DNA from: an uncultured Elusimicrobia bacterium
Lineage (GTDB): Bacteria; Elusimicrobiota; Elusimicrobia; UBA1565; UBA9628
NCBI GenBank assembly: GCA_965283875.1
Contig: CBDIQC010000001.1
Location: forward strand, 106,085 to 170,084
Direction: 5' to 3'
Length of the DNA: 64,000 bases
Shown here: positions 1 through 64,000 of the stretch, one piece after another
How positions within the stretch are numbered: position 1 is the first letter of the stretch
How the letters are laid out: every line of letters starts with the position of its first letter
The notes under the pieces: generated by a model
Seen by the model: only the letters and a program-made list of their open reading frames with translations
Databases searched by the model: none
Told to the model about the DNA's origin: nothing
Position numbers and translations under genes: made by a program

Positions 1-922
1 AATGCCGAGAAACGCGGCGGCTTCAGGGCCGAGAAAATCTATCGGGGAAGTCGGGTCGCCGCGAAAGGCGTCGGCGTTACGCTCGGCGGCGCCGCCGGAC
101 CGCGACCCCGCGTCATCTTTCGCGCTCAGAACGCGCAGGCGTCCCCCGCGCGGACCGGGCACTTCGCCGATGAGCCGATACGCGTACGGCAGCTTCGCGC
201 TCTCGCGCCCGCGAGATGAGAGCCGTCGTCCTGCGAGCTCGACCGGCGACGGCACGCCTGGTGCGAGCTGGGCGGCGCCGCGCGCCGTCGCAGGCTGCAA
301 GCTGACCAAGGGAGCCTTCACCTCCGCGCCCGCCGAGACGGCTTCGGACGTCAATTCCTTATGACGGAACGCGCGCTTGAGTTCCTCAAGCCTCGCCTCG
401 ACCGTTCCGGTGACCCGCTCGCCGAGCAGCTCCGCGCGCGCGGCGGACGCGGCCTGCGCCGCGGCGAGCGCCCGGCCGGGCATGTTCTTGTCTAAAACGG
501 GCGCGAGGACCGCGAGCGCGAAAGCGGCGTCGGCGCTCGCCGCCAACTCGGCCCGCGCCTGGTCGCGAGCCGGGCCCGCGGGCATGGCTTGGAGCCGGCT
601 CATCTTGCGCTCCACGTCGAGCACCCCGGCGCGCACCGCGACGGACACGGCGTCGGCGAGACGTCCCTCCTGCTCGGCCGCCAGGATGGAATCGAGCGAG
701 GCGTTCGGCGTCACGCCGAACCCGTTAGCCATGACGCCCGCGAAACTCGCCGCGACGAACGGCTCGCGCAGGTCCAGCTGGAGCTGTCGGCCTAGGTTGA
801 GTCCCGCTGGCGTCTGGGCGAAGGCTTGCCACGCCGCGCGGCCTGTACGGGCGCCCGGGCTACGCCCGCGGCGCCCAGCGAGGGGGGCAACAGGCGACGA
901 GCAGGAGTAAAACGCCCCTCAT
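1..922 (-). CDS. hypothetical secreted protein or lipoprotein, 3' end outside window, one frame break near the 5' end
   Basis: ATG 920-922 gives MRGVLLLLVAC(C), a lipobox-like signal. After a C6 run (~885-895) the only long stop-free minus frame (..AWQAFAQTPAGLNLGRQLQLDL..RLEELKRAF..) runs to position 1, so an indel is implied. No family recognised. Confidence 0.4.
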
Positions 923-969
923 GCCTCCAGTATAACCGCCCCTGGGGCGCTGTCCAGGGGGGCGCGCGT

Positions 970-1641
970 CTAGGGGTTGGTTTCGGCGCGCTCGGCGCCG
1001 TGGCGGATGTCTTTGCCCAGGACCATGAAGACCACGTCCTCGGCGATGTTCGTGGCGTGGTCGGCCACGCGCTCGAGGTTGCGGGCGATGAGGATGATGT
1101 CCATGCCGCGCTGGATGGCCGAGGCGTCGCGCTGCATCAGGTGGACGAGCTCGTTGAACGTCTGGCTCTTGAGCCGGTCCTCTTCGTCGTCGCGCTTGAT
1201 GACCTCGCGCGCCAGCATGACGTCTCCTCGGGAAAAGGCGTCGAGGGAGTCCTTGAGCATCCCGGCCGCGACTTCCACCATGCGCGGGATGTCGCCGAGC
1301 TTGATGCGCGGCTCCTTGCATAGGAACACGCCGGTCTCGGCGATGTTGACGGCCTGGTCGCCGATGCGCTCCAGGTCGGAGTTGATCTTGATGACGGCGG
1401 CGAGCAGCCGCAGGTCGCCGGCCGCGGGCTGGTGCAAGGCGATGAGGCGCAGGGCCACCTCGTCGATCTCGATGTGGAGGCGGTTGACCTCGCTCTCCCA
1501 GGCCTGCACGTTGCCGAGGTAGCTCTCGTCGCGCTCGATGACCACCTTCACCGCGTAGTGGATCATCTCCTCGCACAGGCTGCCCATGCGCAGGATCAGG
1601 CCGCGCAGGCCTTCCAGGTCCGTGTCGAATTGACGTTTCAT
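970..1641 (-). CDS. phoU: phosphate signalling regulator PhoU
   Basis: 223 aa from ATG 1639-1641. It has two PhoU repeats (..NSDLERIGDQAVNIAE.., ..ARNLERVADHATNIAED..). ATGA overlap with the pstB stop. Confidence 0.95.
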   Translation of the reverse strand: MKRQFDTDLEGLRGLILRMGSLCEEMIHYAVKVVIERDESYLGNVQAWESEVNRLHIEIDEVALRLIALHQPAAGDLRLLAAVIKINSDLERIGDQAVNIAETGVFLCKEPRIKLGDIPRMVEVAAGMLKDSLDAFSRGDVMLAREVIKRDDEEDRLKSQTFNELVHLMQRDASAIQRGMDIILIARNLERVADHATNIAEDVVFMVLGKDIRHGAERAETNP

Positions 1642-2486
1642 CAGCCGAACCTCCCCGTGATGTAATCCTCGGTGCGCTTCTCCTTCGGATTGGTGAACAT
1701 GTCGCGCGTGGGGCCGCATTCGACGAGCTCGCCCATGTACATGAAGGCGGTCGTGTCGGAGACGCGCGCGGCCTGCTGCATGTTGTGCGTGACGATGAGG
1801 ATGGTGACGCGGCTCTTGAGCTCGGCCATGAGCTCCTCGATGCGCGCGGTGGCGATGGGGTCCAGGGCCGAGGTGGGCTCGTCGAAGAGCAGCATCTCGG
1901 GCTCGGTGGAGAGAGCGCGGGCCATGCACAGCCGCTGCTGCTGCCCGCCGGAGAGGTTGAAGGCGAGCGAGTCGAGGCGGTCCTTGACCTCGTCCCACAG
2001 CGCGGCGCCGCGCAGGGCCTTCTCGACGCGCTCCTCGATGACGGCGCGGTCGGTCACGCCGCGCACGCGCAGGCCGTAGGCCACGTTCTCGTAGATGGAC
2101 TTGGGGAAGGGGTTGGGCTTCTGGAACACCATGCCGATGCGCATGCGGATCTCGATGGGGTCCACGCCGGGGCCGATGATGTTGATGCCGTCGGGATACA
2201 GGTTGATGGCGCCTTCGTAGGAGTTGCCCGGGTACAGGTCGTGCATCCGGTTGAAGCAGCGCAGGAAGGTGGTCTTGCCGCAGCCCGAGGGGCCGATGAG
2301 GGCCGTGACCTTCTTCTCATACACCGCCAGGCTCACGCCTTTGACCGCGGCATGGTCGCCGTAGCGGAAGGTCAGGCCGCGCGCCTCCGCTTTCAACGCG
2401 GGTTTATCCTCGGCAGGCGCGGGCGTGGAGGAGGGGGTGGTCGGGGCGCTCATGTGCGTGGGCTCGACGACGGGTGATTCTACCAT
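1641..2486 (-). CDS. pstB: phosphate ABC transporter ATPase PstB
   Basis: 281 aa. Walker [10 protein letters not shown], signature [15 protein letters not shown], Walker [12 protein letters not shown], and a typical PstB end EDYITGRFG. Confidence 0.95.
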
Positions 2487-3400
2487 TTGATCCTCTTGCG
2501 GAAACGGTAACGCAGCCAGATAGCCGCGCCGTTCATGGCCAAGGTCATCGTGAGCAGCACGAGGCCCGCGCCCGCGGCGTTGAGATGGAAGGCCGCCACC
2601 GGGCGCGAGACCCAGTTGAACATCTGGATGGGCAATACGGTGAAGGGGGACATCAGCCACTTGAACGACAGGAAGGGCGCCTCGGCTTGGAGCGGCGCCG
2701 GGGGCAGGAAGGCGATGAAGGCCAGCGCGCCGATGGTGATGAGCGGCGCGCTTTCGCCGATGGCGCGCGAGAGCCCGATGATGACGCCGGTGAGGATGCC
2801 GCCCAGGGAGTAAGGCACGACGTGGTCGCGCGTGGTCTCCCAGCGCGTGGCGCCCAGCGCGAAGGCGGCCTCGCGCAGGTGGCCGGGGATGGCGCGGATG
2901 GCCTCGCGCGTGGCGGTGATGACGATGGGCAAGATGAGCAACGCCAAGGTCAGCCCCGCGGTGAGCACGCTTTGGCCGAAGCCGAAGCGATAGACGAACA
3001 GGCCCAGCGCCATGAGGCCGTACACCACCGACGGCACGCCGGCGAGGTTGGCGATGTTGATCTCGATGAGCTCGGTGAAGCGGTTCTTGGGCGCGTATTC
3101 CTCGAGATAGACGCCCGCACCCACGCCGAGCGGCACGGCCGCGCAGGCGGTGACCAGCATCACCAACGCCGTGCCCACCCAGGCCGACAGGATGCCGGCC
3201 TTCTCCGCATGGCGGGAGGGGAAGGAGGTCAGGAAGCTCCAGGACAGCCGCCCGAAGCCGTCGCCGCCCAGGTCCCACAGCAGCGCGCCGAGGGTGCACA
3301 GCCCCAGCGCCAGCGCCGCCAGCCCCACGCCCGAGAAGGCCAGGTCGTAACGACGGCGGCGCGCGATGCCGGCGCGCACGGCGGCGAGCGCGGCGGTCAA
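2480..3400 (-). CDS. pstA: phosphate ABC transporter permease PstA
   Basis: Multi-TM permease with the loop [27 protein letters not shown]. The probable TTG start 3398-3400 overlaps the pstC stop. The start is uncertain. Confidence 0.9.
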
Positions 3401-4320
3401 TAGACCTCCCGGAAACGTTTGCGCAGGAGATGCCCCGCGACGTTGAAGGCCAACGTCATGAGCATCAAGGTCAGCCCGGCCGCGAAGATGGTCTGGTAGC
3501 CGATGCTGTCGTGCGGCAGGTCGCCGAGGCTGACCTGGACGATGTAAGCGGTGATGGTGGCCGCGGGCTGGGTCGGGTCCCAGGTCATCGTCGGCTGCAT
3601 GCCGGCGGCGATGGCCACGACCATGGTCTCGCCGATGGCGCGCGAGATGCCGAGCACGTAGGCCGCGGCGATGCCGGAGAACGCCGACGGCATGACCACG
3701 CCCAGCGCCGTCTGCAGGCGCGTCGAGCCCAGCGCGTAGGCGCCTTCGCGCAGATGCACGGGAACGGCGCGCATCGCGTCCTCGGACAGCGAGCTGATGT
3801 AGGGGACGATCATGACGCCGATGACGAGGCCCGCGCTGAGCATGTTGAAGCCGGGCAGGTCCGGCAGCACGCGCTGGAGCGCGGGCGTCACGAAGAGAAG
3901 CGCGAAGTAGCCGTACACGACCGTGGGCACGGCCGAGAGCAGCTCGAGCATCGGCTTGACCCATTCGCGCACGCGGTGCGGCGCGTATTCGCTGAGATAC
4001 ACCGCCGCGATGGTGCCCACCGGCACGGCGACGAGCAAGGCGACCCCGGTCGTCACCAAGGTCCCGCACACCAGCGGCAGGATGCCGTAACGGGGCTCGG
4101 AGAAAAGCGGCATCCACTGCGTGTCGGTCAGGAAGGTGCCCAGCGGCACCGTACGAAAGAACGGGATGGACTCGATGACGAGGATGCCGACGATGGCCGC
4201 CGTCACGCCGACCGAGGACAACGCCGCGAGCAGGAGCAGCGTCTCCACGACGCGGTCCCTCCTCCTCTTGCGAGCGAGGAGGAGGGAGACCGGCGGCGCG
4301 GCGGGAGCGGAGGCGTTCAG
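3397..4320 (-). CDS. pstC: phosphate ABC transporter permease PstC
   Basis: Permease with the loop [28 protein letters not shown]. There is no ATG near the 5' end; CTG 4318-4320 or GTG 4246-4248 are possible starts. Confidence 0.88.
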
Positions 4321-5306
4321 AGCTTCGGCTTGCGTTTGAGGAGGTCCTCGACGCGCACGGCCACGTCGGGCGTGCCGCCGAAGCCGGTGCCGAGCTGGCC
4401 CTTGGCGAAACGCTGGAGCGCCAACGCGTAGGCCTTGTCGGTGAGCGGGAGGTATTTGACCTCCTGGGCCAGAGCGCCGACCTTCTTGAGGTAGAACTCG
4501 ACGAAGGCCTTCACCTCGGGCTTGGCGACCGCGGCCGCGCTGACGTAGATGAACAGAGGGCGCGAGAGCGGCGCGTAGGTGCCCTTCTTGACCGAGTCGA
4601 GGGAAGGCAGCACCGCGCCTTTGCCGTTGTTGACCGCGACGGCCTTCATCTTGTCCTGGTTGGGCTCGTAGTAGGCGTAGGGGATGTAGCCCAGCGCGTC
4701 CTTGTCGTTGGCGATGCCCGTGACCAAGGTGTTGTCGTCCTCGGACGCGGTGAAGTCGCCGCGGCTGGCCTTGGACTTGCCGTTGATGGCCTCGGTGAAG
4801 TAGTCGAAGGTGCCGGAGTCCGAGCCCGCGCCGAACAGCTTGAACGGCCGGTCGGGCCAACCCTGGCGGATCTCGCTCCACTTGGTCACCGTGCCCTGCG
4901 CGGCCGGCTCCCACATCTTCTTGAGCTCGGCGACGGTGATGTTCTTGGCCCAGTCGTTTTTAGGGTTGACGGCGACGGTGAGCGCGTCGAAGGCCACGGG
5001 CAGCTCGTAATAGGTCACGCCTTCCTTGGCGCAGGCCTCCATCTCCTGCTTGAGGATGGGGCGCGACGCGTCCTGGACGTCGGTCTCGCCGCGGCAGAAC
5101 TTCTTGAAGCCGCCGCCGGTTCCGGAGATGCCGACGGTGACCTGGACGGCGCCTTTCTGGTCCTTCTGGAACTCCTCGGCGACGGCCTCGGTGAGGGGGA
5201 AGACGGTGCTGGAGCCGTCGATCTTGATAAGGGAAGCGGCATGGGCGGGCACGCCCGAAAGGGCGAGGGCCAGAACGAGCGCGACGGCGCGGCTGATGAG
5301 GTTCAT
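4317..5306 (-). CDS. pstS: periplasmic phosphate-binding protein PstS
   Basis: 329 aa with signal peptide [23 protein letters not shown]. Motifs [19 protein letters not shown] and [17 protein letters not shown] lies 6 nt upstream of ATG 5304-5306. Confidence 0.92.
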
Positions 5307-5340
5307 TCGATTCTCCTGTCCTTCATGATAACGTCGGCGT

Positions 5341-5369
5341 GTGACGACGGCGTGACGGCCCGGTGACGG
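5341..5369 (-). promoter_or_regulatory. Pho box upstream of pstS (three 7-bp direct repeats at 11-bp spacing)
   Basis: Minus strand reads CCGTCAC-cggg-CCGTCAC-gccg-TCGTCAC. Then come 10 nt, then TATCAT (5325-5330), then the SD and ATG. This is the same geometry as the E. coli CTGTCAT-N4 Pho box that replaces the -35. Confidence 0.6.
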
Positions 5370-5377
5370 CGGGATGC

Positions 5378-6642
5378 CTAGAAGTTGATCTGCGCCTGGA
5401 CGCGCATGCGGCCGCCTTTCTGGCGGTTGCCGCGCGTCGTGTTGTCCTCGTAGGCGCGGTCCTCGAGCGAATAGAGCACGACCAGCTCGAAGGCCTTGTT
5501 CGGCTGCCACTCCGCGCCGCCTTCGACCTGGCGGACCAGGTAACGACGAGCGTCGGTGTCGTGTTTCTTGCCGCCCTGATAATACTGGCCGCGCACGAAC
5601 GGGGTCAGCGTGTGGGCGCCGATTTTGGCCATGTACATGACCTGGGCGTAGCCGCCCTCGAGCCGTTTGAGCTGGATGCGGCGCGTCGTCGCCTCGTATT
5701 CCGGGCCCTCGCCGGCGTTGTATTCGGCCTGGAAGCCGAAGGGCTGGGGATACACGGCCAGGCTGACGGCGGCGCGCCTGTCCACGAACTCGCCGGGGCC
5801 GCCCACGCCGGCGTTGCGCGTCGGAGAGTACCGTCCGGCGTAGCCCTGGACGCTCGTCTCGATGAACTGGCCGCCCGCGAGCTGGAACGGATAGGTGATG
5901 CGGGCCACGACGTGTTGGCTGTCGTTGGCCTCGGGCTTGTTGGCGGTCTGCCCGTTGTACACGCCGACGCCGACCACGCCGTAGTCGCCGGTGCCCTTGA
6001 GGCCGGAGGAGACCAACGAGGAGAAGCGTTTGCGGATGGGGGCCGGCGCCCAATAGACGAAGGCGCCGATGTCGCGCTCGTTGGAGACGGCGCTGTTGAG
6101 CGGGTCGGCCCGGTCCAACGCGAGTCGGTTCTGGCTGGACTGCAGGTTCTCGAAGCCGTAGGGCACCTTGCTCTGGCCCACGCGCACCCGGAACTCCTTG
6201 GCCTCGTCGAGCGCGAGGTCCGCGTAGAGGTCGCGCAGCTGCGTGAAGTGCAGCGAGGTCGCGCTCGCGTCGGTGGCGAAGTCCGGCTGAATATAGAGGT
6301 AAACGCGTTCGTGAATATCGCCGCTGAGCACCAGCCGGGCGCGGCGCGCGAAGAAGCCGCCGTTGGTTCCCAACGATTTATCGCACTGGTCGCACTTGAG
6401 CTCCCCGTTGGTCTCCAAGAGGCGGTTGTAGCGCAGCTGCACGTAGCCGCGCAGCGAGACCTTGTCGTACCAGGCCGGGCCCGACTTCTCGGCCTTGGCC
6501 GGGGCGGCGGGGGCGGGGCGGCGGCCGCCGCCGCTTCGAGCTTGGACAGGCGTTCCCTCAGGTCTTCGATCGACCCGGGTTCGGCGGCGAACGCGGCGGG
6601 CACGAGCAGCGCGGCGGCGACGAACGACAGAATTATTTTCAT
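5378..6642 (-). CDS. phosphate-selective porin O/P family, one frame break between signal/coiled-coil and barrel
   Basis: The barrel frame has ..AKAEKSGPAWYDKVSLRGYVQLRYN.. and a terminal F. The N-terminus MKIILSFVAAALLVPAAFA..EDLRERLSKLEAAAAAAPPPP is in another frame. The indel is implied in the G/C-rich Ala/Pro tract at ~6495-6525. Confidence 0.8.
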
Positions 6643-6687
6643 GGGAAGATGCTACGCAAACCCGGCCCCCATGAGTATGGGGGCCGG

Positions 6688-6716
6688 GTCACTTCCGCAT
6701 GACGAACGCGTGACGG
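6688..6716 (-). promoter_or_regulatory. Pho-box-like repeats upstream of the porin gene
   Basis: Minus strand reads CCGTCAC-gcgt-TCGTCAT-gcgg-AAGTGAC with an 11-bp period. A 13-bp-stem hairpin follows at 6660-6689. TAGCAT lies 6 nt before ATG 6642. Confidence 0.45.
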
Positions 6717-6729
6717 GAACTTAGAGGAA

Positions 6730-8076
6730 TTATGCCGGGACGGCCTCGCCGCTCGGCTCGGGCACCGCGTCGAACCAGCGCCGGAAGACCAGGTAACCCG
6801 CGGTCGCCGTCAACACGGCCGTCAGGAAACCCGCGCCCACGACCATGACGGCGGTGTAGGCCATCAGCGCGAAGTGGCGCTTGTTCTCCGCCCACACCAG
6901 CTTGATCTCCTCGACCTTCACCATGTTGACGGCCACCCACAGCAGGATGCCGCCGATGCTCGACATCGGCACGAGCTCGAGCTGGTTCGCGAGGAAATAC
7001 GCCAGCAGCAGCTTGAGCGTGAACTTCATGATGCCGGCCAACGGGGTGACCGCGCCGAGCTTGATGTTCGTCGCCGTGCGCGCCAACGCGCCCGACAGCG
7101 GCATGCCGTTGAGCATCGGCACGAACAGCTGGATGAGGCCCTGGCCCCAGAACTCGCGGTCCGGGTTGTACGGCGTGCCTTTGTTGTTCGCCAGGCGGTC
7201 GGCCATGCGCGCGGCCAGGATGCTCTCGAAGCCGCAGACGAAGGCGAACGCCACGGAGTAGAAGGCCAGGTCGGCGAGCACGCCCGTGCTCATGGACGGG
7301 AGCGTGGGCGGCGTGAACTGCAGGAAGTCCGTCGGGATCTCGCCGTACTTCGTCTTGACGAGCGTGAGCCCGTCGGCCGCGAAGATCGTCGAGGACAGCC
7401 AGGTAGCCGTGCCCAGCGCGATCAGCGGGGCGGGGATGTAGAGCGAGATGCTCAGCAGGCCGCGGATGAGCATGAAGGTCATCAGCCCGATGAACATGGA
7501 CGAGCCCTTGGCCTGCCCGATGTTGTCGCGGATGATGGCCAGCTTATCGAGAAAGCCGCCCGTGAGCGCCGCCTTGATGCCCAGCACCTCGCCGACCTGG
7601 GTCAGGGCGATGACGACGGCGATGCCGGCGGAAAAGCCCACGACGACGGAGTGCGGCACCAGGTTGCCGTATTTGCCCCAGCCCATCAGGCCCACGAGCA
7701 TGAGGATGGGCCCGGAGACGACGCAGATGAGCACGAGGAACCCGTGGCCCGCGAAGGGGTCCTCGGGCGTGGCGTATTTGCCCATGATGTAGGCGATCGT
7801 CGGAATCAGCGCCGCGACGGGTCCGTAAACGTTGTACTTTGAGCCGGCGAACAACGCCCCTATCAGCCCGGCCACGGCCCCGGCCAGGATGCCGTGTTCG
7901 GGGCGCAGCCCGGAGGCGATGGCGAAGCCCATCGCCATCGGGATGGCCATCATCGCGACGACGAGCCCGGCGCTGGTGTCGCGCAGCGCCACCAAGGGCC
8001 AGTTGTCCTTGTTCATGTCCTCCCAACGGACGTCGAAGGGATTGAGGAAGGATTTGAATCTCTCGATAATCGTCAT
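6730..8076 (-). CDS. SulP-family anion (sulfate/bicarbonate-type) transporter, no STAS domain
   Basis: 448 aa and multi-TM, with a SulP-like N-terminus (..LRDTSAGLVVAMMAIPMAMGFAIASGL..). GGAGA lies upstream of ATG 8074-8076. Confidence 0.85.
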   Translation of the reverse strand: MTIIERFKSFLNPFDVRWEDMNKDNWPLVALRDTSAGLVVAMMAIPMAMGFAIASGLRPEHGILAGAVAGLIGALFAGSKYNVYGPVAALIPTIAYIMGKYATPEDPFAGHGFLVLICVVSGPILMLVGLMGWGKYGNLVPHSVVVGFSAGIAVVIALTQVGEVLGIKAALTGGFLDKLAIIRDNIGQAKGSSMFIGLMTFMLIRGLLSISLYIPAPLIALGTATWLSSTIFAADGLTLVKTKYGEIPTDFLQFTPPTLPSMSTGVLADLAFYSVAFAFVCGFESILAARMADRLANNKGTPYNPDREFWGQGLIQLFVPMLNGMPLSGALARTATNIKLGAVTPLAGIMKFTLKLLLAYFLANQLELVPMSSIGGILLWVAVNMVKVEEIKLVWAENKRHFALMAYTAVMVVGAGFLTAVLTATAGYLVFRRWFDAVPEPSGEAVPA

Positions 8077-8103
8077 GTTAGATCTCCAGGTCGGTGATGC
8101 GGA

Positions 8104-8739
8104 TCAGGCGGCAGGGACCGGCTCGCGCGTCAGGGGCAGGAACTGCCCGCTGGTCGCGTCGTAGGCGAAGACCTGCCCGGTCTCGAACTTGTACACCCAG
8201 CCGTGCAGCTTCATCTTGCCGCAGGCCAGGGCCGCCGCGACCCTCGGGTGCGTGCGGAGGTTCTCGAGTTGGACGAGCACGTTCTCCTCGACGGCCGTGG
8301 TGAGCAGGGCCGCGCCCGTGCGCTCGGCGTATTTGTCGCGCACGATGCGACGCGTCGCGTCGGCGTGGTGCAGCCACGTCTCGACGGCGGGCATATCCTT
8401 AAGAGACTCCGGGTGGAGCATGCCCTTGACCGCGCCGCAATGCGAGTGGCCGCAGAGCACGATGTCCTCCACGCCCAGCGCGGCGATGGCGTATTCGATG
8501 CTCGCCTCCTCGCCGCCGTGGCCCGCGCCGTAAGGCGGGACGATGTTGCCGGCGTTGCGCACGATGAACAGGTCGCCGGGCTCGGTGGAGGTGATGAGGT
8601 TCGGGTTGATGCGCGAGTCGGAGCAGGTGATGAACAGCGCCTGCGGGTGCTGGCCGTCGGCCAGGCGCTCGAAAAGCTCGCGCTGGTCGGCGAAATGCTG
8701 GGACTGGAACTGATGGATGCCTTCGATGAGCTTTTGCAC
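8104..8739 (-). CDS. beta-class carbonic anhydrase
   Basis: 211 aa. Zn-ligand motifs CSDSR and HSHCGA. GTG start with AAGGAG 6 nt upstream. Confidence 0.92.
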
Positions 8740-8816
8740 GTGGTTCTCCTTAAAAACGCGCGCGTCAGGGATGCGGGCGCGGGGCGCCCGAACGGCTCGG
8801 GGGGAGGTCCCTTAGA

Positions 8817-9140
8817 TCAGGGACGAGGACGTATTGGGGGAGGCAGGAGCGGCTTCTCGTCGCGCTGATGCGGCCGCGCGGACAGGCCGCGCTCGCGCGG
8901 CGACGGCGCGGGAGCGGGCAGCGTATAGACGAAGGCGGCGGGGTGTTTCGCGTCGTTGTCCTCGGAAGCGGTTTCCGAGGATTCGGGGCACTCGCCTTGC
9001 TCGTCATCGTGCGCCGGCGCCTCGCGCTGCGGCTGCGCGCTCGCCGGCGGCGCGATGAAGGACGCGAGCGCCGGGGCCAGCTGCGAGCCGGCGAGCACGG
9101 CGCACCAAGCGAGGACGGCGAGGAACCGCGAGAGCTTCAT
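8817..9140 (-). CDS. small secreted hypothetical protein
   Basis: 107 aa with signal peptide MKLSRFLAVLAWCAVLAGSQLAPALA and an acidic/Pro-rich mature part. TGTTATAAT lies 10 nt upstream of the ATG. No family recognised. Confidence 0.4.
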   Translation of the reverse strand: MKLSRFLAVLAWCAVLAGSQLAPALASFIAPPASAQPQREAPAHDDEQGECPESSETASEDNDAKHPAAFVYTLPAPAPSPRERGLSARPHQRDEKPLLPPPIRPRP

Positions 9141-9199
9141 CAGCGCGATGATTATAACACGAGCATCCGATGCGCGCAATGACGCCCGCATGACGATTC

Positions 9200-10528
9200 T
9201 TACGCGGCGCGCAACGCGACGGAGAACGTCGAGCCGCCCGGCTGGCGGCTCTCCACCCACACCCGGCCGCCTTGCGCCTCGACGAGGTGTTTGACGATGG
9301 CCAGGCCCAGGCCCGTGCCGCCCGCCTCGCGCGTGCGCGCCTTGTCCACGCGGTAGAAACGCTCGAAGACGCGCGGCAGGTCGGCCTCCGGGATGCCCAG
9401 ACCGCTGTCGCGCACCGCGAAAACGACCTCCGCGCCCTGGGCGCGGGCGGAGACCTCGACGGCCCCGCCGGATTCGGTGTATTTGACGGCGTTGTCCACG
9501 AGGTTGACCAGCACCTGGCGCAACTGGTCCTTGTCGGCCAACACGCGCGGCAGGTCTTCCGGCAGGGTCACGCTCAACGCCACGCCGCGGCCGGCGGCGG
9601 CCGCCCCGAAGTGACGCGCCACCTCGCGCGCCAGCGGGCCCGCCTCGACGGGCGCCAGGCGCGGCGGCCGATGGCCCGATTCGATGGCGGAAAGGTCGAG
9701 CAGGTCGTCCACGAGCTTCGTGAGGCCCTGGGCCTGCTCCTCGATGGTCTTGAGGAACTCGAGGCGGTGCTCCTTGTCGTCCACCGCGCCCTCGCGCAAG
9801 GTCTCGGCATAGCCGCGGATGGAGGACAGCGGCGTGCGCAGCTCGTGGCTCACGTTGGCCACGAAGTCGCGGCGCATCTGCTCGAGGCGGCGCAGGCGGG
9901 TGATGTCGTGCAAGACGACCAAGGCGCCCGTCGGCTGGCCCGCGTCGAGAAGCGGAACCGCGTAAGCGTCGAAGACGAGCTCGTCAGGCGCGAACAAGCG
10001 CAGCTCGCGCGAGAGGCGCTCCTTGCGCTCGAGCACGACGCCCAACAGCGAGACGAGGCCGTGATGGCGCAGGCTCTCGAGATACGAACGGCCGCGCGCG
10101 TTCTCCGCGTCCACGCCCAGGAGCTTCGAAAGCGCCGCGTTGACCAGGATGACGCGCCCGGCGCTGTCCACGGCCACGACGCCTTCCGTCATCTGCCCGA
10201 GGATGGCCGACAGCTGCGCTTCGTCGCGCGTCCAAGCGCCCACGGCCACGAGCAGGCCTTCATGCAGTTCGCCGAGCGCCTGCGTCAAGGCGTCGCCGCC
10301 CGGCGGACGAGCTCCCTCGTCTCCCGCGGCCCAACGGCGAACGACGAGCGAATGAGCGGCCAGGCGCGCGTCGAAGGCGAGGCCGACCGCCAACGCCGCC
10401 GCCGCGACGAGCGCGACGACGGCGAGCGCGGCCCACGGTCTGGACGCGGACAGCACCGCGGCCGCGGCGAGGGGGGCGCACACGAGGGCCGCGAACAACG
10501 CGGCCCGGCGGCCCGGGAACGCGCGCAT
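9200..10528 (-). CDS. phoR: sensor histidine kinase, PhoR-like
   Basis: 442 aa with 2 TM, a PAS-like segment, H-box SHELRTPLSSIRGY and an HATPase domain (GTGLGLAIVKHLVEAQGG). ATGA overlap with phoB. Confidence 0.85.
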   Translation of the reverse strand: MRAFPGRRAALFAALVCAPLAAAAVLSASRPWAALAVVALVAAAALAVGLAFDARLAAHSLVVRRWAAGDEGARPPGGDALTQALGELHEGLLVAVGAWTRDEAQLSAILGQMTEGVVAVDSAGRVILVNAALSKLLGVDAENARGRSYLESLRHHGLVSLLGVVLERKERLSRELRLFAPDELVFDAYAVPLLDAGQPTGALVVLHDITRLRRLEQMRRDFVANVSHELRTPLSSIRGYAETLREGAVDDKEHRLEFLKTIEEQAQGLTKLVDDLLDLSAIESGHRPPRLAPVEAGPLAREVARHFGAAAAGRGVALSVTLPEDLPRVLADKDQLRQVLVNLVDNAVKYTESGGAVEVSARAQGAEVVFAVRDSGLGIPEADLPRVFERFYRVDKARTREAGGTGLGLAIVKHLVEAQGGRVWVESRQPGGSTFSVALRAA

Positions 10529-11211
10529 CAGTCGAGCTTGATGCGGTAGCCGACGTTTTTGACCGTGGCCACGCGCGCGGCCTCGCCGCCGAGCTTCTCG
10601 CGCAGGCGGGCGACGTGCTGGTCCACGGTGCGGGTGTCGATCTCCATGGACTGGTCGTAGCCCCAGATCTTCTCGAGAATCTGGTCGCGGCTCATGACCT
10701 TGCCGCCGGCCGTGAGCAGGAGCTTGAGGAAGTCGAACTCCTTGGAGGTCAGCTCGACGGGTTTGCCCTTCACCTTCACCTCGTAACGCTCGATGTCGAG
10801 CTCGATGCCGCCCGCGCGCAGCAGCGCCGCGGGCGCGGCCCCCGGGCCGGCGCGGCGCAGGAGCGCCTTGACGCGCGCCATCAGCTCGCGCACGCCGAAC
10901 GGCTTGACCACGTAGTCGTCGGCGCCCAGCTCCAGACCCAGCACGCGGTCCACTTCCTCGCGGCGCGCGGTGAGCATCAAGACCGGCGCGGCGGATTCCT
11001 TGCGGAACAGCTTGAGGACCTCGAAGCCGTCGAGCTTCGGGAGCATCGCGTCGAGCACGATGAGCTCGGGCTTCTCCTTGCGCGCGGCGGTCATGCCGGC
11101 CTCGCCGTCGCCCGCGGTGACGACGCGGAAGCCCTCCTTCTCGAGGTTGTACTTGAGCAGGCGGACGATCTCCTTATCGTCTTCGACGACGAGGATCTTC
11201 TCCTGGGCCAT
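10528..11211 (-). CDS. phoB: OmpR/PhoB-family response regulator
   Basis: Receiver domain (ILVVEDD..LDAMLPKLDG..KPF) plus a winged-helix domain (TRTVDQHVARLREKL..VGYRI). Start taken as MAQEK (ATG 11209-11211); ATG 11232 is an alternative. Confidence 0.88.
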   Translation of the reverse strand: MAQEKILVVEDDKEIVRLLKYNLEKEGFRVVTAGDGEAGMTAARKEKPELIVLDAMLPKLDGFEVLKLFRKESAAPVLMLTARREEVDRVLGLELGADDYVVKPFGVRELMARVKALLRRAGPGAAPAALLRAGGIELDIERYEVKVKGKPVELTSKEFDFLKLLLTAGGKVMSRDQILEKIWGYDQSMEIDTRTVDQHVARLREKLGGEAARVATVKNVGYRIKLD

Positions 11212-11245
11212 GCGCTTATGGGACCAAATCATGGCGGAAAGGTCA

Positions 11246-11263
11246 ACGACGGCCGCGTGACGA
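11246..11263 (-). promoter_or_regulatory. Pho-box-like pair upstream of phoB
   Basis: Minus strand reads TCGTCAC-gcgg-CCGTCGT with an 11-bp period, about 12 nt upstream of CATGAT. Confidence 0.4.
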
Positions 11264-11268
11264 ACGGC

Positions 11269-11762
11269 TCAGCTCAGCTGGCGCAGGACGCGCGGGGGGA
11301 GGGACCAGGCCAGAGTCGCCTTGCCGGACGCGGGCTCGGAGAGCTCCAGGAGGCACGCCTGCGCCTTCTTGAGCGACAACACGGAGCGCGGCTCCCCGGT
11401 CAGCAGCCACGAGGCGAAGCGCGAGAGGTGCGGCTCGTGACCGACCAGGGCCACCTTCTCCTCCTCGCGCGCCGCCAGCCACGCGGCCAGCTCCTCGAAC
11501 GGGCGCGAGGGAACGAGCGCGGGGCACGCCGCCACCGGGGCGTCCAGTTCTCGCGCGAGCAGGGCCGCGGTCTGGCGCGCGCACGCAGCCACGGGCTGGT
11601 GCCGATGACGTCAACGCGCGCGAGCGCCGCGAGGCCTTCGGCCGCCTGCGCGCGTTTTTCGGCGCCCTCGGCCGTGAGCGGCCGCGCCGAGTCGGGACGT
11701 CCGGATTCGGCCCAGTCCGCCTTGTCGGCGGCGAGGCCGTGCCGCACGATCAGTAGCTCCAT
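11269..11762 (-). CDS. sixA: SixA-type phosphohistidine phosphatase, one frame break
   Basis: The N-terminus MELLIVRHGLA..RPLTAEGAEK..VIGTSP carries the RHG motif. The sequence continues in another frame as VAACARQTAALLA..VALVGHEPHLS. A 1-nt loss in a C run at ~11593 would join the two frames. Confidence 0.75.
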
Positions 11763-11769
11763 GCGGGTT

Positions 11770-11779
11770 ATGATATCAT
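11770..11779. promoter_or_regulatory. palindromic extended -10 (ATGATATCAT) shared by divergent sixA and the CYTH gene
   Basis: The intergenic region is only 23 bp. TGATATCAT reads identically on both strands, 6 nt before ATG 11786 (+) and 7 nt before ATG 11762 (-). Confidence 0.5.
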
Positions 11780-11785
11780 GCGGCC

Positions 11786-12571
11786 ATGTCCAAGGAGTTC
11801 GACGCCTTCGCGAAGCTCCTCTTCCGCCGGCTCGACATCGACGACCTGCGCAACGTCGAGATCGAGTGCAAGATGCGCGTGGACCCCGATGAGGCGTCCG
11901 AAGTGCGCGACTGGCTCCTCGACCTGAAGGACATCAAGCACCGCAAAAGCGTCTCCTTCTTCGACCAGTACCTCGACACGCCCGGCTACGAGGTGCTCAA
12001 GGCGGGGGCCTCGCTGCGCCTGCGCTACAAGAAAAACGGCACCGCCGTGTACCTGCAGTACAAAGGGCCGGGCTTCTTCAAGGACGGCCTGCTCTACCGC
12101 TCGGAGTTCGCCTCCGGCGAGCTCGAGAAGCTGGTGCGCGAGGAAAGCCATCACGACATCGTCCGTTTCTCCGACGACACGTTGGCCAACATCCTGCGGC
12201 GCAACGTCTCGCCGGACATGGCCGAATCCATGCGCCGCCACCTCGGCGCGGGCGTGGTCCGCCGCATCAATTGCGGGCCCATCCTGGCGCTCTACCAGAA
12301 GGAGAAGTTCGAGCTGGACCTGGGCTCCGCCTTCCTCGAGCCGTCCTTGGACCGCATCTCCGCCTTCCACATCGCCAAACGCGGCCTGCACGCCCTCTCG
12401 ACCTTCTGCGAGTTCGAGAACGAGATCAAGGCCGGCGACGGGTCGCTGGAGGCCAAACTCGAGCACATGGACGAGCTCATCGAGTTCAACGAGGAGATCC
12501 AGGACGAGTTCGACCTCCGCCCCGAGCGCCTCGACAAGTACCGCCGCTGCGCGTCCTTCTTCGTTAAGTAG
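11786..12571 (+). CDS. CYTH-domain (triphosphate tunnel metalloenzyme) protein
   Basis: 261 aa with the ExExK signature VEIECKMRV near the N-terminus. The charged beta-strand pattern is typical of CYTH. Confidence 0.8.
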   Translation: MSKEFDAFAKLLFRRLDIDDLRNVEIECKMRVDPDEASEVRDWLLDLKDIKHRKSVSFFDQYLDTPGYEVLKAGASLRLRYKKNGTAVYLQYKGPGFFKDGLLYRSEFASGELEKLVREESHHDIVRFSDDTLANILRRNVSPDMAESMRRHLGAGVVRRINCGPILALYQKEKFELDLGSAFLEPSLDRISAFHIAKRGLHALSTFCEFENEIKAGDGSLEAKLEHMDELIEFNEEIQDEFDLRPERLDKYRRCASFFVK

Positions 12572-14711
12572 TCTTGGTCCGGTCGGCCAGCGCGGAATCG
12601 CGGTAGTCGGAGCGCGCGAGGGCCTCGAAGAAGGTCTGGGAGCGCACGGGGGCGGCGCCGGGGCCCGGGCTGACGCGCGCATAGGAGCCGTCGGGCTTTA
12701 GCTGCCAGGCCTTCTGGTTGTCGGCCAGGCCCTTCCCCAGGATGGTGTCGCGCACGTATTTCTTGAGGGTGGGGTCCTTCACGGGGAAGGCCACCTCGTA
12801 ACGCGAGTAGAAGTTGCGCGGCATCCAGTCGGCGCTGGAGAGGTACATCTTGCGCGCGCCGCCGTGGCGGAAATAATACACGCGGCTGTGCTCGAGGAAG
12901 CGGTCGATGACGCTGACGACGCGGATGTTCTCGGAGAGGCCCGCGATGCCCGGACGCAGGCAGCAGATGCCGCGCACGAGCAGGTCCACCTTCACGCCGG
13001 CCGTCGAGGCGTCGTAAAGCGCCTCGACGATCTCGGGGTCCTGAAGGGAGTTCATCTTGGCGACGATGTGGCTCTTGCCGGTGAGGCGGTGAAAGCGCAC
13101 CTCCTCCTGGATGAGCCGCAGCATCTCATCGTGCAGATTGACCGGCGCCACGAGCAGCTCCGTGAGCCCCTCCGGGCGCTTGCCCTTCGACAAGGCGTCG
13201 AAATAATTCAGGACCTCGCGTCCCACGCCCTCGTCGGCGGTGAGCAGGCCGAGGTCGGTGTATTGGCGCGCGGTCACGGGATGGTAGTTGCCGGTGCCCA
13301 GGTGGGAGTAGATGCGCTCGACGCCCTCCTCCTCGCGCACGACGGCCGTGACCTTGGAGTGGACCTTGTAGCGGCCCAGGTGGCGCACCACGCGCACGCC
13401 GGCCTTGCGCAGCTCCTCGGCCCAGCGCAAATTATTCAGCTCGTCGAAGCGCGCCTTGATCTCGACGTAGGCCGTGACCTTTTTGCCGTTGGCCGCCGCG
13501 GTTTTGAGCGCGCCCATGATGGGCGAATCGGCGCTGGTGCGGTAAAGCGTGTGATAGATGCGGCGCACGCCCGGGTCGTGCGCCGCGGCCTCCATGAACT
13601 TGACCACGATGTCGAAGGCGTCGTAGGGATGGTGGAGCAGGATGTCCTTGCGCCTGACGATCTCGAAGGCCGAGGACGGCTTGCGGAAGGGGGCGGGCAC
13701 CTGGGGCTCGATGGGCGGGTAACGCAGGCCGCCCGCCTTGTGGGCTTCGATGCGCGAGAGCGTGCGCATGTCGAGCGGCAGGTCGAACCGGTAGAGCGAG
13801 GACGAATCCAGGCCTAACGCGGAGGCGAGGAACAACGCTCCCTCGGAGTAGGCGGGCGCGTCCACCTCCAGGCGCACCACCTTGGAGTGCAGGCGCCGCG
13901 CGACCGCCTCCATGATCTGCTCCTCCAGGTTCTCGTCGTCGTCGGGACGCCAGCGCAGGTCGGCGTCGCGGATGATCTTGAAGGGGAAGGACTCGATGAC
14001 CTCGCGGTCGGGGAACAGGTCGTCGGCGCGGTCGGAGAGCCAGCGCTCCGCCAAGGCGTAACGTTTCACGCCGTCCTTGGTGGGCAAGGAGACCAGCCGG
14101 CCTTCGCGGTCCTCGATGCTGATGATGGCGTATTCGCGCGGGAAACGCACGAACACGTGCAGGCGTTCGCTCATCAAGGCGGGCGGGGGCTCGGGGTAAC
14201 GCCGCACCATGACCTTGAGCGGCGGCAGGCGCTCCTGGATCTCGGAATCCGGCGCGGCCTCGGCCAGGAACTCCGTGAGCATCTCGATGCCCTCGGCCTT
14301 CAGCGCCCCGATGATGTCGCGCAGCACCTCGGCCTGGCGGGATTTCTGGCGCAAGGCGTGCTCGCGGATCTGCGCGATGACCTGGCGCGCGCTCATGCCG
14401 TCGGGGAAACGCTGCACCCCGCCGCCGCGTCGCGCGAGTTTGGCGATCTCGGCGACGCGCACCATGAAGAACTCATCGAGGTTCGATGACACGATGGCGC
14501 AGAAGCGCAGGCGCTCGAGCGCGGGCACCGAGGCGTCCGCGGCTTCGGAAAGCACGCGGTCGTTGAACGCCAGCCAGGACAGGTCGCGGTTGAAGAAGCG
14601 CTCCGTCTCGCGCAGGCCGCCGTCCTTGGGGGGCGCGGCGTGAGGCGCGTGGGCGTCGAGCTTCAGCGGCAGGATTTTGGAACGGGCCATGGCGTGATCC
14701 TTACGCGCCAT
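12564..14711 (-). CDS. ppk: polyphosphate kinase 1
   Basis: 715 aa. PPK1 N-terminus FFNRDLSWLAFNDRVLSEA, SNLDEFFMVRV and two PLD-like C domains. Translation may start at the second ATG (14690). Confidence 0.95.
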   Translation of the reverse strand: MARKDHAMARSKILPLKLDAHAPHAAPPKDGGLRETERFFNRDLSWLAFNDRVLSEAADASVPALERLRFCAIVSSNLDEFFMVRVAEIAKLARRGGGVQRFPDGMSARQVIAQIREHALRQKSRQAEVLRDIIGALKAEGIEMLTEFLAEAAPDSEIQERLPPLKVMVRRYPEPPPALMSERLHVFVRFPREYAIISIEDREGRLVSLPTKDGVKRYALAERWLSDRADDLFPDREVIESFPFKIIRDADLRWRPDDDENLEEQIMEAVARRLHSKVVRLEVDAPAYSEGALFLASALGLDSSSLYRFDLPLDMRTLSRIEAHKAGGLRYPPIEPQVPAPFRKPSSAFEIVRRKDILLHHPYDAFDIVVKFMEAAAHDPGVRRIYHTLYRTSADSPIMGALKTAAANGKKVTAYVEIKARFDELNNLRWAEELRKAGVRVVRHLGRYKVHSKVTAVVREEEGVERIYSHLGTGNYHPVTARQYTDLGLLTADEGVGREVLNYFDALSKGKRPEGLTELLVAPVNLHDEMLRLIQEEVRFHRLTGKSHIVAKMNSLQDPEIVEALYDASTAGVKVDLLVRGICCLRPGIAGLSENIRVVSVIDRFLEHSRVYYFRHGGARKMYLSSADWMPRNFYSRYEVAFPVKDPTLKKYVRDTILGKGLADNQKAWQLKPDGSYARVSPGPGAAPVRSQTFFEALARSDYRDSALADRTKTT

Positions 14712-14720
14712 GATAGCTCT

Positions 14721-15964
14721 TTAGCGTTCGTCTCGGCCCAGGCGCGCCGCCACGGCGAGCTGGGCCAGGACGAGGACTCCCAGACCCGCGCCCACGAGCG
14801 CGAACGAGCCGTAGGCCGTGAAACCGACGGCGAACGCCGCCGCCATGAGCCCTTTGAGCGTGACCGACGCCGAGGTCGTGCCCACGCGGGCCACCGACGT
14901 CACCCGTCCGAACAAGCCGGCCGGGGTGAGCTCGCCGAGCGCGCGCAGAAGCGAGAGCTCGGCGCAGGCGTTGGCCGCGCCGAAAATCGTCGCCCCCAGG
15001 ATCATGGGCCACAGGAGCGCCGGGGCCCAGGAGACGGCCAACGCGGCGGTGCCGACGGCGCCGACCAGCACGCTGGCCCGCGTGGACAGCTTCAAGCGGG
15101 GGAAGAGCAGCGCGCCGATGATGCCGCCCAAGCCGAAGGACGCGCCGATCCAGCCCACGGCGGCCGGCTGGCCCAGGATGGCCTTGGCGAAAAACGCCGC
15201 CCATACCTTGCGCAGGGGGAATAAATTGAACAACGCCAGGCCGGCGACCGGTCCGAGCAAGCGGCGGTCGCGCGCGATCTGGCGCCAGCCTTCCCAATCG
15301 AGCCAGGCGGCCTTCTTCACCGTCGCGAGCTTCACGGGCTGCACCCGCTCCGCGGGGACGCGGGCGTAAAGGAAGCCCGCGAGGAGGAATCCGACCGGGA
15401 TGGCCGCGTGCGCCGCGAAGCCCTGCTTCGTCAGCAGAAGGGCGCCCAGCAGCAGAGGACCGATGACCGCGCCCAGATCGAAGGTGAATTCGTAGGTCGC
15501 GTTGAGACGGTCGAGCTCCTGGCGGTCGCCGTCGGCCAAGCCCAGCGGCAGAGCGTGCACCGAGGTGTCCACGTAGCCCCGCACGAAAGCGTCGAGGGTG
15601 TACGCGCACAATGCCCAGGTCAAGGTGAGTCCGCCGAAGGCCCAGGCCAGCGGCACCAGGGCCAGGCCGCGGCGCGCCCCCAGGTCGCCAGCACGAGCGC
15701 GTTGCGGCAGCCGAGCCGGTCCACGGTCCCGCCGCTGACCAAGGTGCCCAGCATGTGCACCCCGGTCTCGGCCGACGCCACGAAGGCGGCCAGTCCGAGC
15801 GAGCCGGACAGCTCGGCGATGACCAACGGCTGGACGAGGTGCATCGCGTTGTTGGAAATCTGCGAGCTCAGCACGCCGGCGACGAAGCCGGACAAGGGCG
15901 CGCGGCGTTCCTCGGCGCGCGGCGCGGCGATTTCGGGCAGGGGAGCGGCGGCGGTCAGTTCCAT
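14721..15964 (-). CDS. MFS transporter (paralogue 1), one frame break
   Basis: The N-terminal 114-aa frame and the C-terminal 311-aa frame join at ~15665 (..ATWGRAAA / LALVPLAWAFGG..). About 12 TM overall. Confidence 0.75.
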
Positions 15965-16599
15965 GTCGTTTTCCTCACATATTCACGGCGGGCCGGCACG
16001 CTCACGAGGCGGCGCTCCGGCAGTATCAAGGCGGTCAACGAGCCGCCGTACACGCAGCCCGTGTCCAGGCCGACGGCGTTGGGTCTCAAGACGGGCTCGC
16101 GGCGGGCCCAATGCCCGAACACGACCAGCCGCGACTCGCGGTAATGCTCGCACCACGCCCGTCCGTCGTCGAGACGGCGCAGATTGGTGAGCTGGGCGCG
16201 GGACCGCCATTCCAGTCCTTCGCGCGGGTCGAAACCCGCGTGGACCACGGTGAAACCCTCGCCCGAGGCCGTCACGGGCCAGCGCTCGATGAAACGCATC
16301 GCGTCCTCGTAGCGCCCGCCGAGCTGACGGTAGGTCTCCTCGTCGTGCGCCTTCTCGCGTGAAAACGTGCCGGCCTTCCAATGGCTGAGCAGGCGCAGCT
16401 CGTGGTTGCCGATGACGCATTCGAGATTAGGCGCGGACATCGCCCAATCGAGCACGGCGCGGGAGTCGGGCCCCTTGGAGACGAGGTCCCCGACGCTGAT
16501 CAGCCGATCCTCGGGTCCCGCCTGCGTCGCGCGCAACAGATCCCGCAGCTCGTCGAAGCAGCCGTGCACGTCGCCGATGACGATGGTGCGGCGGCTCAT
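15955..16599 (-). CDS. PPP-family metallophosphoesterase (ApaH/PrpE-like)
   Basis: 214 aa with motifs GDVHG, GDLVSKGPDS and GNHE. ATGA overlap with the upstream gene and a 10-nt overlap with MFS-1. Confidence 0.85.
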   Translation of the reverse strand: MSRRTIVIGDVHGCFDELRDLLRATQAGPEDRLISVGDLVSKGPDSRAVLDWAMSAPNLECVIGNHELRLLSHWKAGTFSREKAHDEETYRQLGGRYEDAMRFIERWPVTASGEGFTVVHAGFDPREGLEWRSRAQLTNLRRLDDGRAWCEHYRESRLVVFGHWARREPVLRPNAVGLDTGCVYGGSLTALILPERRLVSVPARREYVRKTTWN

Positions 16600-18467
16600 T
16601 CGTCGCCGCCGTCGCCCGCGGGCTCGAGCCCGTCGCGTTTCATCTTCGCGAGGTAGCGCGCGTGCGCCTCGACGATTTCGTCGCGGATGGTACGGCCCGC
16701 CGCGGCGACGTCGTCGAAGCTCGCGTCGAGATGCGCCTCGAGCTCCTCGGCCGCGCTCCCGTCGAGCGAGAGGCGGTGCGCGCGGCCCAGCTGGGTGCCC
16801 ACGGCGTAGGCGAAGTCGGCCTGCTGGCTGAGCGTGAGCGCCTTCTTGATCTTCACGTTCTGCGGCGGCAGGCCGCGCACGTAATATTCGACGCCGTCCA
16901 GGCGCGCGCCGCCGGGCCGCAGCTCCCAGCCCGGCGCGTACAGATGCGTCGCGGCGAGCATCCGCTCGGCCTCCGAGCCGTAGGGGCTCTTGTACCACTC
17001 GGTGTCGGGGTCGGTGCGGGCGCGTTTGATGTTGAGGAACAGGCGGTCCTTGCCGGAGGCCGCGTTTTTGGGCGCGAGGACCACGAGGAACAGGTCGCGG
17101 AAGCCCATCGAGCCTTGCCCGCGACCCGCCTCCTCGATGAAGTAGTCGTCGAGCGTGCCGTCGCCGCGGCCGGCGGCGTAGGAGCGCACCAGCTCGACGA
17201 CGGCGGCGTCATCGGCGGGCAGCGGATTCTTGCGCATCTCCGCGGCCCACTTCTTGTTCGCGGCGAGATAGGCGTCGGTGCTGGCCTCGTCGGCCTCGGG
17301 CTCGACGTCCTTGAGCTGGCGGACCTCGGAGAACGGCCGCGCGGGGTGGCGGAAGCCGTAGAGGTAGCCCTTCTTGAGCTGGCGCAGCACCTCCTTATCG
17401 AGCAGCTCGTCGCCGCCCTTCTTGCGGCGCAGCGAGATGGAGACCATCAGCCGTACGAGGTCCAGGCGTAGGGGCCGACGCGCGAGCGGTCGAAGTCCAC
17501 CATGCGGCCGCGCCGTGGTTGACCTTGGCGTAGTTGTCGAGGTGGGGCGAGCCGTGCAGCAGCACGCGCGGCATCCGCATGTCCAAAAGCTGGGCGAAAC
17601 GCTCCTGCATGGGCAGCAGCATGTTGCGGAAGTAGAAGTGGCTCCCGCGTTTCTCGTGCGCGTAATTGCGGCGGATATTCTCCGCGTCGCCGGCCGGATC
17701 CTTGTCGAACAGGTTCGGCGCGGCGAAGGCCGCGGCGCGGCGGAAGGCGACGACAGCGGCCCGAGCGCCGCGAACGCGAGGCGCTCCGTGTCGGCGAAGA
17801 TTTCGTCGCGGCCGCGCGAGGAGTCCACCGTCTGGAAGCCGAACTCGCGCGCCTGTTTGTCGTATTCGGCCGTGACGCCGGTCTGGAACAGCTTGAAGTT
17901 CTCGATGGGGTCTTCGGAGAGGTTCGCGTCGAGGCCGGCCTCGTAGTATTTAAGGCCGCGGCGCGCCTTGGTTTCGGCGGCGGCCTCGGGGTCCTCTTCG
18001 AAGTCCTCGGACAGGCCGAGCCGGCCCTCGCTGCGCGACAGCACGCGCCCGATGGCCGTTTCGACCGGCAGGCGGTAATAAAGGGTCAGGTCCGGACGCG
18101 GCGCGAACTCGTACAGGTTGCGCAGCCACCGCGCGTCCATGCCGCGCACGCGGTCTCGGGCCAAGGCCGTGAAGAACCAGCGGTCGGCGAGCACGACCGC
18201 GCCGCGCTCCAGCGCCGGAAGGATGGTTTTATCGAGGCGGTCGGCCAGGTCGGAGGCGTGGAGCAGGGAGAACGTCTTGGGCGTCAGCGTGCGCTCCTTC
18301 TTGGCGCCTTTCACCGCGTCCGACACCAGGTCCGACGAGTTCCAGGTCGTGAGCACGACCTCGACGCCTTCGGCCTCGAGGCGCTCCTTGAGCCGCTCCA
18401 TCTGGGTGGATTTGCCGGACCCGTCGAGTCCTTCCACCACGATGAGCCGTCCGGGCAGGCCGTGCAC
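16596..18467 (-). CDS. thymidylate-kinase-like P-loop domain fused to a DUF2252-like (kinase-fold) domain, two compensating frame breaks
   Basis: The N-terminus after the GTG start reads HGLPGRLIVVEGLDGSGKSTQ (Tmk P-loop). The middle, ..RNMLLPMQERFAQLLDMRMPRVLLHGSPHLDNYAKVNHGAA, is in another frame at ~17770-17495. The first frame then resumes with VDFDRSRVGPYAWDLVRL... Confidence 0.7.
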   Translation of the reverse strand: MHGLPGRLIVVEGLDGSGKSTQMERLKERLEAEGVEVVLTTWNSSDLVSDAVKGAKKERTLTPKTFSLLHASDLADRLDKTILPALERGAVVLADRWFFTALARDRVRGMDARWLRNLYEFAPRPDLTLYYRLPVETAIGRVLSRSEGRLGLSEDFEEDPEAAAETKARRGLKYYEAGLDANLSEDPIENFKLFQTGVTAEYDKQAREFGFQTVDSSRGRDEIFADTERLAFAALGPLSSPSAAPRPSPRRTCSTRIRPATRRISAAITRTRNAGATSTSATCCCPCRSVSPSFWTCGCRACCCTARPTSTTTPRSTTARPHGGLRPLARRPLRLDLVRLMVSISLRRKKGGDELLDKEVLRQLKKGYLYGFRHPARPFSEVRQLKDVEPEADEASTDAYLAANKKWAAEMRKNPLPADDAAVVELVRSYAAGRGDGTLDDYFIEEAGRGQGSMGFRDLFLVVLAPKNAASGKDRLFLNIKRARTDPDTEWYKSPYGSEAERMLAATHLYAPGWELRPGGARLDGVEYYVRGLPPQNVKIKKALTLSQQADFAYAVGTQLGRAHRLSLDGSAAEELEAHLDASFDDVAAAGRTIRDEIVEAHARYLAKMKRDGLEPAGDGGDE

Positions 18468-20210
18468 CGGCGACGGGCGCGGCCCCGCGTCGGGCGCGGG
18501 ACATGACGCCCAAGAAACCCGTCGCCGACGGCGGCGCGGGCGCCGAGAGACGGCGGGCCGCCCGATGCTGGGCGGCCGCGACCACGGCGACGCCGCCCGC
18601 GATGAGCCAGAACGAGGACGCCGGCGCCAGCGCCGCGGCGAAGGCCAGGCCCGCCAGCACGCGCACGCCGAGCGAGGACAGGTTCGCGGTGAAACGCGCC
18701 GCGCCGACGGCCGCGCCGGCCTTGCCGTCGGGCGCGCGGGCCTGGAGCGCGGCGGCGAGCGAGAGCCGCGCGGACACGTTGGCCGCGGAGAAGGCCAGCA
18801 CGCCGAGGGCCGCGGGCAGGAAGGCGCCGGGCAGGAACGCCGCGCCGAGGGACGCGGCGCCGACCACGCCGACCGTCAGCCAGGTTCCAAGCGCCGATTT
18901 TGGAGAAAAGCGGCCATAGGCCACCGAGCCGATGAGGCCGCCCACGCCGAAAAGGCCCACGAGCCAGGCGGCCGAGGCGGGATCGGCGAGCACCTGCTCG
19001 GCGAACACCGCGGGCAACACGGCCTTCAGGGGGTATAACGTGAGCAGGGCCGTGGCGAAAGAGCCGTGCGCGTCCACCCGTCGAAGACCGGGCGCGACGC
19101 CGGAGGCTGCGGGGCCTGCGGGCGGTCGGCAGGGAAGCCGCGCGCGGCAGGCCGAGTACGAGAGCGCGACGCCGGCGAACACCGCCGGGGCCAGCCACAA
19201 CGCGGCGGGCGACGCCGCGCCGCCCGCGGTGAGGATCAGGGCGCCCACGAGGAACGGCCCCGCGAGGCTCCCGCTCCGAAGAAACCTTGGTTCTTGGCGA
19301 GAATTTTCTTGAGAAGCGGGACGTCCTTTCCGGCGAACTCGAGAGGAACCGTGTTGCGCGCCGTATCGGCGACGCCGCGCGCGAGCGATTCCCGCCTGTA
19401 AACCGCGAACACGGCCGGCATGGTCAAGCCGCCGGTCGCGGCGAGCAACGGCAGCGCCGCTACGGCCGCGCCGCGAGCCAGCGTGGTCGCGACCAGCACG
19501 GCGCGCGAGCCGAAGCGGTCCACGAGGCGGCCGCCGAGCAAGGTGCCGGCCGCGTCGATGGTCGAGGCCAGGGCCGCGCAGGCCGCGGTCGCGGCCGAGC
19601 CCGTGACCGTGAGCAGCAGCAGGGGCATCGTCACCTGCAGCGCGTTGGAGGCGAGCTGCGCGCCGAAGGTGCCGGCGAGGAAGGCCTTCAGGCGGGGGGC
19701 GGGTTTGGCCGGGCGCGCGGGCGCGGGGATGGAGGGGGAGTCGTTGGGAGAAGAGCGGACGGCTCCGCGCGGCAACGGGATGGAAACGGATTGGGCGGCG
19801 ATTCCCAGGGGCACGGCTTCGCCCGCCGCTTCGCGGCGGGCGGGTTGGTCAACGAAGTCCACCGCGGCGCGGTCTTGGGCGGCGTCGGAAGGACGGGCGG
19901 CGACCTCGCCGGCGGCGACGGCCGCGGCGGCGGCGAGCGTGATGGCGGCGGCAGGGGCGGGGGCGGGCGCGGCGGCAACGGCGGTACGCGGCCGGCTTCG
20001 AGCGAGCGGCGGGCGCGAATAACGGCGTATTAAGGAGAGCGCCGGCGCCGACTGGCCGACGGTGAGCGGCGGGGCCGTCAGGCGGACCATGCCGACGGCC
20101 GGCGTCGAAAACGCCGGGGACAGACGCGGGACCCCGATGCGGGCCAAAGCGGCCGACGCGGGGGCGGGGATGGTCTGGAGGAGCAACGCGGCGATGATTA
20201 ATCGTCTCAC
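18468..20210 (-). CDS. MFS transporter (paralogue 2) with ~190-aa Ala/Pro-rich N-terminal extension, frame break ~19262, 3' end undefined
   Basis: GTG 20208-20210. The MFS part aligns with paralogue 1 (SNALQVTMPLLLL; LYPLKAVLPAVFAEQVL). No stop occurs in any frame before the Tmk-like start. Confidence 0.6.
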
Positions 20211-20391
20211 CTCCTCATGGTATCAGCCGGTCGCGCGCCGACGGATAGTCGAGGGTTCTCGGGCGCGTAACGCCCGTATGACGCCGTGTTGACCGAAAGG
20301 CCTACGGACGTTCCAGACCGAAGACCCAGACCCCGTCGGGGGGACGCGGACGGCGAGCCTTGCGGCGCGGAATGTCGTGCAACTGGTTCTG

Positions 20392-21910
20392 ATGACGCCG
20401 GAACAGGTGCTCAAAGATCGTCTTCGGCTACCCGTCCTTCCGTCCGGGGCAACGGGAGGCCATCGACGCCGTGCTCGCCGGGCGCGACTGCATCGCCGTC
20501 ATGCCCACGGGCGCGGGCAAGTCCTTGACCTACCAGATCCCGGCGCGCGCCCTCGGCGGCACGGTGCTCGTGGTCAGCCCGCTCATCTCGTTGATGAAGG
20601 ACCAGGTGGACGCCGCGGTCTCGGTCGGCCTGCGCGCCACCTTCCTGAACTCCACGCTGACCTCCGACGAGCGCCGCGAACGCCTCGAAGGGCTCAAACG
20701 CGGGGACTGGGAGCTCGTGTACGCCGCGCCCGAAGGCCTCGAAGCCTACGCGGGTTACGCGCTCCAGGACACCAAGCTCGCGCTGATCGCCGTGGACGAG
20801 GCGCATTGCATCTCGCAATGGGGCCACGACTTCCGGCCGGCCTACCGCAACCTCAAAGGCCTCAAGGCGCGTTACGGCGTGCCGGTGCTCGCGCTCACCG
20901 CGACGGCCACGCCCCAGGTGACCAACGACATCGTCGATCAGCTCGCCATGGAGGCGCCGCTGCGCGTGCGCGGGTCGGTGTTCCGCCCCAACCTCCACAT
21001 CAGCGCTTATCTCAAGGCGGGGGAGAAGGCCTCGCCGCGCCCGGGCGCGGTCACCGACACCAAGGGGTCCATCCTGCGCCTCGTGCGCGCCCGCGCGGGC
21101 GAGTCCGGCATCGTGTACTGCCTCTCGCGCCGCTCGGTCGAATCCATGGCCGAGTTCCTCTCCGGCCGCGGCGTCAAAGCGCTGGCCTACCACGCGGGCA
21201 TGACGCCCGAGCAGCGCGAGCACGTCCAGAACTCCTTCAAACGCGACGACGCCGACGTCATCGTGGCCACCGTCGCCTTCGGCATGGGCATCGACAAACC
21301 CGACGTGCGCTTCGTCATCCACCGCGACATGCCGCGCTCGGTGGAGTCCTGGGTGCAGGAGGTCGGCCGCGCGGGGCGCGACGGAGCGCCGGCGGACTGC
21401 GTGTTGTTCTACTCCTGGGCCGACGTGATGGGCTACGAGCGCCTGGTCTCCGACCTCGAGCCCTCGCTCGCCGACTGGCACAAGGGCCGCGTGCGAGAGA
21501 TGTTCCGCTCCGCCGAGCGCCGCGCCTGCCGCCATCAGGCGCTCGCCCACCACCTCGGCGAGGCCCTGCCGCCGTGCGGCACGTCCTGCGACGCCTGCGC
21601 CGGCCTCGACCCCGTCGGCGCCGCGCCCGAGGTGCCGATGAAGCGCGCGTCCTTCGGCGCGCGCGCGGCCAGCGCGGAGGGCCCCTCCTCGGCGGGCTCG
21701 CCCGTGTTCACCAAGCTCCGGGCGCTGCGCAAGAAGCTCGCCGACACCCGCGGCGTGCCGGCCTATATGGTGTTCAACGACGCCACCCTCCAGGAGATGG
21801 CCGCCCGGCGGCCGTCCAACGAGGAGCAGATGCGCGCGGTGTCGGGCGTCGGCCCCAAGAAGTGGGTCGAATACGGCGAGATCTTCCTCGCCGCCCTGCG
21901 CGACGGCTAG
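20392..21910 (+). CDS. recQ: ATP-dependent DNA helicase RecQ, frame break at ~20419
   Basis: MTPEQVLKD, then a 1-nt shift, then [52 protein letters not shown] and a C-terminal HRDC domain. The uninterrupted ORF runs from GTG 20471. Confidence 0.9.
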
Positions 21911-22678
21911 ACGAACTTCGGCAGGCGCTTCTCGCGGACGGCGGCGACGCCTTCAACCAGGTCGGCGCCTTTGAAGGTCACGGCCTGGCCCTTGGCCTCG
22001 TGCGCGAGATACGGGTCGAGCTTCTCGCCGATACGGGTCTCGGCCTTCAAGATGCGCAAAGACGGGCCTGAGGCCGCGGCCAAGGACTTGGCCAGCTCGC
22101 CGGTCATCAACGTCAGCTCCTCGGCCGTTTCCGCGCCGGCGATGGCCGCGCCCCATTCCACCAGCTCGCGGCCCGTGAAGCCGCGGCCGGTGAAGAGCAG
22201 CTCGCGCGCGCGTCGCGTCGCCGAAGGCCATCCGCGCCAACGGCCAGGCGGCCATGCCCGGGTTGAGGCCCAGGCGCACGAAGTTGAGCGAGAACTTGGC
22301 CTCGAGCAAGGTCACGCGCACGTCGCAGGCCAGCGCGAGGCACAGGCCCGCGCCCACGGCGGTGCCGTGAAGGGACGCGACGGTCACCTGGGGCACGTCG
22401 CGGATGGACAGGAAGGAGCCGTAGAACTTGCGCATCAGCGGCGCGAGTTTGGCCTGGGGCCGCGCCATGTTGGTCTCGATGAAGCCCAGGTCGCCGCCCG
22501 CGGAGAACGCCGGGCCGGCGCCGCGCACCACGAGCACCTTGCTGGGCTCCTTGGCGGCGCGTTTGACCGCCGCGAGGAAGTCCGCGGCCATGGCCTCGGA
22601 CATCGCGTTGTAGGCGTCGGGCCGCTCCAAGGTGAGCGTCGAGACGTGACCTTCCGTGCGCAGGGAGACCGTGGACAT
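21907..22678 (-). CDS. enoyl-CoA hydratase/isomerase (crotonase) family, one frame break
   Basis: [15 protein letters not shown] and [16 protein letters not shown]. The break is in a CG repeat at ~22205 (..[23 protein letters not shown]..). Confidence 0.8.
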
Positions 22679-22685
22679 GGCTCTG

Positions 22686-22705
22686 ATTATACAAAGTGAT
22701 AGAAT
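22686..22705. promoter_or_regulatory. back-to-back extended -10 boxes for the divergent crotonase and GT9 genes
   Basis: Minus: TGTATAAT (22693-22686), then 7 nt, then ATG 22678. Plus: TGATAGAAT (22697-22705), then 7 nt, then GTG 22713. Confidence 0.5.
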
Positions 22706-22712
22706 CGTCCTC

Positions 22713-23760
22713 GTGAGGCTCAAGGACGTCGAGACCGGCGGCAAGGCGCTCCTGCGCGCCACCGTGCTCAAGCTCCTGCCCGCGCCGCGCCGCCACGACG
22801 CGCCCGTGGACCCGGGGTCCGTGCGCCGCGTGCTCGCCGTGCGCCACGACGCGCGGCTGGGCAACCTGCTCCTGCTCACGCCCGCCTTGAAGCTGCTCAA
22901 GCTCGCCTTCCCGAAGGCCGCGGTGGACGTGCTCATCGCCGACGATTACGGCACGGCCCTGGCGCGCAACCCGAACGTGGACGGCCTGCTCACGGCGTCG
23001 AGCCTGCCGGCCCTGCGCTTCAAAGGCTACGACCTCGCCATCGACTTCTCGCCGCAGCACGCGTTCTCGCTGTCGAGCGCGGTGTGGACCGCGCTATCGG
23101 GCGCGCCGCGCCGCGTCGGCTTCGAGCGCGGCGACGCCGGCCGGTTCCTGGGCGACCTGTGCCCGTCCCGGCCGCGCGCGCCCATGAGACCGCCAACCTC
23201 GCCGCCCTCGTGCGCGCCGCCGCGCCGGGCGCGGCCCTGCCGCCCGACGCCGAGCTGCGCACCGAATGGTTTTTCGCCCCGGGCGAAGTGGAAGAGGGGG
23301 AGAGGACCTGGGAGTCGTGGGGCCTCGACGCGCAGTCGGTCGCCTTGTTCCTCGGCGCGCGCGCCGAGAAAGGCTGGACCCGGCCTGGTTCCTGGAGCTG
23401 GCGGCGCGCGTCGCCGCCGCGGGACGCAAGGCCGTGCTCGTCGGCGGCCCCGCCGAGCGCCGCCTCATGGAAGGCTTGAGCCTGCCCGGCGGCGCCAGCC
23501 TCGCGCCGGCGCTGCCCCTGCGCCGCTTCGCCGCGGCCATCGCGGCCGCGCGCGCCGTGGTCTCGGCCGACACCGGGCCCATGCACCTGGCCGTCGCGGT
23601 GCGCACGCCCACCCTCCAGCTGTTCTCCCACACCGAGCCGTGGCGCTTCGGCTACGCGCACCTGCCCGAGCACGCCTTGCTCGAGACCCCGGGGCGGCAC
23701 GCGAGCGTGGACGAGGCCTGGAACGCGTTGTCGGGCTTGCTGGCTAAAAAGCCGGCCTGA
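22713..23760 (+). pseudogene. glycosyltransferase family 9 (heptosyltransferase-like), two frame breaks as assembled
   Basis: RRVLAVRHDARLGNLLLLTPAL.., HETANLAAL.. and ..VVSADTGPMHLAVAVRTP lie in three frames (breaks at ~23155 and ~23370). The start is uncertain (22677, 22713 or 22806). Confidence 0.65.
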
Positions 23761-24724
23761 GCCGCGCGATGTGGGCCGTCAGGGCCGCGTACGCCTCATC
23801 GACCGTGGTCTCCCGGCAGGACTCCCACTCGGGGCACACCGTGCCGCCGTGGCGCGCGCCGCGCGGTCGCCACACCGCCTGGGTGTAGCCCGCGTAGAAG
23901 CCGAAGGTCGGCACGTCGAGCGCGGCCGCCAGGTGCGTGGTGCCCGTGATGTTGCAGACGAACAGGTCCATGCGTTTGAGCATCGCCCCGGTCACGCCCA
24001 GGCGCGCCGGCGGCAGGATGGGCACGGAGACCTTCAGGCGCGAGGACGATGTCGGCCACCTTGCCGTGTTCGCCGGGCCCGCCCATGAAGTAGAGATGCA
24101 ACGTCCGGTCCTCGAACAGGCGGTCGGCCAGCTCGACGAACTTCTCCTCGGGCCAGCGGAAGGAGAAGCGGTCGAAGTTGCCGGGATGGATGAGCACCTT
24201 GAAGCCCGTCTCGGTGGCGCGCGAGCCCAGCAGGCGGTCGGCCTCCTCGACGTCGGCGTCGGGCAGGCGCAGCTCGGGGTGCGGGTCGTAGGGCGCGGCG
24301 AGCGCTTCGGCCAGGCGCGCGCTAGCGGTCGCACGATGTGCTCCTTCTCCGCGGGCGCGGCGACCAGCTGGGTGAACGGGTTGGGGCCGCGCGGCTTGGC
24401 GAAGGCGAGCTTGACCGGCGCGCGCACGGCCTGCGCGAGCATGGTCGAGGTCTTGGAGAAGGAGGAGTTGAGGTCCACGAGCAGGTCCTCCTTGCCGGAC
24501 AAGGAGCGCGCGAGCTTGAGATGGGCGAGCAGGTCCAGCGGCTTGGAGAGCACGACCGTGTCGTCGATGAACGGGATGAGCGGCGGCACCTGCACGCCGC
24601 GCCAGCCGATGATCAGGCGGATGCGCGCCTTCGGGTAGCGCCGGCGCAGCGCGCGCAGGAAGGGGGTGGCGACGATGAGGTCGCCGACGCGCCCGATGTA
24701 GAGACAGGAGATGCGTTCCGCCAC
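23744..24724 (-). pseudogene. glycosyltransferase family 9-like, at least 2 frame breaks as assembled
   Basis: YIGRVGDLIVATPFLRALRRRYP.., ..IHPGNFDRFSFRWPEEKFVELA.. and ..FVCNITGTTHLAAALDVP lie in different frames. TATAAT lies 7 nt before GTG 24722-24724. Confidence 0.65.
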
Positions 24725-24741
24725 GAAGGAGATTATACCTC

Positions 24742-26738
24742 CTACTCGTAGCGAAGGGCTTCGATGGGGGACAGCAGCGACGCCTTGCGCGCGGGCCAGA
24801 AGCCGAAGATGACGCCCGTGCCCGCCGAGAAGAAGAAGGCCAGCAGCACGGACTGCGCCGTCACGACCGCGGCCCAGCCGGCGAAGGTGGCCATCACGAA
24901 GGCGATGGTCATGCCCAGCGCGATGCCGATGAGCCCGCCGCACGTGGACAACGCCGCGGCCTCGACGAGGAACTGGATGAGCACGGCGCGCCGCGTCGCG
25001 CCGATGGCCTTGCGCAGGCCGATCTCGCGCGTGCGCTCGGAAACGGAGACGAGCATGATGTTCATGATGCCGATGCCGCCGACCACCAGCGAGATGGCGG
25101 CCACGATGCCGAGGAGCAGGCTGAAGATCTTGGAGGTGCCGGTCAGCGCGCTCTGGATCTCCGCCATGTTGCGCAGCGTGAAGTCGTCGTCCTTGTAGTC
25201 GGGCAGGCGGTGGCGCTTGCGCATGAGCGCGCGCACCGCCGCCATGACGGCGTCGGTCTGGTCGGCGGCGGTCGCCTCGATGGACACGGTGCTGAGGAAC
25301 TGCCGGCCCAGCAGGCGCTTCATCGCGGTCTTCTGCGGCACGATGATGCGGTCGTCCTGGTCCTGGAACCCGCCGGAGCCCTTGCGGGGCAGCACGCCGA
25401 TGACGCGGAACTTCTTGCCGTCGAGGTTGACCGTGCGGCCCACGGGGTCCTCGACGCCGAAGAGGTTGGTGACGACGGTCTGGCCCAGCAGGGCGACGCG
25501 GGCCATGGCCTCGTTCTCTGCGGCGGTGAAGAAGCGGCCGTAGTAGGGCGCGGAGTTGCGCATCTCGGCGTACACGGGCTCGGCGCCGATGACGCTGGTG
25601 TTCACGTTTTTATCGCGATAAACGGCCTGCACGTTGCCGCTGACCTCGCCGGCGGCGCGCAGGACGCCCGGGTGCACGGCTTTGATGGCGGACACGTCGT
25701 CGAGCGCGAGGCGCGAGAAGGTGCCGGAGCCGCCGCGCGCGCCGCCGCCGCCGCCGCGCGGCGCCTGGGGCATGAGCATGATCAGGTTCGAGCCCAGGCT
25801 CGAGAGCTGGGTCTCCACCGACTTCTGCGCGCCGCGCCCGATGGCGAGCATCGCGATGACGGCCGTGACGCCGATGAGGATGCCGAGCATGGACAAGGCG
25901 CTGCGCAGCTTGTTGGCCCGGATGGCGCCCAGCGCGGAGCGGGCGTGCTCGAGCAGCTCCTCGGCGGTGAGCTCGCGCACGCGCGGCAGCTCGGTGAGCG
26001 TCGCCGCCGCGCGCTCGCGCACCGCGGCCCCGCCGCCGCCCCCGGCCCCGCCCTTGGGCTCGCCGTTGCGCTCGTCGGCGACGATGCGGCCGTCCTTGAT
26101 GCGGATGATGCGTTTGGCGTAGGCCGCGATGTCGGGCTCGTGGGTGACCATGATGACGGTGATGCCCGAGCGGTTCATGGCGGTGAGGCGGCCCAGGATC
26201 TCCTCGGCCTGATCGGAGGCCAGGTTGCCCGTGGGCTCGTCGGCGAAGATGATGCGGGGACGGTTGACCAGCGCGCGCGCGATGGCCACGCGCTGCTGCT
26301 GGCCGCCGGAGAGCTGGTTGGGGGCGTGGTCGAGCCGGTCGCCCAGGCCCACCTCGCGCAAGACCTCCTCGGCGCGCGCGTCGCGCCCGGGCTCGCCGGT
26401 GTAGAGCATCGGCAGCGCCACGTTGTCCTGGGCGCTCGTGCGCGCCAGGAGGTTGAACATCTGGAAGATGAAGCCGATGGTGCGCGAGCGCAGCGCGGCG
26501 CCTTCGTCGTCGCTCAGGCGCGAGACGTCCAGGCCCATCAGCTTGTACGTCCCCGACGTCGGGCGGTCGAGCAGGCCGAGAATCTGGGTGAGCGTGGATT
26601 TGCCCGAGCCCGAGGGCCCATCACCGCGACGAAGTCGCCCTCCTCGATGACCAGGTCGATGCCCTTGAGCACCTGGAGCGTGCCGCCGCCCACCTCGTAG
26701 CTGCGGGTGACGCCGGACAGCTCGATGAGCGCGCTCAT
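24742..26738 (-). CDS. macB: MacB-type ABC transporter (fused ATPase + FtsX permease), frame break in Walker A
   Basis: [20 protein letters not shown], then a break at ~26615. Restoring one C gives [24 protein letters not shown], and the C-terminal FtsX-type 4-TM domain ends [11 protein letters not shown]. Confidence 0.9.
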
Positions 26739-26746
26739 GGGCGGCT

Positions 26747-27787
26747 CTAGGGGGTCCGCGCCGCCGGCGTGGACGCCGCGGCCGCGCCGGTGCGGCGCTG
26801 GCGGGGCGCGGAGCCGTCGGAGCGGCCCATGTTGCGGCCGCCGGGCACGGCCGACAACGGGCTCGACGCCGGCGCCGTCTGCGGCACGTAGCGCCCGCTC
26901 GCGATGACGACGGTGTCGCCGGCGTTGAGGCCTTCGACGATCTCCACCTTCTCGTCGGCCTCGATGCCGGTTTTGACCTCGCGCTCCACGGGTTTGCCGC
27001 CTTCCTCGGCGGCCGGCAGATAGACGACGCGTTTGCCGTCCTTGCCGTCGCGCACCGCGTTGGCGGGCAGCACGAGCGCGTCGGCCTTGCTGCGGATGAC
27101 GAAGCTGACGTTGGCCGTCATCTGCGAGCGGAAAAACGCGGGGACCGCGACCGGACGCACCTTCACGCCGTAGGTGATGACGTTGGAGACGTTTTTGCCC
27201 TCGTAGAGCATGTCGATGACCGTGCCGTCCACGGGCTGGTCGGGGTAGGAGTCGAGGCGGATGCGCGCCTTCTGGCCCACCTTCACCTTGCCGATGTCGG
27301 CCTCATCGACCTGCGCGTTGACGATGAGGGTGTCGGCCACGGCGAACAAGGTGGTGCCCGTGCCCACGGCCTCGCCCACGACCACGTTGCGCAAGATGAC
27401 CTCGCCGGGAAGCGACGCGACCACGGGCGTGGGTTTGTAGGCGTCCTGCCACCTCTTGAACTCCTCGGGCCCCTGCGCGCGGGCGGCGTCGAGGATGGCG
27501 GCGCGGTCGGTGGAGCTGAGCCACGCCACGATCTGTCCGGCCTTCACCCGGTCGCCCTCGTCCACGAGCAAGGTCTCCACGCGGCCCGCGACGGGCGGCT
27601 TGATCTCGACGCGGTTGTTGGGCGAGACCGAGCCCGTGGCATCGACGGTCTCCTCCAAGGTCTCGAGCTGCGCCACGACGGGGCGGCTGCGTTCGCCGCG
27701 GGCGGCGCGTTTGCTCTTGTTCCTATAGAGGGTGTAGGCCCCGCCGGCGACGGCGAGCACGACGACGGCGACGATGGCGCGCTTCAT
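26747..27787 (-). CDS. macA: periplasmic adaptor (HlyD/MacA family)
   Basis: 346 aa with an N-terminal TM, a lipoyl/barrel-sandwich pattern (VKAGQIVAWL.., ..LVLPANAV..) and a Pro/Ala-rich tail. Confidence 0.85.
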   Translation of the reverse strand: MKRAIVAVVVLAVAGGAYTLYRNKSKRAARGERSRPVVAQLETLEETVDATGSVSPNNRVEIKPPVAGRVETLLVDEGDRVKAGQIVAWLSSTDRAAILDAARAQGPEEFKRWQDAYKPTPVVASLPGEVILRNVVVGEAVGTGTTLFAVADTLIVNAQVDEADIGKVKVGQKARIRLDSYPDQPVDGTVIDMLYEGKNVSNVITYGVKVRPVAVPAFFRSQMTANVSFVIRSKADALVLPANAVRDGKDGKRVVYLPAAEEGGKPVEREVKTGIEADEKVEIVEGLNAGDTVVIASGRYVPQTAPASSPLSAVPGGRNMGRSDGSAPRQRRTGAAAASTPAARTP

Positions 27788-27788
27788 C

Positions 27789-29033
27789 TCATTCTCCCAA
27801 TGCCCGGCCCAAGGCCCGGTCCCACGCCGTCTCGGCGTCCATCGCCGTGCGGCGGGCCGACACCGCCTGCCGCTCGGCGGAGACGCGGTCCGACACGATG
27901 AGCTCCCAGTTGTCGAAGCTGAGCAGGCCCGAGGCGTAACGCACGTCGGCCTGCCCTGGTGCGCTGGCGCGCGGCGGCGAGCAGCGTCCTAGGTACTGCC
28001 GACCTGCGCGTCGGCGTCCGCCAAGGACGCCAGGCGTCTCCGAGCTCGCTGAGAGGCCGGACTGGCGCGCGGCGGACAGGTCCTGCGCGGGCGGCCTCGC
28101 GGCCGCGTTTGGCCGACAGGCTGGCGAGCATGGTCTGCGCCGGCCCGCCGCCGAACAGCGGCAGGCTCAGGCTCGCGCCCGCCGACCAGCCGTATCGCGA
28201 GGAGGGGAACTCCGTGCCACCGGTGCGCGTGCGGGAGTAGTTCGCGCTGAGGTTGGGGAAGTAGTCCGCGCGGGCCGAGGCCAGCGCCGCCTCCGAGGAG
28301 CGCAGCGACGCCTCGGCCGAAGCGATCTCGGGGCGCAGCGGCAGCAGCGCGCCGAAGTCGTCGGGGCGCGCGGGCGGCGGGGCGGCGGTGAAGGTGCCGG
28401 TGGCGACGTACGCCTCGAAGCCCTCGCGGCCGAGCTGGCGGCCGAGCTCGCGCTGCGAGGTGCGCAGCTCGCGTCCGGCCGTGGCCAAGGCGACCTCGGC
28501 CTGCAGGAGCTGGGCCTTGGCGCGCAGCATGTTGCCCTTGGATTCGCGGCCCGACTCGTAACGCAGGTTGACCAGCTCCGCGTTGTTGCGCCGCAGCGTC
28601 AGCACCCGGCGCGCCACCTCCAGGCCGGACTGGGCGAGCAGGAGGGCCGAGAAGGAGCGGCGCAGCGAGGAGCGCAGGTCCGCCGAGGCGCGGCGCAGGG
28701 ACGCCTCGGAGGAGGCCAGCGACGCCGACGCCGAGCGGATGGAGGCGTAGTCGCCGAGGTCGAAGAGGGTCAAGGACGCGGACGCCGACGCGCTCCAGGC
28801 GTTGTCGCGCGCGACGTTGGTCTGCGAGACGGAGTTCGTCAGCGAAGGGAGGGGAGCAGGCGGTTATAGGACGAATAATAGGAAAGGCGGCGCGCGTCTC
28901 GCGTCAGGCGAGACGAGGACAGGCCCGGGTTGCCGTCGGCGGCCTGGCGCGCGACGTCCTCCCACGACACGACCAGCGCCCGGGCCGGGACGGCGGCGGC
29001 CAACAAAGCCGCCGCCAAGGCCCTAACGCGCAT
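27789..29033 (-). pseudogene. TolC-family outer membrane factor, several frame breaks as assembled
   Basis: Signal MRVRALAAALLAAAVPARA. OEP repeats (..NAELVNLRYESGRESKGNMLRAKAQLLQAE..). The true C-terminus ..YASGLLSFDNWELIVSD..ALGE stops at 27789-27791, 1 nt before the macA ATG. Confidence 0.7.
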
Positions 29034-29382
29034 GCCGCTTCTCCCACTTCGCGCGCAGCGCCGCGAAGCGGGGCTTCTGGACGTCGGTCAGCACTGCCTC
29101 GATGTCGCGGTCCACCTCGGCGCGCAGCGCCATGAAGGAGTCGTGCGAGGACTTGCGCAGCGCCTCATGGCGGCCTCGGCGCGACTCCAGCGCCGCGCGC
29201 ACCTTCACGACCTGGGCGGCGTCGAGCTCCAGGGCGCGTTCGAGCTTCTTGACCATGCGCTCGATGTCCGGGCCCTGACGGCGGGCCTTGCGGCTGGAGG
29301 AGCGCTCCAGGGCCGAGCCGATCCAGACGCCGGCGAGCAGGCCGGCCAGCAACGCGGCGGCGACGGCGGATGTCTTGTTCAC
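29023..29382 (-). CDS. Spy/CpxP/ZraP-like periplasmic protein
   Basis: 119 aa with a GTG start (GGAGG 4 nt upstream) and a TM/signal segment. Two LTxxQ-type motifs (LELDAAQ, LTDVQ). GTGA overlap with the anti-sigma stop. Confidence 0.6.
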   Translation of the reverse strand: MNKTSAVAAALLAGLLAGVWIGSALERSSSRKARRQGPDIERMVKKLERALELDAAQVVKVRAALESRRGRHEALRKSSHDSFMALRAEVDRDIEAVLTDVQKPRFAALRAKWEKRHAR

Positions 29383-29777
29383 GGTACCTCCGCGAGAGCG
29401 CTGTAGGAAGGCTCGGGCTCGTCCCAGCCGTCGAACGGCTCGCTGTAGCCCAGGCCCGGCGCGACGATGCTGAGGAGGAGGGCGGCCAGGCCCAGTCCCA
29501 GGGCCGGGGTCAAGGCGCGGCCGAACAGGCGCTGCCACACCGGGACCGCGTCCTCCTCGACGCGGGCCATGACGCGGCGCGTGAAGGCCTCGGTCGCGCG
29601 GGGGTCCTCGGCGGGAAGCGGGGCGAACAGAGCCTCGCCCAGGCGGCGGCGCAACGCGGCTTCGCGTTGGCAGGCGGGGCAGGCGTCGAGATGGCGCGAC
29701 AGCTCGGCGGCGAGGTCGGCCGCCAGCTCGCCGTCGAGCCACTCATCCAGCTTCGTTTCGGCTTCGCGGTGTTCCAT
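29379..29777 (-). CDS. anti-sigma factor (zf-HC2 type)
   Basis: 132 aa with the HLDACPAC motif, one TM (LTPALGLGLAALLLSIVAPGL) and an AGGAG SD. Confidence 0.75.
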   Translation of the reverse strand: MEHREAETKLDEWLDGELAADLAAELSRHLDACPACQREAALRRRLGEALFAPLPAEDPRATEAFTRRVMARVEEDAVPVWQRLFGRALTPALGLGLAALLLSIVAPGLGYSEPFDGWDEPEPSYSALAEVP

Positions 29778-29792
29778 GGCGTTCTCCTGAGT

Positions 29793-30317
29793 TTAGACGT
29801 CCCCGGACCCGGAAAAGTGTCGCGACGCTTCGAGCAGCTCGGCCCGGGCGCGTTTGATGCGGGCCTTCACCGAATCGACCGAGCAGGACATGGCCTGCGC
29901 GATCTCGGCGTAGCTGAGGCCGTCGCGCTCGCAGAGCGTGAAGGCCAGCCGGCCCTCCGGGGTCAGGCGCGAGAGCAGGCGTTCGGCCAGGTCGCGGTCC
30001 TCGAGCGCGCCCGCGGCCGAGGGCTCGGTCAAGACGCGCAAGGAGGCGGCGTCGCGCTCGCTGAGGGCCTCGAGCGAATCGGCGCGCCGCCGCGCGGCCG
30101 CGCGCAGGCGGTCCAGGCACACGTTGACCGCGATGCGATGGACCCAGGTCGCGAAGGTCGAGCCGCCCGTGAAGCCGGACAACGAGCGGTGCGCCTTGAG
30201 GAACGCGTCCTGGGCCGCGTCGTCGGCTTCCGTGGCGTCCTGGAGCACGGACGCGCACAACGCGCGCACCCGCGGCGCGTGCGCGCGGACCAGCCCTTCG
30301 AACTCAGCGTCGTCCAC
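29793..30317 (-). CDS. ECF (sigma-70 family) RNA polymerase sigma factor
   Basis: 174 aa from GTG 30315-30317. Region 2 DAAQDAFLKAHRSL and region 4 LSYAEIAQAMSCSVDSVKARIKRAR. Confidence 0.88.
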   Translation of the reverse strand: MDDAEFEGLVRAHAPRVRALCASVLQDATEADDAAQDAFLKAHRSLSGFTGGSTFATWVHRIAVNVCLDRLRAAARRRADSLEALSERDAASLRVLTEPSAAGALEDRDLAERLLSRLTPEGRLAFTLCERDGLSYAEIAQAMSCSVDSVKARIKRARAELLEASRHFSGSGDV

Positions 30318-31518
30318 GGTCCTCGCGCGACAGCAGGAAGGCCGCGGCGACCGCGGCGCAGAGCACGCCGCCGGCCGACACGGCGAAACGCGCGCCGTAG
30401 CGGTCGGCCGCCCAGCCCGATGCGACCGCGCCGAAGGGGGCGGTCGCCATGAAGGACATCGTGAACAGCGACATGAGGCGGCCGCGGTGCGCGTCATCGG
30501 CGCGCGTCTGCAGGCGGATGTTGCCGCCGGAGAACGCCGTCATCATGCCGAAGCCCGCCAGCGCCGCCACCGCGAGCGCGACGGGCAAGGTCGGGGCCAG
30601 GCCCATCAGCGCGAGCGCCGCCCCGAACACGGCCGCGCCCAGGCCGATGGCCCGCGGCAGGCCGTCGGTGTCCGTGCGGCGCGCCAGGCGCACCGAGGAG
30701 AACAACGCGCCCACGCCGACGGCGCCCATGAGCAGGCCCATGCCGCGCGGGCCGGCCTTCAGCGCGCCTTCGGTGAAGGCGGGCAGGATGGAGAACAGCG
30801 GCATGCCCGCGAAGCTCACCGCCGCCAGCAGCGCGAGCAGCGCGCGGCGCTCGGGGTCGTGCCAGGCGTAGGCCAGGCCCTCGCGGATGTGCGCGAGCGC
30901 CGAGACCTCGACGCGCGCCGCCGCGGGGCGCGCCGCGATGAGCGAGAGGCCGGCGAGCATCGCGGCGTAGCTGGCGGCGTTGACCCAGAAACAAGCCGCC
31001 TCGCCCGCCGACGCGATGACCACGCCGGCCAGCGCCGGGCCGATGACGCGCGAGGCGTTGAGCAGCACGCCGCTGAGCGCGATGGCGTTGCCCGCGTCCT
31101 CGGGCGGCACGAGCTGCGGCACGAAGGACTGGCGCGCGGGCATGTCGAAGGCGTTGACGATGCCGAGGAGGAAGGAAAGCACGAGCACGTGCGTCACCGT
31201 CACGCGCCCGGTCTGGGTCAAGACGGCCAGCAGCAGGGCCTGCGCCAGCGCGAGCCCCTGGGTCCACAGCAGGAGCTTGCGCCGGTCGTAACGATCGGCC
31301 GCGGCGCCGCCCACCAGGCCGAGCAGGACGCTCGGCGCCTGGCTGACGGCCGCGGTCACGCCGAGCAAGGTCCCCGAGCCGGTGAGCCGGTAGATGAGCC
31401 AGCCCTGGGCGGTCTGCTGCATCCAGGTGCCGGTCATGGACACGAGCTGCCCGGCGAAATACAGCCGGAACTCGCGCCGGCGCAGGGCCCGCAGCGACGG
31501 GGGGAGGCTTTCGGTCAT
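30304..31518 (-). CDS. MFS transporter (EntS/MFS_3-like)
   Basis: 404 aa with N-terminus FRLYFAGQLVSMTGTWMQQTAQGWL, about 12 TM, and an ATGA overlap with the RND stop. Confidence 0.85.
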   Translation of the reverse strand: MTESLPPSLRALRRREFRLYFAGQLVSMTGTWMQQTAQGWLIYRLTGSGTLLGVTAAVSQAPSVLLGLVGGAAADRYDRRKLLLWTQGLALAQALLLAVLTQTGRVTVTHVLVLSFLLGIVNAFDMPARQSFVPQLVPPEDAGNAIALSGVLLNASRVIGPALAGVVIASAGEAACFWVNAASYAAMLAGLSLIAARPAAARVEVSALAHIREGLAYAWHDPERRALLALLAAVSFAGMPLFSILPAFTEGALKAGPRGMGLLMGAVGVGALFSSVRLARRTDTDGLPRAIGLGAAVFGAALALMGLAPTLPVALAVAALAGFGMMTAFSGGNIRLQTRADDAHRGRLMSLFTMSFMATAPFGAVASGWAADRYGARFAVSAGGVLCAAVAAAFLLSREDRGRR

Positions 31519-34500
31519 CCGACCCGTTCGGCCTCCCGGATGGCCCGGATGACGGCGTCGGCCGACACGTCGGACTTCTTGCCCTCGATGCGCGTGAACA
31601 GGCTGTAGGCCCGGGCACCGCGAACAAGGTGAGGAACGTGGACACCGACACGCCGCCGATGATGGCCAGCGCCATGGGCACCGTGGTCTCCGAGCCCGCG
31701 CCGCGCGCGAGCGCGGTGGGGATGGCGGCCGCGATGGTCGCCACCGAGGTCATGAGGATGGGCCGCAGGCGCACCGGGCACGCCTCGAGCAGGGCCGCGC
31801 GCGCGTCCAGCCCGGATTCGCGGCGCGTGTTCGTGAAGTCCACGAGCAGGATGGAGTTCTTCTTCACCAGGCCCATGAGCAGCAGCAGGCCGATCATGGA
31901 GTTGATGTTGAGGCTGCGCCCCGCGATGAGCAGGGCCAAAAACGCGCCCGACAGCGAGAACGGCAGCGCCAGCAGCACGGTGACCGGGTGGATGAAGCTG
32001 TTGAACTGCGCGCCGAGCACCATGTAGGCGACCAGGATGCCGAGCAGCAGCGCGAAGATGAGGCTCTGGAAGGACTCGCGGAAGGTCTGCGAGGAGCCCG
32101 AGAGCTTGACGTAATAGCCGTCGGGCAACGTCTCCTTGGCGGCGGCCTCCACGGCGTCGAGCACCGCGGCCTGGGACTTGCCCGGGGCGATGTTGCCGAA
32201 CACGCCGATGGCGCGTTCACGGTCCTTGCGGGTGATGGCGAGCAAGGACGGCTTCTCCTCGATGGTCACCACGTCCGAGAGCCGGATCATCTCGCCGCGC
32301 ACGTTGCGCACGTAAAGGCGCTTGATGTCCTCGGGCGTGAGCCGGTCGCGGGTCTCGGCGCGCACGCGCACGTCGTAGCGGCGGCCGTTGTCGGTGAACA
32401 GGCCGGCGCGCACGCCGCCGATCATCGCGTTGATGGTGTTGCCGATGACCGACATGGACACGCCGCGGGCGTAGGCCTTGGCGCGGTCCGGGTAAACGCG
32501 GATCTCGGGCATGCCGGTCTTGTAGTCGGTGTCCACGTCGATCATCAGGCCCGTGGCCTCCAGCTTCTTCATGAGCGCCGCCGACGACTCGATGAGCTTG
32601 TCCCAGTTCGGGCCGCGCACGGTGAACTCGATGGGGAAGCCGCGCGAAGCGGAGAAGCCGCCCTGCGAGAGGTCCATGATGAAGGCGCGCACGTCGGGCA
32701 CGCCGTTGAGCGCCTTGCGCGCGTCCGTCATGACGTCGCCCTGGGTGACGGGGCCGCCGCCCTCGCGGCGCGGGCGGTCCTTCAGGTCCTTGAGCGTGAT
32801 GAACAACATGCCGGAGTTGACCTCGCCGCCGCCGAAGCCGCCGACCGCGGAGTAGTAGCCGGCCACCGTCGGGTTGTCGATGAACCACTGCTCGGCCTGC
32901 TTGAAGCGCCCGTCGGTGAACTCCATGGAGGAGCCGACCGGGGTCTGCAGCCGCACCATGAACATGCCCTGGTCCTGGGCCGGGACGAACTCCTTCTTGA
33001 GGAACTTCACCGACACCATCGAGACCGCGAAGAAGGCCGCGCCCAGGCCGATGACGGTCCAACGGTTGTCCAAGGTCCAGACCAGGCCGCGGCGGTAACG
33101 CTCGGCCAAGGACGCGAACAGGCGGTCCACGGCCTGCACCAGGCGGTTGCCGTGCGTGGCGGTCTCGAGGAACTGCGAGGTGCGCATGGGCGCCAAGGTC
33201 AGCGCCTCCAGCAGCGAGAGGGACACCGCCGCCGAGATGGTCACGCCGAACTGGAAGAAGAACTTGCCGATGATGCCCTTCATGAAGATGACGGGCAGGA
33301 AGATGGCGAGCACGGCGATGGTGGCGGCCATGGCCGCGAAGGTGATCTCGCGCGCGCCGATGACCGAGGCGGTGACGCGGTCGCGCCCTTTCTCGACGTA
33401 GCGCACGATGTTCTCCAGCACCATGATGGCGTCATCAACGACGATGCCGATGGACAACGTCAGCGCGAGCAAGGTGAAGGAGTTCAGCGTGAACCCGAGG
33501 AAGTAGGTCACGATGAAGGTGCCCAGCACCGAGGTGGGGATGGCCAGCAGGACGTTCACGGTCGAGGACCACGAGCCCAGGAACAGCCAGCACACCGCCG
33601 ACGTCAGGATGGCCGCGAGGATGAGGTGATGCGTCAACTCGGCCACCGACTGCTTGATGAACTTGGTCGAGTTGAAGCGCACGCCGAGCGTCATGCCCTT
33701 GGGCAAGGTCGGCTGCAGCTCCTTCATCTTCTTCTCGACGCGTTCGGAGATGGCCACCGCGTTGGCGCCGCGCTGCTTGCGGATGCCGATGCCCACCGCG
33801 CGCTGGCCGGCCACGCGCGAGATGCGGCGCTGGTCGGCCAGGCCGTCCTCGATGCGCGCGACCGCCTTCAGCGGGATGGGGACGTGGATGGGGCTGCCGC
33901 CGCGCTGGGTGATGAGCAGCTCGCCGAACTGCGCCGGGTCGGCGATCTCGCCGAGCGTGCGGACGTTGAACTCCTTGGCGGCGGTCTCGATCTGGCCGGC
34001 CGGGATCTCGGCGTGCTCGCGCGAGATGGCCGCCATGACGTCCTCGACGGTCAGCTCGTGGCGCTTGAGCTTCTCGGCGTCCACCCACACGCGCAGGTTG
34101 CGGCTGATGAGCCCGCCCAGGAAGATGTCGCCGACGCCGGGCACGGTCTGGAACTTCGACTTGAGCACGTCCTGCGCATAGACCATCAGGTCCTTGGGCG
34201 GCACGTCGCCCGACAGCGCCATCCACATGATGGGGTTGTCCTCGGGGTTGACCTTGGTGACGACGGGCGGGTCGATGTTGCGCGGCAGGCGCATCTGGGC
34301 CTGGGCGATCTTGGTCTGGATTTCCTGAAGCGCGATGTCCACGTTGCGGTCGAGCTCGAGCTCGACGGTGATGGACGCCTGGCCCTGCTTGGAGGAGGAG
34401 GTGATCTCGCGCACGCCCTGCACCGAGGTGACGGCGTCCTCGATGATGTCCACGACCTCGGCCTCCATGATCTCGGGGGCGGCGCCCTCCCAGCTCACGC

Positions 34501-34642
34501 CGACGTTGACGATGGGGAAGTCCACGTCGGGCATCTGCGACACGCCCATGCGGCCGTAGCCGATCCAGCCGAAGATCATGAGCGCGAACATCAGCATCCA
34601 CGCGAAGACGGGGTTCTTGATCGAGATGTCGGAAAGCGTCAT
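31515..34642 (-). CDS. RND efflux pump (AcrB/HAE1-like), frame break near the 3' end
   Basis: About 1042 aa with MTLSDISIKNPVFAWMLMFALMIFG.. and 12 TM with two large loops. The true tail AYSLFTRIEGKKSDV..EAERVG is in another frame from ~31613. Confidence 0.9.
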
Positions 34643-35892
34643 TAGAGGGTCCCTCCCGGGAGTCCGGCGGCGACCTCGAGCCGGGCGCGGGCGCGCCAGG
34701 CGTCGAGCCGGGCGCGGCTGGCCGTCAGCCGCGCCTGCTGCAAGGTGTTGAGGCTGCCCAACACGTCGAGGTTGGTCACCTGGCCGAGGCGGTAGTCCTC
34801 GGCCTGGGCGCGGGCGTTGGATTCGGCGGCGGCCGCGGCTTTGTCGAGCGCCGTCACGACGCCCGCCGAGGCGGACAGGTCCTCGTGCGCCACGCGCGCC
34901 TCGAGCTCCGCGGTGCGGACGGCCTGCTCGTGCGCCGCGCGGGCCGAGCGGGTGCGGGCTTGCTGCTGGCGGATCTGGGCGGTGGTCTCGCCGCCGCCGT
35001 ACAGCGGCAAGGTGCCGCTGATGAGGATGTCCCACTTCACCTTGTCGGTGAAGCTCGGCGGGCGTTTGAGGTAGTAGTTGCCGTCGAGCTCCAGCGTCGG
35101 CCAGCGCTGGCGCGAGACGACCTTCACGTTGCGTTCGGCCGCCGACGCCTCGAGGCGGCGCGCCTCGACGTCGGCGCGCGCCCGCGCGCGCGCCAGCGCG
35201 GCCTCCAGCGCCGGCGGCGGGGGGGCGTCGCCCAGGGGCGCGGGCTCGACGTCCTCCTCCAAGCCGGTGAGGAAACGCAGCTCGAACTGGGAGCGGCGCT
35301 CGGCCGCGCGCGACTGCTCGGCCTCCGCGACGGCCTGGGCGTGCTGCGCCTCGGCGGCGAGCAGCTCGCTTTTGCGCGAGCGTCCGACCTCGAGCCGCGA
35401 GCGCAGGTCCTTGAGCCGCTGGGCGGTGTTGTCGAGCACGCTGGCGCGGATGCGGATCTCGTCTTGGGCGCCGAGCAGGGCCAGGTACGCGTCGGCGACG
35501 TCCCTATAAAGGAGGTGTTTGGCCCGCTCCAGGCGCAGCGCGCCGGCCTCGCCGGTCTCCTTGGCCGAACGGAAGGCCAGGAACTCGCGGAAGCCGGAGA
35601 ACAGCGGCTGGTTGACCGTCACCCAGGCCTGCTCGCGGTAACGCTGCAAGAAGAGGCCGCTGGAGCCCGCGGGAATGTCCTGGATGCTCTCGGTGCCGCG
35701 CAGCGAGACGCTGGGTTTGGCGCGAGAGAGGATCTCCTGGGCCTGCGCGACCAGGATGTCGTGGTCGGCGCCGCGCTGGACGAGCTCCTCGCTGCGCGCG
35801 AGGGAAAGCCGGTAGGCCTCGTCTAGCGTCAGCGGACGCGCCGCCGACGCGGGAAGGGGGGAGAGCAGGACCGCCAGCAGCAGCGCCCTCAC
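34642..35892 (-). CDS. outer membrane efflux protein (TolC family)
   Basis: 416 aa from GTG 35890-35892 with signal VRALLLAVLLSPLPASA and OEP repeats. TAATG overlap with the RND start. Confidence 0.85.
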   Translation of the reverse strand: MRALLLAVLLSPLPASAARPLTLDEAYRLSLARSEELVQRGADHDILVAQAQEILSRAKPSVSLRGTESIQDIPAGSSGLFLQRYREQAWVTVNQPLFSGFREFLAFRSAKETGEAGALRLERAKHLLYRDVADAYLALLGAQDEIRIRASVLDNTAQRLKDLRSRLEVGRSRKSELLAAEAQHAQAVAEAEQSRAAERRSQFELRFLTGLEEDVEPAPLGDAPPPPALEAALARARARADVEARRLEASAAERNVKVVSRQRWPTLELDGNYYLKRPPSFTDKVKWDILISGTLPLYGGGETTAQIRQQQARTRSARAAHEQAVRTAELEARVAHEDLSASAGVVTALDKAAAAAESNARAQAEDYRLGQVTNLDVLGSLNTLQQARLTASRARLDAWRARARLEVAAGLPGGTL

Positions 35893-36494
35893 AGCGCCAC
35901 CCCGCTGCCGTCCAGGAAGAACCCGACGACCGCCTCCGCGTCCTTCTCCAGCTTGCGTTCGTGTTTGTCCACCACCTTGCGCATGGTCGCCGTGCGGCAC
36001 AGGCCGACGAAGACCATCGCCGCGAAACGCAGGTCGGGGACGGATTTGCCGCCGTCTTTGGCCGCGGCCTTGAGCAAGGCCTCGACGCGGTCGATGTTGG
36101 CGCGCATCTTATCCATGAGGCGGCCGCAGGACTTGTCGCCGCAGCCCGGGAAGCGGCCGGTGGCGAACTGGGAGAGGAAGTCGCGGCTGTGGTCGAAGTG
36201 CGCGAGGATGACGCGCGCGGTGGCCAGCAGGAGGTCCTTGCCCGTCACGCCCGCGCGCGTCAGCGCCTCGAGCTCCAGGCCCAGGCCCTCGACCAGGTCG
36301 GCGAAGGCGGCTTCGAAGAGCTGCTCCTTGCCCTTGTAGTGGAGGAACAAGGTGCCTTTGGCCACGCCGGCCTCGCGGGCGACGTCGTCGAGCACGAGGT
36401 TCTGGAAGCCGTGCGAGACGAGCAGGCGGCGCGCGGCGCCGAGGATGGCGCGTTTCTTGGAATCAGGGTCGCGGACGACGGTTTTAACGCTCAT
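35889..36494 (-). CDS. TetR-family transcriptional regulator
   Basis: 201 aa with the N-terminal HTH ILGAARRLLVSHGFQNLVLDDVAREAGVAKGTLFLHY. GTGA overlap with the OMF start. Confidence 0.9.
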   Translation of the reverse strand: MSVKTVVRDPDSKKRAILGAARRLLVSHGFQNLVLDDVAREAGVAKGTLFLHYKGKEQLFEAAFADLVEGLGLELEALTRAGVTGKDLLLATARVILAHFDHSRDFLSQFATGRFPGCGDKSCGRLMDKMRANIDRVEALLKAAAKDGGKSVPDLRFAAMVFVGLCRTATMRKVVDKHERKLEKDAEAVVGFFLDGSGVAL

Positions 36495-36514
36495 GGGGGC
36501 CTCTTACAATAATA

Positions 36515-36528
36515 ACTGACTGGTCAGT
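36515..36528. promoter_or_regulatory. inverted repeat ACTGAC-tg-GTCAGT upstream of tetR (candidate operator)
   Basis: A perfect 6-bp-arm palindrome flanked by AT-rich sequence (aataACTGACtgGTCAGTcattat), 21 nt upstream of the tetR ATG. Confidence 0.35.
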
Positions 36529-36572
36529 CATTATCTTACCACGAATCGCCCCTCGACGCAAGCCGGGGAAAT

Positions 36573-36833
36573 TCAGGAGGCGTCGCGCGAGAACCAGGCG
36601 GCGGCGGTGAGCGCCGCGCCCACGCCCCAGGTGAGCAGCGCCGTGGGCGTGAAATACGAATACGCCATCAGCGCCCCGCCGAGCGCCACGAGCTGGAAGT
36701 TCGCGGTGCTTCGGCCGTAACGAAAGGCGATGAAGCCGATGCCCGAGAAGATCAGGCTGCCCATGAGCGACCAGGGCTCGAAGCTCACCGGCCCACCTCC
36801 CAGCCCGTCACTGCTTGCGGCCTTGCCCTTCAC
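36573..36833 (-). CDS. small 2-TM membrane protein, N-terminal limit doubtful
   Basis: 86-aa ORF. The hydrophobic part MGSLIFSGIGFIAF..ALMAYSYFTPTALLTWGVGAALTAAAWF is plausible. The first ~23 codons (VKGKAAS..) probably belong to the cyclase C-terminus in a shifted frame. Confidence 0.3.
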   Translation of the reverse strand: MKGKAASSDGLGGGPVSFEPWSLMGSLIFSGIGFIAFRYGRSTANFQLVALGGALMAYSYFTPTALLTWGVGAALTAAAWFSRDAS

Positions 36834-38738
36834 GCGGACGCAGAGCGGTGTGCCGCGCCTTGAGGCGGCGACAGGTCAGGCGCTCGAGCGCCGCACGACA
36901 AGCATGGCCGGACCATACTAGCGCTTCCAGCCGCGCACCGAGGTTGAGCCGCGTCGCCGATCACGGTGTAGCTGCGGCGTACGTTGGAGCCCACGTCGGC
37001 GCGGACGCGCACGTCGCCGCGCGTCGAGGCCACTGCCCGCGGTCGATGCGCCCGCGGCCAGCGCCAGGATGTCGCGAGCCGCGGCGAACGCCCCGTCGGC
37101 GGTGGGGAACACCGCGAAGATGCAGTCGCCGATGAACTTATCGACGTCCCCGCCGCGCGCGCCACCGCGTCGGCCGCCGGCGAGAGCAGGGCGTTGAGCT
37201 CGCGCACGACCTCGGAAGGCGCGCGCGTCTCGCTGAACGCGGTGAAACCTTTCACGTCCATGAACAGGAACGCGCCCTTGAAAGCGGCGTCGGGCACCTC
37301 GTATTGACCGCGCGGCGCGCGCGCCCACCTCGTCCCACACGCCGTGCGGCGTGTAGCGGCGGATGACCGCGCTCTGGCGCCGCAGCTTCTCGCTGTCCTC
37401 GTAGGACTTGCGCGAGAGGTTGGCCATGATGCTCTCGGTGCGGTCGAGCGTGACCTCGGCGCGCGCGAGCGCGCCGGCCGGGTCGCCGGACGCCGCGCCG
37501 GGCTTCAGGCGCGGCAGCGGGCCCACGCGCGTGCGACCGGGCAAGGACAGCGCCATGAGGGTCAGGGTCGTGGTGTGGAAGCCCGACGCCGCCAGGCCCG
37601 CGCCGCCTTCGCGCCAGCGCGAGGCGAACGGCACGATCTCGCCGCCCGAATAGAAGCCGAACACCGGCGTCCGGCGCCCGAACACCTTGCGCACCTGCTC
37701 GAGGCTCCTCGCCCAGGCGGCTGTGCAGGATGGCGCCGCGGCTGCAGCAGCTCACGACGAAGACGAGGTCCGGCCGGCACGCGCCCAGGCTCGCGCGGCA
37801 GCGCTCGGCCGCGGCGCGCGCGCCGGAGAGCAGCGCGCGGCGGCTCGAGAGGATGAGCCGCGCCCGCCGGCCTTGCAGGTCCTCGTGCGGGTACAGGGCG
37901 ATGGAGCCCCCGTTGAAATCGATGTCCACGGGCAGCTTGAAGCTCGGGCGGCCGGCGTCGCTTTCCACCGAGAAGCCGTAACGCTGGATCATCAGCTCGA
38001 AAAACGCGCGGTCGTGCCCGCCGCCGAGCAGGCGGCGGTAGAAATCGATCACCGGGCGGCCGTCCACCTCGAAGACGCGCCCGCCGCGCGCCTTGGTGAT
38101 GACGAAGGTCGGCCCCACCGGGTCCCAGCCGTGTTCGTAGGCGAACGCGCCGCGCGCGCCGTCGGGCAAGGTCACCAGCGCCGCGCGCGCCGCGTCGCGC
38201 CGTCAGGCGCGGCCCGTATTGGTAGTTGGTCCAGAAGTCGGCGTGTTTCATGCCCAGGTCGTAGTCGCCGCCAGGTCATGCCGCCGAACACCGGGACCGC
38301 GCTCAGGCCTCGCGCAGGCCGGCCATGGTCTCGCTGCTCGCGGCCCGACGTCAGCGAGCCGAAATAAAGCCCGAGCGGGCGGCCGGCCGCAGGCGCGGGC
38401 CGCAGCGCGTCGCAGCTCGCGGGCGGCTGCGCCGCACCGAGCAATCGGCGCCGACGCCACGAACGGCGCGGGGCCGCCCTGAGTCCAGCGACAGCGCCAC
38501 GACGCTGTTTTTAGTGACGCCCGCGGGGCTCACCTCGGCGTAGGAGGAGCCGCCGAGGAGCCGGTCCGCGTCGAACTCGGACGTCAACACGCGGTTGACG
38601 CGGCGCTGGTCGAGGCTGGATGGAGCCGAAGGCCACGGTCAGGTCCGGGCGGGGGACGCCTTTGAGCGCCTGTCGGGCCGCGTCCGCGGCGGCTCGCTCC
38701 CCATCGGGGCCGTGGCCCAGGCCGATGCCGATCCTCAC
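36785..38738 (-). pseudogene. FIST_N/FIST_C sensor fused to a class III adenylate/guanylate cyclase domain, at least 6 frame breaks as assembled
   Basis: VRIGIGLGHGPDGERAAADAARQAL.., ..FGFYSGGEIVPF.., then ..FLFMDVKGFTAFSE.., VDKFIGDCIFAVF and YTVIGDAVNLGARLE, scattered over three frames. TAGACT lies 6 nt before GTG 38738. Confidence 0.65.
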
Positions 38739-38764
38739 CGGGTCAGTCTAGCATGACGGCGCGT

Positions 38765-39067
38765 TTATTCGTCCACGCGCCAGACATGGAAGCGCCACGT
38801 GCGGTGGCGCATGTTGTCGAGGTACAGCGACACGAACTCCTCGGCGGCGTGCGGCTGCATCCGCGGGGCCAGCAGCTCGACGGACACGCCGTCGCGGGCC
38901 AGGTCCCAGGACTCCAGGCCGGGCGGGGGGACCCGGCGCAGGCGGTCCTCCAGGCTCCGGGCGGTGTCCTCGGAGGAAAGCGCCAGGATGCTCTCCTTGC
39001 GCGACACGTTGAATACCTCGTACACGTGGAGGCGTCGGACCGGGGCCGGCGTGGGCGTGAGCGGCAT
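38765..39067 (-). CDS. hypothetical protein
   Basis: 100 aa from ATG 39065-39067, with CATACT 6 nt upstream. The composition looks coding (..VYEVFNVSRKESILALSSEDTARSLEDRL..). No family recognised. ATG 39103 is an alternative start. Confidence 0.4.
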   Translation of the reverse strand: MPLTPTPAPVRRLHVYEVFNVSRKESILALSSEDTARSLEDRLRRVPPPGLESWDLARDGVSVELLAPRMQPHAAEEFVSLYLDNMRHRTWRFHVWRVDE

Positions 39068-39177
39068 ATCCACAGTATGCGCCGTGAGGCCGCGGCCGTC
39101 CATGAACGCGGCGTATTTTTACGGCTTTTTTACCGTGGGTTGCCCTGGAACGGGGGAAGGGTTATACTCCTTACAAG

Positions 39178-39777
39178 ATGAAACTCCCGCTTCTCGCTCT
39201 CTGGCTGTGCGCCGCCTCCGTCGCCGCCGCCGCCCCTGCGCCCGCCGCCGCTCCCGCGGCCGCTCCGGACGAGCCCCCGGCCTGGTCCATCACCTGCGCC
39301 GAAGACGCCAAGAAACATTGCGCGAGCGCGCCCAACCGCTTCGGCTGCCTCGCCGAAAACCGCGCCAAGCTCACGCCGCGCTGCGCGACCCAGATCGGAC
39401 GCGCCACCGCGCTGCTGGCGCGCCTGCGCGACGCCCGCGCGCGCTGGGCCGCGGCGTGCGGCGAGGAGCAGAAAAAGCTGTGCGCCAAAGGCGGCCTCGG
39501 CCGCGAGCGCATGATTTCCTGCATGAAGAAAAACGAGGCGAAGCTCTCCGACACGTGCCGCAAGACCATCAACGACACGCTGACCGACTTCGCCGCGCTC
39601 AAGCGCACCTTGCCCAACGCCGAGAAGGCCCTGCGCGCCTGCCAGTCCGACAGCGAGACCTACTGCGCCCAGAGCGCCGACGGGGCGACGCTCGACTCGG
39701 ACTGCCTGCGCAGCGTGCGCGCCAAGCTCACGCCCGACTGCCGTCGCTTCGTGGACGGCGCCGCGCCCAAGCGTTAA
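39178..39777 (+). CDS. secreted cysteine-rich-repeat protein (3 x 4-Cys units)
   Basis: Signal MKLPLLALWLCAASVAAAAP. Three units of C-x6-C-x7/9-C-x10/11-C: CAEDAKKHC..GCLAENRAKLTPRC, CGEEQKKLC..SCMKKNEAKLSDTC and CQSDSETYC..DCLRSVRAKLTPDC. Confidence 0.75.
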   Translation: MKLPLLALWLCAASVAAAAPAPAAAPAAAPDEPPAWSITCAEDAKKHCASAPNRFGCLAENRAKLTPRCATQIGRATALLARLRDARARWAAACGEEQKKLCAKGGLGRERMISCMKKNEAKLSDTCRKTINDTLTDFAALKRTLPNAEKALRACQSDSETYCAQSADGATLDSDCLRSVRAKLTPDCRRFVDGAAPKR

Positions 39778-40589
39778 CGCGAAGGAACGCGCGCGCTGTA
39801 TTTGATGGGCGAGTAGTAGAACAGCCCTCGCGGGCTGCGGCGCATGCGCGCGAAGCCCGTCTTGAGCTCGGCCAGCCCGCGCCGATTCGTCGCCCCGGCC
39901 TTGAGCAGCTCCGCGGCGCCGCTGGCCATGAGCCGCTCCCAGTAGTCGATCATCACCGCGAAAGCCCGCCGGTCGCGCTGGTCGTAATGACGGCCGTAGG
40001 GCGCCGTGCGGATGTCCGTGAAGCCCGCTTCATGGAGCAGGTTCCCCATGCGGGCGCCTACGTCGGGATCGCCGCCGAGCGCGCGCTGACGCTGGTTGAA
40101 AATGTCCCAATAACGCCGCAACGCGGGGAAAGCGGGCTCGAACACCAGGCTCGAGTTCATCACCTCGATGCCGTGGATGACCGCGCCCGGCTTGAGCGCG
40201 CGGCGGAGCTGCTTGAGCACGGCGGCGGGCCGGGGCACGTGTTCGAGCACCCAGCACAGGAAGGCGCCGTCATAACGCCGGGAGGGAACGTCCAGCCGCG
40301 TCGCGTCGCCGACCGCGAACGTCGCCCGCCCCGTCTCGACCGCGCGTTTGAGGCGGCGCCGCGCGACGGCGATCTGCTCCGGCGACAAATCGAAGGCGTC
40401 GATGCGCGCGTCGGGAAAACGTCGCAGCAAGATCTCGGTCTGCGCGCCCACGCCGCAGCCGGCCTCGATGATCCGCGCGCCTTTGGGATACGCCACGCCC
40501 TCGAACACCATCGGCTCCAAATAACGCGCTTGCGCGCGCAGCCGCTCCTGCTCGCCCGGGTCGAAGCCGTGGATGTAGTCGGTTTTCAT
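39774..40589 (-). CDS. class I SAM-dependent methyltransferase
   Basis: 271 aa with motif I IIEAGCGVGAQT and post-I DAFDLS. TGGTATATT lies 9 nt upstream of the ATG. Confidence 0.85.
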   Translation of the reverse strand: MKTDYIHGFDPGEQERLRAQARYLEPMVFEGVAYPKGARIIEAGCGVGAQTEILLRRFPDARIDAFDLSPEQIAVARRRLKRAVETGRATFAVGDATRLDVPSRRYDGAFLCWVLEHVPRPAAVLKQLRRALKPGAVIHGIEVMNSSLVFEPAFPALRRYWDIFNQRQRALGGDPDVGARMGNLLHEAGFTDIRTAPYGRHYDQRDRRAFAVMIDYWERLMASGAAELLKAGATNRRGLAELKTGFARMRRSPRGLFYYSPIKYSARVPSR

Positions 40590-40712
40590 CTCGCTCAAAA
40601 TATACCAAGCCGCGAGCCGTCGCGAAACGCTGACGATAACGCGACGCGGCGTCCATGGAAAATCGCCCCGGCGCGGCGTATCGTACCCCCATAGCCGCGC
40701 GGGAGGTCCACC

Positions 40713-41072
40713 ATGAGCGAACACGACGAGGGTGAAGCGACGTTGGCCGAGAGCCATATCAGCCGTCCGGGCAAGGCGCGGGCGTCGCAAAGCCGCGCGG
40801 CGGTCCTGGTGGAGTTCCCCGCCGAGGGCGAGGAACTGACCGGAAAGTCCTACACGTTCCGCGTCGCGACGACGCCCGGCGCCAAGGCGGTGGAGCTCGC
40901 GCTCGACAAGGGCGATTGGCGCCCGTGCCGCGAGGCGGTGGGGTTCTGGTGGTACGATTGGAGCGGTTTCCAAGACGGCGAACACGAGGCGGCGGCCCGC
41001 ACCCACGTGGGCGACGCCATCTCGGTCAACTCGGCCGCGCGCCGGTTCACGGTGCGCCGGCGGCACGCATGA
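40713..41072 (+). CDS. hypothetical protein (Ig/E-set-like by pattern)
   Basis: 119 aa with GGGAGG 6 nt upstream. ..GKSYTFRVATTPGAKAVELALDKGDWRPC..GFWWYDW... No family confirmed. Confidence 0.45.
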   Translation: MSEHDEGEATLAESHISRPGKARASQSRAAVLVEFPAEGEELTGKSYTFRVATTPGAKAVELALDKGDWRPCREAVGFWWYDWSGFQDGEHEAAARTHVGDAISVNSAARRFTVRRRHA

Positions 41073-41250
41073 ACGCGCGCGCGCTTATCGCCGCCGCTTG
41101 CCTGGCCCTGCGCGACGTGGAACATCAGGTTGTCGCCGGCGCCGGACCTCGACGGTCAGCGCCGGGCCGCACACCTTCACGGTCCACCTGGCGGCCAACG
41201 ACCACACGCCCATCGGAGAGCCGCAGGCGGTGAGCGTCACCGTCCCCTAA
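41070..41250 (+). CDS. possible small lipoprotein, 2 frame breaks
   Basis: ATGA-coupled start MNARALIAAAC. The tail ..GPHTFTVHLAANDHTPIGEPQAVSVTVP ends at TAA 41248-41250 in another frame. Weak call. Confidence 0.25.
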
Positions 41251-41310
41251 CGCGCGAGCTCGGCGCCTTGATAATGGTTTTATAACGCCCTTACGCGGTG
41301 CCTTCGGTTT

Positions 41311-43263
41311 ATGATCGACCGATTGAAGCAGCTCCTGCTGGGCAAGCCGCGCGACATCCGCGACCCCGACGTCTTCCACAAGATTTCTTTGGCCGCCTTC
41401 CTGGCCTGGGTGGGCCTGGGAGCCGACGGCCTCTCCTCGTCGGCGTACGGGCCCGACGAAGCCTTCCGCGCCCTCGGAACCCACACCCATCTGGCGTTGC
41501 TGCTCGTCGTGATGACGGCGGTCACCATCTTCGTCATCTCCATCGCGTATTCGAACCTCATCGAGCATTTCCCCGGCGGCGGCGGCGGCTACCTGGTCGC
41601 GACCAAGCTCCTCGGGGAGAAAGCCGGCGTGGTGTCGGGCTGCGCGTTGCTCGTGGACTACGTGCTCACCATTTCCGTCTCCATCGCGGCGGCCTCCGAC
41701 GCCCTCTACTCCTTCCTGCCGCCTCATTGGGCCTCGACGAAGCTGGTCGCGGCGGGGGCGGCGCTGCTGCTCCTGCTGATCCTCAACCTGCGCGGCGTGC
41801 GCGAGTCGGTGACCCTCCTCGTGCCCATCTTCCTCGTCTTCGTCGTCAGCCACGCCTTCATGATTCTCTACGCCGTCGGCAGCCATCTGCCGCAGATTCC
41901 GCAGGTGTTCCACGGCGCGACGTTGGAGTTCCGCTCGTCAGTCGCCTCTCTCGGATTCGCGCCGGTTGCCTTCATCCTGCTGCGCGCTTATTCGATGGGA
42001 GGCGGCACTTATACCGGCATCGAGGCCGTCTCGAACGGGGTCGGCATGCTTCGTGAACCGCGCGTCCAGACCGGCAAACGCACCATGTTCCTGATGGCGA
42101 CCTCCCTCGCGTTCACGGCCGGCGGCATTCTGCTCGGCTACCTGTTGGTCAACGCCGTGCCCGCCGAGGGCAAAACCATGAACGCCGTGCTGCTCGAGAG
42201 CCTTTACGGCGGCTGGGGCCCGTTCGGACGCGCCCTGGTCGTGCTCACCTTGTTCTCGGAGGCCGCTTTGCTCATCGTCGCCGCCCAGGCAGGCTTCCTC
42301 GATGGCCCCCGCGTGTTGTCCAACATGGCCGTGGACTCCTGGGTGCCGCACAGCTTCTCGCGGCTCTCGGACCGGCTGGTCACGCAGAACGGCGTCTTCC
42401 TGATGGGCGCGGCCGCGTTGGCCACGCTCATCTACACGAAGGGGCATATCACGACCTTGGTCGTCATGTATTCGATCAACGTCTTCCTGACCTTCTCGTT
42501 GACCGAGCTGGGCATGGCGCGCCATTGGATCATCCATCGCGACGCGGAGCCGCGCTGGAAAAGCCAGCTCGCCATCCACGGCACGGGCCTGGTGATGTGC
42601 GTCTGCATCCTCGCCGTCACGCTATATGAGAAGTTCCTCGAAGGCGGCTGGGTCACGGCCGTCATCACGAGCCTGACCATCGCCGTCTGCTTCTGGGTCC
42701 GGCGCCATTACCGCGCGGTGGGCGAGAGCATGCGCGGCCTGGAGAAACTCGTCGAGGCGACGCCGCTTTCCGCTGAGCGCGGCGGGCCGTCCGCGCTCGA
42801 CCGCAAGGCGCCCACCGCCGTGTTGACCGTGTCGAGCTTCTCCGGCTACGGCCTGCACCACATCCTGGCCATCCAGCGCCTGCTGCCCGGCTACTTCAAG
42901 AACTTCGTGTTCGTGTCCGTGGGCATCGTGGATTCCGGCAACTTCAAGGGCAGCGACGCCGTCGGCCAGCTCGAGGCGGAGAAACGCGAACACCTGGACA
43001 AATACGTCGCCTGGGCGCGGCAGAACGGCCTCGAAGCGGACTCGCGCCTGGCCATCGGCACGGAGACCATCGAGACGTTGGAGCGGACCCTCATCGAGCT
43101 GTCGCGCGAATTCCCGCGCATGATCGTGTTCACCGGCAAGCTCATCTTCAAGGAGCAGCGCTGGTACCAGCCCATCCTCCACGCCGAGACCGCCGACGCC
43201 ATCCAGCGACGCCTCCAGTTCAACGGCGTCCAGGTCATCGTGCTGCCCGTGCGCGTTCAATAA
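41311..43263 (+). CDS. APC-superfamily transporter resembling the KimA (YdaO) K+/H+ symporter, with a C-terminal cytoplasmic domain
   Basis: 650 aa. KQLLLGKPR, GADGLSSSAYGPDEAF, GGGGYLVATKLLGEKAGVVSGCALLVDYVLTISVSIAA, ILNLRGVRES, GGTYTGIEAVSNG and RHYRAVGE match my recollection of KimA motifs. Confidence 0.8.
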   Translation: MIDRLKQLLLGKPRDIRDPDVFHKISLAAFLAWVGLGADGLSSSAYGPDEAFRALGTHTHLALLLVVMTAVTIFVISIAYSNLIEHFPGGGGGYLVATKLLGEKAGVVSGCALLVDYVLTISVSIAAASDALYSFLPPHWASTKLVAAGAALLLLLILNLRGVRESVTLLVPIFLVFVVSHAFMILYAVGSHLPQIPQVFHGATLEFRSSVASLGFAPVAFILLRAYSMGGGTYTGIEAVSNGVGMLREPRVQTGKRTMFLMATSLAFTAGGILLGYLLVNAVPAEGKTMNAVLLESLYGGWGPFGRALVVLTLFSEAALLIVAAQAGFLDGPRVLSNMAVDSWVPHSFSRLSDRLVTQNGVFLMGAAALATLIYTKGHITTLVVMYSINVFLTFSLTELGMARHWIIHRDAEPRWKSQLAIHGTGLVMCVCILAVTLYEKFLEGGWVTAVITSLTIAVCFWVRRHYRAVGESMRGLEKLVEATPLSAERGGPSALDRKAPTAVLTVSSFSGYGLHHILAIQRLLPGYFKNFVFVSVGIVDSGNFKGSDAVGQLEAEKREHLDKYVAWARQNGLEADSRLAIGTETIETLERTLIELSREFPRMIVFTGKLIFKEQRWYQPILHAETADAIQRRLQFNGVQVIVLPVRVQ

Positions 43264-43535
43264 CGCCGCGATAAGGCGCCGGCAATGGTTTCATAACGGC
43301 TATAGCGGCTACCGTATAGGCATGATACTACTGTGCCTCGAACCTAACGACGACCGCGTCGTCCTGCGCGCCGCGGCCGATAAGCTCGCGAAGGAACTCG
43401 ATGTCGCCGTCAGCGTCGTCTCGGTCCGCGCTGATGGCGACGCCGGCGTCGCCTCTCCCGGTGACTGGACGCTTCGAACGGACGCGCCGGCCCTCCCGCT
43501 GCTGAATTTCGCGCGCCTCAACCGGCGCGCGCGCC

Positions 43536-45011
43536 GTGCTGCTGGGGCCTCGGGCATGGGAGCGGTGGGGGAAGTCGCTGCGCGGCGTCATCGCGCTTCT
43601 CGGCCTCCTCTTCTCGATCGCGCCGGCGGTACGCGCGCAGGACGCCGACCTGCGCCGCCAGGTGGAAGAGCTGCAGAAGCGCCTAGGCGAGCTCGAGAAC
43701 AGCGGAAAGCCGCCGATGAGCCGCGAGCGGGTGAAGGTCCCGCAGAGCCGCGCGGAGCCGTTCGCGTTCGCCGACTTCACCTGGGTCAACGGCAACAGCC
43801 GCGTCACGAATCCGCTCATCAACAACGAGTATTTCACGAGCCAGTTCATGGCCGACGTGAACTACACCTACAGCTTCAACAACCCAAAGGACCACTCGTT
43901 AATCGGCGCCTGCGAGGTAGGCCGCACCAACGAAATCCAGCTCCAGCAGCTGGGCGTCGGCGGCGACCTGCACTTCGGCAACGTGCGGGGCCGCGTCATG
44001 ACGCAATTCGGCATGTATTCGCAGATGACGGCCCGCAACGACTCCAGCCCGCAGCGCGGACAGTGGCGCACCGACGACGCCTACCGCTACCTCTCCGAGG
44101 CCTACGGGGGGTATCACTGGGACAAGATGCACGGCATCAATCTCGATGCCGGCGTCTTCATGTCCTATGTCGGGCTCTTCAGCTACTATCAGAACGAGAA
44201 CTGGGCCTACACGCCGTCCTACGTCTCCGCGAACACTCCGTGGTTCTTCAACGGCCTGCGCGCGCAATTCTTCCCGACCCAGACGCTCAAAATCGAACCG
44301 TGGTTCGTCAACGGCTTCCAGACCTACAACAAACAGAACGAGGACCCGGGCTTCGGCCTACAGGTGCTCTGGCGGCCGACGGGCGACTGGCAGGTGCTGA
44401 CCAACAACTACTATGGGCACGACACGCCGGGGCAGCCTCGGCGCCAGCGCCTGCACACCGACAATAGCGTCCTTCATAAGTACCTCGACCGCCCCAACGC
44501 CGCGGGCCTGAGCAAAGCCGCGTTCTCCGTGACGGTGGACGCCGGTTGCGAGGAGGGCGGCGGCGTGAGCTGCTTCGGCAAGGATAACCGGCCTCAGCAG
44601 TCGTTCATCGGCTGGATGCTCTACAACCGGCTTTGGTTCGCCAAGAACAAATACGGCCTGACCTTGGGCGGGGGGCAAATCAACAACCCCGGCCGTTATC
44701 TCGTGCTCCTGCCGCCCATCAACGGCGCGACCGCGTTTTCCGGGACCTCCGGCCACTTCACCCAGAACCCCGGCGACAAATTCAAAGCGTGGGATGCGTC
44801 CATCACCGCCGACTACATGCCCAGCCAATACGTCACGTGGCGCGCGGAATATAACCACCGGGAGGCGGACGTCAACTACTTCGCCGGCCCCGGAGGCATC
44901 ACGCCCGCCGGCGGCAACCAAGGCGCGCCGGGCTCGGCCGTGGCGGGGTTCACGCCCGACCTGCGCAACACCGAGAACCGGGTGACGCTCGCCCTGCTCA
45001 TACGGCTATGA
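43536..45011 (+). CDS. outer-membrane beta-barrel porin with an N-terminal coiled coil
   Basis: GTG start, signal ..GVIALLGLLFSIAPAVRAQD, then coil DLRRQVEELQKRLGELE. Alternating aromatic beta-strand pattern to the C-terminal ..RVTLALLIRL. Confidence 0.7.
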   Translation: MLLGPRAWERWGKSLRGVIALLGLLFSIAPAVRAQDADLRRQVEELQKRLGELENSGKPPMSRERVKVPQSRAEPFAFADFTWVNGNSRVTNPLINNEYFTSQFMADVNYTYSFNNPKDHSLIGACEVGRTNEIQLQQLGVGGDLHFGNVRGRVMTQFGMYSQMTARNDSSPQRGQWRTDDAYRYLSEAYGGYHWDKMHGINLDAGVFMSYVGLFSYYQNENWAYTPSYVSANTPWFFNGLRAQFFPTQTLKIEPWFVNGFQTYNKQNEDPGFGLQVLWRPTGDWQVLTNNYYGHDTPGQPRRQRLHTDNSVLHKYLDRPNAAGLSKAAFSVTVDAGCEEGGGVSCFGKDNRPQQSFIGWMLYNRLWFAKNKYGLTLGGGQINNPGRYLVLLPPINGATAFSGTSGHFTQNPGDKFKAWDASITADYMPSQYVTWRAEYNHREADVNYFAGPGGITPAGGNQGAPGSAVAGFTPDLRNTENRVTLALLIRL

Positions 45012-45052
45012 GCGCCGCCCGGGGGCGCCGGGGCTTAAAGGTAGAATAGCGC

Positions 45053-46060
45053 ATGGCAATCCAGGAATACGGCCTGGCCGCCGCCGCCGTCGCCGCCTGC
45101 ACGGCGGCCGGCCTCGCGCTGCTCCCGTGGCTGACGTTGACCGACGTCGCCATGATTTTCCTGCTCGGCTCGCTGGTCGTGGCGCTCAAAGGCCGGCGCG
45201 GCCCGGCCCTGTTCAGCGCCGTGCTCGCCGTGCTCGCGTTCGATTACTTCTTCGTGCCGCCGCGTTTCACTTTCCACGTGGAGCACCCCCAATACGTCGT
45301 CACCTTCGCCGTGATGTTCGCCGCGACCTTGCTCATCGCGCATTTGGCCGTGCGCGTCCGCGCCCAGGCCGAGGCCGCCAAACGCGCCGAGGTCGTCGCG
45401 GAGACCGAAAAGCTGCGCAGCTCGCTGCTGAGCGCGGTCTCCCACGAGCTGCGTACGCCGCTGACGGCCATCATCGGCTCGGCGAGCGCGCTGATCCAGA
45501 ACCCGAAGGCCGGGGGCGGCCTGCTCGAGAACATCCGGGACGAGGCCGAGCGCCTGACGCGCCTCGTGCACAACCTCATCGAGACGACGCGGCTGGAGTC
45601 GGGCGCGGCCCTCAAAATGGAGCCCTATCCCATCGAGGACGTCATCGGCACCGCGCTGGAACGCTGCGCCAAGACGCTCGACGGCCGCCGCGTGGAAGCC
45701 GACATCCCCGAGAACCTGCCCCTCGTCCCGTTGGACCCCGTGCTGATGGAGCTCGTGTTCGTGAACCTCTTCGAGAACGCCGCCCGGCACGCGCCGAAAG
45801 CCTCGCTCGAGATTGCGGCGCGAGAGCGCATGGACGCGCTCGAAATCTCCGTGGCCGACGACGGCCCCGGGCTCAACGCCGAGGACTTAGAACGCGTCTT
45901 CGAGAAGTTCTACCGTGCCGGCTCCGCGCCCGGCGGAGCGGGCCTCGGCCTAGCCATCTGCAAGGCCGTCGTCGAGGCGCACGGTGGAACGATTCGCGCT
46001 GAGAACCGCCCCGGCGGCGGCGCCGCCTTCCGTCTGACCTTGCCGCGGGGGGCGCGATGA
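45053..46060 (+). CDS. KdpD-like sensor kinase lacking the KdpD-N and Usp domains (DUF4118 TM + HisKA + HATPase)
   Basis: 335 aa with TM block ..LTDVAMIFLLGSLVVAL..VLAFDYFFVPPRFTF.., H-box SHELRTPLTAIIGSASAL and GAGLGLAICKAVVEAHGG. TAGAAT lies 5 nt before the ATG. Confidence 0.85.
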   Translation: MAIQEYGLAAAAVAACTAAGLALLPWLTLTDVAMIFLLGSLVVALKGRRGPALFSAVLAVLAFDYFFVPPRFTFHVEHPQYVVTFAVMFAATLLIAHLAVRVRAQAEAAKRAEVVAETEKLRSSLLSAVSHELRTPLTAIIGSASALIQNPKAGGGLLENIRDEAERLTRLVHNLIETTRLESGAALKMEPYPIEDVIGTALERCAKTLDGRRVEADIPENLPLVPLDPVLMELVFVNLFENAARHAPKASLEIAARERMDALEISVADDGPGLNAEDLERVFEKFYRAGSAPGGAGLGLAICKAVVEAHGGTIRAENRPGGGAAFRLTLPRGAR

Positions 46061-46743
46061 CCTCCGCCCTCGTGGTCGATGACGAAAGGGCCATCCAGCG
46101 CTTCCTGCGGCCCGCGCTGGAGGAGCACGGCTTTTCCGTCATCGAAGCCTCCAACGGCAGGTCCGCTCTCGAGCTCGCCGCGTCGAAGAAGCCGGACGTC
46201 ATCCTCCTGGACCTGAGCCTGCCGGACATGGACGGCCTCGACGTCCTTAAGCGCCTGCGCGAGTGGAGCACGGCGCCCGTCATCGTCGTGTCCGCGCGCG
46301 GCGAGGAATCCGACAAGATCGCCGGACTCGACCAGGGCGCCGACGATTACCTCATCAAGCCGTTCGGCGTGGAGGAGCTGCTGGCCCGCATCCGCGTCGC
46401 GCTGCGCCATCTCGAGCGCGCCGCGCGCGACCCCGAGCCGATTTACGAGCACGGCGACCTGAAAATCGACCTGACGCTGCGCCGGGTCTGGCTGGCGAAG
46501 AAAGAGGTCCGCGTCTCGCCGCTCCAATACGCCTTGCTCGCCGCCTTGGTCCGCGACGCGGGCCGCGTCGTCCCTCAAAAGCAGCTGCTCAAGGAGTTAT
46601 GGCCGGAGGGGGGAAACACGCCGGAAGCCCTGCGCATCCTCGTCCATCAGACCCGGCACCGCATCGAGAAGGAACCCGTCCGGCCGCGGCACCTCAAAAC
46701 CGAGCCCGCCGTCGGCTACCGCCTGGAAGCCCCGGACGACTAA
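46057..46743 (+). CDS. KdpE-like OmpR-family response regulator
   Basis: 228 aa with ALVVDDE..LLDLSLPDMDG..KPF and a winged helix. ATGA overlap with the kinase stop. Confidence 0.88.
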   Translation: MTSALVVDDERAIQRFLRPALEEHGFSVIEASNGRSALELAASKKPDVILLDLSLPDMDGLDVLKRLREWSTAPVIVVSARGEESDKIAGLDQGADDYLIKPFGVEELLARIRVALRHLERAARDPEPIYEHGDLKIDLTLRRVWLAKKEVRVSPLQYALLAALVRDAGRVVPQKQLLKELWPEGGNTPEALRILVHQTRHRIEKEPVRPRHLKTEPAVGYRLEAPDD

Positions 46744-46902
46744 CGATTCGAGTTGCTTCGCCGCGCGAGAAGCACCCCGGCCACGAACGAAAGCGCCATC
46801 AGGCCCAACGAGGCGCCGACAGCGCGCAGGCGAGAGCGAGGGCGATTTTCATGTCGGTCTTATAGCACGGTTTCGCTCGAGCCCCTCATGAAACTTACGC
46901 GC

Positions 46903-47574
46903 TTACTGCCGCTCGGCGCGGGGCGCGGTCAGCCCCTCGATGATGAGCTGCGCCTGAATCGATCGAAGCGGGGTGCGCGGATCCGAAGAATCATCGAGGT
47001 GTTTCCCGGGGCACAGCGTGTATTTAAACTGGTTATGCCCCTGGATGCTTTTCGGCGAGATGCCGTGGACGGCGATGAGCCAGCGCAGCAACGTCTTCAT
47101 GCTGGCGACCTGCTCGATAGGCGGCCGCTGGCGCGAGAAGTCCCCGAGGAGCACGACGCCGATGCTGCCGCGGTTGTTGCCTTCCGTGTGAGCGCCGAGC
47201 CGGTCGACCGGACGGCCCTGGAATATCCGTCCTTTCCAGTCGATCATGTAGTGGTACCCGACGTCGCTCCAGCCGCGGACGCGTTTGTGCAGGTCCTGCG
47301 CCTTGTGGACGTGGGCGACGGCGGCGTTCCAGCTCGCTTTATTGGTCGCGATCGCCTTGACGGCGTCGGTCACGACGTACGCCGTGTGATGGACGACGAT
47401 GCGGTTCTTGACCGCGTCGAGCGGAATCCGCGCCGCGTTTTCCGCGCGCCACTGCGTGCGCGAGTGGATGAACGGCTTCAGCGCGCTCTTCGGAGGGATG
47501 CCGGCCGACGGCCGCGGGCACGCGAGCGCGAGAAGACCCAGCAACGCCGCGCCTCGTCGCGCACGACTTTTCAT
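46903..47574 (-). CDS. N-acetylmuramoyl-L-alanine amidase (Amidase_2/PGRP fold)
   Basis: 223 aa with a signal peptide and IVVHHTA, GWSDVGYHYMID and GAHTEGNN. The start is 9 nt after the tRNA-His 3' end. Confidence 0.8.
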   Translation of the reverse strand: MKSRARRGAALLGLLALACPRPSAGIPPKSALKPFIHSRTQWRAENAARIPLDAVKNRIVVHHTAYVVTDAVKAIATNKASWNAAVAHVHKAQDLHKRVRGWSDVGYHYMIDWKGRIFQGRPVDRLGAHTEGNNRGSIGVVLLGDFSRQRPPIEQVASMKTLLRWLIAVHGISPKSIQGHNQFKYTLCPGKHLDDSSDPRTPLRSIQAQLIIEGLTAPRAERQ

Positions 47575-47583
47575 GACGGAAAG

Positions 47584-47661
47584 TGGGGTGACCGAGGGGA
47601 CTTGAACCCCCGACCTCCGCGTTCACAGCGCGGCGCTCTAACCAGCTGAGCTACGGCCACC
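47584..47661 (-). tRNA. tRNA-His (GTG)
   Basis: Cloverleaf folded by hand: G-1 + GTGGCCG acceptor / CGGTCAC, D arm GCTC-AGCTGGTTA-GAGC, anticodon arm CCGCG-CTGTGAA-CGCGG, T arm GGGGG-TTCAAGT-CCCCT, discriminator C and an encoded CCA. Confidence 0.93.
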
Positions 47662-47670
47662 GAATGGTTG

Positions 47671-47679
47671 ATTATACCA
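47671..47679 (-). promoter_or_regulatory. extended -10 (TGGTATAAT) for tRNA-His
   Basis: Minus-strand TGGTATAAT ends 9 nt upstream of tRNA position -1. Confidence 0.5.
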
Positions 47680-47788
47680 CGCTTGACGCCCCGGTGGACC
47701 CCCGGGCCCCGTTCGGGCTGTTCCGTTGCGCCGTCACCGGTGGACGCGTGTGAGCGGTCCCATCTCGTACCTAAGGAGCGGGAACCGT

Positions 47789-48034
47789 ATGGACTTCAAA
47801 AAAGACGTCATGGCCGTGCCGCAGAAGAAGACCCCGGTCTGGCCGTATATGCTCGCCGGGATAGCCTTCGGGTCGGCGCTGGGCGTGTTGCTGGCGCCGG
47901 AATCCGGGGAGCAGACGCGCGAGAAGATCGGCCGGTGGATAAAGGACCGGCGTGAAGGCCGCAAAACCGGCTTTTTCGCCCGTTCGCATCGCAAGCACCA
48001 GCCCATGCGCGAGGAGCAGCTGGCCGAAGTGTAG
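47789..48034 (+). CDS. YtxH-domain protein
   Basis: 81 aa with AAGGAG upstream, a TM helix, then the LLAPESGEQTREKI motif typical of YtxH. Confidence 0.7.
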   Translation: MDFKKDVMAVPQKKTPVWPYMLAGIAFGSALGVLLAPESGEQTREKIGRWIKDRREGRKTGFFARSHRKHQPMREEQLAEV

Positions 48035-48187
48035 GGCTTAGGGAGGTTGACGACCTTCGGGCGGGGGAGGAGACGGCCCCCGCCCGGACGCCCGGGGGGC
48101 CGATTCGCCTATATAGGTCCAAGGGCCTACTCGAAAAGGGGCCCCCCGACCCTGTAGCCGCCGGTCGCAGACGTCTATACTGGAGGC

Positions 48188-49411
48188 ATGAAGGAAAACC
48201 TGCTCCAGACGATGAAGACCGCCCTGGCCCTCGCCGTGGTCGCTCTTCTGTCCGCCTCTCCGGCGGATGCCGCCAAGAAGGCCGTCAAAATGGACGCCGA
48301 GGCCTCCCGCCAGATGTCGCTGGGCCTGGGCAATCTGGAGCGCGGCGAATACAGCGCCGCCATCTCCGCCCTCAACAAGGCCGTCCGCCGCCAGGGCTCG
48401 GTTTCCACCTATTTCCTGCTGGGCTGGTCGCATTACCAGCGCGGCTTCAAGGCCGGCTCCGTGGAGGGCGCCGATAAAGACGACGCCCAGTCCGCCATCG
48501 ACGCCTACCAGATGGCGCTCAGCCTGGACCCCAAGCTCAAGGAGCTGCCCGACGCCTCCCGCCTGCACTTCAGCCTGGCGATGTGTTACGAGGCCGTGGA
48601 GAACCACGACGCGGCGCTCGAGTCCTACAAACACGCCTTCCGCGCCGCCCCCAACAAGGCGCTCATCCCGCTGCACGCCGCCCGCCTGCGCTTCAAGATG
48701 AAGGACAGCGAGAAGGCGATGCACAACCTGGAGATCGCCCACAAGAAGGCCGCCAAATACGGCCAGGTCGCCGCCCTCCAGGCCGCCGCCAAGAAGGACC
48801 CCTCCTTCCGCGTCATGCTCGCCTCGCCCATGCATCGCCGCGCGCTGGGCGTGACCGCCGACGAGGACATGATGGTCGCGTCCAACGACATCGCCTCCGG
48901 CGAGATGCGCGACGCCCTGCGCGACGCCCCGGCCAAAGCCGCCCCGGCCCAGGACCCCGAGGTCCTCGACAAGGTCGCCCAGGGCAACCTGGAGTACAAG
49001 TTCCGCCGCTTCGGCGCCGCCATCGCCGCCTACCAGGACGCCATCGCGCTCGACCAGGAGCGCCAGACGCTCGGCGTGCCCCAGCAGGCCCAGATCTGGG
49101 AGAAGATCGGCACCTCCTATAATAAGCTCGGCCAGTCCGACATGGCCCTGGCCTCGCTGCGCAAGGCGCTGCAGGTCAACCCGCTCAACCCGGCCGCCCA
49201 CTACCAGAGCGCCTTGGCGCTCGCGGTGTCGGGCAAGACCTCCTCGGCGCTCGGCGCCCTCAAGGAGACCTTCAACGCCGCGACCAATCCTTCCGACCTG
49301 CGCCGCTTCGTGCTGATGTCGAAGACCGACGTCGAGCTGGAAGCCGTCCGCGACCTGCCGGAGTTCCGCTCGACGGTTTCTTCGTACGCCGACCGAATCG
49401 CGCTGCGCTGA
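48188..49411 (+). CDS. secreted TPR-repeat protein
   Basis: 407 aa with signal ..MKTALALAVVALLSASPADA and several TPR units (..EYSAAISALNKAV.., ..FGAAIAAYQDAIALD.., ..MALASLRKALQVNP..). Confidence 0.8.
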   Translation: MKENLLQTMKTALALAVVALLSASPADAAKKAVKMDAEASRQMSLGLGNLERGEYSAAISALNKAVRRQGSVSTYFLLGWSHYQRGFKAGSVEGADKDDAQSAIDAYQMALSLDPKLKELPDASRLHFSLAMCYEAVENHDAALESYKHAFRAAPNKALIPLHAARLRFKMKDSEKAMHNLEIAHKKAAKYGQVAALQAAAKKDPSFRVMLASPMHRRALGVTADEDMMVASNDIASGEMRDALRDAPAKAAPAQDPEVLDKVAQGNLEYKFRRFGAAIAAYQDAIALDQERQTLGVPQQAQIWEKIGTSYNKLGQSDMALASLRKALQVNPLNPAAHYQSALALAVSGKTSSALGALKETFNAATNPSDLRRFVLMSKTDVELEAVRDLPEFRSTVSSYADRIALR

Positions 49412-49427
49412 TTCGGGGGAGAGCCCC

Positions 49428-50300
49428 GTGACGACGACTTCCTTCGTCCTGCTGCTCGCCGCCGCCGCGTCCGCCCAGCCTCTGGCCCAGGACTTCGAGT
49501 CCGCCCGCGCCGGCCTGTCGCGCCCCGCGACGATGCGCTCCGTGGTGGACCCCAAGGCCAGCGGCGCCTGGTTCCGCAAGGTGGAAAGCGTCGAAGGCCT
49601 CGGCCACGGGCTGCGCGCCGAAGGCGTCCTGCCCTCCTTCCGCGCCGACCCCGGCCGCGACTTCGTCGCGCCGGGCGACTGGCGCAGCGGCCCGCTCGAC
49701 CGCGCCAGCGTCTATATCGGCCTGGGCTCGCGCGTGTCCGAGGTGGACGCGGGCCTGGGCTGGAGCCCCGTGCTCGGCGCCGACGGCCGCCGCACGGGCG
49801 CCTACGCCTACCGCATCTTCTGGCGCGCCGCCCCGCACGGCTGGGGCCAGCCGGACAAAGGCACCCCTGACGACCTGTATTTCGAGCCCGGCGAGCGTTT
49901 CGTCATGACCATCACCGCGCGCGCCGACGGCACCGCGCGCCTCGACATCCGCCGCCCGCGCGACGGGCGCTCCTTCACCAAGGTGTTCCCGGTCGCGGGC
50001 CTGGACCTGCGCGAGCTCGCCTTCAAACGCATCCACTCCATCGACCAGTTCCGCGTGGTGGACGGCAAACGCGACGGCAACGAAGGCCACCCGGCCGCGC
50101 CCACGACGGCGCGCCTGGAGGGGGGGCGCTGGGACGCGGTGAGCGTGCTCACCGCCGCGGGCGTTCGCCCGCTGGCCGGCGCCGACGCGATCGAGGTGCG
50201 CAGCCGCGACACCGCCGCGTCATACCGCGCCCTGTTCGCGGCCGGCGCGCCCTCGGCCGAAGGCGGCGAGCCGATGCTCGTCGTCCCGCCCGCGCCCTAG
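49428..50300 (+). CDS. secreted hypothetical protein
   Basis: 290 aa with a GTG start, signal TTTSFVLLLAAAASAQP and coding-like composition. No family recognised. Confidence 0.5.
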   Translation: MTTTSFVLLLAAAASAQPLAQDFESARAGLSRPATMRSVVDPKASGAWFRKVESVEGLGHGLRAEGVLPSFRADPGRDFVAPGDWRSGPLDRASVYIGLGSRVSEVDAGLGWSPVLGADGRRTGAYAYRIFWRAAPHGWGQPDKGTPDDLYFEPGERFVMTITARADGTARLDIRRPRDGRSFTKVFPVAGLDLRELAFKRIHSIDQFRVVDGKRDGNEGHPAAPTTARLEGGRWDAVSVLTAAGVRPLAGADAIEVRSRDTAASYRALFAAGAPSAEGGEPMLVVPPAP

Positions 50301-50336
50301 GCCTACCGGCCCCTGGCCCCGGCGCTCTCCTTAGTT

Positions 50337-50344
50337 TGTATAAT
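50337..50344 (+). promoter_or_regulatory. extended -10 TGTATAAT, 8 nt before the FNR-like gene start (leaderless layout)
   Basis: tTGTATAATgacacgcgATG. No SD is possible in the 8-nt spacer. Confidence 0.55.
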
Positions 50345-50352
50345 GACACGCG

Positions 50353-51060
50353 ATGCCTTATTCGAAGCGTGACGCCCCGAACTGCGATTGGTGCTCCTTC
50401 CGCAAGAACTGCTTTTACGAGCTGCTCGGCACCAAGGAAGCCAAGAAGGCCTGGCGCGACATGCGCCTGGCCAACCCCTTCAAGCGCGGCGAGGTCGTTT
50501 TCCACGAGGGCGCGGCCCCGCAGGGCGTCTATATCGTCTGCACGGGCAAGGTGAAGGTTTACAAATCCAGCCGCACCGGCCAGCAGCTGACCACGCGCGT
50601 GGAATCCCCGGGCGACCTGCTCGGGCACGTGACCTTCCTCGCCAACGAGGGCCCCTACACCGGCACGGGCGAGGCGCTCGAGCCCAGCGTCGTGTCCATG
50701 ATCGAGAGCCGCTCCTTCCAGGATTTCGTCAACCGCTTCCCGCACGCGGGCTTCGCGCTGATGCGCGAGCTGGCGCGCGACGTGCGCCGCGGCGAGAACA
50801 AGGCGCGTGACATAGCCTTCAAGCCCGCCCGCGGCCGCCTGGCCGACACCCTCATCCGCATGATGGTCCCCAAGAAGCCCTACCCCGTGGTCGCCGGCAT
50901 CAAGCGCCGCGACCTCGCCGAGATGGCGGGCCTGACCATCGAGACGACGGTGCGCCTCCTCAAGGATTTCGAGGAGCGCGAGGTCCTCAAGAAGAAGGAG
51001 AAGGACCTCGTCATCCTGTCGGAAGAGCGCCTGCGCGCGCTCGCCGGCTCCGCCGCCTAA
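50353..51060 (+). CDS. Crp/Fnr-family regulator with an FNR-type N-terminal Cys motif
   Basis: 235 aa with C11-x2-C14-x5-C20 (the same spacing as E. coli FNR C20/C23/C29) plus C63 in the beta-roll. cNMP-like barrel. Recognition helix IETTVRLL retains the E..R of FNR ETISR. Confidence 0.85.
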   Translation: MPYSKRDAPNCDWCSFRKNCFYELLGTKEAKKAWRDMRLANPFKRGEVVFHEGAAPQGVYIVCTGKVKVYKSSRTGQQLTTRVESPGDLLGHVTFLANEGPYTGTGEALEPSVVSMIESRSFQDFVNRFPHAGFALMRELARDVRRGENKARDIAFKPARGRLADTLIRMMVPKKPYPVVAGIKRRDLAEMAGLTIETTVRLLKDFEEREVLKKKEKDLVILSEERLRALAGSAA

Positions 51061-51123
51061 GCGGCGCCCCTGGGCCTTCGGGCCTATCCTCGACGGACGC
51101 CGGGCCCACGCGGCCTGGGACCT

Positions 51124-51151
51124 TTGACCTACATCAATTGAGGTCCATCAA
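51124..51151. promoter_or_regulatory. two abutting FNR/CRP-type boxes
   Basis: TTGAC-ctac-ATCAA (51124-51137) and TTGAG-gtcc-ATCAA (51138-51151), compared with the consensus TTGAT-N4-ATCAA. They lie 100-130 nt upstream of the repeat-peptide ATG. Confidence 0.55.
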
Positions 51152-51252
51152 GCCTAAGGCTTGACCGGACTCATTCTGATGAAAACGACAACACGCTACA
51201 CTGTAGCTGTCGCAATCAACCGATTTAGACGAAACGACACGGAGAAACGAAA

Positions 51253-51506
51253 ATGCTCAACCTGATCCTGACGCTCGCGATGACCTCGACCCAGCCCGCC
51301 GTGACCACCGCCCAGTTCAAGCCCTGCGTGTGGCCCAACGTCTGCAAGACCGTGACCGCCCCGGTCCAGACCGCCCAGTTCCAGCCCTGCGTGTGGCCCC
51401 GATATCCGCGCCGGCTGCCGCCCCGCTCGTCACGATCGAAGCCGCCCCCGCGGTCGCGCAGTTCCAGCCCTGCGTCTGGCCCCGCACCTGCAAGAACCAG
51501 GCCTAA
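51253..51506 (+). CDS. small repeat peptide: leader + 3 x AQF(K/Q)PCVWP cores (needs +1 nt in the C run 51397-51400)
   Basis: GGAG lies 8 nt upstream. MLNLILTLAMTSTQPAVTT-AQFKPCVWPNVCK..-AQFQPCVWP..-AQFQPCVWPRTCKNQA. The corrected frame stops at TAA 51504-51506 and a strong terminator follows. Confidence 0.6.
51310..51482 (+). repeat. three 27-nt direct repeats (51310, 51373, 51456)
   Basis: gcccagttcaagccctgcgtgtggccc / gcccagttccagccctgcgtgtggccc / gcgcagttccagccctgcgtctggccc. The differences are synonymous or K/Q. Confidence 0.9.
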
Positions 51507-51536
51507 GCCTTAGACACCCGGACCAGAAGCCGTGTA

Positions 51537-51570
51537 AACGGCCCCGACCCCTCGGGGCCGTTCTTATTTA
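51537..51570 (+). terminator. rho-independent terminator
   Basis: AACGGCCCCGA-cccc-TCGGGGCCGTT (perfect 11-bp stem) followed by cttattta. Confidence 0.7.
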
Positions 51571-51584
51571 TGGGGGCATCAACC

Positions 51585-51630
51585 AAAGGGACAGGCACTC
51601 TCGTTAATTAACGAAAGTGCCCGTCCCTTT
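51585..51630. terminator. long imperfect hairpin after upp (possible terminator for the minus-strand operon)
   Basis: Outer 15-bp arms AAAGGGACAGGCACT / AGTGCCCGTCCCTTT with one mismatch. They enclose the perfect palindrome TCGTTAATTAACGA. Confidence 0.4.
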
Positions 51631-51636
51631 CGTTAA

Positions 51637-52260
51637 TTAGGTGTTGAAGAGGCGGTCGCCGGCGTCGCCGAGGCCGGGGAGGATGTAGCCGTGGCTGTTG
51701 AGGATGGGGTCCACGGAGGCGGTGAAGATGGGGACGTCCGGGTGGTCCTTGTGGACGCGATCGACGCCTTTTTTGGCGGCCAGCAAGGTCAGCAGGACGA
51801 TTTGTTTGGCGCCGTCGGTCTTGAGGATGTGGATGGATTCCGAGGCCGAGCCGCCGGTGGCGAGCATGGGGTCGCAGAGCACGACGAAGTGGTCCTTGAG
51901 CTTCTTGGGCAGCCGCACGTAGTAACGCACCGGGTTCAAGGTCTGCTCGTCGCGGTACAGGCCGATGTGGCCGATGGCGGCCTTGGGCGCGAGCTGGAGC
52001 AGGCCGGGCGTCATGCCCAGGCCGGCGCGCAAGACGGCGACGAAGGCCAGCGGCTGGTCGAGCACGGTGGCGGGCGCGCTCTTCAACGGGGTCTGCACGG
52101 TCGCCTTGCGGGTGCGCACGCCTTTGAGCACCTCGCAGCCCACGAGCATGGCGACCTCCGACATCAGGCGCCGGAAATCCTCGGGCGCGGTGTTTTTGTC
52201 GCGCAGCGCGGCGAGTTTGTCTTGGACGAGCGGGTGGTCGCTGACATGTAATTTGGGCAT
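51637..52260 (-). CDS. upp: uracil phosphoribosyltransferase
   Basis: 207 aa with the PRPP motif VLCDPMLATGGS and the C-terminal GLGDAGDRLFNT. Confidence 0.95.
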   Translation of the reverse strand: MPKLHVSDHPLVQDKLAALRDKNTAPEDFRRLMSEVAMLVGCEVLKGVRTRKATVQTPLKSAPATVLDQPLAFVAVLRAGLGMTPGLLQLAPKAAIGHIGLYRDEQTLNPVRYYVRLPKKLKDHFVVLCDPMLATGGSASESIHILKTDGAKQIVLLTLLAAKKGVDRVHKDHPDVPIFTASVDPILNSHGYILPGLGDAGDRLFNT

Positions 52261-53567
52261 TAGCGGAGGACCTCCAGGATGATGGGCTTAACGCGAGGCG
52301 CCTTAGGGCCGACGGCCAAGGCCTCGGCGAACAACCTCTCGCCCATGCCGAGGCGCCCGACGTCGTTGGCGTGCAACACGGCGATGGCCTGGCCCTTCTT
52401 GACCGGCTCGCCGACCTTCCGCTTCAGCTCGAAGCCGGCGCCGTAGTCGAGCTCTTGCTCCATATACGCGCGGCCCGCGCCGAGCTGCACCGCCGCCTGT
52501 CCGACGAGGCGGGCGTCGAGGCGCGTGACGAAGCCGTCTTTGGGCGCCGTCACGACGCGGTTGAACTTGGCCTTGGGCAGCAGGCTCGGGTCGTCCACGA
52601 TGGCGGGCTCGCCGCCCTGGGCCTTGATGACGGCCCGCAGCGCCGCCAGGCCGCGCCCGTCCTTGATGGCGCCGGCCATCTTTTCGGCGCCTTCGGCCGG
52701 CGTGCGCGCGAGTTTGGCCAGCGCGAGCATCCAGCCGCCGAGCGCGAGCGTGACCTCGCGATAGTCGGCGGCGCTTTCATCGCCTTGGAGGATCTCGACG
52801 GCCTGGCGGATCTCGAGCGCGTTGCCCACGTAGCGGCCGAGCGGCTGCTCCATGGCGGTGAGCACGGCCACGGTTTTCATGCCCAGGCCCTTGGACGTCT
52901 TGACCAGCGCCTTGGCGAGCTCGCGCGCGGGTTTGGCATCCTTGAAGATGGCGCCGGAGCCGACCTTCACGTCGAGCACGAGCACGTCGAGCTCCTCGGC
53001 GGCCTTCTTCGACAGGATGCTCGACACGATGAGCGGCTGGGCCGGGACCGTGGCGGTGGCGTCGCGCAGCTGGTAGAGCACGCGGTCGGCGGGCGCGAGC
53101 TCGCCGGTCTGGCCGAACAGGCACACGCCGAGCTCGGCCATTTGTTTGCGGATGCGCGGCAGGTCCAGGCGCACGGTGAAGCCGTCGATGGATTCGAGCT
53201 TGTCGAGCGTGCCGCCGGTGTGGCCCAGGCCGCGCCCCGACATCATCGGGACCGCCAGGCCGCAGGCCGCGGCCAGCGGGGCGAGCGCGAGCGACACGCC
53301 GTCGCCGACGCCGCCGGTCGAATGTTTGTCGGCTTTGGGTTTGCCCAGGTCGCCCAGGCCCAGGCGCTCGCCGGAGCGCGCCATCGCGCGGGTGAGCGCG
53401 ACCGTCTCCTTCTCGTCCATGCCCTTGAGCAGCACGGCCATCAGCCAGGCGGAGAGCTGGTAGTCCTTGGCCAGCCCCTGCGCCGCCGCGCGCGCGACGG
53501 CTTCGAGCTCCTCGGGCGTGTGCCGGCCCCCGTCGCGCTTCTTGGCGATGAGGTCGAGGAACCTCAT
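52260..53567 (-). CDS. deoA: pyrimidine-nucleoside (thymidine) phosphorylase
   Basis: 435 aa with KHSTGGVGD and SGRGLGHTGGTLDKLESI. TAATG overlap with upp. Confidence 0.92.
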   Translation of the reverse strand: MRFLDLIAKKRDGGRHTPEELEAVARAAAQGLAKDYQLSAWLMAVLLKGMDEKETVALTRAMARSGERLGLGDLGKPKADKHSTGGVGDGVSLALAPLAAACGLAVPMMSGRGLGHTGGTLDKLESIDGFTVRLDLPRIRKQMAELGVCLFGQTGELAPADRVLYQLRDATATVPAQPLIVSSILSKKAAEELDVLVLDVKVGSGAIFKDAKPARELAKALVKTSKGLGMKTVAVLTAMEQPLGRYVGNALEIRQAVEILQGDESAADYREVTLALGGWMLALAKLARTPAEGAEKMAGAIKDGRGLAALRAVIKAQGGEPAIVDDPSLLPKAKFNRVVTAPKDGFVTRLDARLVGQAAVQLGAGRAYMEQELDYGAGFELKRKVGEPVKKGQAIAVLHANDVGRLGMGERLFAEALAVGPKAPRVKPIILEVLR

Positions 53568-53572
53568 AGGCG

Positions 53573-54403
53573 TTATAACGCGGAGATCAGGTCGGACAAC
53601 ACGACACGCAGGTCGTCGGAGACGCGCGCGCCCAGCGCCAGCACGTCGCCGTGGTTCTGGATGGCGCCGGGCAGGCCCGCGGCCATGTTCGACGTCCAGA
53701 CGATGGCCGCCGTGGTCAGGCCCATCTGGCGGGCGGGCACGACCTCGGGCACGACCGACATGCCCACGACGTCGCCGCCCATGGAGCGGAAGGCCCGGAT
53801 TTCGGCGGGCGTCTCGTAGGAGGGACCGCCGACGGCCACGTACACGCCTTCCTTGGCCGGCACCTTGCGCTTCTTGCAGACCCGGGTCAGGAGCTTGCGC
53901 AGGCGCGGGTCGTAGGCCTCGGTCATGTCCGGGAACATGGTGCCGAACTCCTCCTCGTGGAAGGCGCGCAGCGGGTTGCGGCCCATGAGGTTGATGTGGT
54001 CCTTGACCACGGTGAAGTGGCCGGGGCGCACGTCGGCGCGCATCGAGCCGACGGCCGCGGTGACGATGAGGGTCTTGAGCCCCATGTATTCGAGCGTGCG
54101 CACGGGCAAGGCGATGGACTCCATCGCGTGGCCCTCGTAGTAGTGGAAGCGGCCCTGCATGACGACCACGGACTTGCCCGCGGCGTAGCCGAGGATGAGT
54201 TTGCCCTCGTGGCCCGGGACCGTGGTCCGCGGGAAGCCGGGGATGTCGCGGTAGGGGATAACGATGGCCTTCTTGAGGGGGGGAACGGCTTTGGCCAAGC
54301 CGGAGCCGAGGATGAAGCCGATGTCGGGACGGAAGCCCGGCGCCTTCTTCTTGACGAACGCCGCCGCCTTGCGGATTTGGCCGATATAGCTCTCGATTTT
54401 CAT
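53573..54403 (-). CDS. purine nucleoside phosphorylase (PNP/MTAP family)
   Basis: 276 aa from MKIESYIGQ with GFILGSGL, TVPGHEGKLILG and GGPSYETPAEIR. Confidence 0.9.
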   Translation of the reverse strand: MKIESYIGQIRKAAAFVKKKAPGFRPDIGFILGSGLAKAVPPLKKAIVIPYRDIPGFPRTTVPGHEGKLILGYAAGKSVVVMQGRFHYYEGHAMESIALPVRTLEYMGLKTLIVTAAVGSMRADVRPGHFTVVKDHINLMGRNPLRAFHEEEFGTMFPDMTEAYDPRLRKLLTRVCKKRKVPAKEGVYVAVGGPSYETPAEIRAFRSMGGDVVGMSVVPEVVPARQMGLTTAAIVWTSNMAAGLPGAIQNHGDVLALGARVSDDLRVVLSDLISAL

Positions 54404-54411
54404 GCGTCCCG

Positions 54412-54420
54412 ATTCTACCA
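54412..54420 (-). promoter_or_regulatory. extended -10 TGGTAGAAT, 8 nt before the PNP start
   Basis: Minus strand reads tTGGTAGAATcgggacgcATG. Confidence 0.5.
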
Positions 54421-54564
54421 AATCGCCCATCCAACGCGATGAGGTCAACCCCATCGAACTGGCGCTGGCGCTAGTTCGATGGGCTAAAACCCATCGGCGG
54501 CTCCGGTAATAATTCGAGCGCTTCTGGGCCCTTCGTTCTCTAGCGAACCGAGAAGACTGTTTTC

Positions 54565-54570
54565 TAGAAT
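54565..54570 (+). promoter_or_regulatory. -10 TAGAAT, 6 nt before the transketolase start
   Basis: tttcTAGAATcggctcATG. Confidence 0.45.
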
Positions 54571-54576
54571 CGGCTC

Positions 54577-55413
54577 ATGCCCACCGCCACCAGCGCCCCC
54601 GCCGACCTGAAAACCCTGACGAAGCAGATGCGCGTCGATATCATCCGCATGATCGAGGCGGCCGGCAACGGCCATCCCGGCGGCTCGTTGTCCATCATCG
54701 ATATCCTGACCGTGCTCTACTGGAAGTTCTTGAAGCACGACCCCAAGAAGCCGGACTGGGACGGCCGCGACCGCTTCATCCTGTCCAAGGGCCATGCGTG
54801 CCCGGCGCTCTACGCCGTCATGGCGTATCGCGGCTTCTTCCCCAAAGAGCAGCTCATGTCGCTGCGCAAGCTCGGCTCGCCGCTTCAGGGGCACCCGGAC
54901 CGGCTCCGACTGCCCGGCATCGAGTTCTCGACGGGCTCCCTCGGCCAGGGCCTCTCCGTCGGGCTCGGCATGGCCTGCGCCGCCAAGCTCGACAAGAAGG
55001 CCTTCAAGACCGTCGTCGTGCTCGGCGACGGCGAGCTGCAGGAAGGCCAGTGCTGGGAAGCCTTCATGGCCGCGCCCAAGTTCAAGCTCGACAACCTCGT
55101 CGCCATCGTGGACTACAACGGCGGCCAGATCGACGGCCCCGTCAAAGAGGTCATGGACATCGAGCCCGTGGCCGACAAGTTGCGCGCCTTCAATTGGGAC
55201 GTCCAGGTCTGCGACGGGCACGACCTCGCCGCCGTGGAGAAGGCGCTCGCGAAGGCCTGGTCCGCCGGCAACGGCAAGCCGCAGGCCATCGTCGCCAACA
55301 CGGTCAAGGGCAAAGGCGTCTCCTTCATGGAGCACAACATCGCCTGGCACGGCAACGCGCCCAAGAAGGAAGACGCCGACAAGGCCGTCAAGGAGATCTC
55401 CGATGCCCGCTAA
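54577..55413 (+). CDS. transketolase, N-terminal subunit (split form)
   Basis: 278 aa with GHPGGSLS, the ThDP motif GDGELQEGQCWEA..NLVAIVDYN and SKGHACPALY. Confidence 0.93.
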   Translation: MPTATSAPADLKTLTKQMRVDIIRMIEAAGNGHPGGSLSIIDILTVLYWKFLKHDPKKPDWDGRDRFILSKGHACPALYAVMAYRGFFPKEQLMSLRKLGSPLQGHPDRLRLPGIEFSTGSLGQGLSVGLGMACAAKLDKKAFKTVVVLGDGELQEGQCWEAFMAAPKFKLDNLVAIVDYNGGQIDGPVKEVMDIEPVADKLRAFNWDVQVCDGHDLAAVEKALAKAWSAGNGKPQAIVANTVKGKGVSFMEHNIAWHGNAPKKEDADKAVKEISDAR

Positions 55414-56347
55414 AGCGACGCGCGAATCTTTCGGCGAGACCATCCTGGAGGTCGCCGAGAAGAACCCGAACGTGGTCGTCTTGGACGCCGACCTGTCCAA
55501 GTCCACGATGACCCAGCCGTTCATGAAGAAGTACCCGGCGCGCCACTTCGAAGTGGGCATCGCCGAGCAGAACATGGTCGGCATGGCCGCGGGCCTCGCG
55601 CTTTCGGGCAAAATCCCGGTGCTCACCTCCTTCGCGTGTTTCCTCATCGGCCGCGTGGAATCCATCCGCGTGTCCGCCGCCTACAACCAGACGAACATGA
55701 AGCTCGTCGGCACGCACGCCGGCATCGGCATCGGCGAGGACGGCACCTCGCAGATGGGCCTCGAAGACGTCGCGGCCATGCGCGCGTTGCCGCACATGAC
55801 CATCCTGCAGCCCGCCGACCACGCCGAGACCCAGCAGGCCGTGCGCTGGATGCTCGAGCACAAAGGCCCGGTCTATATCCGCCTCACGCGCCAGAAGATG
55901 CCCGACGTGCACGGCCCCGACTACAAGTGGCAGCCCAACAAGATCGACGTGTTGTGGGAGCCCGCCAAGAAGCCCGCGAAGTACCAGGCGACCATCATCG
56001 CCTCCGGCGGGCCGGTGCCGCACGCCATCGAGGCCGCCAAGGCCGCCGAGGCCAAGGGCTTCGCCGTGCGCGTGGCCAACGCCTCGACCTTGCTGCCCTT
56101 CGACCACGAGGCCGTGGCGCGTTTCGCCAAGGACAGCCAGCGCGTCGTGACCGCCGAGGACCACAACGTGCACGGCGGCCTGGGTTCGGCCGTGTGCGAA
56201 GCCATCGCCGAACACGGCGTGGCCTGCCCCGTCGTGCGCGTCGGCCTGCGCAGCTTCGGCGAGTCCGCGACCCCCGAGCAGCTCTACGAGAAATACGGCC
56301 TGACCGCCCCGGCCCTTCTCGAGGCCTGCCTCAAGAACCTCGCTTAA
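55403..56347 (+). CDS. transketolase, C-terminal subunit (split form)
   Basis: 314 aa with FEVGIAEQNMVGMAAGLA and GTHAGIGIGEDGTSQMGLEDVA. AAGGAG SD and an 11-nt overlap with the N subunit. Confidence 0.93.
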   Translation: MPAKATRESFGETILEVAEKNPNVVVLDADLSKSTMTQPFMKKYPARHFEVGIAEQNMVGMAAGLALSGKIPVLTSFACFLIGRVESIRVSAAYNQTNMKLVGTHAGIGIGEDGTSQMGLEDVAAMRALPHMTILQPADHAETQQAVRWMLEHKGPVYIRLTRQKMPDVHGPDYKWQPNKIDVLWEPAKKPAKYQATIIASGGPVPHAIEAAKAAEAKGFAVRVANASTLLPFDHEAVARFAKDSQRVVTAEDHNVHGGLGSAVCEAIAEHGVACPVVRVGLRSFGESATPEQLYEKYGLTAPALLEACLKNLA

Positions 56348-56351
56348 CGCC

Positions 56352-57905
56352 CTAAGCTAACGCGCGCAACGAAGCCTGCGCGGCTTTGACGCCGCGGTAA
56401 TGCGCTTCCTCGAACAAGGACAGGCCGGACATGTCCGAATGCGCGAACGAGACGGGGCCGACGGGCGAAAGCGCCGCGCGGCGCGCGGCGCCGAACAGGA
56501 AGCCGGGGCGGGGGAGGATCATCCCGTGGCCCCACAGCCAGGCGTCCAGGCGCGTGGCCCTTTCGCGGATGTCCGGGTGGGCGCGCGCCAAATCGTCGAG
56601 GCACAGGTCGCGGCATTTCGCCCAATCCCAGCCGAAGGCCTCCTGGCGGCGAGCCGACGGGCCGCCGGTGAGCGGGCGGTAATACGTCCACACCGTGCGC
56701 CGCCGATCGAGGCTGATGTCCTGGTGGCGAGCGTCCACGTAACCGAGCCCCTGGCCGTTGTAGAGGACGTTGTCCCAGCTCGGCGGCGCGCCGTGGCCGT
56801 CGGCCGGGCGCTCGAGCGTGACGTTGCAGGTCAGCCACGGCGCGTAGTCGAAGCCTTCGGCCGACAGGCCCGGCACCAGACGCGCGGCGACGTAGCGCGG
56901 GGCCGCGACGATGACGCGTTTGGCGCGCAGGCGGCGGGCGTCGCCGCCCGAGGCGTCCATCGAGTCCACGACCGCGCCGTCCCCGTCGGGCGCGACGCGA
57001 TAAACGAGGCGCCCGCCGCGCACGCGTTCGCCGGCGCGCTCGAGCAGCTTCTTGATGAGCCAGCCGTTGCCCTCGGGCCAGGTCAACACGCGGTCGTGCT
57101 CGCCCTCGGCGCGGGCGGCGAAGTAATGCAGGCCCGCCCAGGCCGACACCTCCTCGGAAGTCCCGCCGTAGTCGTCGCGCATGGCGTAGTCCACGTACCA
57201 TGATAAACGGGAGGAGGTGAAGCCCTCCTGCGCCAGCCACGCCTTCATCGAGAGGCGGTCGAGGGCGGCCAGCTCGGTGGAGCTGCGCTCCATCGGGATG
57301 GCGAACAGCGGACGGCCGTCGCGCCCGCGGCCGTCGCGATACGTCCGGATGCGCGCGTCCCAGCGCTCCTTCTGGCGCCGATCGTCGGGCGACATCCCGT
57401 CCGACGGATACAAGCCGTCCTGCCAGCGTCCGTGGATGAACAGCCGTTCCTCCGGCGCGTGGCACAGGTAACGTTCGTCGTAACGGTCCTCGCCGCTGAG
57501 CACGCCCAGCTCGCGCAGGAGCGTCTTGAGCTCGGTCGCGTGCGGCCCGGGCACCGGCAGGTAATGCGCGCCCCACGGGTAGGCCGACACCTCGTTTTCG
57601 CCCCAGGCCGCGTTGCCGCCGGCGCGGTCCTCGAGCTCGAGCAGCTCGAAATCGTCGAAGCCCGCGCGGCGCAGCTCCCAGGCCGCCGACAGCCCGGCCG
57701 CGCCGCCGCCGACGATGACGAGGGGGACCTTGTCCTCGCGCGCCGGCGCGGGGAACTTGCCCGCGCGAAGCTTGTGGCCGCGCTCGCGCGAGGGGCCCAG
57801 CAAGGAGCCGTATAAAGGCGGGCGGCGGACGCAGGCGCCCAGCGCGACGGCCGCGAGGCCCGCGCCGAGGAACTCGCGACGGCTTATTGGACGACCTTCT
57901 CCCAT
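56352..57905 (-). CDS. FAD-dependent amine-oxidase-like oxidoreductase with a Tat-type signal
   Basis: 517 aa with MGEGRPISRREFLGAGLAAVALGAC (twin-Arg) and dinucleotide fold VIVGGGAAGLSAAWEL..ELEDRAGGN. Confidence 0.75.
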   Translation of the reverse strand: MGEGRPISRREFLGAGLAAVALGACVRRPPLYGSLLGPSRERGHKLRAGKFPAPAREDKVPLVIVGGGAAGLSAAWELRRAGFDDFELLELEDRAGGNAAWGENEVSAYPWGAHYLPVPGPHATELKTLLRELGVLSGEDRYDERYLCHAPEERLFIHGRWQDGLYPSDGMSPDDRRQKERWDARIRTYRDGRGRDGRPLFAIPMERSSTELAALDRLSMKAWLAQEGFTSSRLSWYVDYAMRDDYGGTSEEVSAWAGLHYFAARAEGEHDRVLTWPEGNGWLIKKLLERAGERVRGGRLVYRVAPDGDGAVVDSMDASGGDARRLRAKRVIVAAPRYVAARLVPGLSAEGFDYAPWLTCNVTLERPADGHGAPPSWDNVLYNGQGLGYVDARHQDISLDRRRTVWTYYRPLTGGPSARRQEAFGWDWAKCRDLCLDDLARAHPDIRERATRLDAWLWGHGMILPRPGFLFGAARRAALSPVGPVSFAHSDMSGLSLFEEAHYRGVKAAQASLRALA

Positions 57906-59370
57906 TCGGCCTCGTAGTAGCGCACGAGGGCTTGCGTGTCGAGCCGGTTGACGTCGGCGTCCACGCGCGCCATGTCGGCGGGGAATTCGAAGAGCGACGG
58001 CAAGGTGGCCGTGGTCAGGTAGCGCAGCCCTTCGGGCAGGCGCAGCGGCGGCCGGTACTCTCCGGCGCCGCCGATGACGAAGCCCCACTCGCCGAAGGAG
58101 GGAACGTAGGTGTGGTACGGCGCCGTCTTCCAGCCCGCGTCGGCCATGGTTTTCTCGATGCACCAGAACGAGCGGCGCGCGAACAGCGGCGACGTCGCCT
58201 GCACCGAGATGAGCCCGCCGCGCGCCATGCGCCGCTTGAGCAGCCGGTAGAACGGCGCGGAGAACAGCTTGCCGACGGCGTAGTTGGAGGGGTCGGGGAA
58301 ATCGACGATGGCCGTATCGAAGCCGCCCAGCGAGGTCTCCAGCCACTTGAAGGCGTCGGCGTTGACCACGCTCACGCGCGGGTCGCGCAAGGGCCGCCGT
58401 TGAGGCGCGAGAGCTCGGGTGCTCGAGAGCTACGGCATGCAGGCGGTCACCGCAACGTCGACCGCACGGACGCGTCAGGTCGCGCGGCACCTGCCAGGCC
58501 AGCCGTCGCCGCCGGCACCAGCACGCGCGCAGGCCTCCTTGGTGCGCCTGCGGCCATCACCGGGTGCACCAGCGCCTCGTGGTAGCGGTACTCGTCCATC
58601 GTCGAGAACTGCAGGTGCCCGTTGAGGAACAGCCGCCAGTCGTCCTTCCAGCGCGTGAGCACGATGCGCTGGTACGACGTGGTCTTGGCGAAGATGACCT
58701 CGTCGGCGAACAACGAGCCTTCGGCGTGTTCGGCGATGGCCTTGGAGCCGGCCAGGCCGGCGACGAGCAGGACGGCCGCCGCCGCGCACATGGCCTTGAG
58801 CCGCGCCGCGTCGGGAATCTCGTCGCGCAGCAGGCGCAGGGCCAGCGCGGCCACGCCGACGTTGAGCAGGCCGAAGACGAACGCGGTGTTGAGCAGGCCC
58901 AGGCGCGGCACGAGCACGAGGGGGAACAGGATGGACGCCCCCAACGCGCCCAGGTAGTCCACGGTGAGCACCTGCGACACCAGGTCCTTGAAGTCGAGCT
59001 TGCCCTTGAGCAGCCGCATGAGCAGCGGGATCTCCATGCCCACCAACGTGCCCACCAGCAGCACGAGCAGGTAGAGCACCAGCCGGAAGCCCGCCGCGTA
59101 GGTGAACGTCAGGAACAGCAGCGCCGCCGACCAGCCGCCGACGAGCCCGACGAGGATCTCGATCTGCACGAACCGCGCGGCCAGGCCGCGGCCCACGTAT
59201 TTCGACAGCCAGGACCCCACGCCCATCGCGAACAGGTGCGCCCCGATGACGGTCGAGAACTGCAGGACCGTGTCGCCGAGCAGGTAGCTCGCCAGCGCCC
59301 CCGCCACGAGCTCGTAAACGAGCCCGCAGGTGGCGACGACGAACAACGAGGCCAGCAGCGCGTGCGTCAC
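57884..59370 (-). pseudogene. membrane-anchored spermidine-synthase-like aminopropyltransferase, at least 4 frame breaks (58390-58560) as assembled
   Basis: The N-terminal ~7-TM block (..VGLVGGWSAALLFLTF..) is followed by ..YQRIVLTR..LFLNGHLQFSTMDEYRYHEALVHP... The GGGDG region is scrambled. The C-terminal ..VVNADAFKWLE..VDFPDPSN..SVQATSP.. is intact. Confidence 0.75.
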
Positions 59371-59383
59371 GGCCGCTCCGTCT

Positions 59384-59602
59384 TCAGCCCAGGACCGCGG
59401 CGGCGATGATGAGGCCCATGCTCACCGAGATGCCCGCGATCACGGTCGCGAGCGCGCAGTTCTGCTTCTGGACGATCTCGGCCCACAGGTCGTAGGGCGT
59501 GAGCTTGTCGAAGAGGCAGAACCAGGCGGTGAACACGGCCACGCCGATGCCGGAATAAACGACGGCCGCGGCGAGGTGCGAGACGTCCAGGATGTTCTTC
59601 AT
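59384..59602 (-). CDS. DUF350-like small membrane protein
   Basis: 72 aa with 3 TM. GGAGG lies 3 nt upstream. ATGA overlap with the upstream ORF. Confidence 0.7.
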   Translation of the reverse strand: MKNILDVSHLAAAVVYSGIGVAVFTAWFCLFDKLTPYDLWAEIVQKQNCALATVIAGISVSMGLIIAAAVLG

Positions 59603-59781
59603 TTTCCTCCGGTGTAGCGTCGGTAATGCGAATAGTGGGAACGATAGGAGCCCGGGTTGTCGCGCACGGATTTGGGCACGCCCGTGACCTTCTCGACGGG
59701 CGTGAGCCACCAGCCCGTCCACAACGCCCAGCCCAGCGCGGCGACGAGCGCGCCGGCGTAGAAGCGGTAGTAGCGGCTCAT
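59599..59781 (-). CDS. small membrane protein (1 TM, basic Tyr/Arg-rich tail)
   Basis: 60 aa: MSRYYRFYAGALVAALGWALWTGWWL..SYRSHYSHYRRYTGGK. ATGA overlaps at both ends support translation. Confidence 0.5.
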   Translation of the reverse strand: MSRYYRFYAGALVAALGWALWTGWWLTPVEKVTGVPKSVRDNPGSYRSHYSHYRRYTGGK

Positions 59782-61160
59782 TCGTCGTCCTCCCAGTCGT
59801 CGTCGGATTCGACGACGCGAGGGTGGTCGCTTTCCATCCAGCGCTCGTTCTCGAAGACCTCGCGGCGCATCCAGGCGTAAAGCAGCGGCAGCAGGAGCAG
59901 GAGGAAGGCGATCAGCGGCAGGCGCGCCAACGTGACGTCGCGTACGAGCGCCACGCGCAGAGAGAGCGCGGACTGGTCGGTCTCGGGCTCCACGCGCAGG
60001 TAATAACGTCCGGCGGGCACGCTGGGGAGGTACGCCTTCGCGTGCGTGCTCCCTCGTTCCAGGCCTCGCCGTCGTCCACGCCGTGGTAATGCGACAGCTC
60101 CACGCCGAAGTCCAACGCCACGTCGGTGTCGGCGTTGATGAGGGTCATGTTGGCGTAGGCCCAGTGGTTGTCCAGGTTGGAATCCACCTGCACCATCACG
60201 TTCGAGGTCCGCCCCGGAATCTCGAAGACGTCGCTCACGCGCGACTTCTCCGCGTCCGTGGCCGTGAAGTCGAAGCCGGCCGCGAACACGCCTTTGCCGG
60301 AGGACAGCGCGCCGATGAAGAAGTAGAGGCCGATGATAAGCGCGGCCGCCGTGAGGAAGCTCGCCTGCATGGACGGCAGGTGCGCCTGCCACGGGTTGGG
60401 CTGGGCCGGCGCGACCGAGCGCGGGCGCGGCGGGGCGGAGCCCTTGGGACCGAACGCCGCCCAGACCTCCTCGGGCTCGACGTATTCGCCGCGCGACCGC
60501 ACCGACTCGCCTTCCGTCACCTCGTTGGAGAGCAGGAAGGGGGGCGCGACGAAATCGCGCGCGCGCACGCGGTCGCCGGCGGCCGCGAGCCAGGGGAACT
60601 CGCCGAGCACGTGCGTGGTGACGGGAACGCTGGTCTGGAAGTGGGCGTAACGCACGCCTTCGTAAACGAAGGAGGGGTTCTGGCCGGCGTCCGGGTTGCG
60701 AACCTTGGACATGTCCTCGGGCTGCGGCTTGCCGCCGGCGCCTTTCGGCGATTTCGCGTCGTCGGGCTTCTTCTGCGGGCTCGGGCGCTGCGAGCGCCGC
60801 GGCGGGCGCGGCCGCGAGCGGCGCGACGGGGTCCTGGCTCTCCAGCTCGCCGCCGAAGGCGACCTTCTCGACGCCGCAGAGCCGGCGCAACGTCTGGATC
60901 TCGCCCACGTCGAACCACAGGCCGCCGCAGGCCTGGCACTGATCGAGCACCAGCTGGCCGCCGGCGGTCTGGCCGACCTTCAGGCGCGCGTCGCAGCGCG
61001 GGCAGGCCAGGCTCGACTCGGCGAGCGTCTCGAGCTTGAGCGGCACCGCGAGCTCGCCTTTGTCGTAGAACACCCCGAAACACTTCGGGCAGGCGTCCAC
61101 CGTCGTCTCGGGCGTGACCTCGTGCGGCTCGAGCGGCGCCCGGCATTTAGGGCAGTTCAT
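59778..61160 (-). pseudogene. 2 x zinc ribbon + DUF4178-like + C-terminal TM protein, two frame breaks (~60785, ~60050)
   Basis: MNCPKCRAPLE..ACPKCFGVFYD and ACPRCDARL..CQACGGLWFD. Then ..FVYEGVRYAHFQTSVPVTTHVLGEFPW.., a TM segment and ..YYLRVEPE..LPLIAFLLLLLPLLYAW... Confidence 0.65.
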
Positions 61161-61544
61161 CCGAGCAGCCCCTTGCGCGGCTCGGGCTCGTCGGGCAGGT
61201 TGCGCGCCAGCAGCCAATGCCCGTTGGACTCGACGAGCCAGCGGAAGCCCCGGTAGCGGGTTCCACAGCAGGTATTCGCCCCAGTCGTAGTCCACGCCGT
61301 AATAGCGCACGCGTTTGCGCTGGTAGCCGACGATCTCGAGCTCCTCGCCGCGGATGACGCCGCGCGCGCCGATGGGCAAGGTCGGGGGGACGTCGAGCTT
61401 GGAGAAATATTTCCCGACCAGCGCCATGCGAGGGTCGCGCGCGTCGAGCGTGGCGCCGCAATATTGGCAGGCGATGGTGCGCGTGACGCCTTCCGCGCGC
61501 AGCGTCAGCGTGCCGCCGCATTGCGGGCAGTCGAACTTCTTCAC
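61157..61544 (-). CDS. zinc ribbon + DUF4178-like protein, one frame break (~61262)
   Basis: GTG start. KKFDCPQCGG..IACQYCGA, then ..IRGEELEIVGYQRKRVRYYGVDYDWGEYLLWNP / YRGFRWLVESNGHW. ATGA/GTGA overlaps with its neighbours. Confidence 0.7.
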
Positions 61545-62187
61545 GCGGGCCTCTTCCAGCCCTCGAACTCGCGCAGGCCCGTGAGCTTGAGGTCGTCGAA
61601 CTCCTCGTATTCGCCGAGGAACAGCAGCGGCCGCTCCTCGCCCTCCGACCAGTCGAGCGTGGCGAACTTGCGGCCGGGGGCGACGAGGTCGGCCGACGGC
61701 GCTTCCGCGCCCAGCGGCGGGCGGAAGGGCAGCTCGCCCTCGGCCGAAAGGTACCGGGCCTTCAGCAGGTCGCGCACCCGGAACGTCGCGCCGCCCAGCT
61801 CGAGCTTCTGGCCGACCTTGAGGTTCTTGAACAGCGGGACGTTGGCGGGCGTCGCCGCTTGGAAGCTCACCGCGTACGCGCCCTGCGCCTCGCCCAGCCA
61901 GCCTTGTTTGCCGTCGCCGAAGACGATGTTCCACTCGTTCCAGTAGGTCCCGTCGGTGGAGAGCTGGACGCGGCCCACGATTTCGAAGGACGCGCCCTGG
62001 TGCTGGCCGCGGCCGCCGACCTGGAGAGGCGTGCCGTCGGGCAGAGCTGGGCGACCTCGCCGAGCTTCTCCACGTCGAGGTCCTTGCGCTGGACCAGGCT
62101 GGAGCAATGCCCGCACACGGCCAGCAGGCAGATGGAGGTCTTAAAGACGATCGCGGCGCCGCAATGCGGGCACTTACGCTCGATCAT
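61541..62187 (-). CDS. zinc ribbon + DUF4178-like protein, one frame break (~62040)
   Basis: MIERKCPHCGA..AVCGHCSS, then ..GASFEIVGRVQLSTDGTYWNEWNIVFGDGKQGWLGEAQG... Confidence 0.7.
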
Positions 62188-63260
62188 ACTCGTGGGCCGT
62201 ATCCTAGCAGATGACGGCCCAGGTCGGGATTGGAACCGTCGAAGCGCCAGATCCACGCGTCGAGGAGATAATGAACGGCCTGCGGCAGCGCGAGCAACGG
62301 GACCAGCAGCGACAGCAGGACGGGCCCCGGCTCCCACGCCGTGGCCAGGCCGAAGAACACCGACGCGTGCTCCTTCCAGACCAGGAAATCCCACGCGCCT
62401 TCTTCGACGTAGGCCAAGACGAGCAGCAGCCCGATGAAAAACGCGGCGCCCGCCGGCCGGTGGATGGCCCCGCGCCAGCCGCCGTCGCCGGCCCATTTGC
62501 GGCTGCCGTAGAGCCAGACGAGGGCGAGGTAGGGCACGCCGTGCGCGACCACGTTGGTCGCTGTGAAGGCGAAGTCCGAGTTCGTCGCCACGATGCCGAC
62601 GTACCAGGCCGCGGCCGTGGAGAACACGACGCCGACCTTGCCCGGGTTCACCGGCAGGCCCGCGCGGACGCGCGCGAGCTGGCGGAGGACGAAGGCGCCG
62701 AGCACCGCCGCGTACGCCGCGCCGGCCCAGCCGCCCGCCCACGCGTGCAGGCGCACGAAGTCGCCCTGGACGAACCACCAGAACTTGCGCGCCGGGTCGG
62801 CGTGCCAATACACCAGCGGGTACAGCATCGTCGCGTAGATGGCCGCGGCGTCGAGCCTCGCCTCCCAGGCCGGGCGCGGGCCCTCCAGGCGCGCGTAGGC
62901 GCGCAGGAAGCCGTATTGCTGGCGCACGAAGTGGAAGACGGCGAGGTAGGCGAAGCCCCGCCAGAACGCGAGCGGCGAGACGCGGTGCAGCGCGACCCCC
63001 GCGACCCAGGCCGCCAGAGGAAGATAGACGTACAGGGAGCGGCGGCGCGCGAACTCCTCGGGGTCGAGGTAGGTGCGGTACAACGACGCGTACACGTGGC
63101 CCACGTCGATGAACACCACGAACAGGAGCCAACCCCACGTCGGCGTGTCGGCGGCGCGCAGCGCGGGCAGCAGCAGCACCGCCGACGCGGCCAGGAGCGG
63201 CGGCCCGCAGAACCAGCCCAGGTCGAAGGCGGCCGAATGCAGCCACCGGCGTTCGCTCAC
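62184..63260 (-). CDS. polytopic membrane protein with conserved-looking His motifs, unknown family
   Basis: 358 aa from GTG 63258-63260, about 9 TM. DVGHVYASLYRTY, VFHFVRQQYGF, VAHGVPYLALVW and AVHYLLDAWIWR. ATGA overlap with the next gene. Confidence 0.6.
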   Translation of the reverse strand: MSERRWLHSAAFDLGWFCGPPLLAASAVLLLPALRAADTPTWGWLLFVVFIDVGHVYASLYRTYLDPEEFARRRSLYVYLPLAAWVAGVALHRVSPLAFWRGFAYLAVFHFVRQQYGFLRAYARLEGPRPAWEARLDAAAIYATMLYPLVYWHADPARKFWWFVQGDFVRLHAWAGGWAGAAYAAVLGAFVLRQLARVRAGLPVNPGKVGVVFSTAAAWYVGIVATNSDFAFTATNVVAHGVPYLALVWLYGSRKWAGDGGWRGAIHRPAGAAFFIGLLLVLAYVEEGAWDFLVWKEHASVFFGLATAWEPGPVLLSLLVPLLALPQAVHYLLDAWIWRFDGSNPDLGRHLLGYGPRV

Positions 63261-63266
63261 CCGGGC

Positions 63267-63272
63267 ATTATA
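63267..63272 (-). promoter_or_regulatory. -10 TATAAT, 6 nt before GTG 63260 (operon promoter, leaderless layout)
   Basis: Minus strand reads cttcaTATAATgcccggGTG. Confidence 0.45.
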
Positions 63273-63348
63273 TGAAGGAGGAGAGCGGGCGTCACGCCGT
63301 CATCACGCGGGGCTTGCGGCGGCGCGGGGGGGCGGTTATCCTACGGCG

Positions 63349-64000
63349 ATGGCCTGGGAAGACGACCTGGACCCGGATTGGATCCACGAGCTGCCGTTCT
63401 GGCTCGTGGCCGCCATGGCCCACGGCGCGCTCCTGACGCTCAACCCCGTGCTGCGCTGGGGCACGGCCCCGCGCGCCGACGAGAAGATCGTGCCCGTGGA
63501 GTTCGTCGCCGCGCTGCCCGTCGTGCTGCCCAACCTCGCCCCGGCCGCCGGCGACGGCACCACCGCCGCGCCGCGCCACGGCCCCGGCGCCTATGAAGCG
63601 CCCAAGGTGAAAGCCGGCGCGGCCGACGCGCCGCCCAAGGCCAAACCCGTGGCCAAACCCGCCGCCGTCAAAGGCCCGGCCGTCAAACAAGGCTCGACGG
63701 TGAAGGCCCAGGCCGCCAAGGCCGTGGCGCCGCCCGCCCGCGACCCCGCGGCCGAGACGCGCCGCGGCGCCGCCGCCGCGAATCGGCCCGCATCCAGGCC
63801 GCGGCCGTCGCGCGCGCCAAGGCCGAACGCGCCGCCGAGCGCGCCGGCGCCGAGCGCGCGCCGAGCGCGCGCAGCGCGCGGCCGAGAGCGCGGCCGCGGC
63901 CGAGGCCGCGCGGCACGCGCCGCGCTGGCGGCCGAACGCGCCGAGGAGGCGCGCCTCGAGCGCGAGCGCGTCGCCGAGCAGAAACGCGAGATCGCGCGGC
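63349..64000 (+). CDS. TolA/TonB-like protein, partial, with frame breaks in the Ala/Arg/Glu-rich part
   Basis: MAWEDDLDPDWIHELPFWLVAAMAHGALLTL (TM), then VPVEFV, a Pro/Ala/Lys-rich linker and ..AERAEEARLERERVAEQKREIA. TATCCT lies 6 nt before the ATG. The ORF runs off the window. Confidence 0.4.
   Translation, partial: MAWEDDLDPDWIHELPFWLVAAMAHGALLTLNPVLRWGTAPRADEKIVPVEFVAALPVVLPNLAPAAGDGTTAAPRHGPGAYEAPKVKAGAADAPPKAKPVAKPAAVKGPAVKQGSTVKAQAAKAVAPPARDPAAETRRGAAAANRPASRPRPSRAPRPNAPPSAPAPSARRARAARGRERGRGRGRAARAALAAERAEEARLERERVAEQKREIAR

Follow-up and report, generated by a model that had tools for sequence, protein, structure and literature searches.

A putative membrane-bound fusion of an MFS permease with PPK3-like and DUF2252-like kinase domains, encoded with ppk1 in Elusimicrobiota

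PPK3 was described in 2026 as a soluble archaeal enzyme composed of two subunits (Hofmann et al. 2026, PMC12995831). The catalytic subunit, Saci_2019 of S. acidocaldarius, is a homologue of S. tokodaii STK_15430 and has no dTMP kinase activity, while rPPK3 is an inactive paralogue that is nevertheless required for activity and in which the P-loop Lys and the DRX Arg are lost or changed (PMC12995831). Nearly all of the published PPK3 operons contain an rPPK3-like partner, and most of the genomes in question lack ppk1 (PMC12995831). PPK3 genes lie among polyP genes (ppx, SixA, CHAD, and pst).

The gene reported here resembles the catalytic PPK3 subunit (cPPK3) in one domain and the DUF2252 family (PF10009; protein-kinase-like/APH clan) in another. 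To our knowledge, neither a substrate of any DUF2252 protein nor a function of the family has been established. Permuted lobes have been stated for DUF2252 in two studies (PMC9758233; bioRxiv 2026.09.18.752743). At the present locus, a cPPK3-like domain has no regulatory subunit; it is joined instead with a transporter and an uncharacterised kinase fold in a single protein, whose operon includes ppk1.

The locus lies in a 64,000-nucleotide stretch of contig CBDIQC010000001.1 from an uncultured Elusimicrobia bacterium, hereafter the window. A 623-aa ORF on the reverse strand (16596 to 18467 in the ORF list) had been taken in a preliminary description for a complete two-domain protein with an unfamiliar domain combination. 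While the ORF itself stands, these gene limits do not: judged by its orthologues, the ORF covers just the C-terminal half of an MFS permease fusion of ~1,200 aa, which extends upstream across the MFS domain as far as the GTG at 20210 (Table 1). Intact orthologues in three related Elusimicrobiota genomes (G005, G014, and G017) are single ORFs of 1,193 to 1,215 aa with a signal peptide, an Ala/Pro-rich linker, a 12-TM MFS domain, a Tmk-fold domain, and a DUF2252-like domain, in that order. In relatives the last TM helices lead into VHGLPGRLIVVEGLDGSGKSTQ in frame; in these three genomes, as in dozens of database proteins, no stop lies between the MFS helices and the Tmk domain, and both kinase-like domains share a single chain, which bears out the proposal of one polypeptide rather than two genes. 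Nor is the combination unfamiliar to databases: it occurs in ~70 protein clusters, named “dTMP kinase” or “MFS transporter,” and MFS_1, Thymidylate_kin, and DUF2252 matches occur together in ~45 clusters of 1,150 to 1,330 aa. The fusion gene is carried by 8 of 18 congeners. Some orthologues (G026 and P0069-P0072) lack the Tmk domain, so the core module can do without it.

Table 1. Features of the fusion gene and its surroundings in the window
Feature	Position	Strand	Remarks
Whole fusion gene, as it should read	16596..20210	-	~1,200 aa
Signal-peptide-like segment (MRRLIIAALLLQTIPAPASAA), ~170-aa Ala/Pro-rich linker, and first MFS half	19269..20210	-	ORF 19236..20210
Second MFS half	18493..19268	-	Frame changes at 19268, 19107, 19058, ~18492
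Tmk-fold P-loop domain, PPK3 (cPPK3-like) clade by PDB scores and motifs	17748..18467	-	Pfam, NCBIfam, PDB, Foldseek
DUF2252-like, circularly permuted APH-like kinase domain	16596..17747	-	Frame changes ~17747, 17505, 17461
ApaH-like PPP metallophosphoesterase	15955..16599	-	Metallophos E 3.3e-15
Paralogous MFS permease (MFS2)	14721..15964	-	Frame-broken ~15665
ppk1 (polyphosphate kinase 1)	12564..14711	-	Intact; all four PP_kinase domains
CYTH protein	11786-12571	+	Pfam
SixA-like His_Phos_1	11400-11762	-	Pfam
PhoB-like regulator	10528-11232	-	Pfam
PhoR-like kinase	9200-10528	-	Pfam

Reading the fusion gene in the present assembly requires at least seven frame corrections over 3.6 kb. Besides the upstream breaks (Table 1), three 1-nt changes fall within the 623-aa ORF, at 17748-17726 (best fit ~17747), 17505/17504, and 17461/17460; each amounts to one missing base, giving a net change of −3. 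The middle segment is out of frame, as had been noted, but through these three changes and not through two compensating indels, and the claim that no frame contains a stop fails in the two other frames, whose stops lie outside the segments actually used. Using the intact G005 orthologue as a tblastn query, we recovered the pieces in frames −3/−2/−3/−2/−1/−3, and a frameshift-aware alignment spans 20210 to 16599, with a stop-free corrected reading that keeps the invariant residues. The genome consists of three contigs at 89% completeness. Compared with a relative, 8 of the 26 genes around the fusion gene are frame-split as well, and at least 11 frame changes fall within 32 kb. Because the damage extends to these neighbours, the breaks are, on this comparison, indel errors of a long-read-type assembly, as had been proposed, and not the decay of a pseudogene. 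The window thus carries roughly one frame error per 2 to 3 kb, and ORF-based findings in this genome therefore need comparison with relatives. Programmed frameshifting was rejected because the orthologues require no frameshift at all.

The P-loop domain matches Thymidylate_kin (PF02223; E 1.9e-23, residues 11-159 of the 623-aa ORF), and the motifs on which its assignment had been based, IVVEGLDGSGKSTQ and ADRWFFT, were confirmed in the ORF. The family match holds, but a dTMP kinase function is improbable; the domain is better described, from PDB scores and motifs, as a member of the PPK3 clade. Its best match in the PDB by phmmer is STK_15430 (2plr/5h70; E 3.9e-41, 144 bits, 38% identity), while true Tmk structures score at most 62 bits, under half of that value; the Foldseek ranking likewise places STK_15430 above true Tmks. 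The domain shares the fold, the P-loop, and a significant family HMM match with canonical Tmk (TIGR00041/PF02223) but differs from it in the substrate-site motifs, and its TIGR00041 score is borderline (86 to 92 bits versus a cut-off of 83.25). The housekeeping dTMP kinase is a different gene, a canonical tmk elsewhere in the genome (G000:C1:1863228-1863785; 138 bits, full-length profile match). This Tmk displays the opposite pattern, matching true Tmks at 130 bits and 2plr not at all. The focal domain is only 30% identical to it, and the dTMP-site motifs (TREPGG; DR[YH]..S..AYQ) are absent from the focal domain in an alignment of the two, TREPGGT being replaced by TTWNSSD and TDAYQG by TALARD. 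The public name “dTMP kinase” for such proteins is probably wrong.

The motifs of the domain comprise the P-loop GLDGSGKST, TTWNSS, a basic KGAKK stretch, DRW, and ARDRVRG. Like cPPK3, it has a Tmk fold, is a paralogue of a canonical tmk encoded elsewhere, possesses the common motifs WNSS, AKK, and ARDxVRG along with an intact P-loop and DRX Arg, and lies in a polyP-related neighbourhood (a SixA-like gene and a polyP kinase gene). The P-loop Lys (GK[ST]), the DRX Arg (D-R), and the lid Arg are invariant in all 21 sequences compared, and in tandem Tmk proteins the domain matches the first, c-type half (184 to 200 bits) better than the degenerate second one (113 to 141 bits). Fusions to Ppx-GppA (P0229) or SPX (P0235 and P0068) occur in relatives that are 45 to 55% identical to the domain. 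Unlike cPPK3, the domain is flanked by an MFS permease and a DUF2252-like kinase fold within one membrane protein, with ppk1 in the operon, with no ppx or CHAD gene seen next to the fusion gene, and with no rPPK3 partner: only three Tmk-like matches were found genome-wide, the third of which (22.9 bits, ~120 kb away) is unrelated.

The assignment of the C-terminal domain to DUF2252 was upheld by an HMM search (E 1.6e-9, residues 449-605; 37.8 bits versus a cut-off of 22.3 in the window ORF, and 53 bits in the G005 orthologue), and intact orthologues match both DUF2252 and APH in Pfam. The previously cited motifs, LLHGSPHLDNYAKV and VDFDRSRVGPYAW, do exist, although they are readable solely outside the main ORF frame. 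A structure model of the domain (pLDDT 94.9) displays a β-sheet N-lobe after the catalytic loop. VIA-align relates the model to NahK, fructosamine-3-kinase, homoserine kinase, and choline kinase with Z scores of only 4 to 6, as expected for a permuted fold, while Foldseek with the isolated model gave nothing significant (best E 0.03), phmmer found no match for the domain in the PDB, and an Atlas search returned DUF2252 again and nothing beyond it. Permuted lobes, the Gly-rich loop, the β3 Lys, the Mg-binding Asn, and DFD are shared with DUF2252, these residues being invariant or nearly so. The subfamily differs from DUF2252 in being shorter (~370 aa) and transporter-linked, and in reading HG[S/N]PHx[D/E/A]N in place of HGD..N in every member examined. 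Since the catalytic Asp is replaced, the domain may be inactive. Members of the subfamily always occur with a transporter, be it an MFS fusion, an adjacent MFS gene, or TauE, which is the next gene in 47 of 54 loci of standalone homologues. Bacteroidota standalone homologues have heterogeneous neighbours (DabA/B, UbiD, DsrE, and CDO), which offer no functional lead. Our tree of the domain is a quick tree, in which a poorly aligned Rotaria row was disregarded.

The permease portion is represented in the G005 orthologue by an MFS_1 match (residues 193-530; profile positions 3-342 of 347; E 1.8e-22) and by MFS motif A between TM2 and TM3 (GGKLTDRLGSK); by tblastn, the window copy is 45 to 66% identical to this orthologue over two frames. 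The nearest family models are those of DHA3-type exporters, with scores far under their cut-offs, and a phmmer search of the PDB gave no match for the MFS domain. The N-terminus is conserved in G005, G014, G017, G007, and G026. MFS proteins usually adopt an N-in topology, with which a signal peptide is at odds.

The fusion gene is the first gene of a conserved operon, in which the order fusion gene-phosphoesterase-MFS2-ppk1 is kept in at least 12 Elusimicrobiota loci. The ATG of the phosphoesterase gene overlaps the fusion-gene stop (ATGA), and in P0030 the phosphoesterase is fused to the upstream gene; its apaH-like matches (NF001204 and TIGR00668) are under their cut-offs. The polyphosphate hint that had been drawn from ppk1 and the phosphoesterase is strengthened by this conserved order and by the Pho, CYTH, and SixA genes alongside.

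As a whole, the data are explained best, and with somewhat better than even probability, by a frame-damaged MFS-PPK3-DUF2252 fusion that links transport to the polyphosphate pool. The most likely role, as far as homology and gene context can indicate, would be membrane-tethered phosphate/polyphosphate homeostasis. The P-loop domain would move phosphate between polyphosphate and ADP/ATP at the membrane, as PPK3 does, and the DUF2252-like domain would bind ATP and assist the permease, whether by phosphorylating an anionic substrate as another kinase or by activating the P-loop domain in the manner of archaeal rPPK3. In this way the protein might connect the polyphosphate pool with the movement of phosphate or a phosphorylated anion across the membrane. 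Several observations speak against this reading: ppk1 is adjacent and no rPPK3-like gene is nearby, unlike in most published cases of PPK3; the catalytic Asp of the DUF2252-like domain is replaced; the Tmk domain is missing in some orthologues; the nearest models of the MFS domain are exporters that it matches far under their cut-offs; the signal peptide is at odds with the usual MFS topology; and nucleotide-salvage genes adjoin the Bacteriovoracaceae homologues.

Two alternatives concern the gene itself. A soluble 623-aa protein starting from GTG 18467, with the upstream MFS as a separate gene, is suggested by the position of that GTG exactly at the expected Tmk N-terminus (VHGLPGRLIVVEG) and by the different frames of MFS and Tmk in the present assembly, but we regard it as extremely improbable, as this frame difference is due to the indel at ~18492, no frame change separates the helices from the Tmk domain in the orthologues, and the sole ~620-aa database entry is the window's own ORF (P0200), the remaining short entries sitting on short contigs or being marked “partial.” That the organism itself carries the frameshifts in a true pseudogene would fit the number of corrections required and the dispensability of the gene within the genus, but is very improbable given that one third of the neighbouring genes show the same damage and that the pieces, each 65 to 82% identical to orthologues, show neither a stop nor a deletion once the frame is corrected.

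The other alternatives accept the fusion and differ in function. It is possible, though we doubt it, that the DUF2252-like domain is a pseudokinase that senses nucleotides, gating the permease and/or replacing rPPK3 as an oligomerising activator, in which case the P-loop domain would be the only enzyme of the protein. Ser or Asn replaces the HGD-loop Asp in every fused member and in each of the 54 standalone ones, with the nearby acidic residue being Ala in some, while a canonical DUF2252 of the same phylum (G114) retains GDAHPEN; moreover, the rPPK3 gene is absent, and rPPK3, too, is an inactive paralogue on which activity depends. On the other hand, the Gly-rich loop, β3 Lys, Mg-binding Asn, and DFD are preserved, a phosphate-type acceptor requires no general base, and the domain is conserved even where there is no Tmk domain. 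Nucleoside or nucleotide salvage, in which the MFS domain would import a nucleoside that the APH-like domain converts to the monophosphate and the Tmk-like domain to the diphosphate, appears unlikely. Such sequential phosphorylation fits a tandem of two different kinase folds, a TIGR00041 score slightly over the cut-off, the small-molecule kinases among the structural neighbours of the DUF2252-like domain, and the thymidine kinase, phosphoribosyltransferase, and GHMP kinase genes near a Bacteriovoracaceae standalone homologue. However, this last neighbourhood is limited to one family, and the sole cross-phylum neighbour is the TauE anion permease rather than a nucleoside carrier; the dTMP-binding motifs are replaced (TREPGG by TTWNSS and AYQG by ALARD), the nearest characterised relative lacks dTMP kinase activity, and the context and fusion partners are polyP/phosphate genes (ppk1, PPX, and SPX).

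Several known systems offer partial precedents for a fusion that joins transport to the polyphosphate pool. Class II two-domain PPK2 is a P-loop polyP kinase whose activity depends on a second domain, and in LplT-Aas an MFS permease forms one chain with the cytoplasmic enzyme for its cargo, but both belong to different families, the LplT-Aas model matching at only 21 to 23 bits. In SPX-MFS vacuolar Pi transporters and VTC, too, a membrane transporter is joined to a phosphate/polyP enzyme; however, VTC4 has no sequence relation to the present module, the bacterial proteins have no SPX domain, and for the fusion protein any link between synthesis and translocation is purely conjectural. We consider it distinctly unlikely, but worth stating, that the protein is a self-contained membrane polyP machine, in which the PPK3-type domain, seated at the MFS channel mouth, makes or consumes polyP and the DUF2252-like kinase serves as activator or primer. 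If so, it would be a functional analogue of the eukaryotic VTC synthase-translocase, and its SPX-bearing eukaryotic homologues would constitute a previously unrecognised eukaryotic polyP enzyme. For DUF2252, the locus provides a first concrete context, namely, pairing with a permease, tied here to polyphosphate.

Eukaryotic homologues with an SPX domain are P0068 (Ancoracysta twista), P0067, and P0235; besides Ancoracysta, the eukaryotic set includes an unidentified protist and a rotifer whose version lacks SPX. The SPX-linked homologues connect the module to phosphate sensing and could bear on polyP synthesis in VTC-less eukaryotes. PPK3-like relatives also exist as standalone proteins (P0083 and P0135).

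The minus-strand gene that the preliminary description had taken to consist of a thymidylate-kinase-like (Tmk-like) and a DUF2252-like domain is one transporter-kinase fusion of ~1,200 aa, whose rear is formed by these two domains and whose front includes an MFS permease domain. When the intact C-terminal 292 aa were used to query 31 related genomes, 9 of the 30 others proved to have an orthologue, with open frames of up to 1,235 aa; 8 of these genomes are congeners (of 18 in the set), and the ninth belongs to a different genus of the same order. In three of them (G005, G014, and G017) a single uninterrupted ORF encodes 1,193 to 1,215 aa, confirming one polypeptide rather than two genes. The order is a signal-peptide-like N terminus, an Ala/Pro-rich region of ~170 aa, MFS_1 (E 1.8e-22 in an intact orthologue, profile positions 3 to 342 of 347), Thymidylate_kin, and DUF2252 plus APH; the final MFS helices lead into VHGLPGRLIVVEGLDGSGKSTQ in frame across a stop-free junction. 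The signal-peptide-like N terminus and ~170-aa linker ahead of the 12-TM MFS domain are conserved. A signal peptide conflicts with the MFS topology because motif A implies the usual N-in orientation, which bears on the membrane side of the linker and, in principle, of the kinase domains.

G026, from another genus, encodes a version of the protein that lacks the Tmk domain (973 aa). Tmk-less orthologues (P0058, P0064, P0069, P0070, P0072, and one locus in the table) are interspersed among Tmk-bearing ones in a quick tree; with G026 as the one case checked at the DNA level, this suggests repeated domain loss or gene-calling artefacts.

The ORF of the window matches Thymidylate_kin (Pfam E 1.9e-23, residues 11 to 159) and the C-terminal part of DUF2252 (E 1.6e-9). 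Translation of all three minus-strand frames across 17200-17960 showed that its central ~95 residues are out-of-frame text, as had been proposed; the number of frame changes is three rather than two, each corresponding to one missing base. The meaningful reading departs from the ORF frame near 17747 (…LGPLSS then FRRAAAFAAPNLFDKDPAGD…), follows a second frame to 17505 (…LLHGSPHLDNYAKVNHGAA) and a third for 14 codons (MVDFDRSRVGPYAW), and regains the ORF frame at 17461/17460 (DLVRLMVSISL…). Stops do occur in both other frames, contrary to the earlier statement, though outside the segments used. After frameshift-aware alignment to the G005 protein, the corrected window copy is stop-free and keeps 65 to 82% identity in each piece.

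A dying gene could also carry such breaks. The window's genome comprises 3 contigs at 89% completeness, and against 26 genes on a 61-kb syntenic G005 contig, 8 are frame-split in the window, among them the second MFS permease gene (MFS2) and an enoyl-CoA-hydratase-like gene, with at least 11 frame changes over 32 kb. Breaks this dense, without other decay, point to assembly indels, as the preliminary description had read them, and not gene death. Single-base frame errors pervade the assembly across window 9000-63000 (examples in the table). A third MFS paralogue in an efflux gene array is frame-split too and is more distant (26% identity to the fusion's MFS domain). A SixA-like gene falls into two overlapping short ORFs, probably through a further frame error.

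Coordinates and architectures of the features discussed (window coordinates unless a locus, L, of another genome is named; P, database protein cluster)
Feature	Coordinates (strand)	Length or host	Remarks
Fusion gene, aligned to G005 protein	20210..16599 (-)		Robust frame corrections at 19268, 19107, 19058, ~18492, ~17747, 17505, 17461
N terminus and linker	19700-20210 (-); L011:2475-3000		
ORF	16596..18467 (-)	623 aa	
SixA-like His_Phos_1 gene	11243-11762 (-)		ORFs 11400-11762 and 11243-11614
Third MFS paralogue	30346-31516 (-)		
Frame-split examples	21913-22681, 22722-23748, 24745-27227, 27792-28967, 57893-59373, 59814-60721		Window 9000-63000 versus syntenic G005 contig
Tmk-less orthologue	L015:4237-7155		
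Canonical DUF2252 of G114	L104:1210-2505	431 aa	
DUF2252-like and TauE/SafE genes	L092:9917-11796	Peredibacter sp. HCB2-198	
P0068		Ancoracysta twista	SPX + Tmk-like + DUF2252-like
P0067			SPX + TM region + Tmk-like + DUF2252-like
P0073		Rotaria sordida	MFS + Tmk-like + DUF2252-like
P0030		1,438 aa	Whole fusion protein + ApaH-like phosphoesterase in one chain
P0221			Two Tmk-like domains + HD/Ppx domain III
P0219			Tandem Tmk-like pair
P0229		Phycisphaerales	Ppx-GppA + Tmk-like
P0235			SPX + Tmk-like

The family has ~70 clusters in a large protein database, nearly all from Elusimicrobiota MAGs and named “dTMP kinase” or “MFS transporter.” In most, MFS_1, Thymidylate_kin, and DUF2252 occur together in a protein of 1,150 to 1,330 aa; the window's own ORF is alone in having ~620 aa, and the remaining short entries are partial or on short contigs. 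Among GTDB species genomes the Tmk-DUF2252 pair is confined to Elusimicrobiota (24 loci), a phylum in which DUF2252 is rare (2 of 121 evenly sampled genomes). Three relatives are eukaryote-type (P0068, P0067, and P0073).

The gene lies in a conserved operon with ppk1: the order fusion gene, ApaH-like PPP phosphoesterase, MFS2, ppk1 is shared by 12 or more Elusimicrobiota loci. In the window, the stop codon of the fusion gene and the start codon of the phosphoesterase gene share bases (ATGA), and next after ppk1 come genes for PhoR-like, PhoB-like, SixA-like, and CYTH proteins.

The P-loop domain is not the housekeeping Tmk but a paralogue with features of cPPK3, the catalytic subunit of the polyphosphate kinase PPK3. 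The resemblance to dTMP kinase held at the level of the Thymidylate_kin match. A canonical tmk (138 bits) lies elsewhere in the genome, and the focal domain matches S. tokodaii STK_15430 (2plr/4nzy/5h70) far better (E 3.9e-41, 144 bits) than it matches true Tmks (at most 62 bits). Foldseek with the predicted structure (pLDDT 89.6) gave the same ranking. Conversely, the canonical Tmk scores up to 130 bits against true Tmk structures and leaves 2plr unmatched; its identity to the focal domain is only 30%, and its TREPGGT and AYQG align there to TTWNSSD and ALARD. The STK_15430 homologue Saci_2019 is the catalytic subunit of the new PPK3, lacks dTMP kinase activity, and has an inactive paralogue, rPPK3, as its activator; the PPK3 clade comprises mostly bacterial Tmk paralogues in polyP neighbourhoods (Hofmann et al., J Biol Chem 2026, PMC12995831). 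Unlike Saci_2019 with its activating paralogue, the fusion has no rPPK3-like gene nearby. The P-loop Lys, DRX Arg, lid arginines, and WNSS are invariant in 21 family members, and of the two halves of tandem two-Tmk proteins, the first (intact P-loop, WNSS) is nearer to the focal domain than the degenerate second. In relatives at 45 to 55% identity, the domain is joined to Ppx-GppA exopolyphosphatase (P0229 and others), HD/Ppx domain III, or SPX (P0235).

The DUF2252-like domain, modelled alone (pLDDT 94.9, pTM 0.92), gave no Foldseek matches. VIA-align retrieved APH-type small-molecule kinases at Z 4 to 6 (N-acetylhexosamine, fructosamine-3-, homoserine, and choline kinases; macrolide, amicoumacin, and corramycin kinases), so that the model favors the APH-like fold proposed earlier, in agreement with the published view of DUF2252 as a protein-kinase-like fold with swapped lobes (PMC9758233; bioRxiv 2026.09.18.752743). 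The Gly-rich loop GRGQGSMG, the beta3 Lys (LNIK), an Asn, and DFD are (nearly) invariant, while the usual catalytic Asp is Ser or Asn in every member (HG[S/N]PHxDN); a canonical DUF2252 protein of the same phylum reads GDAHPEN. This canonical protein, from another Elusimicrobiota family (G114), has an N-terminal signal peptide, which would put the kinase-like fold outside the cytoplasm.

This subfamily is always transporter-linked. Outside Elusimicrobiota it is standalone (~365 to 390 aa; Bacteroidota, Bdellovibrionota, Myxococcota, Oligoflexales, and a Paracoccaceae genome), and a TauE/SafE permease gene, its sole neighbour conserved across phyla, is next in 47 of 54 loci spanning five groups. 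Spacings are 9 to 264 nt (L052 to L103), and gene order suggests a conserved two-gene module. The Oligoflexales loci have an MFS gene upstream; MFS-linked and eukaryotic forms cluster in a quick tree (SH-aLRT 95).

We infer that the P-loop domain may carry out PPK3-like polyP/nucleotide phosphotransfer, with the DUF2252-like domain as a partner or second kinase, and that the fusion protein would tie these reactions to phosphate transport or to that of a phosphorylated anion. The PPK3 papers mention neither Elusimicrobiota nor MFS, DUF2252, or SPX; no publication found combined “SPX domain” with “thymidylate kinase,” and none mentioning DUF2252 gave a function. The missing general base of the DUF2252-like domain would suit an already anionic acceptor, and it fits a pseudokinase equally well. 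Beside polyP-linked phosphotransfer, a role in nucleotide salvage keeps some weight: the ORF scores 86 bits against TIGR00041 (NCBIfam), just over the cut-off of 83, and nucleotide-salvage genes adjoin the Bacteriovoracaceae homologues. At these loci (L070, L074, L086, and L101), the DUF2252-like/TauE pair is preceded by genes for a thymidine kinase, two phosphoribosyltransferase-type proteins, a GHMP kinase, and a 321-aa protein, which overlap in part as in an operon.

What the first reader, a model, noticed from the sequence alone, without database searches (positions are those of the whole stretch)
51253..51506. Orphan gene for a multi-core Cys/Trp peptide: three AQF(K/Q)PCVWP repeats behind one short leader
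A short gene with GGAG 8 nt before ATG 51253 lies between the FNR-like regulator and upp. It encodes a 19-aa hydrophobic leader (MLNLILTLAMTSTQPAVTT) followed by three copies of AQF(K/Q)PCVWP. Two copies continue xxCK (CVWPNVCK, CVWPRTCK), and Ala/Pro/Thr/Val spacers separate the copies. The 27-nt DNA repeats differ only at synonymous positions (gcc/gcg, gtg/gtc) or K/Q, so the peptide is conserved rather than the DNA. Copy 3 is in frame only if the C4 run at 51397-51400 is really C5, the same type of error seen all over this window. The corrected ORF ends at TAA 51504-51506, and a perfect 11-bp-stem terminator follows. Identical cores in tandem behind one leader is the layout of multi-core RiPP or pheromone precursors. 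An invariant C-V-W-P suggests a cross-link or a small disulfide loop. No maturase, protease or exporter is adjacent, and I do not recognise the motif from any described family.
Basis: partly seen in the sequence, partly recalled or inferred. Interest (0 to 1): 0.8.

Follow-up and report, generated by a model that had tools for sequence, protein, structure and literature searches.

The report
Oxygen-sensor-controlled exported Cys/Trp loop peptide
This is a real gene, damaged in this genome, from an undescribed family of small, probably secreted peptides built from 12-residue two-cysteine loops, found in Elusimicrobiota and some of their phages and always placed behind binding sites for an FNR-type (oxygen-sensor-like) regulator.

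Summary
ATG 51253, the GGAG, the 19-residue N-terminal segment, three AQF(K/Q)PCVWP copies with synonymous differences, TAA 51504-06 and the 11-bp terminator are all present.

The proposed repair (C4 to C5) is not what relatives show. A 15-nt patch (51402-51416) replaces 19 nt. This shifts the frame and removes the second Cys of copy 2.

The gene is not an orphan. At least 226 clusters (50% identity) of 50-121 aa stand-alone proteins exist, and every named source is Elusimicrobiota. They carry 1-5 units of A-Q-F-x-P-C-V-W-P-N-x-C (C-x5-C). Codon third positions vary most, as expected for a coding sequence.

Nearly every gene is monocistronic and has a conserved promoter with three FNR/CRP-type boxes. 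The promoter-proximal box starts 36 nt upstream of the -10. An FNR-like regulator with four invariant Cys usually lies directly upstream.

No maturase, protease or exporter is linked in the ~120 loci examined.

Remote and phage-borne members replace the odd N-terminus with canonical Sec signal peptides ending A-x-A|QF. The 'leader' is therefore most likely an export signal, and the working unit a single loop.

A classical RiPP cluster is not supported. Function is unknown.

The parts
50353..51060 (+). Crp/FNR-family regulator, 235 aa, with four invariant Cys (C11, C14, C20, C63). It is the likely activator of the peptide gene.
   Evidence: Pfam finds cNMP_binding plus HTH_Crp_2. The best NCBIfam match is Fnr PRK11161 at 66 bits, below the 228-bit cut-off. 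PDB phmmer aligns residues 8-234 to A. fischeri FNR 5cvr. The four Cys are invariant in 34 orthologues. An orthologue lies directly upstream of peptide genes in 34 of 58 loci.
51124..51137 (+). Box 1, TTGACCTACATCAA. An FNR/CRP-type inverted repeat, 9 of 10 matches to TTGAT-N4-ATCAA. Predicted centre about -78.5.
   Evidence: This box and Box 2 are the only sites scoring 9/10 or better in the whole 64-kb window.
51138..51151 (+). Box 2, TTGAGGTCCATCAA, 9 of 10 matches, abutting Box 1. Predicted centre about -64.5.
   Evidence: A tandem pair spaced 13-14 bp centre to centre recurs in front of most family members.
51161..51174 (+). Box 3, TTGACCGGACTCAT, a weaker box. It starts 36 nt before the -10, so its predicted centre is -41.5, the geometry of class II activation.
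   Evidence: The same spacing occurs in about 55 of 75 genes. No sigma-70 -35/-10 pair is found in this region.
51197..51202 (+). Predicted -10 hexamer TACACT. The predicted transcription start is near 51209, giving a 5' UTR of about 44 nt.
   Evidence: The element is conserved as TATACT, TACACT, TATCCT or TACAAT at a fixed distance from Box 3. The transcription start is inferred, not measured.
51241..51244 (+). Shine-Dalgarno GGAG, 8 nt before the ATG.
   Evidence: It is conserved in L011 and L001.
51253..51309 (+). N-terminal segment MLNLILTLAMTSTQPAVTT. It is a probable atypical signal peptide with no positive charge.
   Evidence: The family consensus is M-[ILM]-[NETQDS]-L-I-L-x-L-x-L. Only 1 of 74 members has K or R in the first 12 residues. 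The segment before the first QF is 20-22 residues long, and position -1 is Ala in 116 of 133. AF2 predicts a helix at residues 3-9. Remote members carry a canonical signal peptide at this position.
51310..51345 (+). Repeat 1, AQFKPCVWPNVC. An intact C-x5-C unit.
51373..51399 (+). Repeat 2, AQFQPCVWP. It is truncated and has lost its second Cys.
51402..51416 (+). Lesion. A 15-nt divergent patch replaces 19 nt of the closest orthologues (net -4 nt). It causes the frameshift and the loss of the R-T-C-K codons.
   Evidence: DNA alignment A2.
51456..51506 (+). Repeat 3, AQFQPCVWPRTC, followed by KNQA and stop TAA. It is out of frame (+2) with the ATG as sequenced.
51537..51572 (+). Intrinsic terminator: an 11-bp perfect stem, a 4-nt loop and a T-rich tail.
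   Evidence: It is conserved in L011 and L001. The same hairpin follows each paralogue in other loci.

Best explanation
The locus is a monocistronic gene for a member of an undescribed, Elusimicrobiota-restricted family of small exported peptides. The peptides are built from 1-5 copies of a 12-residue unit, (A)-Q-F-x-P-C-V-W-P-N-x-C, joined by Ala/Pro/Thr/Val linkers.

Proposed mechanism, step by step:
1. The adjacent FNR-like regulator probably carries an O2-labile Fe-S cluster on its conserved Cys. It binds three TTGAY-N4-RTCAA boxes predicted at -41.5, -64.5 and -78.5 and activates transcription, most likely when oxygen is low. The boxes, their spacing and the regulator's Cys are shown. Activation, the signal sensed and the transcription start are inferred.
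2. The pre-peptide is exported through Sec. The N-terminal ~20 residues act as a signal peptide cut at A|QF. This is supported by remote and phage-borne members, which carry canonical signal peptides ending A-x-A|QF. For the main family it is inferred.
3. Outside the cytoplasm each C-x5-C unit acts on its own, as a small disulfide-closed (or, under anoxia, dithiol) Trp-Pro loop. Single-unit members, the variable repeat number and an even Cys count support this. The chemistry and the target are unknown. I rank metal or redox buffering first, and a signalling or inhibitory peptide second.
4. In this particular genome the gene carries a lesion at 51402-51416. As sequenced, only unit 1 is left intact.
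For: The family is real and coding.
- There are 46 clusters at 90% identity and 226 clusters at 50% identity. The 150 best are listed and are 50-121 aa, so no large multidomain protein appears among them.
- Every labelled source is Elusimicrobiota.
- Across 174 distinct DNA units, summed entropy at codon positions 1/2/3 is 6.9/6.6/10.9 bits, with synonymous codons used for Ala, Pro, Val and Asn.

Regulation.
- 73 of 75 genome-derived genes have at least one FNR-type box (8/10 or better) upstream.
- 68 of the 81 sites scoring 9/10 or better in 815 kb fall in the 15 kb of 200-nt upstream regions. That is 4.5 per kb against 0.016 per kb.
- In the window, the only two such sites are 51124 and 51138.
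- The layout is fixed: Box1-Box2, about 9 nt, Box3, about 22 nt, then the -10.
- No sigma-70 -35 is present.
- The regulator is directly upstream in 34 of 58 loci and has 4 invariant Cys. Three of them align with FNR C20, C23 and C29.
- Each paralogue has its own promoter and its own terminator.

Export.
- Canonical signal peptides with A-x-A|QF occur in L122/L123/L133, L124, L126/L127, L130, L134 and L136.
- The linkers are rich in Pro, Ala and Thr.
- 73 of 74 members have an even number of Cys.
- The N-terminal segment is 20-22 residues with a strongly hydrophobic 9-mer (median Kyte-Doolittle 2.3), and Ala is at -1 in 116 of 133.

No linked maturase.
- Neighbours are housekeeping genes: TPR, upp, nucleoside phosphorylases, NUDIX, APH, OPT, PCMT, Ddl, MlaD.
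- No ORF of 200 aa or more carries CxxxCx[FYWH]C within 6 kb of a peptide gene, across 123 loci and 891 kb.
Against: - The main-family N-terminus lacks the positive n-region of a Sec signal: 1 of 74 have K or R, and 22 of 74 have D or E, in the first 12 residues.
- Position -3 before the putative cut is Gln in 49 of 133. This is poor for signal peptidase I.
- No signal-peptide predictor was available.
- The transcription start is not measured, so the -41.5 geometry depends on a predicted -10.
- The regulator scores below NCBIfam's Fnr cut-off (66 against 228 bits). Its fourth Cys is not at the FNR C122 position, so O2 sensing is an inference.
- Much of the synteny comes from related genomes and could be inherited rather than functional. 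The boxes, however, are also present at loci without the regulator.
- AF2 gives no confident fold (pLDDT 52).
- Nothing here shows what the peptide does.
Confidence: 0.6

Rival explanations
1. It is a multi-core RiPP precursor. The N-terminal segment is a leader recognised by a maturase encoded elsewhere in the genome. That enzyme installs a Cys-Trp, Cys-Cys or Trp-Asn cross-link in every AQFxPCVWPNxC core, and the cores are then excised.
For: - Tandem, near-identical units have conserved flanks and variable spacers.
- Repeat number varies from 1 to 5.
- Cys, Trp and Pro are nearly invariant (the unit filter required both Cys and the second Pro).
- The N-terminal motif is unusual and highly conserved, and does not look like a standard signal peptide.
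- W-P-N fits the aromatic-X-Asn pattern used by three-residue cyclophane (triceptide) maturases, and W-x3-C is the spacing of fungal tryptathionine bridges. Both points come from my own knowledge and were not tested.
- Some RiPP families, such as bufferins, do carry Sec signal peptides (PMC11626156).
Against: - No radical-SAM, YcaO, MNIO, Lan, ATP-grasp (other than a genuine Ddl), P450, peptidase or ABC-exporter gene is linked in any of about 120 loci spanning several unrelated contexts and phage genomes.
- Phage copies are lone genes with ordinary signal peptides.
- The 'leader' is exchangeable for a canonical signal peptide.
- The last unit has position-specific conserved variants (AQFTTCVYPRKCGKKA). 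This argues for an ordered small protein rather than interchangeable cores.
- Every gene has its own FNR-type promoter and none sits in an operon.
Confidence: 0.17
2. It is a cytoplasmic or membrane-tethered small metal- or redox-binding protein. The N-terminal hydrophobic helix is not cleaved, and the reduced Cys pairs bind metal or an Fe-S cluster inside the cell under anoxia.
For: - The main-family N-terminus is uncharged or acidic, with only about 10 hydrophobic residues.
- The position -3 residue before the putative cut is poor for signal peptidase.
- FNR-type control fits anaerobic metal or redox physiology.
- One remote member (L131) has a full transmembrane segment before a single unit.
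Against: - Canonical cleavable signal peptides sit directly before QF in at least six remote or phage members.
- Pro/Ala/Thr linkers and a variable number of independent units are atypical for a cytoplasmic metal-cluster protein.
- Single-unit versions have only two Cys.
Confidence: 0.12
3. In this genome the gene is a pseudogene: the lesion at 51402-51416 is a real mutation. The alternative is a local assembly or consensus error in an intact gene. This concerns the state of this copy only, not the nature of the family.
For: For a real lesion:
- The difference from L011 and L001 is a 15-for-19-nt replacement, not a homopolymer slip.
- Most neighbouring genes are intact.

For an error:
- Copy 3, the stop codon and the terminator remain nearly identical to the orthologues although out of frame.
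- A second 1-nt deletion splits a conserved gene 7 kb away.
- The patch contains GATATC. I recall this as a common methylation motif that can disturb long-read base-calling; that is my own knowledge and was not tested.
Against: Neither reading can be excluded from one assembly. Either way, no single-base correction restores the second Cys of copy 2.
Confidence: 0.5
4. The functional product is an FNR-activated small RNA, comparable to E. coli FnrS, and the ORF is incidental or secondary.
For: The unit is short (about 300 nt) and monocistronic, with an FNR-type class II promoter and a strong intrinsic terminator. This is the layout of FnrS (my own knowledge).
Against: - Third-codon-position variation and synonymous substitutions show coding selection.
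- The reading frame and the start codon are conserved in about 130 distinct genes despite indels in the spacers.
- Either an SD or a leaderless ATG is conserved.
- There is no Rfam match.
Confidence: 0.03

Closest known systems
Bufferins (MNIO-modified, Sec-signal-bearing Cys peptides that buffer copper; PMC11626156, PMC12452194)
   Same: Both are small, ribosomally made, Cys-containing peptides with an N-terminal export signal. Both act outside the cytoplasm and are plausible metal binders.
   Different: Bufferin precursors belong to DUF2282 or BUF_6/12Cys and are always encoded with an MNIO enzyme and its partner. Here there is no Pfam hit, no MNIO nearby, a different motif (C-x5-C with Trp-Pro), tandem repeats, and FNR-type rather than copper-responsive control.
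Multi-core RiPP or pheromone precursors (cyanobactin PatE, graspetide and triceptide multi-core precursors, yeast alpha-factor)
   Same: One N-terminal segment is followed by several near-identical short units with conserved flanks and variable spacers, and copy number varies between homologues.
   Different: No processing or modifying enzyme is linked in about 120 loci. The N-terminal segment is interchangeable with an ordinary signal peptide. The terminal unit has its own conserved variant. Single-unit members exist.
Class II FNR-dependent promoters and FnrS-type monocistronic FNR targets of E. coli
   Same: There is a TTGAT-N4-ATCAA-type site predicted at -41.5 in place of a -35, additional upstream sites, a short monocistronic unit, and a regulator with the C-x2-C-x5-C triad.
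   Different: Three closely packed sites are present, two of them abutting with centres 13-14 bp apart. The fourth Cys of the regulator is at a different position (C63, not C122). The product is a peptide, not an sRNA. In 29 of 75 genes the ATG lies 6 nt after the -10, which implies leaderless mRNA.
Contryphans (Conus peptides, C-x5-C loop containing Pro and Trp)
   Same: Both have a seven-residue disulfide loop with five intervening residues that include Trp and Pro, and both are secreted after signal-peptide cleavage (my own knowledge).
   Different: The origins are unrelated, and contryphans carry a D-Trp modification. No homology was tested or expected. The comparison is only a structural analogy for what one unit may look like.
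Phage-encoded secreted peptides such as arbitrium AimP
   Same: Phage genomes carry a tiny gene that encodes a signal peptide plus a short mature peptide.
   Different: No AimR- or AimX-like partner was seen. The mature part is a 12-13-aa Cys loop shared with host chromosomal genes and driven by a host-type FNR box. It looks like a moron picked up from the host rather than a dedicated communication module.

Membership tests
Multi-core RiPP precursor | A modifying enzyme (radical SAM/SPASM, YcaO, MNIO, Lan, ATP-grasp, P450 or similar) is genetically associated with at least some precursors. | tested here: not met
   Gene neighbourhoods were examined in 58 genome loci and 67 metagenome loci. Recurrent neighbours are the Crp/FNR regulator, TPR, upp, nucleoside phosphorylases, NUDIX, APH, OPT, PCMT, Ddl and MlaD. 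No CxxxCx[FYWH]C ORF lies within 6 kb in 123 loci. Unlinked enzymes could not be searched.
Multi-core RiPP precursor | Repeated core peptides with conserved flanking recognition sequences. | tested here: met
   The family carries 1-5 units of AQFxPCVWPNxC with variable A/P/T/V spacers.
Multi-core RiPP precursor | A dedicated leader peptide is required for recognition by the maturase. | tested here: inconclusive
   The N-terminal motif M-x-x-L-I-L-x-L is conserved. In remote and phage members it is replaced by unrelated canonical Sec signal peptides.
Multi-core RiPP precursor | Post-translational modification of the core. | not testable with these tools
   This needs mass spectrometry.
Sec-exported pre-peptide | A hydrophobic h-region within a 15-30-residue N-terminal segment. 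| tested here: met
   The segment before the first QF is 20-22 residues, and the median best 9-mer Kyte-Doolittle score is 2.3. AF2 predicts a helix at residues 3-9.
Sec-exported pre-peptide | A positively charged n-region. | tested here: not met
   In the main family, which includes the window gene, 1 of 74 have K or R and 22 of 74 have D or E in the first 12 residues. The feature is present in remote and phage members (MK..., MTKK..., MTKGK...).
Sec-exported pre-peptide | Small residues at -3 and -1 (A-x-A) before the mature N-terminus. | tested here: inconclusive
   Remote and phage members have ARA|QF, AHA|QF, ASA|QF, AAA|QF and AVA|QF. In the main family, -1 is Ala in 116 of 133, but -3 is Gln in 49, Thr in 24 and Ala in 22. 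No SignalP-type predictor was available.
Class II FNR/CRP-activated promoter | A TTGAT-N4-ATCAA-type inverted repeat upstream of the gene. | tested here: met
   73 of 75 genes have such a site, with about 280-fold enrichment over the rest of the loci. In the window the boxes are at 51124, 51138 and 51161.
Class II FNR/CRP-activated promoter | A site centred near -41.5 relative to the transcription start, with no good -35. | tested here: inconclusive
   Box 3 starts 36 nt before the conserved -10 in about 55 of 75 genes, and no sigma-70 -35/-10 pair is found. The transcription start is predicted, not measured.
FNR proper (O2-sensing [4Fe-4S] regulator) | Cluster ligands equivalent to E. coli C20, C23, C29 and C122. 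| tested here: inconclusive
   C11, C14 and C20 align with C20, C23 and C29. The C122 position is Ser. A different invariant Cys (C63) exists.
FNR proper (O2-sensing [4Fe-4S] regulator) | A score above the curated family threshold. | tested here: not met
   NCBIfam Fnr PRK11161 is the best match but scores 66.5 bits against a cut-off of 228. The protein is a Crp/Fnr-family member by Pfam.
Bufferins | A DUF2282 or BUF_6/12Cys precursor domain with adjacent MNIO (DUF692) and DUF2063 genes. | tested here: not met
   The peptide has no Pfam or NCBIfam hit, and no such neighbours were found.
Known RNA family (e.g. FnrS) | A match to an Rfam covariance model. | tested here: not met
   Across 50900-51800 only sub-threshold chance matches appear, all to the hairpins at 51510-51653.

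The most novel reading that the evidence does not exclude
A new class of secreted, oxygen-sensor-controlled loop peptides, shared between Elusimicrobiota and their phages. The mature product would be a 12-13-residue (pyro)Gln-Phe-x-Pro-Cys-Val-Trp-Pro-Asn-x-Cys ring. It would act as an extracellular signal, a metallophore or a redox shuttle under anoxia, possibly with an enzyme-made Cys-Trp or Trp-Asn cross-link from an unlinked maturase. Phages would carry single-unit copies with host-type FNR promoters to manipulate or protect their lysogens.
Probability: 0.2. Interest if true: 0.8.

Novelty: new variant of a known kind. Interest (0 to 1): 0.6.

Why it matters
Elusimicrobiota are a largely uncultivated phylum, and almost nothing is known about their regulation or their secreted products. 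This locus yields three testable things:
- A phylum-wide peptide family with a very simple, strictly conserved 12-residue two-Cys/Trp unit that matches no described family.
- A clean, conserved three-site FNR-type promoter that defines a likely core target of an FNR-like sensor in this phylum, including many apparently leaderless transcripts.
- Evidence that phages have captured single units together with the promoter, which implies that one loop is enough for function and gives a fitness benefit.

If the peptides prove to be metal- or redox-active, or to be signals, they would be a new small-molecule-like layer of anaerobic physiology. They are short enough to synthesise chemically.

Tried and rejected
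1. Family and structure searches on the peptide all returned nothing. This covers Pfam, NCBIfam, PHROGs and PDB sequence search, Rfam on the region, and full-text literature searches for the motif and for Elusimicrobia RiPPs.

2. AlphaFold2 with a 28-sequence alignment gave pLDDT 52 and only an N-terminal helix, so I did not attempt a fold search.

3. I tested the claim of 'frameshifts all over the window' with a GC3 phase scan and overlapping-ORF lists. The apparent frame changes were separate genes with long spurious upstream ORFs, such as the pst operon and MFS/AcrB/OEP/TetR. Only one further true frameshift was found, by tblastn against L001 proteins.

4. The source record could not be identified. 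The window's own 86-aa ORF (P0007) is held from an NCBI contig of 3.1 Mb, but it returned no encoding contig and no accession.

5. I first read TTGACC at 51161 as a -35. I rejected this because it lies 30 nt from the -10, and it fits a -41.5 activator site instead.

6. I considered a type IV pilin-like N-terminus, a lipoprotein signal, a double-glycine leader and a Tat signal. I rejected all four from the sequence: there is no G|F, no lipobox Cys, no GG and no RR.

7. I considered the ATP-grasp neighbour in L030/L036 as a graspetide ligase. I rejected it because it is a full-length D-Ala-D-Ala ligase.

8. The OPT transporter, PCMT and response-regulator neighbours in one clade are noted, but they are too few (3-4 related loci) to interpret.
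Full report
**The observation**

The sequence at 51253-51506 is as described.
- ATG is at 51253, with GGAG 8 nt upstream.
- The N-terminal segment is MLNLILTLAMTSTQPAVTT.
- AQFKPCVWPNVC and AQFQPCVWP are in frame 0.
- A third copy, AQFQPCVWPRTCKNQA*, is in frame +2 and ends at TAA 51504-06.
- The three 27-nt copies differ only by two synonymous changes and one K/Q change.
- A perfect 11-bp-stem terminator follows.

As sequenced, the ORF runs to 51513 and encodes 86 aa with an out-of-frame Arg/Pro/Ser-rich tail.

**The frameshift is not a C4/C5 slip**

I aligned the window with the two closest orthologous loci, L011 (peptide 86% identical) and L001.
- The window carries 15 nt (51402-51416, ATATCCGCGCCGGCT) where both relatives have 19 nt encoding (R)TCKTNE or a close variant.
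- The net change is -4 nt.
- The codons for the second Cys of unit 2 are gone in every frame.

Adding one C restores the frame but gives a unit 2 without its partner Cys. All three-repeat homologues aligned keep that Cys, and 73 of 74 distinct genome-scan proteins have an even Cys count.

I cannot decide whether the patch is a real mutation or a local consensus error.
- One other 1-nt deletion splits a spermine-synthase-like gene at about 58391.
- Long genes such as AcrB and all the immediate neighbours are intact.

**A large, coding, phylum-restricted family**

Size and distribution:
- A word-indexed search found 46 clusters.
- A profile search of 1.84 billion representatives found 226 clusters with E <= 1e-3. 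The 150 best are listed and are 50-121 aa, so no large multidomain protein appears among them.
- A scan of species-representative genomes returned 53 loci. Nearly all are labelled Elusimicrobia or Elusimicrobiota; two come from one MAG labelled only 'bacterium', and one is labelled Candidatus Endomicrobium trichonymphae.
- Genomes carry one to three tandem paralogues, and some have a second locus.

The conserved unit is A-Q-F-x-P-C-V-W-P-N-x-C.
- I selected units with a filter that required both Cys and the second Pro.
- Within that set, Trp is present in 162 of 174 distinct units and Asn in 144 of 174.
- Third codon positions carry most of the variation (10.9 against 6.9 and 6.6 bits), and synonymous codons are used freely. 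Selection therefore acts on the peptide.

There is no match in Pfam, NCBIfam, PHROGs, PDB or the literature. AlphaFold2 predicts only an N-terminal helix.

**Context: no maturase, but a conserved regulator**

In 34 of 58 non-redundant loci a 235-aa Crp/FNR-family regulator lies directly upstream. A TPR protein precedes it, and upp and two nucleoside phosphorylases follow.

Other clades place the peptide gene among NUDIX, APH, Mur ligase, OPT transporter, PCMT, Ddl or MlaD genes.

Nothing resembling a RiPP enzyme, a peptidase or an ABC exporter recurs.
- No ORF of 200 aa or more within 6 kb of any peptide gene carries the radical-SAM CxxxCx[FYWH]C motif, across 123 loci and 891 kb.
- The window itself has none within about 10 kb.

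**A conserved three-box FNR-type promoter**

Upstream of 73 of 75 genes there is at least one TTGAY-N4-RTCAA box. This includes loci that lack the adjacent regulator. The usual arrangement is an abutting pair with centres 13-14 bp apart.

Sites scoring 9/10 or better are about 280-fold denser in the 200 nt upstream of peptide genes than elsewhere: 68 of 81 sites fall in 15 of 815 kb. In the 64-kb window the only two such sites are 51124 and 51138.

Printing the upstream regions and measuring spacings shows a fixed layout:
- Box 1 and Box 2.
- About 9 nt.
- Box 3 (TTGAC-N5-TCAT).
- About 22 nt.
- A -10 element (TATACT, TACACT, TATCCT or TACAAT).

Box 3 begins 36 nt before the -10. That places its centre at -41.5, with Boxes 2 and 1 near -64.5 and -78.5. 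No -35 is present. From established knowledge of E. coli FNR and CRP, this is class II activation geometry.

The distance from the -10 to the start codon varies between genes.
- In 29 of 75 genes the ATG follows the -10 by 6 nt, which implies leaderless mRNA.
- The window gene instead has a UTR of about 44 nt with GGAG.

Each paralogue has its own promoter and terminator.

**The regulator**

Four Cys are invariant in 34 orthologues.
- The C122 position is Ser, and the fourth invariant Cys is C63.

The best NCBIfam match is Fnr, but far below its cut-off. PDB phmmer aligns residues 8-234 with A. fischeri FNR. I therefore call it FNR-like. Oxygen sensing is an inference.

**The 'leader' looks like an export signal**

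The main-family N-terminus (M-[ILM]-[NETQDS]-L-I-L-x-L-x-L) has almost never a positive charge. This is why it does not look like a Sec signal.

The metagenome and viral scans recovered remote members in which the unit directly follows a textbook signal peptide ending A-x-A:
- MKLILALMLALLAFSASRAHA|QFRPCVWPYTCG
- MKILTLILTVTILAILLFGIPARA|QFQPCVWPNICAQ
- MTKGKLLFFVVVAVAAVALNALFSAEASA|QFQPCVYPRTCSK
- MKNTAIVVLLLLAWAALRPAPAAA|QFKPCVWPNTC...
- MTKKIVFAVLFVAAICTAAYIKHARA|QFQPCVWPNTCSDKVVTTFEPCVWPNTCSDKCS

Several of these sit in phage genomes.
- Terminase and portal genes are present on three of the contigs, and a head-protease gene on one.
- Four contigs are IMG/VR viral genomes.
- At least three phage copies keep an FNR-type box 36-37 nt before a -10 and an ATG 6 nt after it.

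Three inferences follow.
- The family is exported.
- A|QF is the processing point.
- One 12-13-residue C-x5-C loop is a sufficient functional unit.

For the main family the support is partial. The segment before QF is 20-22 residues, strongly hydrophobic, with Ala at -1 in 116 of 133. However, Gln is at -3 in 49 of 133. Export there is likely but unproven.

**Interpretation**

The best-supported reading is a gene under FNR-type control, probably induced by anoxia, for an exported peptide made of independent Cys-x5-Cys Trp-Pro loops.
- Shown: the family, its coding nature, the boxes and their geometry relative to a conserved -10, the regulator's Cys, the absence of linked maturases, and the canonical signal peptides and phage copies.
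- Inferred: activation by the neighbouring regulator under low oxygen, Sec export and cleavage at A|QF in the main family, disulfide or dithiol chemistry, and any biological role.

I rank extracytoplasmic metal or redox buffering first, and a signalling or inhibitory peptide second. Neither was tested.

The multi-core RiPP idea survives only if the maturase is unlinked in every lineage (about 0.17). An sRNA reading is contradicted by the codon-level evidence (about 0.03).

**Verdict**

The family appears undescribed. I file it as a new variant of a known kind, namely small exported Cys-loop peptides and FNR-regulon members, rather than as categorically new, because no new mechanism has been demonstrated.

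Noticed in passing
L133/L135 (IMGVR_UViG_3300009285_003361), L134/L137 (IMGVR_UViG_3300032163_000055), L136 (IMGVR_UViG_3300001798_000009), L132/L118 (IMGVR_UViG_3300032053_000204), L130, L127: Phage genomes carry one- to three-unit versions of the peptide, most with canonical Sec signal peptides. Terminase and portal genes are present on three of these contigs and a head-protease gene on one. At least three copies keep a host-type FNR box plus a leaderless ATG. They look like morons captured together with their promoter.
   Followed up: partly
Related loci, e.g. L002 9210 and 9638, L016 10001, L020 10001 (29 of 75 genes): In the 'MINLIL' paralogues the ATG lies 6 nt after the conserved -10 hexamer, with no Shine-Dalgarno. 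This implies leaderless mRNAs in Elusimicrobiota. Gene callers sometimes chose spurious upstream starts for these genes (e.g. P0014, P0042).
   Followed up: partly
window 51578-51637: A near-perfect palindrome with 30-nt arms (87% complementary, no spacer) lies between the peptide terminator and the upp stop codon. A different long hairpin occupies the same place in L011. It may be the upp terminator or a repeat element. Only chance-level Rfam miRNA hits were found.
   Followed up: no
window about 58391 (gene 57887-59370, minus strand): A 1-nt deletion relative to L001 (GGCGGC-CC against GGCGGCGCC) splits a 498-aa spermine-synthase-like gene into two frames. This shows that the assembly, or the genome, carries at least one other frameshift.
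   Followed up: yes
L001 10397-10924: In the closest MAG, a 175-aa protein with a canonical signal peptide and three LICGREPQLxxC(K/R)(K/R)GQQ repeats (C-x7-C) is inserted between the peptide gene and upp. It is absent from the window and has no Pfam assignment beyond a faint DUF5330 hit.
   Followed up: no
L040, L041, L042, L053, L061 (a second synteny type): In another Elusimicrobiota clade the peptide gene sits beside an OPT oligopeptide transporter, a NUDIX hydrolase, an APH-family kinase and a protein-L-isoaspartate O-methyltransferase with an N-terminal extension. There are too few independent loci to say whether OPT or PCMT relate to the Asn-containing peptide.
   Followed up: partly
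window 49428-50300: A conserved 290-aa protein lies between the TPR gene and the regulator. It has no Pfam or NCBIfam match and an uncharged signal-peptide-like N-terminus (MTTTSFVLLLAAAASAQPLAQDF...). It is present in 10 of 58 loci. Its N-terminus shows that uncharged export signals may be normal in this organism.
   Followed up: no
L001 5584-7221, L005 1-7258: A large serine recombinase, a BrnT/CopG toxin-antitoxin pair and conjugation genes (TraC/TrbI) lie just upstream of the TPR-regulator-peptide block in two MAGs. This suggests an integration hotspot next to this locus.
   Followed up: no

Follow-up and report, generated by a model that had tools for sequence, protein, structure and literature searches.

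The window, a 64-kb stretch of DNA that was analysed as a whole, carries eight genes (A to H) that a re-reading of its open reading frames placed on the minus strand. The genes and their putative promoter are the following:

63267..63295, minus strand: sigma70-like promoter, GTGACG-17 nt-TATAAT, matching 10 of 12 consensus positions
62184..63260, minus strand: gene A, 358-aa polytopic membrane protein with about 10 transmembrane (TM) helices
61541..62187, minus strand: gene B, about 214 aa, CxxC...CxxC zinc ribbon and complete DUF4178
61157..61544, minus strand: gene C, 128 aa, zinc ribbon and N-terminal half of DUF4178
59778..61160, minus strand: gene D, about 459 aa, multi-domain, with the C-terminal half of DUF4178
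59599..59781, minus strand: gene E, intact ORF for a 60-aa single-TM protein with the tail motif VPKSVRDNPGSYRS
59384..59602, minus strand: gene F, 72-aa two-TM DUF350 protein (Pfam E 2.3e-13)
57884..59370, minus strand: gene G, 7 TM helices and a spermidine-synthase-like (PABS) domain
56352..57905, minus strand: gene H, 517-aa FAD protein of the amine oxidase superfamily

The genes are chained by ATGA/GTGA start/stop overlaps at 62184-7, 61541-4, 61157-60, 59778-81 and 59599-602, followed by a 13-nt gap between F and G and a 22-nt overlap between G and H; the boundaries and overlaps thus lie where the first-pass annotation had placed them. The TATAAT that it had reported 6 nt upstream of the GTG start of gene A (63260) is indeed present, at 63272-63267, and the promoter is the only sigma70-like match in the 8 kb from 56000 to 64000, where 0.2 matches were expected from shuffled sequences. 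The arrangement TATAAT/TATGAT-N6-GTG is kept in five Elusimicrobiota loci (the window, L003, L001, L005 and L007). With only 6 nt between the -10 box and the start of gene A, the operon mRNA may be leaderless. The same eight-gene operon is found intact in L001, L002 and L003. We conclude that the eight-gene operon of this Elusimicrobiota bacterium, as read from the sequence, is real.

Domain content of the encoded proteins

The domains named in the first pass (DUF4178, DUF350, Spermine_synth and Amino_oxidase) were all recovered with Pfam profiles. DUF4178 was matched by B (E 5.5e-14), C (3e-6) and D (4e-6), which had been taken for three tandem paralogues. However, C matches only positions 2-59 of the profile and D only positions 64-136. 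Furthermore, C(1-116) and D(159-444) are collinear with a single 461-aa protein of Asticcacaulis (locus L070), C aligning with residues 17-129 of this fused CD protein. The three genes thus hold two DUF4178 units, not three: one whole in B and one split between C and D. C and D result from fission of one ancestral gene, which other phyla have kept undivided. Seven loci encode B and CD as one fused protein.

D begins with two TFIIB-type zinc ribbons (Zn_ribbon_TFIIB, 5e-19), a disordered linker and its half of DUF4178, which precedes a TM helix. After this helix the chain is predicted to form a jelly-roll beta-sandwich in the periplasm and to cross the membrane a second time, before an acidic tail that carries the conserved motif F-E-x-x-R-W-x-E-S-D. 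The AF2 model of a D orthologue (P0278) has a pLDDT of 87.7, and Foldseek related the beta-sandwich to TNF-like, ephrin-LBD-like and CBM-like folds (E down to 4e-5). E is 77-92% identical in L001 and L003, and E-like ORFs are found at the corresponding place in loci of Acidobacteriota, Myxococcota and Bacteroidota. F, which is about 72 aa long in 31 loci, covers the first half of the DUF350 Pfam profile.

In G, the Spermine_synth domain (E 9e-16) is preceded by 7 TM helices, in agreement with the approximate count given before. Its orthologue in L003 scores 682 bits against NCBIfam NF002956 (PRK03612; cut-off 472); among solved structures, G is nearest to Thermus TAAPT and thermospermine synthase. 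Residues Y263, GGGD288G, D308, D342 and D360-x-x-D363-P are kept in at least 95% of 50 G homologues. Four of these correspond, with a position offset relative to PDB 1inl, to Y76, D101, D173 and D176 of the Thermotoga maritima enzyme, which are catalytic and binding residues (PMC7298707). The 7-TM domain bears conserved acidic residues; its K/R residues are confined to loops 2-3, 4-5 and 6-7, and the N-terminal extensions are K/R-rich. The positive-inside rule, taken by itself, would place the catalytic domain in the periplasm. A periplasmic PABS domain would require dcAdoMet outside the cytoplasm, for which we know of no precedent.

H gives a weak full-length match to Amino_oxidase (positions 2-440 of 443, E 1.4e-16). 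Its profile matches MAO, LAAO, polyamine oxidases, putrescine oxidase and the Tat-exported SpdH, mostly over the FAD fold, and H appears convincingly amine-oxidase-like only over this FAD-binding fold. Its substrate could be a non-amine, as CrtI, HpnE and PPO, which belong to the same superfamily, act on non-amine substrates. The Tat motif SRREFL is present as claimed and is followed by a lipobox-like LGAC; the RR motif is found in 39 of 52 H homologues. H is thus predicted to be exported by Tat, and is probably lipid-anchored.

A gave no match in Pfam or NCBIfam, and none in the PDB either by sequence profile or by Foldseek (best E 0.23, TM ≤ 0.2) with its AF2 model (pLDDT 89.7). The family comprises 2127 clusters at 50% identity. 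In the alignment of A homologues, five histidines are invariant (H55, H110, H153, H240 and H330), together with D52, E69, R113, Q114, D167, D229, N236, E286, E287 and D334.

Frame breaks in four of the eight genes

In the deposited sequence B, C, D and G are frameshifted and do not form intact ORFs. At least five frame-breaking events were located in these four genes by GC3 frame tracking and frameshift-aware alignment to the intact L003 orthologues. Single breaks lie near 62044-62046 in B, 61256 in C, and 60752 and 60049 in D; that in B is also backed by tblastn and by frameshift-aware alignment to the intact orthologues of both L001 and L003. In G, several indels at about 58390-58560 destroy the GGGDG dcAdoMet motif. 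Frame trouble had been noted at this last site alone, but it is not confined to it.

The breaks are most likely indel errors of the assembly, because similar breaks occur throughout the window and intact copies exist in relatives. About 15 like breaks fall in unrelated genes of the window, including those for GT9, FIST, OEP and AcrB proteins, a pattern typical of error-prone long-read assembly (here a 3.1-Mb single contig). In addition, GC3 holds at 0.9-1.0 in the shifted frames without further decay, and protein identity to L003 is 80-96% on either side of every break. All this speaks against genuine pseudogenes, that is, an operon that is dead in this genome, which we consider quite improbable. 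What such an explanation has in its favour is the accumulation of events in half of the genes, several of them over the GGGDG motif, and the absence of obvious homopolymer runs at the indel sites. Moreover, the deposited assembly contains the breaks and annotates D as a 266-aa fragment (P0355), and break density is somewhat higher, about threefold, in the operon (∼5 in 6.9 kb) than elsewhere (∼15 in 56 kb).

Distribution of the module and related systems

The order B-CD-E-F-G-H-A recurs in Acidobacteriota, Bacteroidota, Proteobacteria, Myxococcota, Planctomycetota and Melainabacteria, often joined by an AdoMet decarboxylase (AdoMetDC) and a Band-7/SHOCT or PspA gene. Co-occurrence was counted in 43 loci where A is flanked on either side by at least 8 kb: G and H are present in 32, accompanied by C and D in 21, and A stands without G and H in 11; AdoMetDC is found in 20 and Band-7/SHOCT in 10. 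A is the gene immediately following H in 40 of 51 loci, and G neighbours H in 40/47. In Asticcacaulis L070 the genes encode Band_7_1+SHOCT, DUF4178, DUF4178-TM, DUF350, Spermine_synth, Amino_oxidase, A and AdoMet_dc. Many Acidobacteriota have G-H-A without B-F, and in 12 Acidobacteriota loci PspA faces G-H-A in convergent orientation. L001, L002 and L003 have a Guanylate_cyc+RDD gene after H, the cyclase being confined to close relatives. No gene for AdoMetDC, Band-7/SHOCT, PspA, CesT/Tir or cyclase-RDD was found in the 64-kb window. The Elusimicrobiota layout, with A as the first gene, C and D split and two TFIIB-type zinc ribbons added to D, is new.

As judged from this conservation, the DUF4178 pair, H and A are core parts of the same module in at least 8 phyla, so that the supposed triplication, the exported oxidase and the His-rich protein do not set this version apart, contrary to what the first-pass annotation had proposed. 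A is a core partner, newly recognised here. Its role can be suggested purely from adjacency and conserved residues.

G shares with the PRK03612/NF002956 group N-terminal TM helices joined to a PABS domain and the linkage to DUF350 and DUF4178. We take SpeE (Rv2601) of Mycobacterium tuberculosis and the Rv2597-Rv2601 neighbourhood to belong to this group, the mycobacterial type presumably having DUF4247 and DUF2617 partners in place of H and A.

A neighbourhood of DUF4178, DUF350 and aminopropyltransferase genes, which the first pass had given as being of no known function, is borne out by our survey of 80 loci and by Popp et al. (mSystems 2024, PMC11237479), and the literature searched reports no tested function for it. 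In that paper, comparative genomics defined PspA/Band-7-associated 'polyamine' operons with a 7TM-spermidine-synthase-like protein, DUF350 (YjfL family) and DUF4178, and 'aminopropylation of other substrates' was already put forward. G (7TM and PABS), DUF350, DUF4178 and amine-oxidase-like genes are common to these operons, as there described, and the window; L070 is exactly their Band-7/SHOCT, AdoMetDC and oxidase variant, and is collinear with the window genes. The window differs in lacking PspA, CesT/Tir, Band-7/SHOCT and AdoMetDC, and in having A first and not last, CD split and two TFIIB zinc ribbons on D. Family A does not appear in the sections of that paper considered here.

Two further systems resemble single proteins of the operon. 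SpdH of Pseudomonas aeruginosa (PDB 7d9f-7d9j) is an FAD and heme b enzyme of polyamine breakdown that hands electrons from the flavin to heme b, not to O2 (PMC12564564). The H profile (5-107) matches the SpdH chain (3-117) with an E of about 1e-8, from the N-terminal signal through the FAD fold; however, the match is limited to about 100 residues, and H, some 100 aa shorter than SpdH, showed no heme domain. If H were a dehydrogenase, its acceptor would be a separate protein, for which A might be a candidate. Like G, SpeE2 of the Pseudomonas 'ISS locus' (Beskrovnaya et al., mBio 2020, PMC7298707) carries a spermidine-synthase-like domain on N-terminal TM helices; its operon is conserved, biochemically uncharacterised and linked to a phenotype in host interaction. 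Unlike G, which keeps all these residues, SpeE2 (847 aa) has its catalytic Asp replaced (T556, E624, P627), and its partner genes differ from those of G.

Possible function of the module

An uncharacterised membrane-associated polyamine-type system seems a fair label for the locus. Our preferred reading, tentative at a probability of roughly 45%, is that it represents the Elusimicrobiota form of a widespread membrane module in which G would aminopropylate, and H oxidise, an amine at the membrane or envelope. The conserved core would consist of G (a 7-TM-anchored aminopropyltransferase), H (a Tat-exported FAD amine-oxidase-like enzyme) and A (polytopic and His/Asp/Glu-rich). G would use dcAdoMet from an AdoMetDC, encoded within the operon in many phyla and absent from this window, to modify at the membrane an amine other than bulk cytoplasmic putrescine, a cationic substrate that its 7-TM domain may deliver. 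H would then oxidise the product of G, or a related amine, at the outer face of the inner membrane. A may be an obligate membrane partner of H, either as an electron- or metal-handling subunit or by translocating or processing the same substrate. B, C and D would amount to one zinc-ribbon protein with two DUF4178 units and a beta-sandwich in the periplasm, and form, with E and F, a non-catalytic scaffold or sensor part, which in other phyla is joined to Band-7/SHOCT or PspA membrane-stress proteins.

Alternatively, the locus could serve ordinary polyamine metabolism, with G as a membrane-tethered spermidine, spermine or thermospermine synthase, H as a polyamine oxidase or dehydrogenase acting in back-conversion or catabolism, and the other genes as passengers. 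The canonical dcAdoMet-binding and catalytic Asp residues of G, its nearest structures, the NCBIfam family name ('polyamine aminopropyltransferase'), the matches of H to polyamine oxidases, putrescine oxidase and SpdH, and the 20/43 loci with AdoMetDC in the operon would all fit. However, the conservation of the eight-gene order over at least 8 phyla and the B/CD fusions argue that the other genes are not passengers, and H is predicted to be exported whereas polyamine pools are cytoplasmic. Bacteria with membrane spermidine-synthase fusions are also said, in 2019 work by Li and colleagues that comprises the only experiments on this enzyme class known to us, to lack spermidine, and such a fusion reportedly failed to complement an Escherichia coli speE mutant, which would argue against spermidine synthesis by this enzyme class. 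Since the membrane domain of those fusions was reportedly described as MFS-like, they may be a related family and not PRK03612. On balance we regard ordinary metabolism as rather unlikely.

We are similarly doubtful that the locus is primarily a signalling or sensing device, in which the D beta-sandwich would sense an envelope cue, the zinc-ribbon DUF4178 proteins would relay it in the cytoplasm (to the cyclase in close relatives, to PspA or Band-7 elsewhere), and G and H would merely tune a local polyamine signal. The layout of D (TM, periplasmic jelly-roll, TM, conserved cytoplasmic tail) is sensor-like, and the cyclase gene after H and the linkage to PspA and Band-7/SHOCT point the same way; PMC11237479 proposes that polyamine concentration or aminopropylation is what PspA systems monitor. 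Nevertheless, no recognised output domain is encoded in the window, and the cyclase is restricted to close relatives. In many Acidobacteriota the G-H-A trio occurs without B-F, so it is the catalytic trio, more than the other genes, that stays constant in the module.

Gene layout, promoter and state of the reading frames

The eight minus-strand genes, named A (first) to H (last), were found exactly at the starts and stops assigned in the first-pass annotation. Its DUF4178, DUF350, Spermine_synth and Amino_oxidase calls were confirmed by Pfam, with the refinement that C and D each hold half a DUF4178 domain.

Genes of the operon (window positions)
62184-63260, minus strand: A, polytopic membrane protein, no Pfam or NCBIfam match
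61541-62187, minus strand: B, DUF4178 (Pfam profile 1-133)
61157-61544, minus strand: C, DUF4178 (Pfam profile 2-59 only)
59778-61160, minus strand: D, DUF4178 (Pfam profile 64-136 only) and two Zn_ribbon_TFIIB
59599-59781, minus strand: E, single-TM protein, no Pfam or NCBIfam match
59384-59602, minus strand: F, DUF350 (Pfam)
57884-59370, minus strand: G, 7-TM aminopropyltransferase, Spermine_synth (Pfam)
56352-57905, minus strand: H, Tat-signal FAD protein, full-length Amino_oxidase (Pfam)

Five start-stop overlaps of the ATGA/GTGA type chain the genes, a 13-nt spacing that contains GGAG separates F from G, and G and H overlap by 22 nt. The operon is flanked upstream by a divergent TonB-like gene and downstream by a convergent, split transketolase gene, whose stop lies 4 nt from that of H (window 56347-56352). 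In this DNA of ∼70% G+C, the TATAAT (63272-63267) forms the -10 box of GTGACG-17-TATAAT, the sole sigma70-like match in 8 kb (chance expectation 0.2). The arrangement TATAAT/TATGAT-N6-GTG before A is kept in five Elusimicrobiota loci whose flanks have otherwise diverged, and this suggests that the A transcript is leaderless or nearly so. The opposite strand of the 88-bp divergent intergenic region (63261-63348) has TATCCT-N6-ATG, with the ATG of the TonB-like gene at 63349, and both divergent transcripts may be leaderless. No RNA element was found by Rfam at 55500-64000.

The reading frames of B, C, D and G are broken, with clean frame switches inside them as revealed by GC3 frame tracking. 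The positions were obtained by frameshift-aware alignment with the intact orthologues of L003, an Elusimicrobiota relative.

Frame breaks in the operon (window positions)
near 62046: frame break in B
near 61256: frame break in C
near 60752 and 60049: frame breaks in D
58390-58560: several indels in G, which scramble the GGGDG motif

The deposited genome contains the same breaks, as shown by its annotation of D as a fragment of 266 aa (P0355). About 15 like breaks occur in unrelated genes elsewhere in the window, several of them with truncated Pfam matches (GT9, FIST_C, AcrB), which gives the entire window the look of an indel-prone assembly. Frame switches without stop codons are seen, for example, at window 17514-19276, 22705-24736, 27810-28845, 31520-31608 and 37140-38200; the many genes hit outside the operon include two of the GT9 heptosyltransferase-like type (three frames each), one with a FIST domain, one for outer-membrane efflux and, at its end, one of the AcrB type.

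It could be argued that the operon is dead in this genome through genuine decay, because the density of breaks is somewhat higher inside it (∼5 events in 6.9 kb versus ∼15 in 56 kb elsewhere). However, GC3 is still 0.9-1.0 after each shift, both sides of each break are 80-96% identical to L003, and the breaks are window-wide. The operon breaks are therefore probably sequence errors, and the density difference leaves decay a small residual probability. Decay is compatible with any reading of the operon's function, since it concerns only whether the present copy works.

A conserved membrane module with a G-H-A core

The operon is a conserved, co-transcribed membrane module with a constant core G-H-A, which in other phyla is linked to AdoMet decarboxylase (AdoMetDC) and to PspA or Band-7/SHOCT. 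In three Elusimicrobiota relatives (L001, L002 and L003) all eight genes are intact and arranged as in the window, and H is followed by a ninth gene of the Guanylate_cyc plus RDD type (∼395 aa).

Regions after H with the cyclase-RDD gene (locus positions)
L003 7444-8940
L001 16988-18166

L003 additionally has an 84-aa ORF after H. By regex and tblastn no trace of the cyclase-RDD gene was found in the window, and AdoMetDC, Band-7/SHOCT and PspA were not detected in its 64 kb by the same searches. Pfam annotation of the L001 and L003 genes shows neither Band-7/SHOCT nor PspA.

When a profile of A was scanned over one genome per species, more than 593 matching stretches were obtained from many phyla, and the operon proteins were compared with 80 fetched loci by tblastn. 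The usual order outside Elusimicrobiota is [Band-7/SHOCT] [AdoMetDC] B-CD-E-F-G-H-A [AdoMetDC]. In 43 loci A is flanked by 8 kb or more on either side. Both G and H are present in 32 of these 43, C and D as well as G and H in 21, AdoMetDC in 20 and Band-7/SHOCT in 10. The start of A directly follows H on the same strand in 40/51 cases, and G and H are adjacent in 40/47. The Asticcacaulis locus L070 reads, in Pfam terms, Band_7_1+SHOCT, DUF4178, DUF4178 (461 aa), DUF350, Spermine_synth, Amino_oxidase, A, AdoMet_dc. In 12 Acidobacteriota loci (L009-L013, L017-L019, L021, L025, L026 and L031; about 11090-12210) a convergent PspA/IM30 gene follows A, with G and H usually before A. Beyond PspA, L018 has ORFs that, judged by sequence alone, are putatively CesT-like, channel-like and DUF4178-like. 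Among loci with A and without G and H no common context was seen, except PspA in some Acidobacteriota. AdoMetDC directly adjoins A in another Elusimicrobiota genome (L008, about 9620) and in a Hydrogenophilales locus (L058, about 11094), where neither G nor H was found by tblastn within 10 kb.

Passages of PMC11237479, the one paper of the library searched to treat this neighbourhood, describe 7TM-PABS (a spermidine-synthase-like domain), DUF350 and DUF4178, and a variant that includes polyamine oxidase together with Band-7-SHOCT and AdoMetDC; family A is not mentioned in these passages. The window has the first three in one operon and has neither the PspA-CesT/Tir dyad nor the Band-7-SHOCT gene of that class. 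From the absence of Band-7/SHOCT and PspA in the window, L001 and L003, we conclude that the operon is a dyad-less Elusimicrobiota relative of the PspA/Band-7-associated class and not a PspA operon, and we regard the identification of the class as highly probable. New with respect to the known neighbourhood are: i) family A as a core member, ii) the fission of C and D and the B-CD fusions, iii) the conserved small protein E, and iv) the predicted orientation of the chemistry towards the periplasm. For the window itself the message is more modest: a known-unknown operon, its copy most probably marred by sequence errors, in an error-prone assembly, a well-defined problem rather than a surprise.

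Family A is a widespread family of membrane proteins (2127 clusters at 50% identity) that had not been recognised before and is here added to the compact G-H-A core. With 40 members, no Pfam match was obtained even at E ≤ 10; NCBIfam gave none, and no PDB match was found by sequence profile or by Foldseek (best E 0.23, TM ≤ 0.2). The AF2 model (pLDDT 89.7, pTM 0.87) has about ten TM helices. Invariant in 40 homologues are H55, H110, H153, H240 and H330, together with D52, E69, R113, Q114, D167, D229, N236, E286, E287 and D334. A di-heme cytochrome b was considered; four of the five invariant histidines, each on a helix of its own, are at a similar depth near the middle of the membrane instead of forming two layers. 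Long A 'fusions' with Peptidase_M1 and LptD (P0140, 1278 aa; P0231, 990 aa) are probably read-through gene calls and were not used.

Proteins B to F

DUF4178 (PF13785; gathering threshold 25 bits, 136 profile positions) matches B with 52.9 bits over positions 1-133. C (27.8 bits, positions 2-59) and D (27.4 bits, positions 64-136) also pass the threshold, each with half a domain only, and the two halves together equal one DUF4178 domain of the 461-aa L070 protein. Residues 1-116 of C align with 17-129 of that protein and residues 159-444 of D with 137-449. Since C and D align with successive parts of a single protein, the Elusimicrobiota pair is, judged by the alignments, a gene fission inside the DUF4178 domain, and D has in addition a disordered linker and two zinc ribbons of the TFIIB type. 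This D architecture is seen in over 80 clusters at 90% identity, and all named ones are Elusimicrobia.

A single protein of ∼630-640 aa combines B and CD in seven loci from Planctomycetota, Myxococcota and Bacteroidota (L022, L043, L051, L057, L059, L060 and L066); its architecture is ZnR-DUF4178-ZnR-DUF4178-TM-beta-sandwich-TM. In sequence terms, these fusions are a Rosetta-stone link between B, C and D of the window. In the AF2 model of D (pLDDT 87.7) the zinc ribbons are followed by a half-domain rich in beta strands and then by a beta-sandwich between two TM helices. By Foldseek the beta-sandwich is similar to TNF-, ephrin-LBD- and CBM-type jelly-rolls, and a near-invariant F-E-x-x-R-W-x-E-S-D motif is located in the cytoplasmic tail. 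B, C and D form one functional, scaffold-like unit with a periplasmic domain. F matches DUF350/YjfL (PF03994; gathering threshold 26 bits) with 50.8 bits over positions 4-65 of 133, that is, one two-TM repeat. E, which matches neither Pfam nor NCBIfam, is a conserved small protein.

G, H and the proposed activity

The L003 orthologue of G belongs to NF002956/PRK03612, 'polyamine aminopropyltransferase', with 682 bits over positions 20-521 of 522 (NCBIfam curated cut-off 472 bits). The score was measured on the intact L003 copy, the window copy being frame-broken, and the two window fragments are 83-92% identical to it. Y263, GGGD288G, D308, D342 and D360-x-x-D363-P (D360-F-P-D363-P) are kept in at least 95% of 50 G homologues; the window G retains VDFPDPSN, and its GGGDG stretch (58390-58560) is unreadable through several indels. 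Four of the conserved residues correspond, with a position offset relative to PDB 1inl, to Y76, D101, D173 and D176 of the T. maritima enzyme, listed as catalytic and binding residues (PMC7298707). Since the family keeps these aminopropyltransferase residues, G looks catalytically competent. In Pseudomonas SpeE2 of the ISS locus, in contrast, the catalytic residues are replaced, and the proposal that SpeE2 is of the same family as G was rejected on this ground.

Lysines and arginines of the seven-TM region of G are confined to loops 2-3, 4-5 and 6-7, and the N-terminal extensions of homologues are K/R-rich. With the positive-inside rule as its one basis, this distribution predicts a periplasmic PABS domain.

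H scored 61.3 bits against Amino_oxidase (PF01593; cut-off 19.8 bits) over positions 2-440 of 443 and contains the FAD-fold motif VIVGGGAAGLS, which places it in the flavin amine oxidase superfamily. That superfamily also includes desaturases and PPO. Among solved structures, the H profile matches oxidases of amines, polyamines and L-amino acids, with most alignments restricted to the N-terminal FAD-binding fold. Spermidine dehydrogenase SpdH, an FAD/heme b enzyme, is matched as well, in an alignment that starts in the signal region. H has an export signal and is a predicted Tat lipoprotein: S/T-R-R-x-F-L, a hydrophobic stretch and a lipobox Cys are present in the window copy (SRREFLGAGLAAVALGAC). 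The RR motif occurs in 39/52 H homologues; a Cys often comes after it, and a strict lipobox does so in 13.

Li et al. 2019 reportedly noted the same neighbourhood, with a hint said to be negative for putrescine as acceptor of the aminopropyl transfer. Ordinary polyamine synthesis and catabolism is an unlikely account of the operon, and a sensing device is given the same low weight. The reading that we prefer, at a probability of roughly 45%, combines aminopropylation by G and oxidation by H at the membrane or envelope, with A as partner and B-F in support. G would aminopropylate a membrane- or envelope-associated amine and not bulk putrescine, H would act on the outer side of the inner membrane and oxidise either the product of G or a related amine, A would be the membrane partner of H (an electron or metal handler, or a translocase), and B-F would scaffold or regulate.

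A bolder version, which we rate below both ordinary metabolism and sensing, makes the entire catalytic side extracytoplasmic. The seven-TM part of G would pass decarboxylated S-adenosylmethionine through the membrane to a periplasmic PABS domain modifying an envelope amine (a lipid head group, peptidoglycan or other periplasmic amine), H would process the product or remove the modification, and A would be a new-fold intramembrane metallo- or heme-protein completing the pathway. If true, this would add a novel type of envelope modification, tied to the PspA/Band-7 systems of membrane stress.

Thousands of bacteria have AdoMetDC and a membrane 'spermidine synthase' that apparently do not yield spermidine, and the product formed instead bears on polyamine biochemistry and on PspA/Band-7 membrane-stress biology. 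The question of the product is directly testable, since culturable carriers exist in Asticcacaulis, Corallococcus, Taibaiella, Mucilaginibacter and Foetidibacter.
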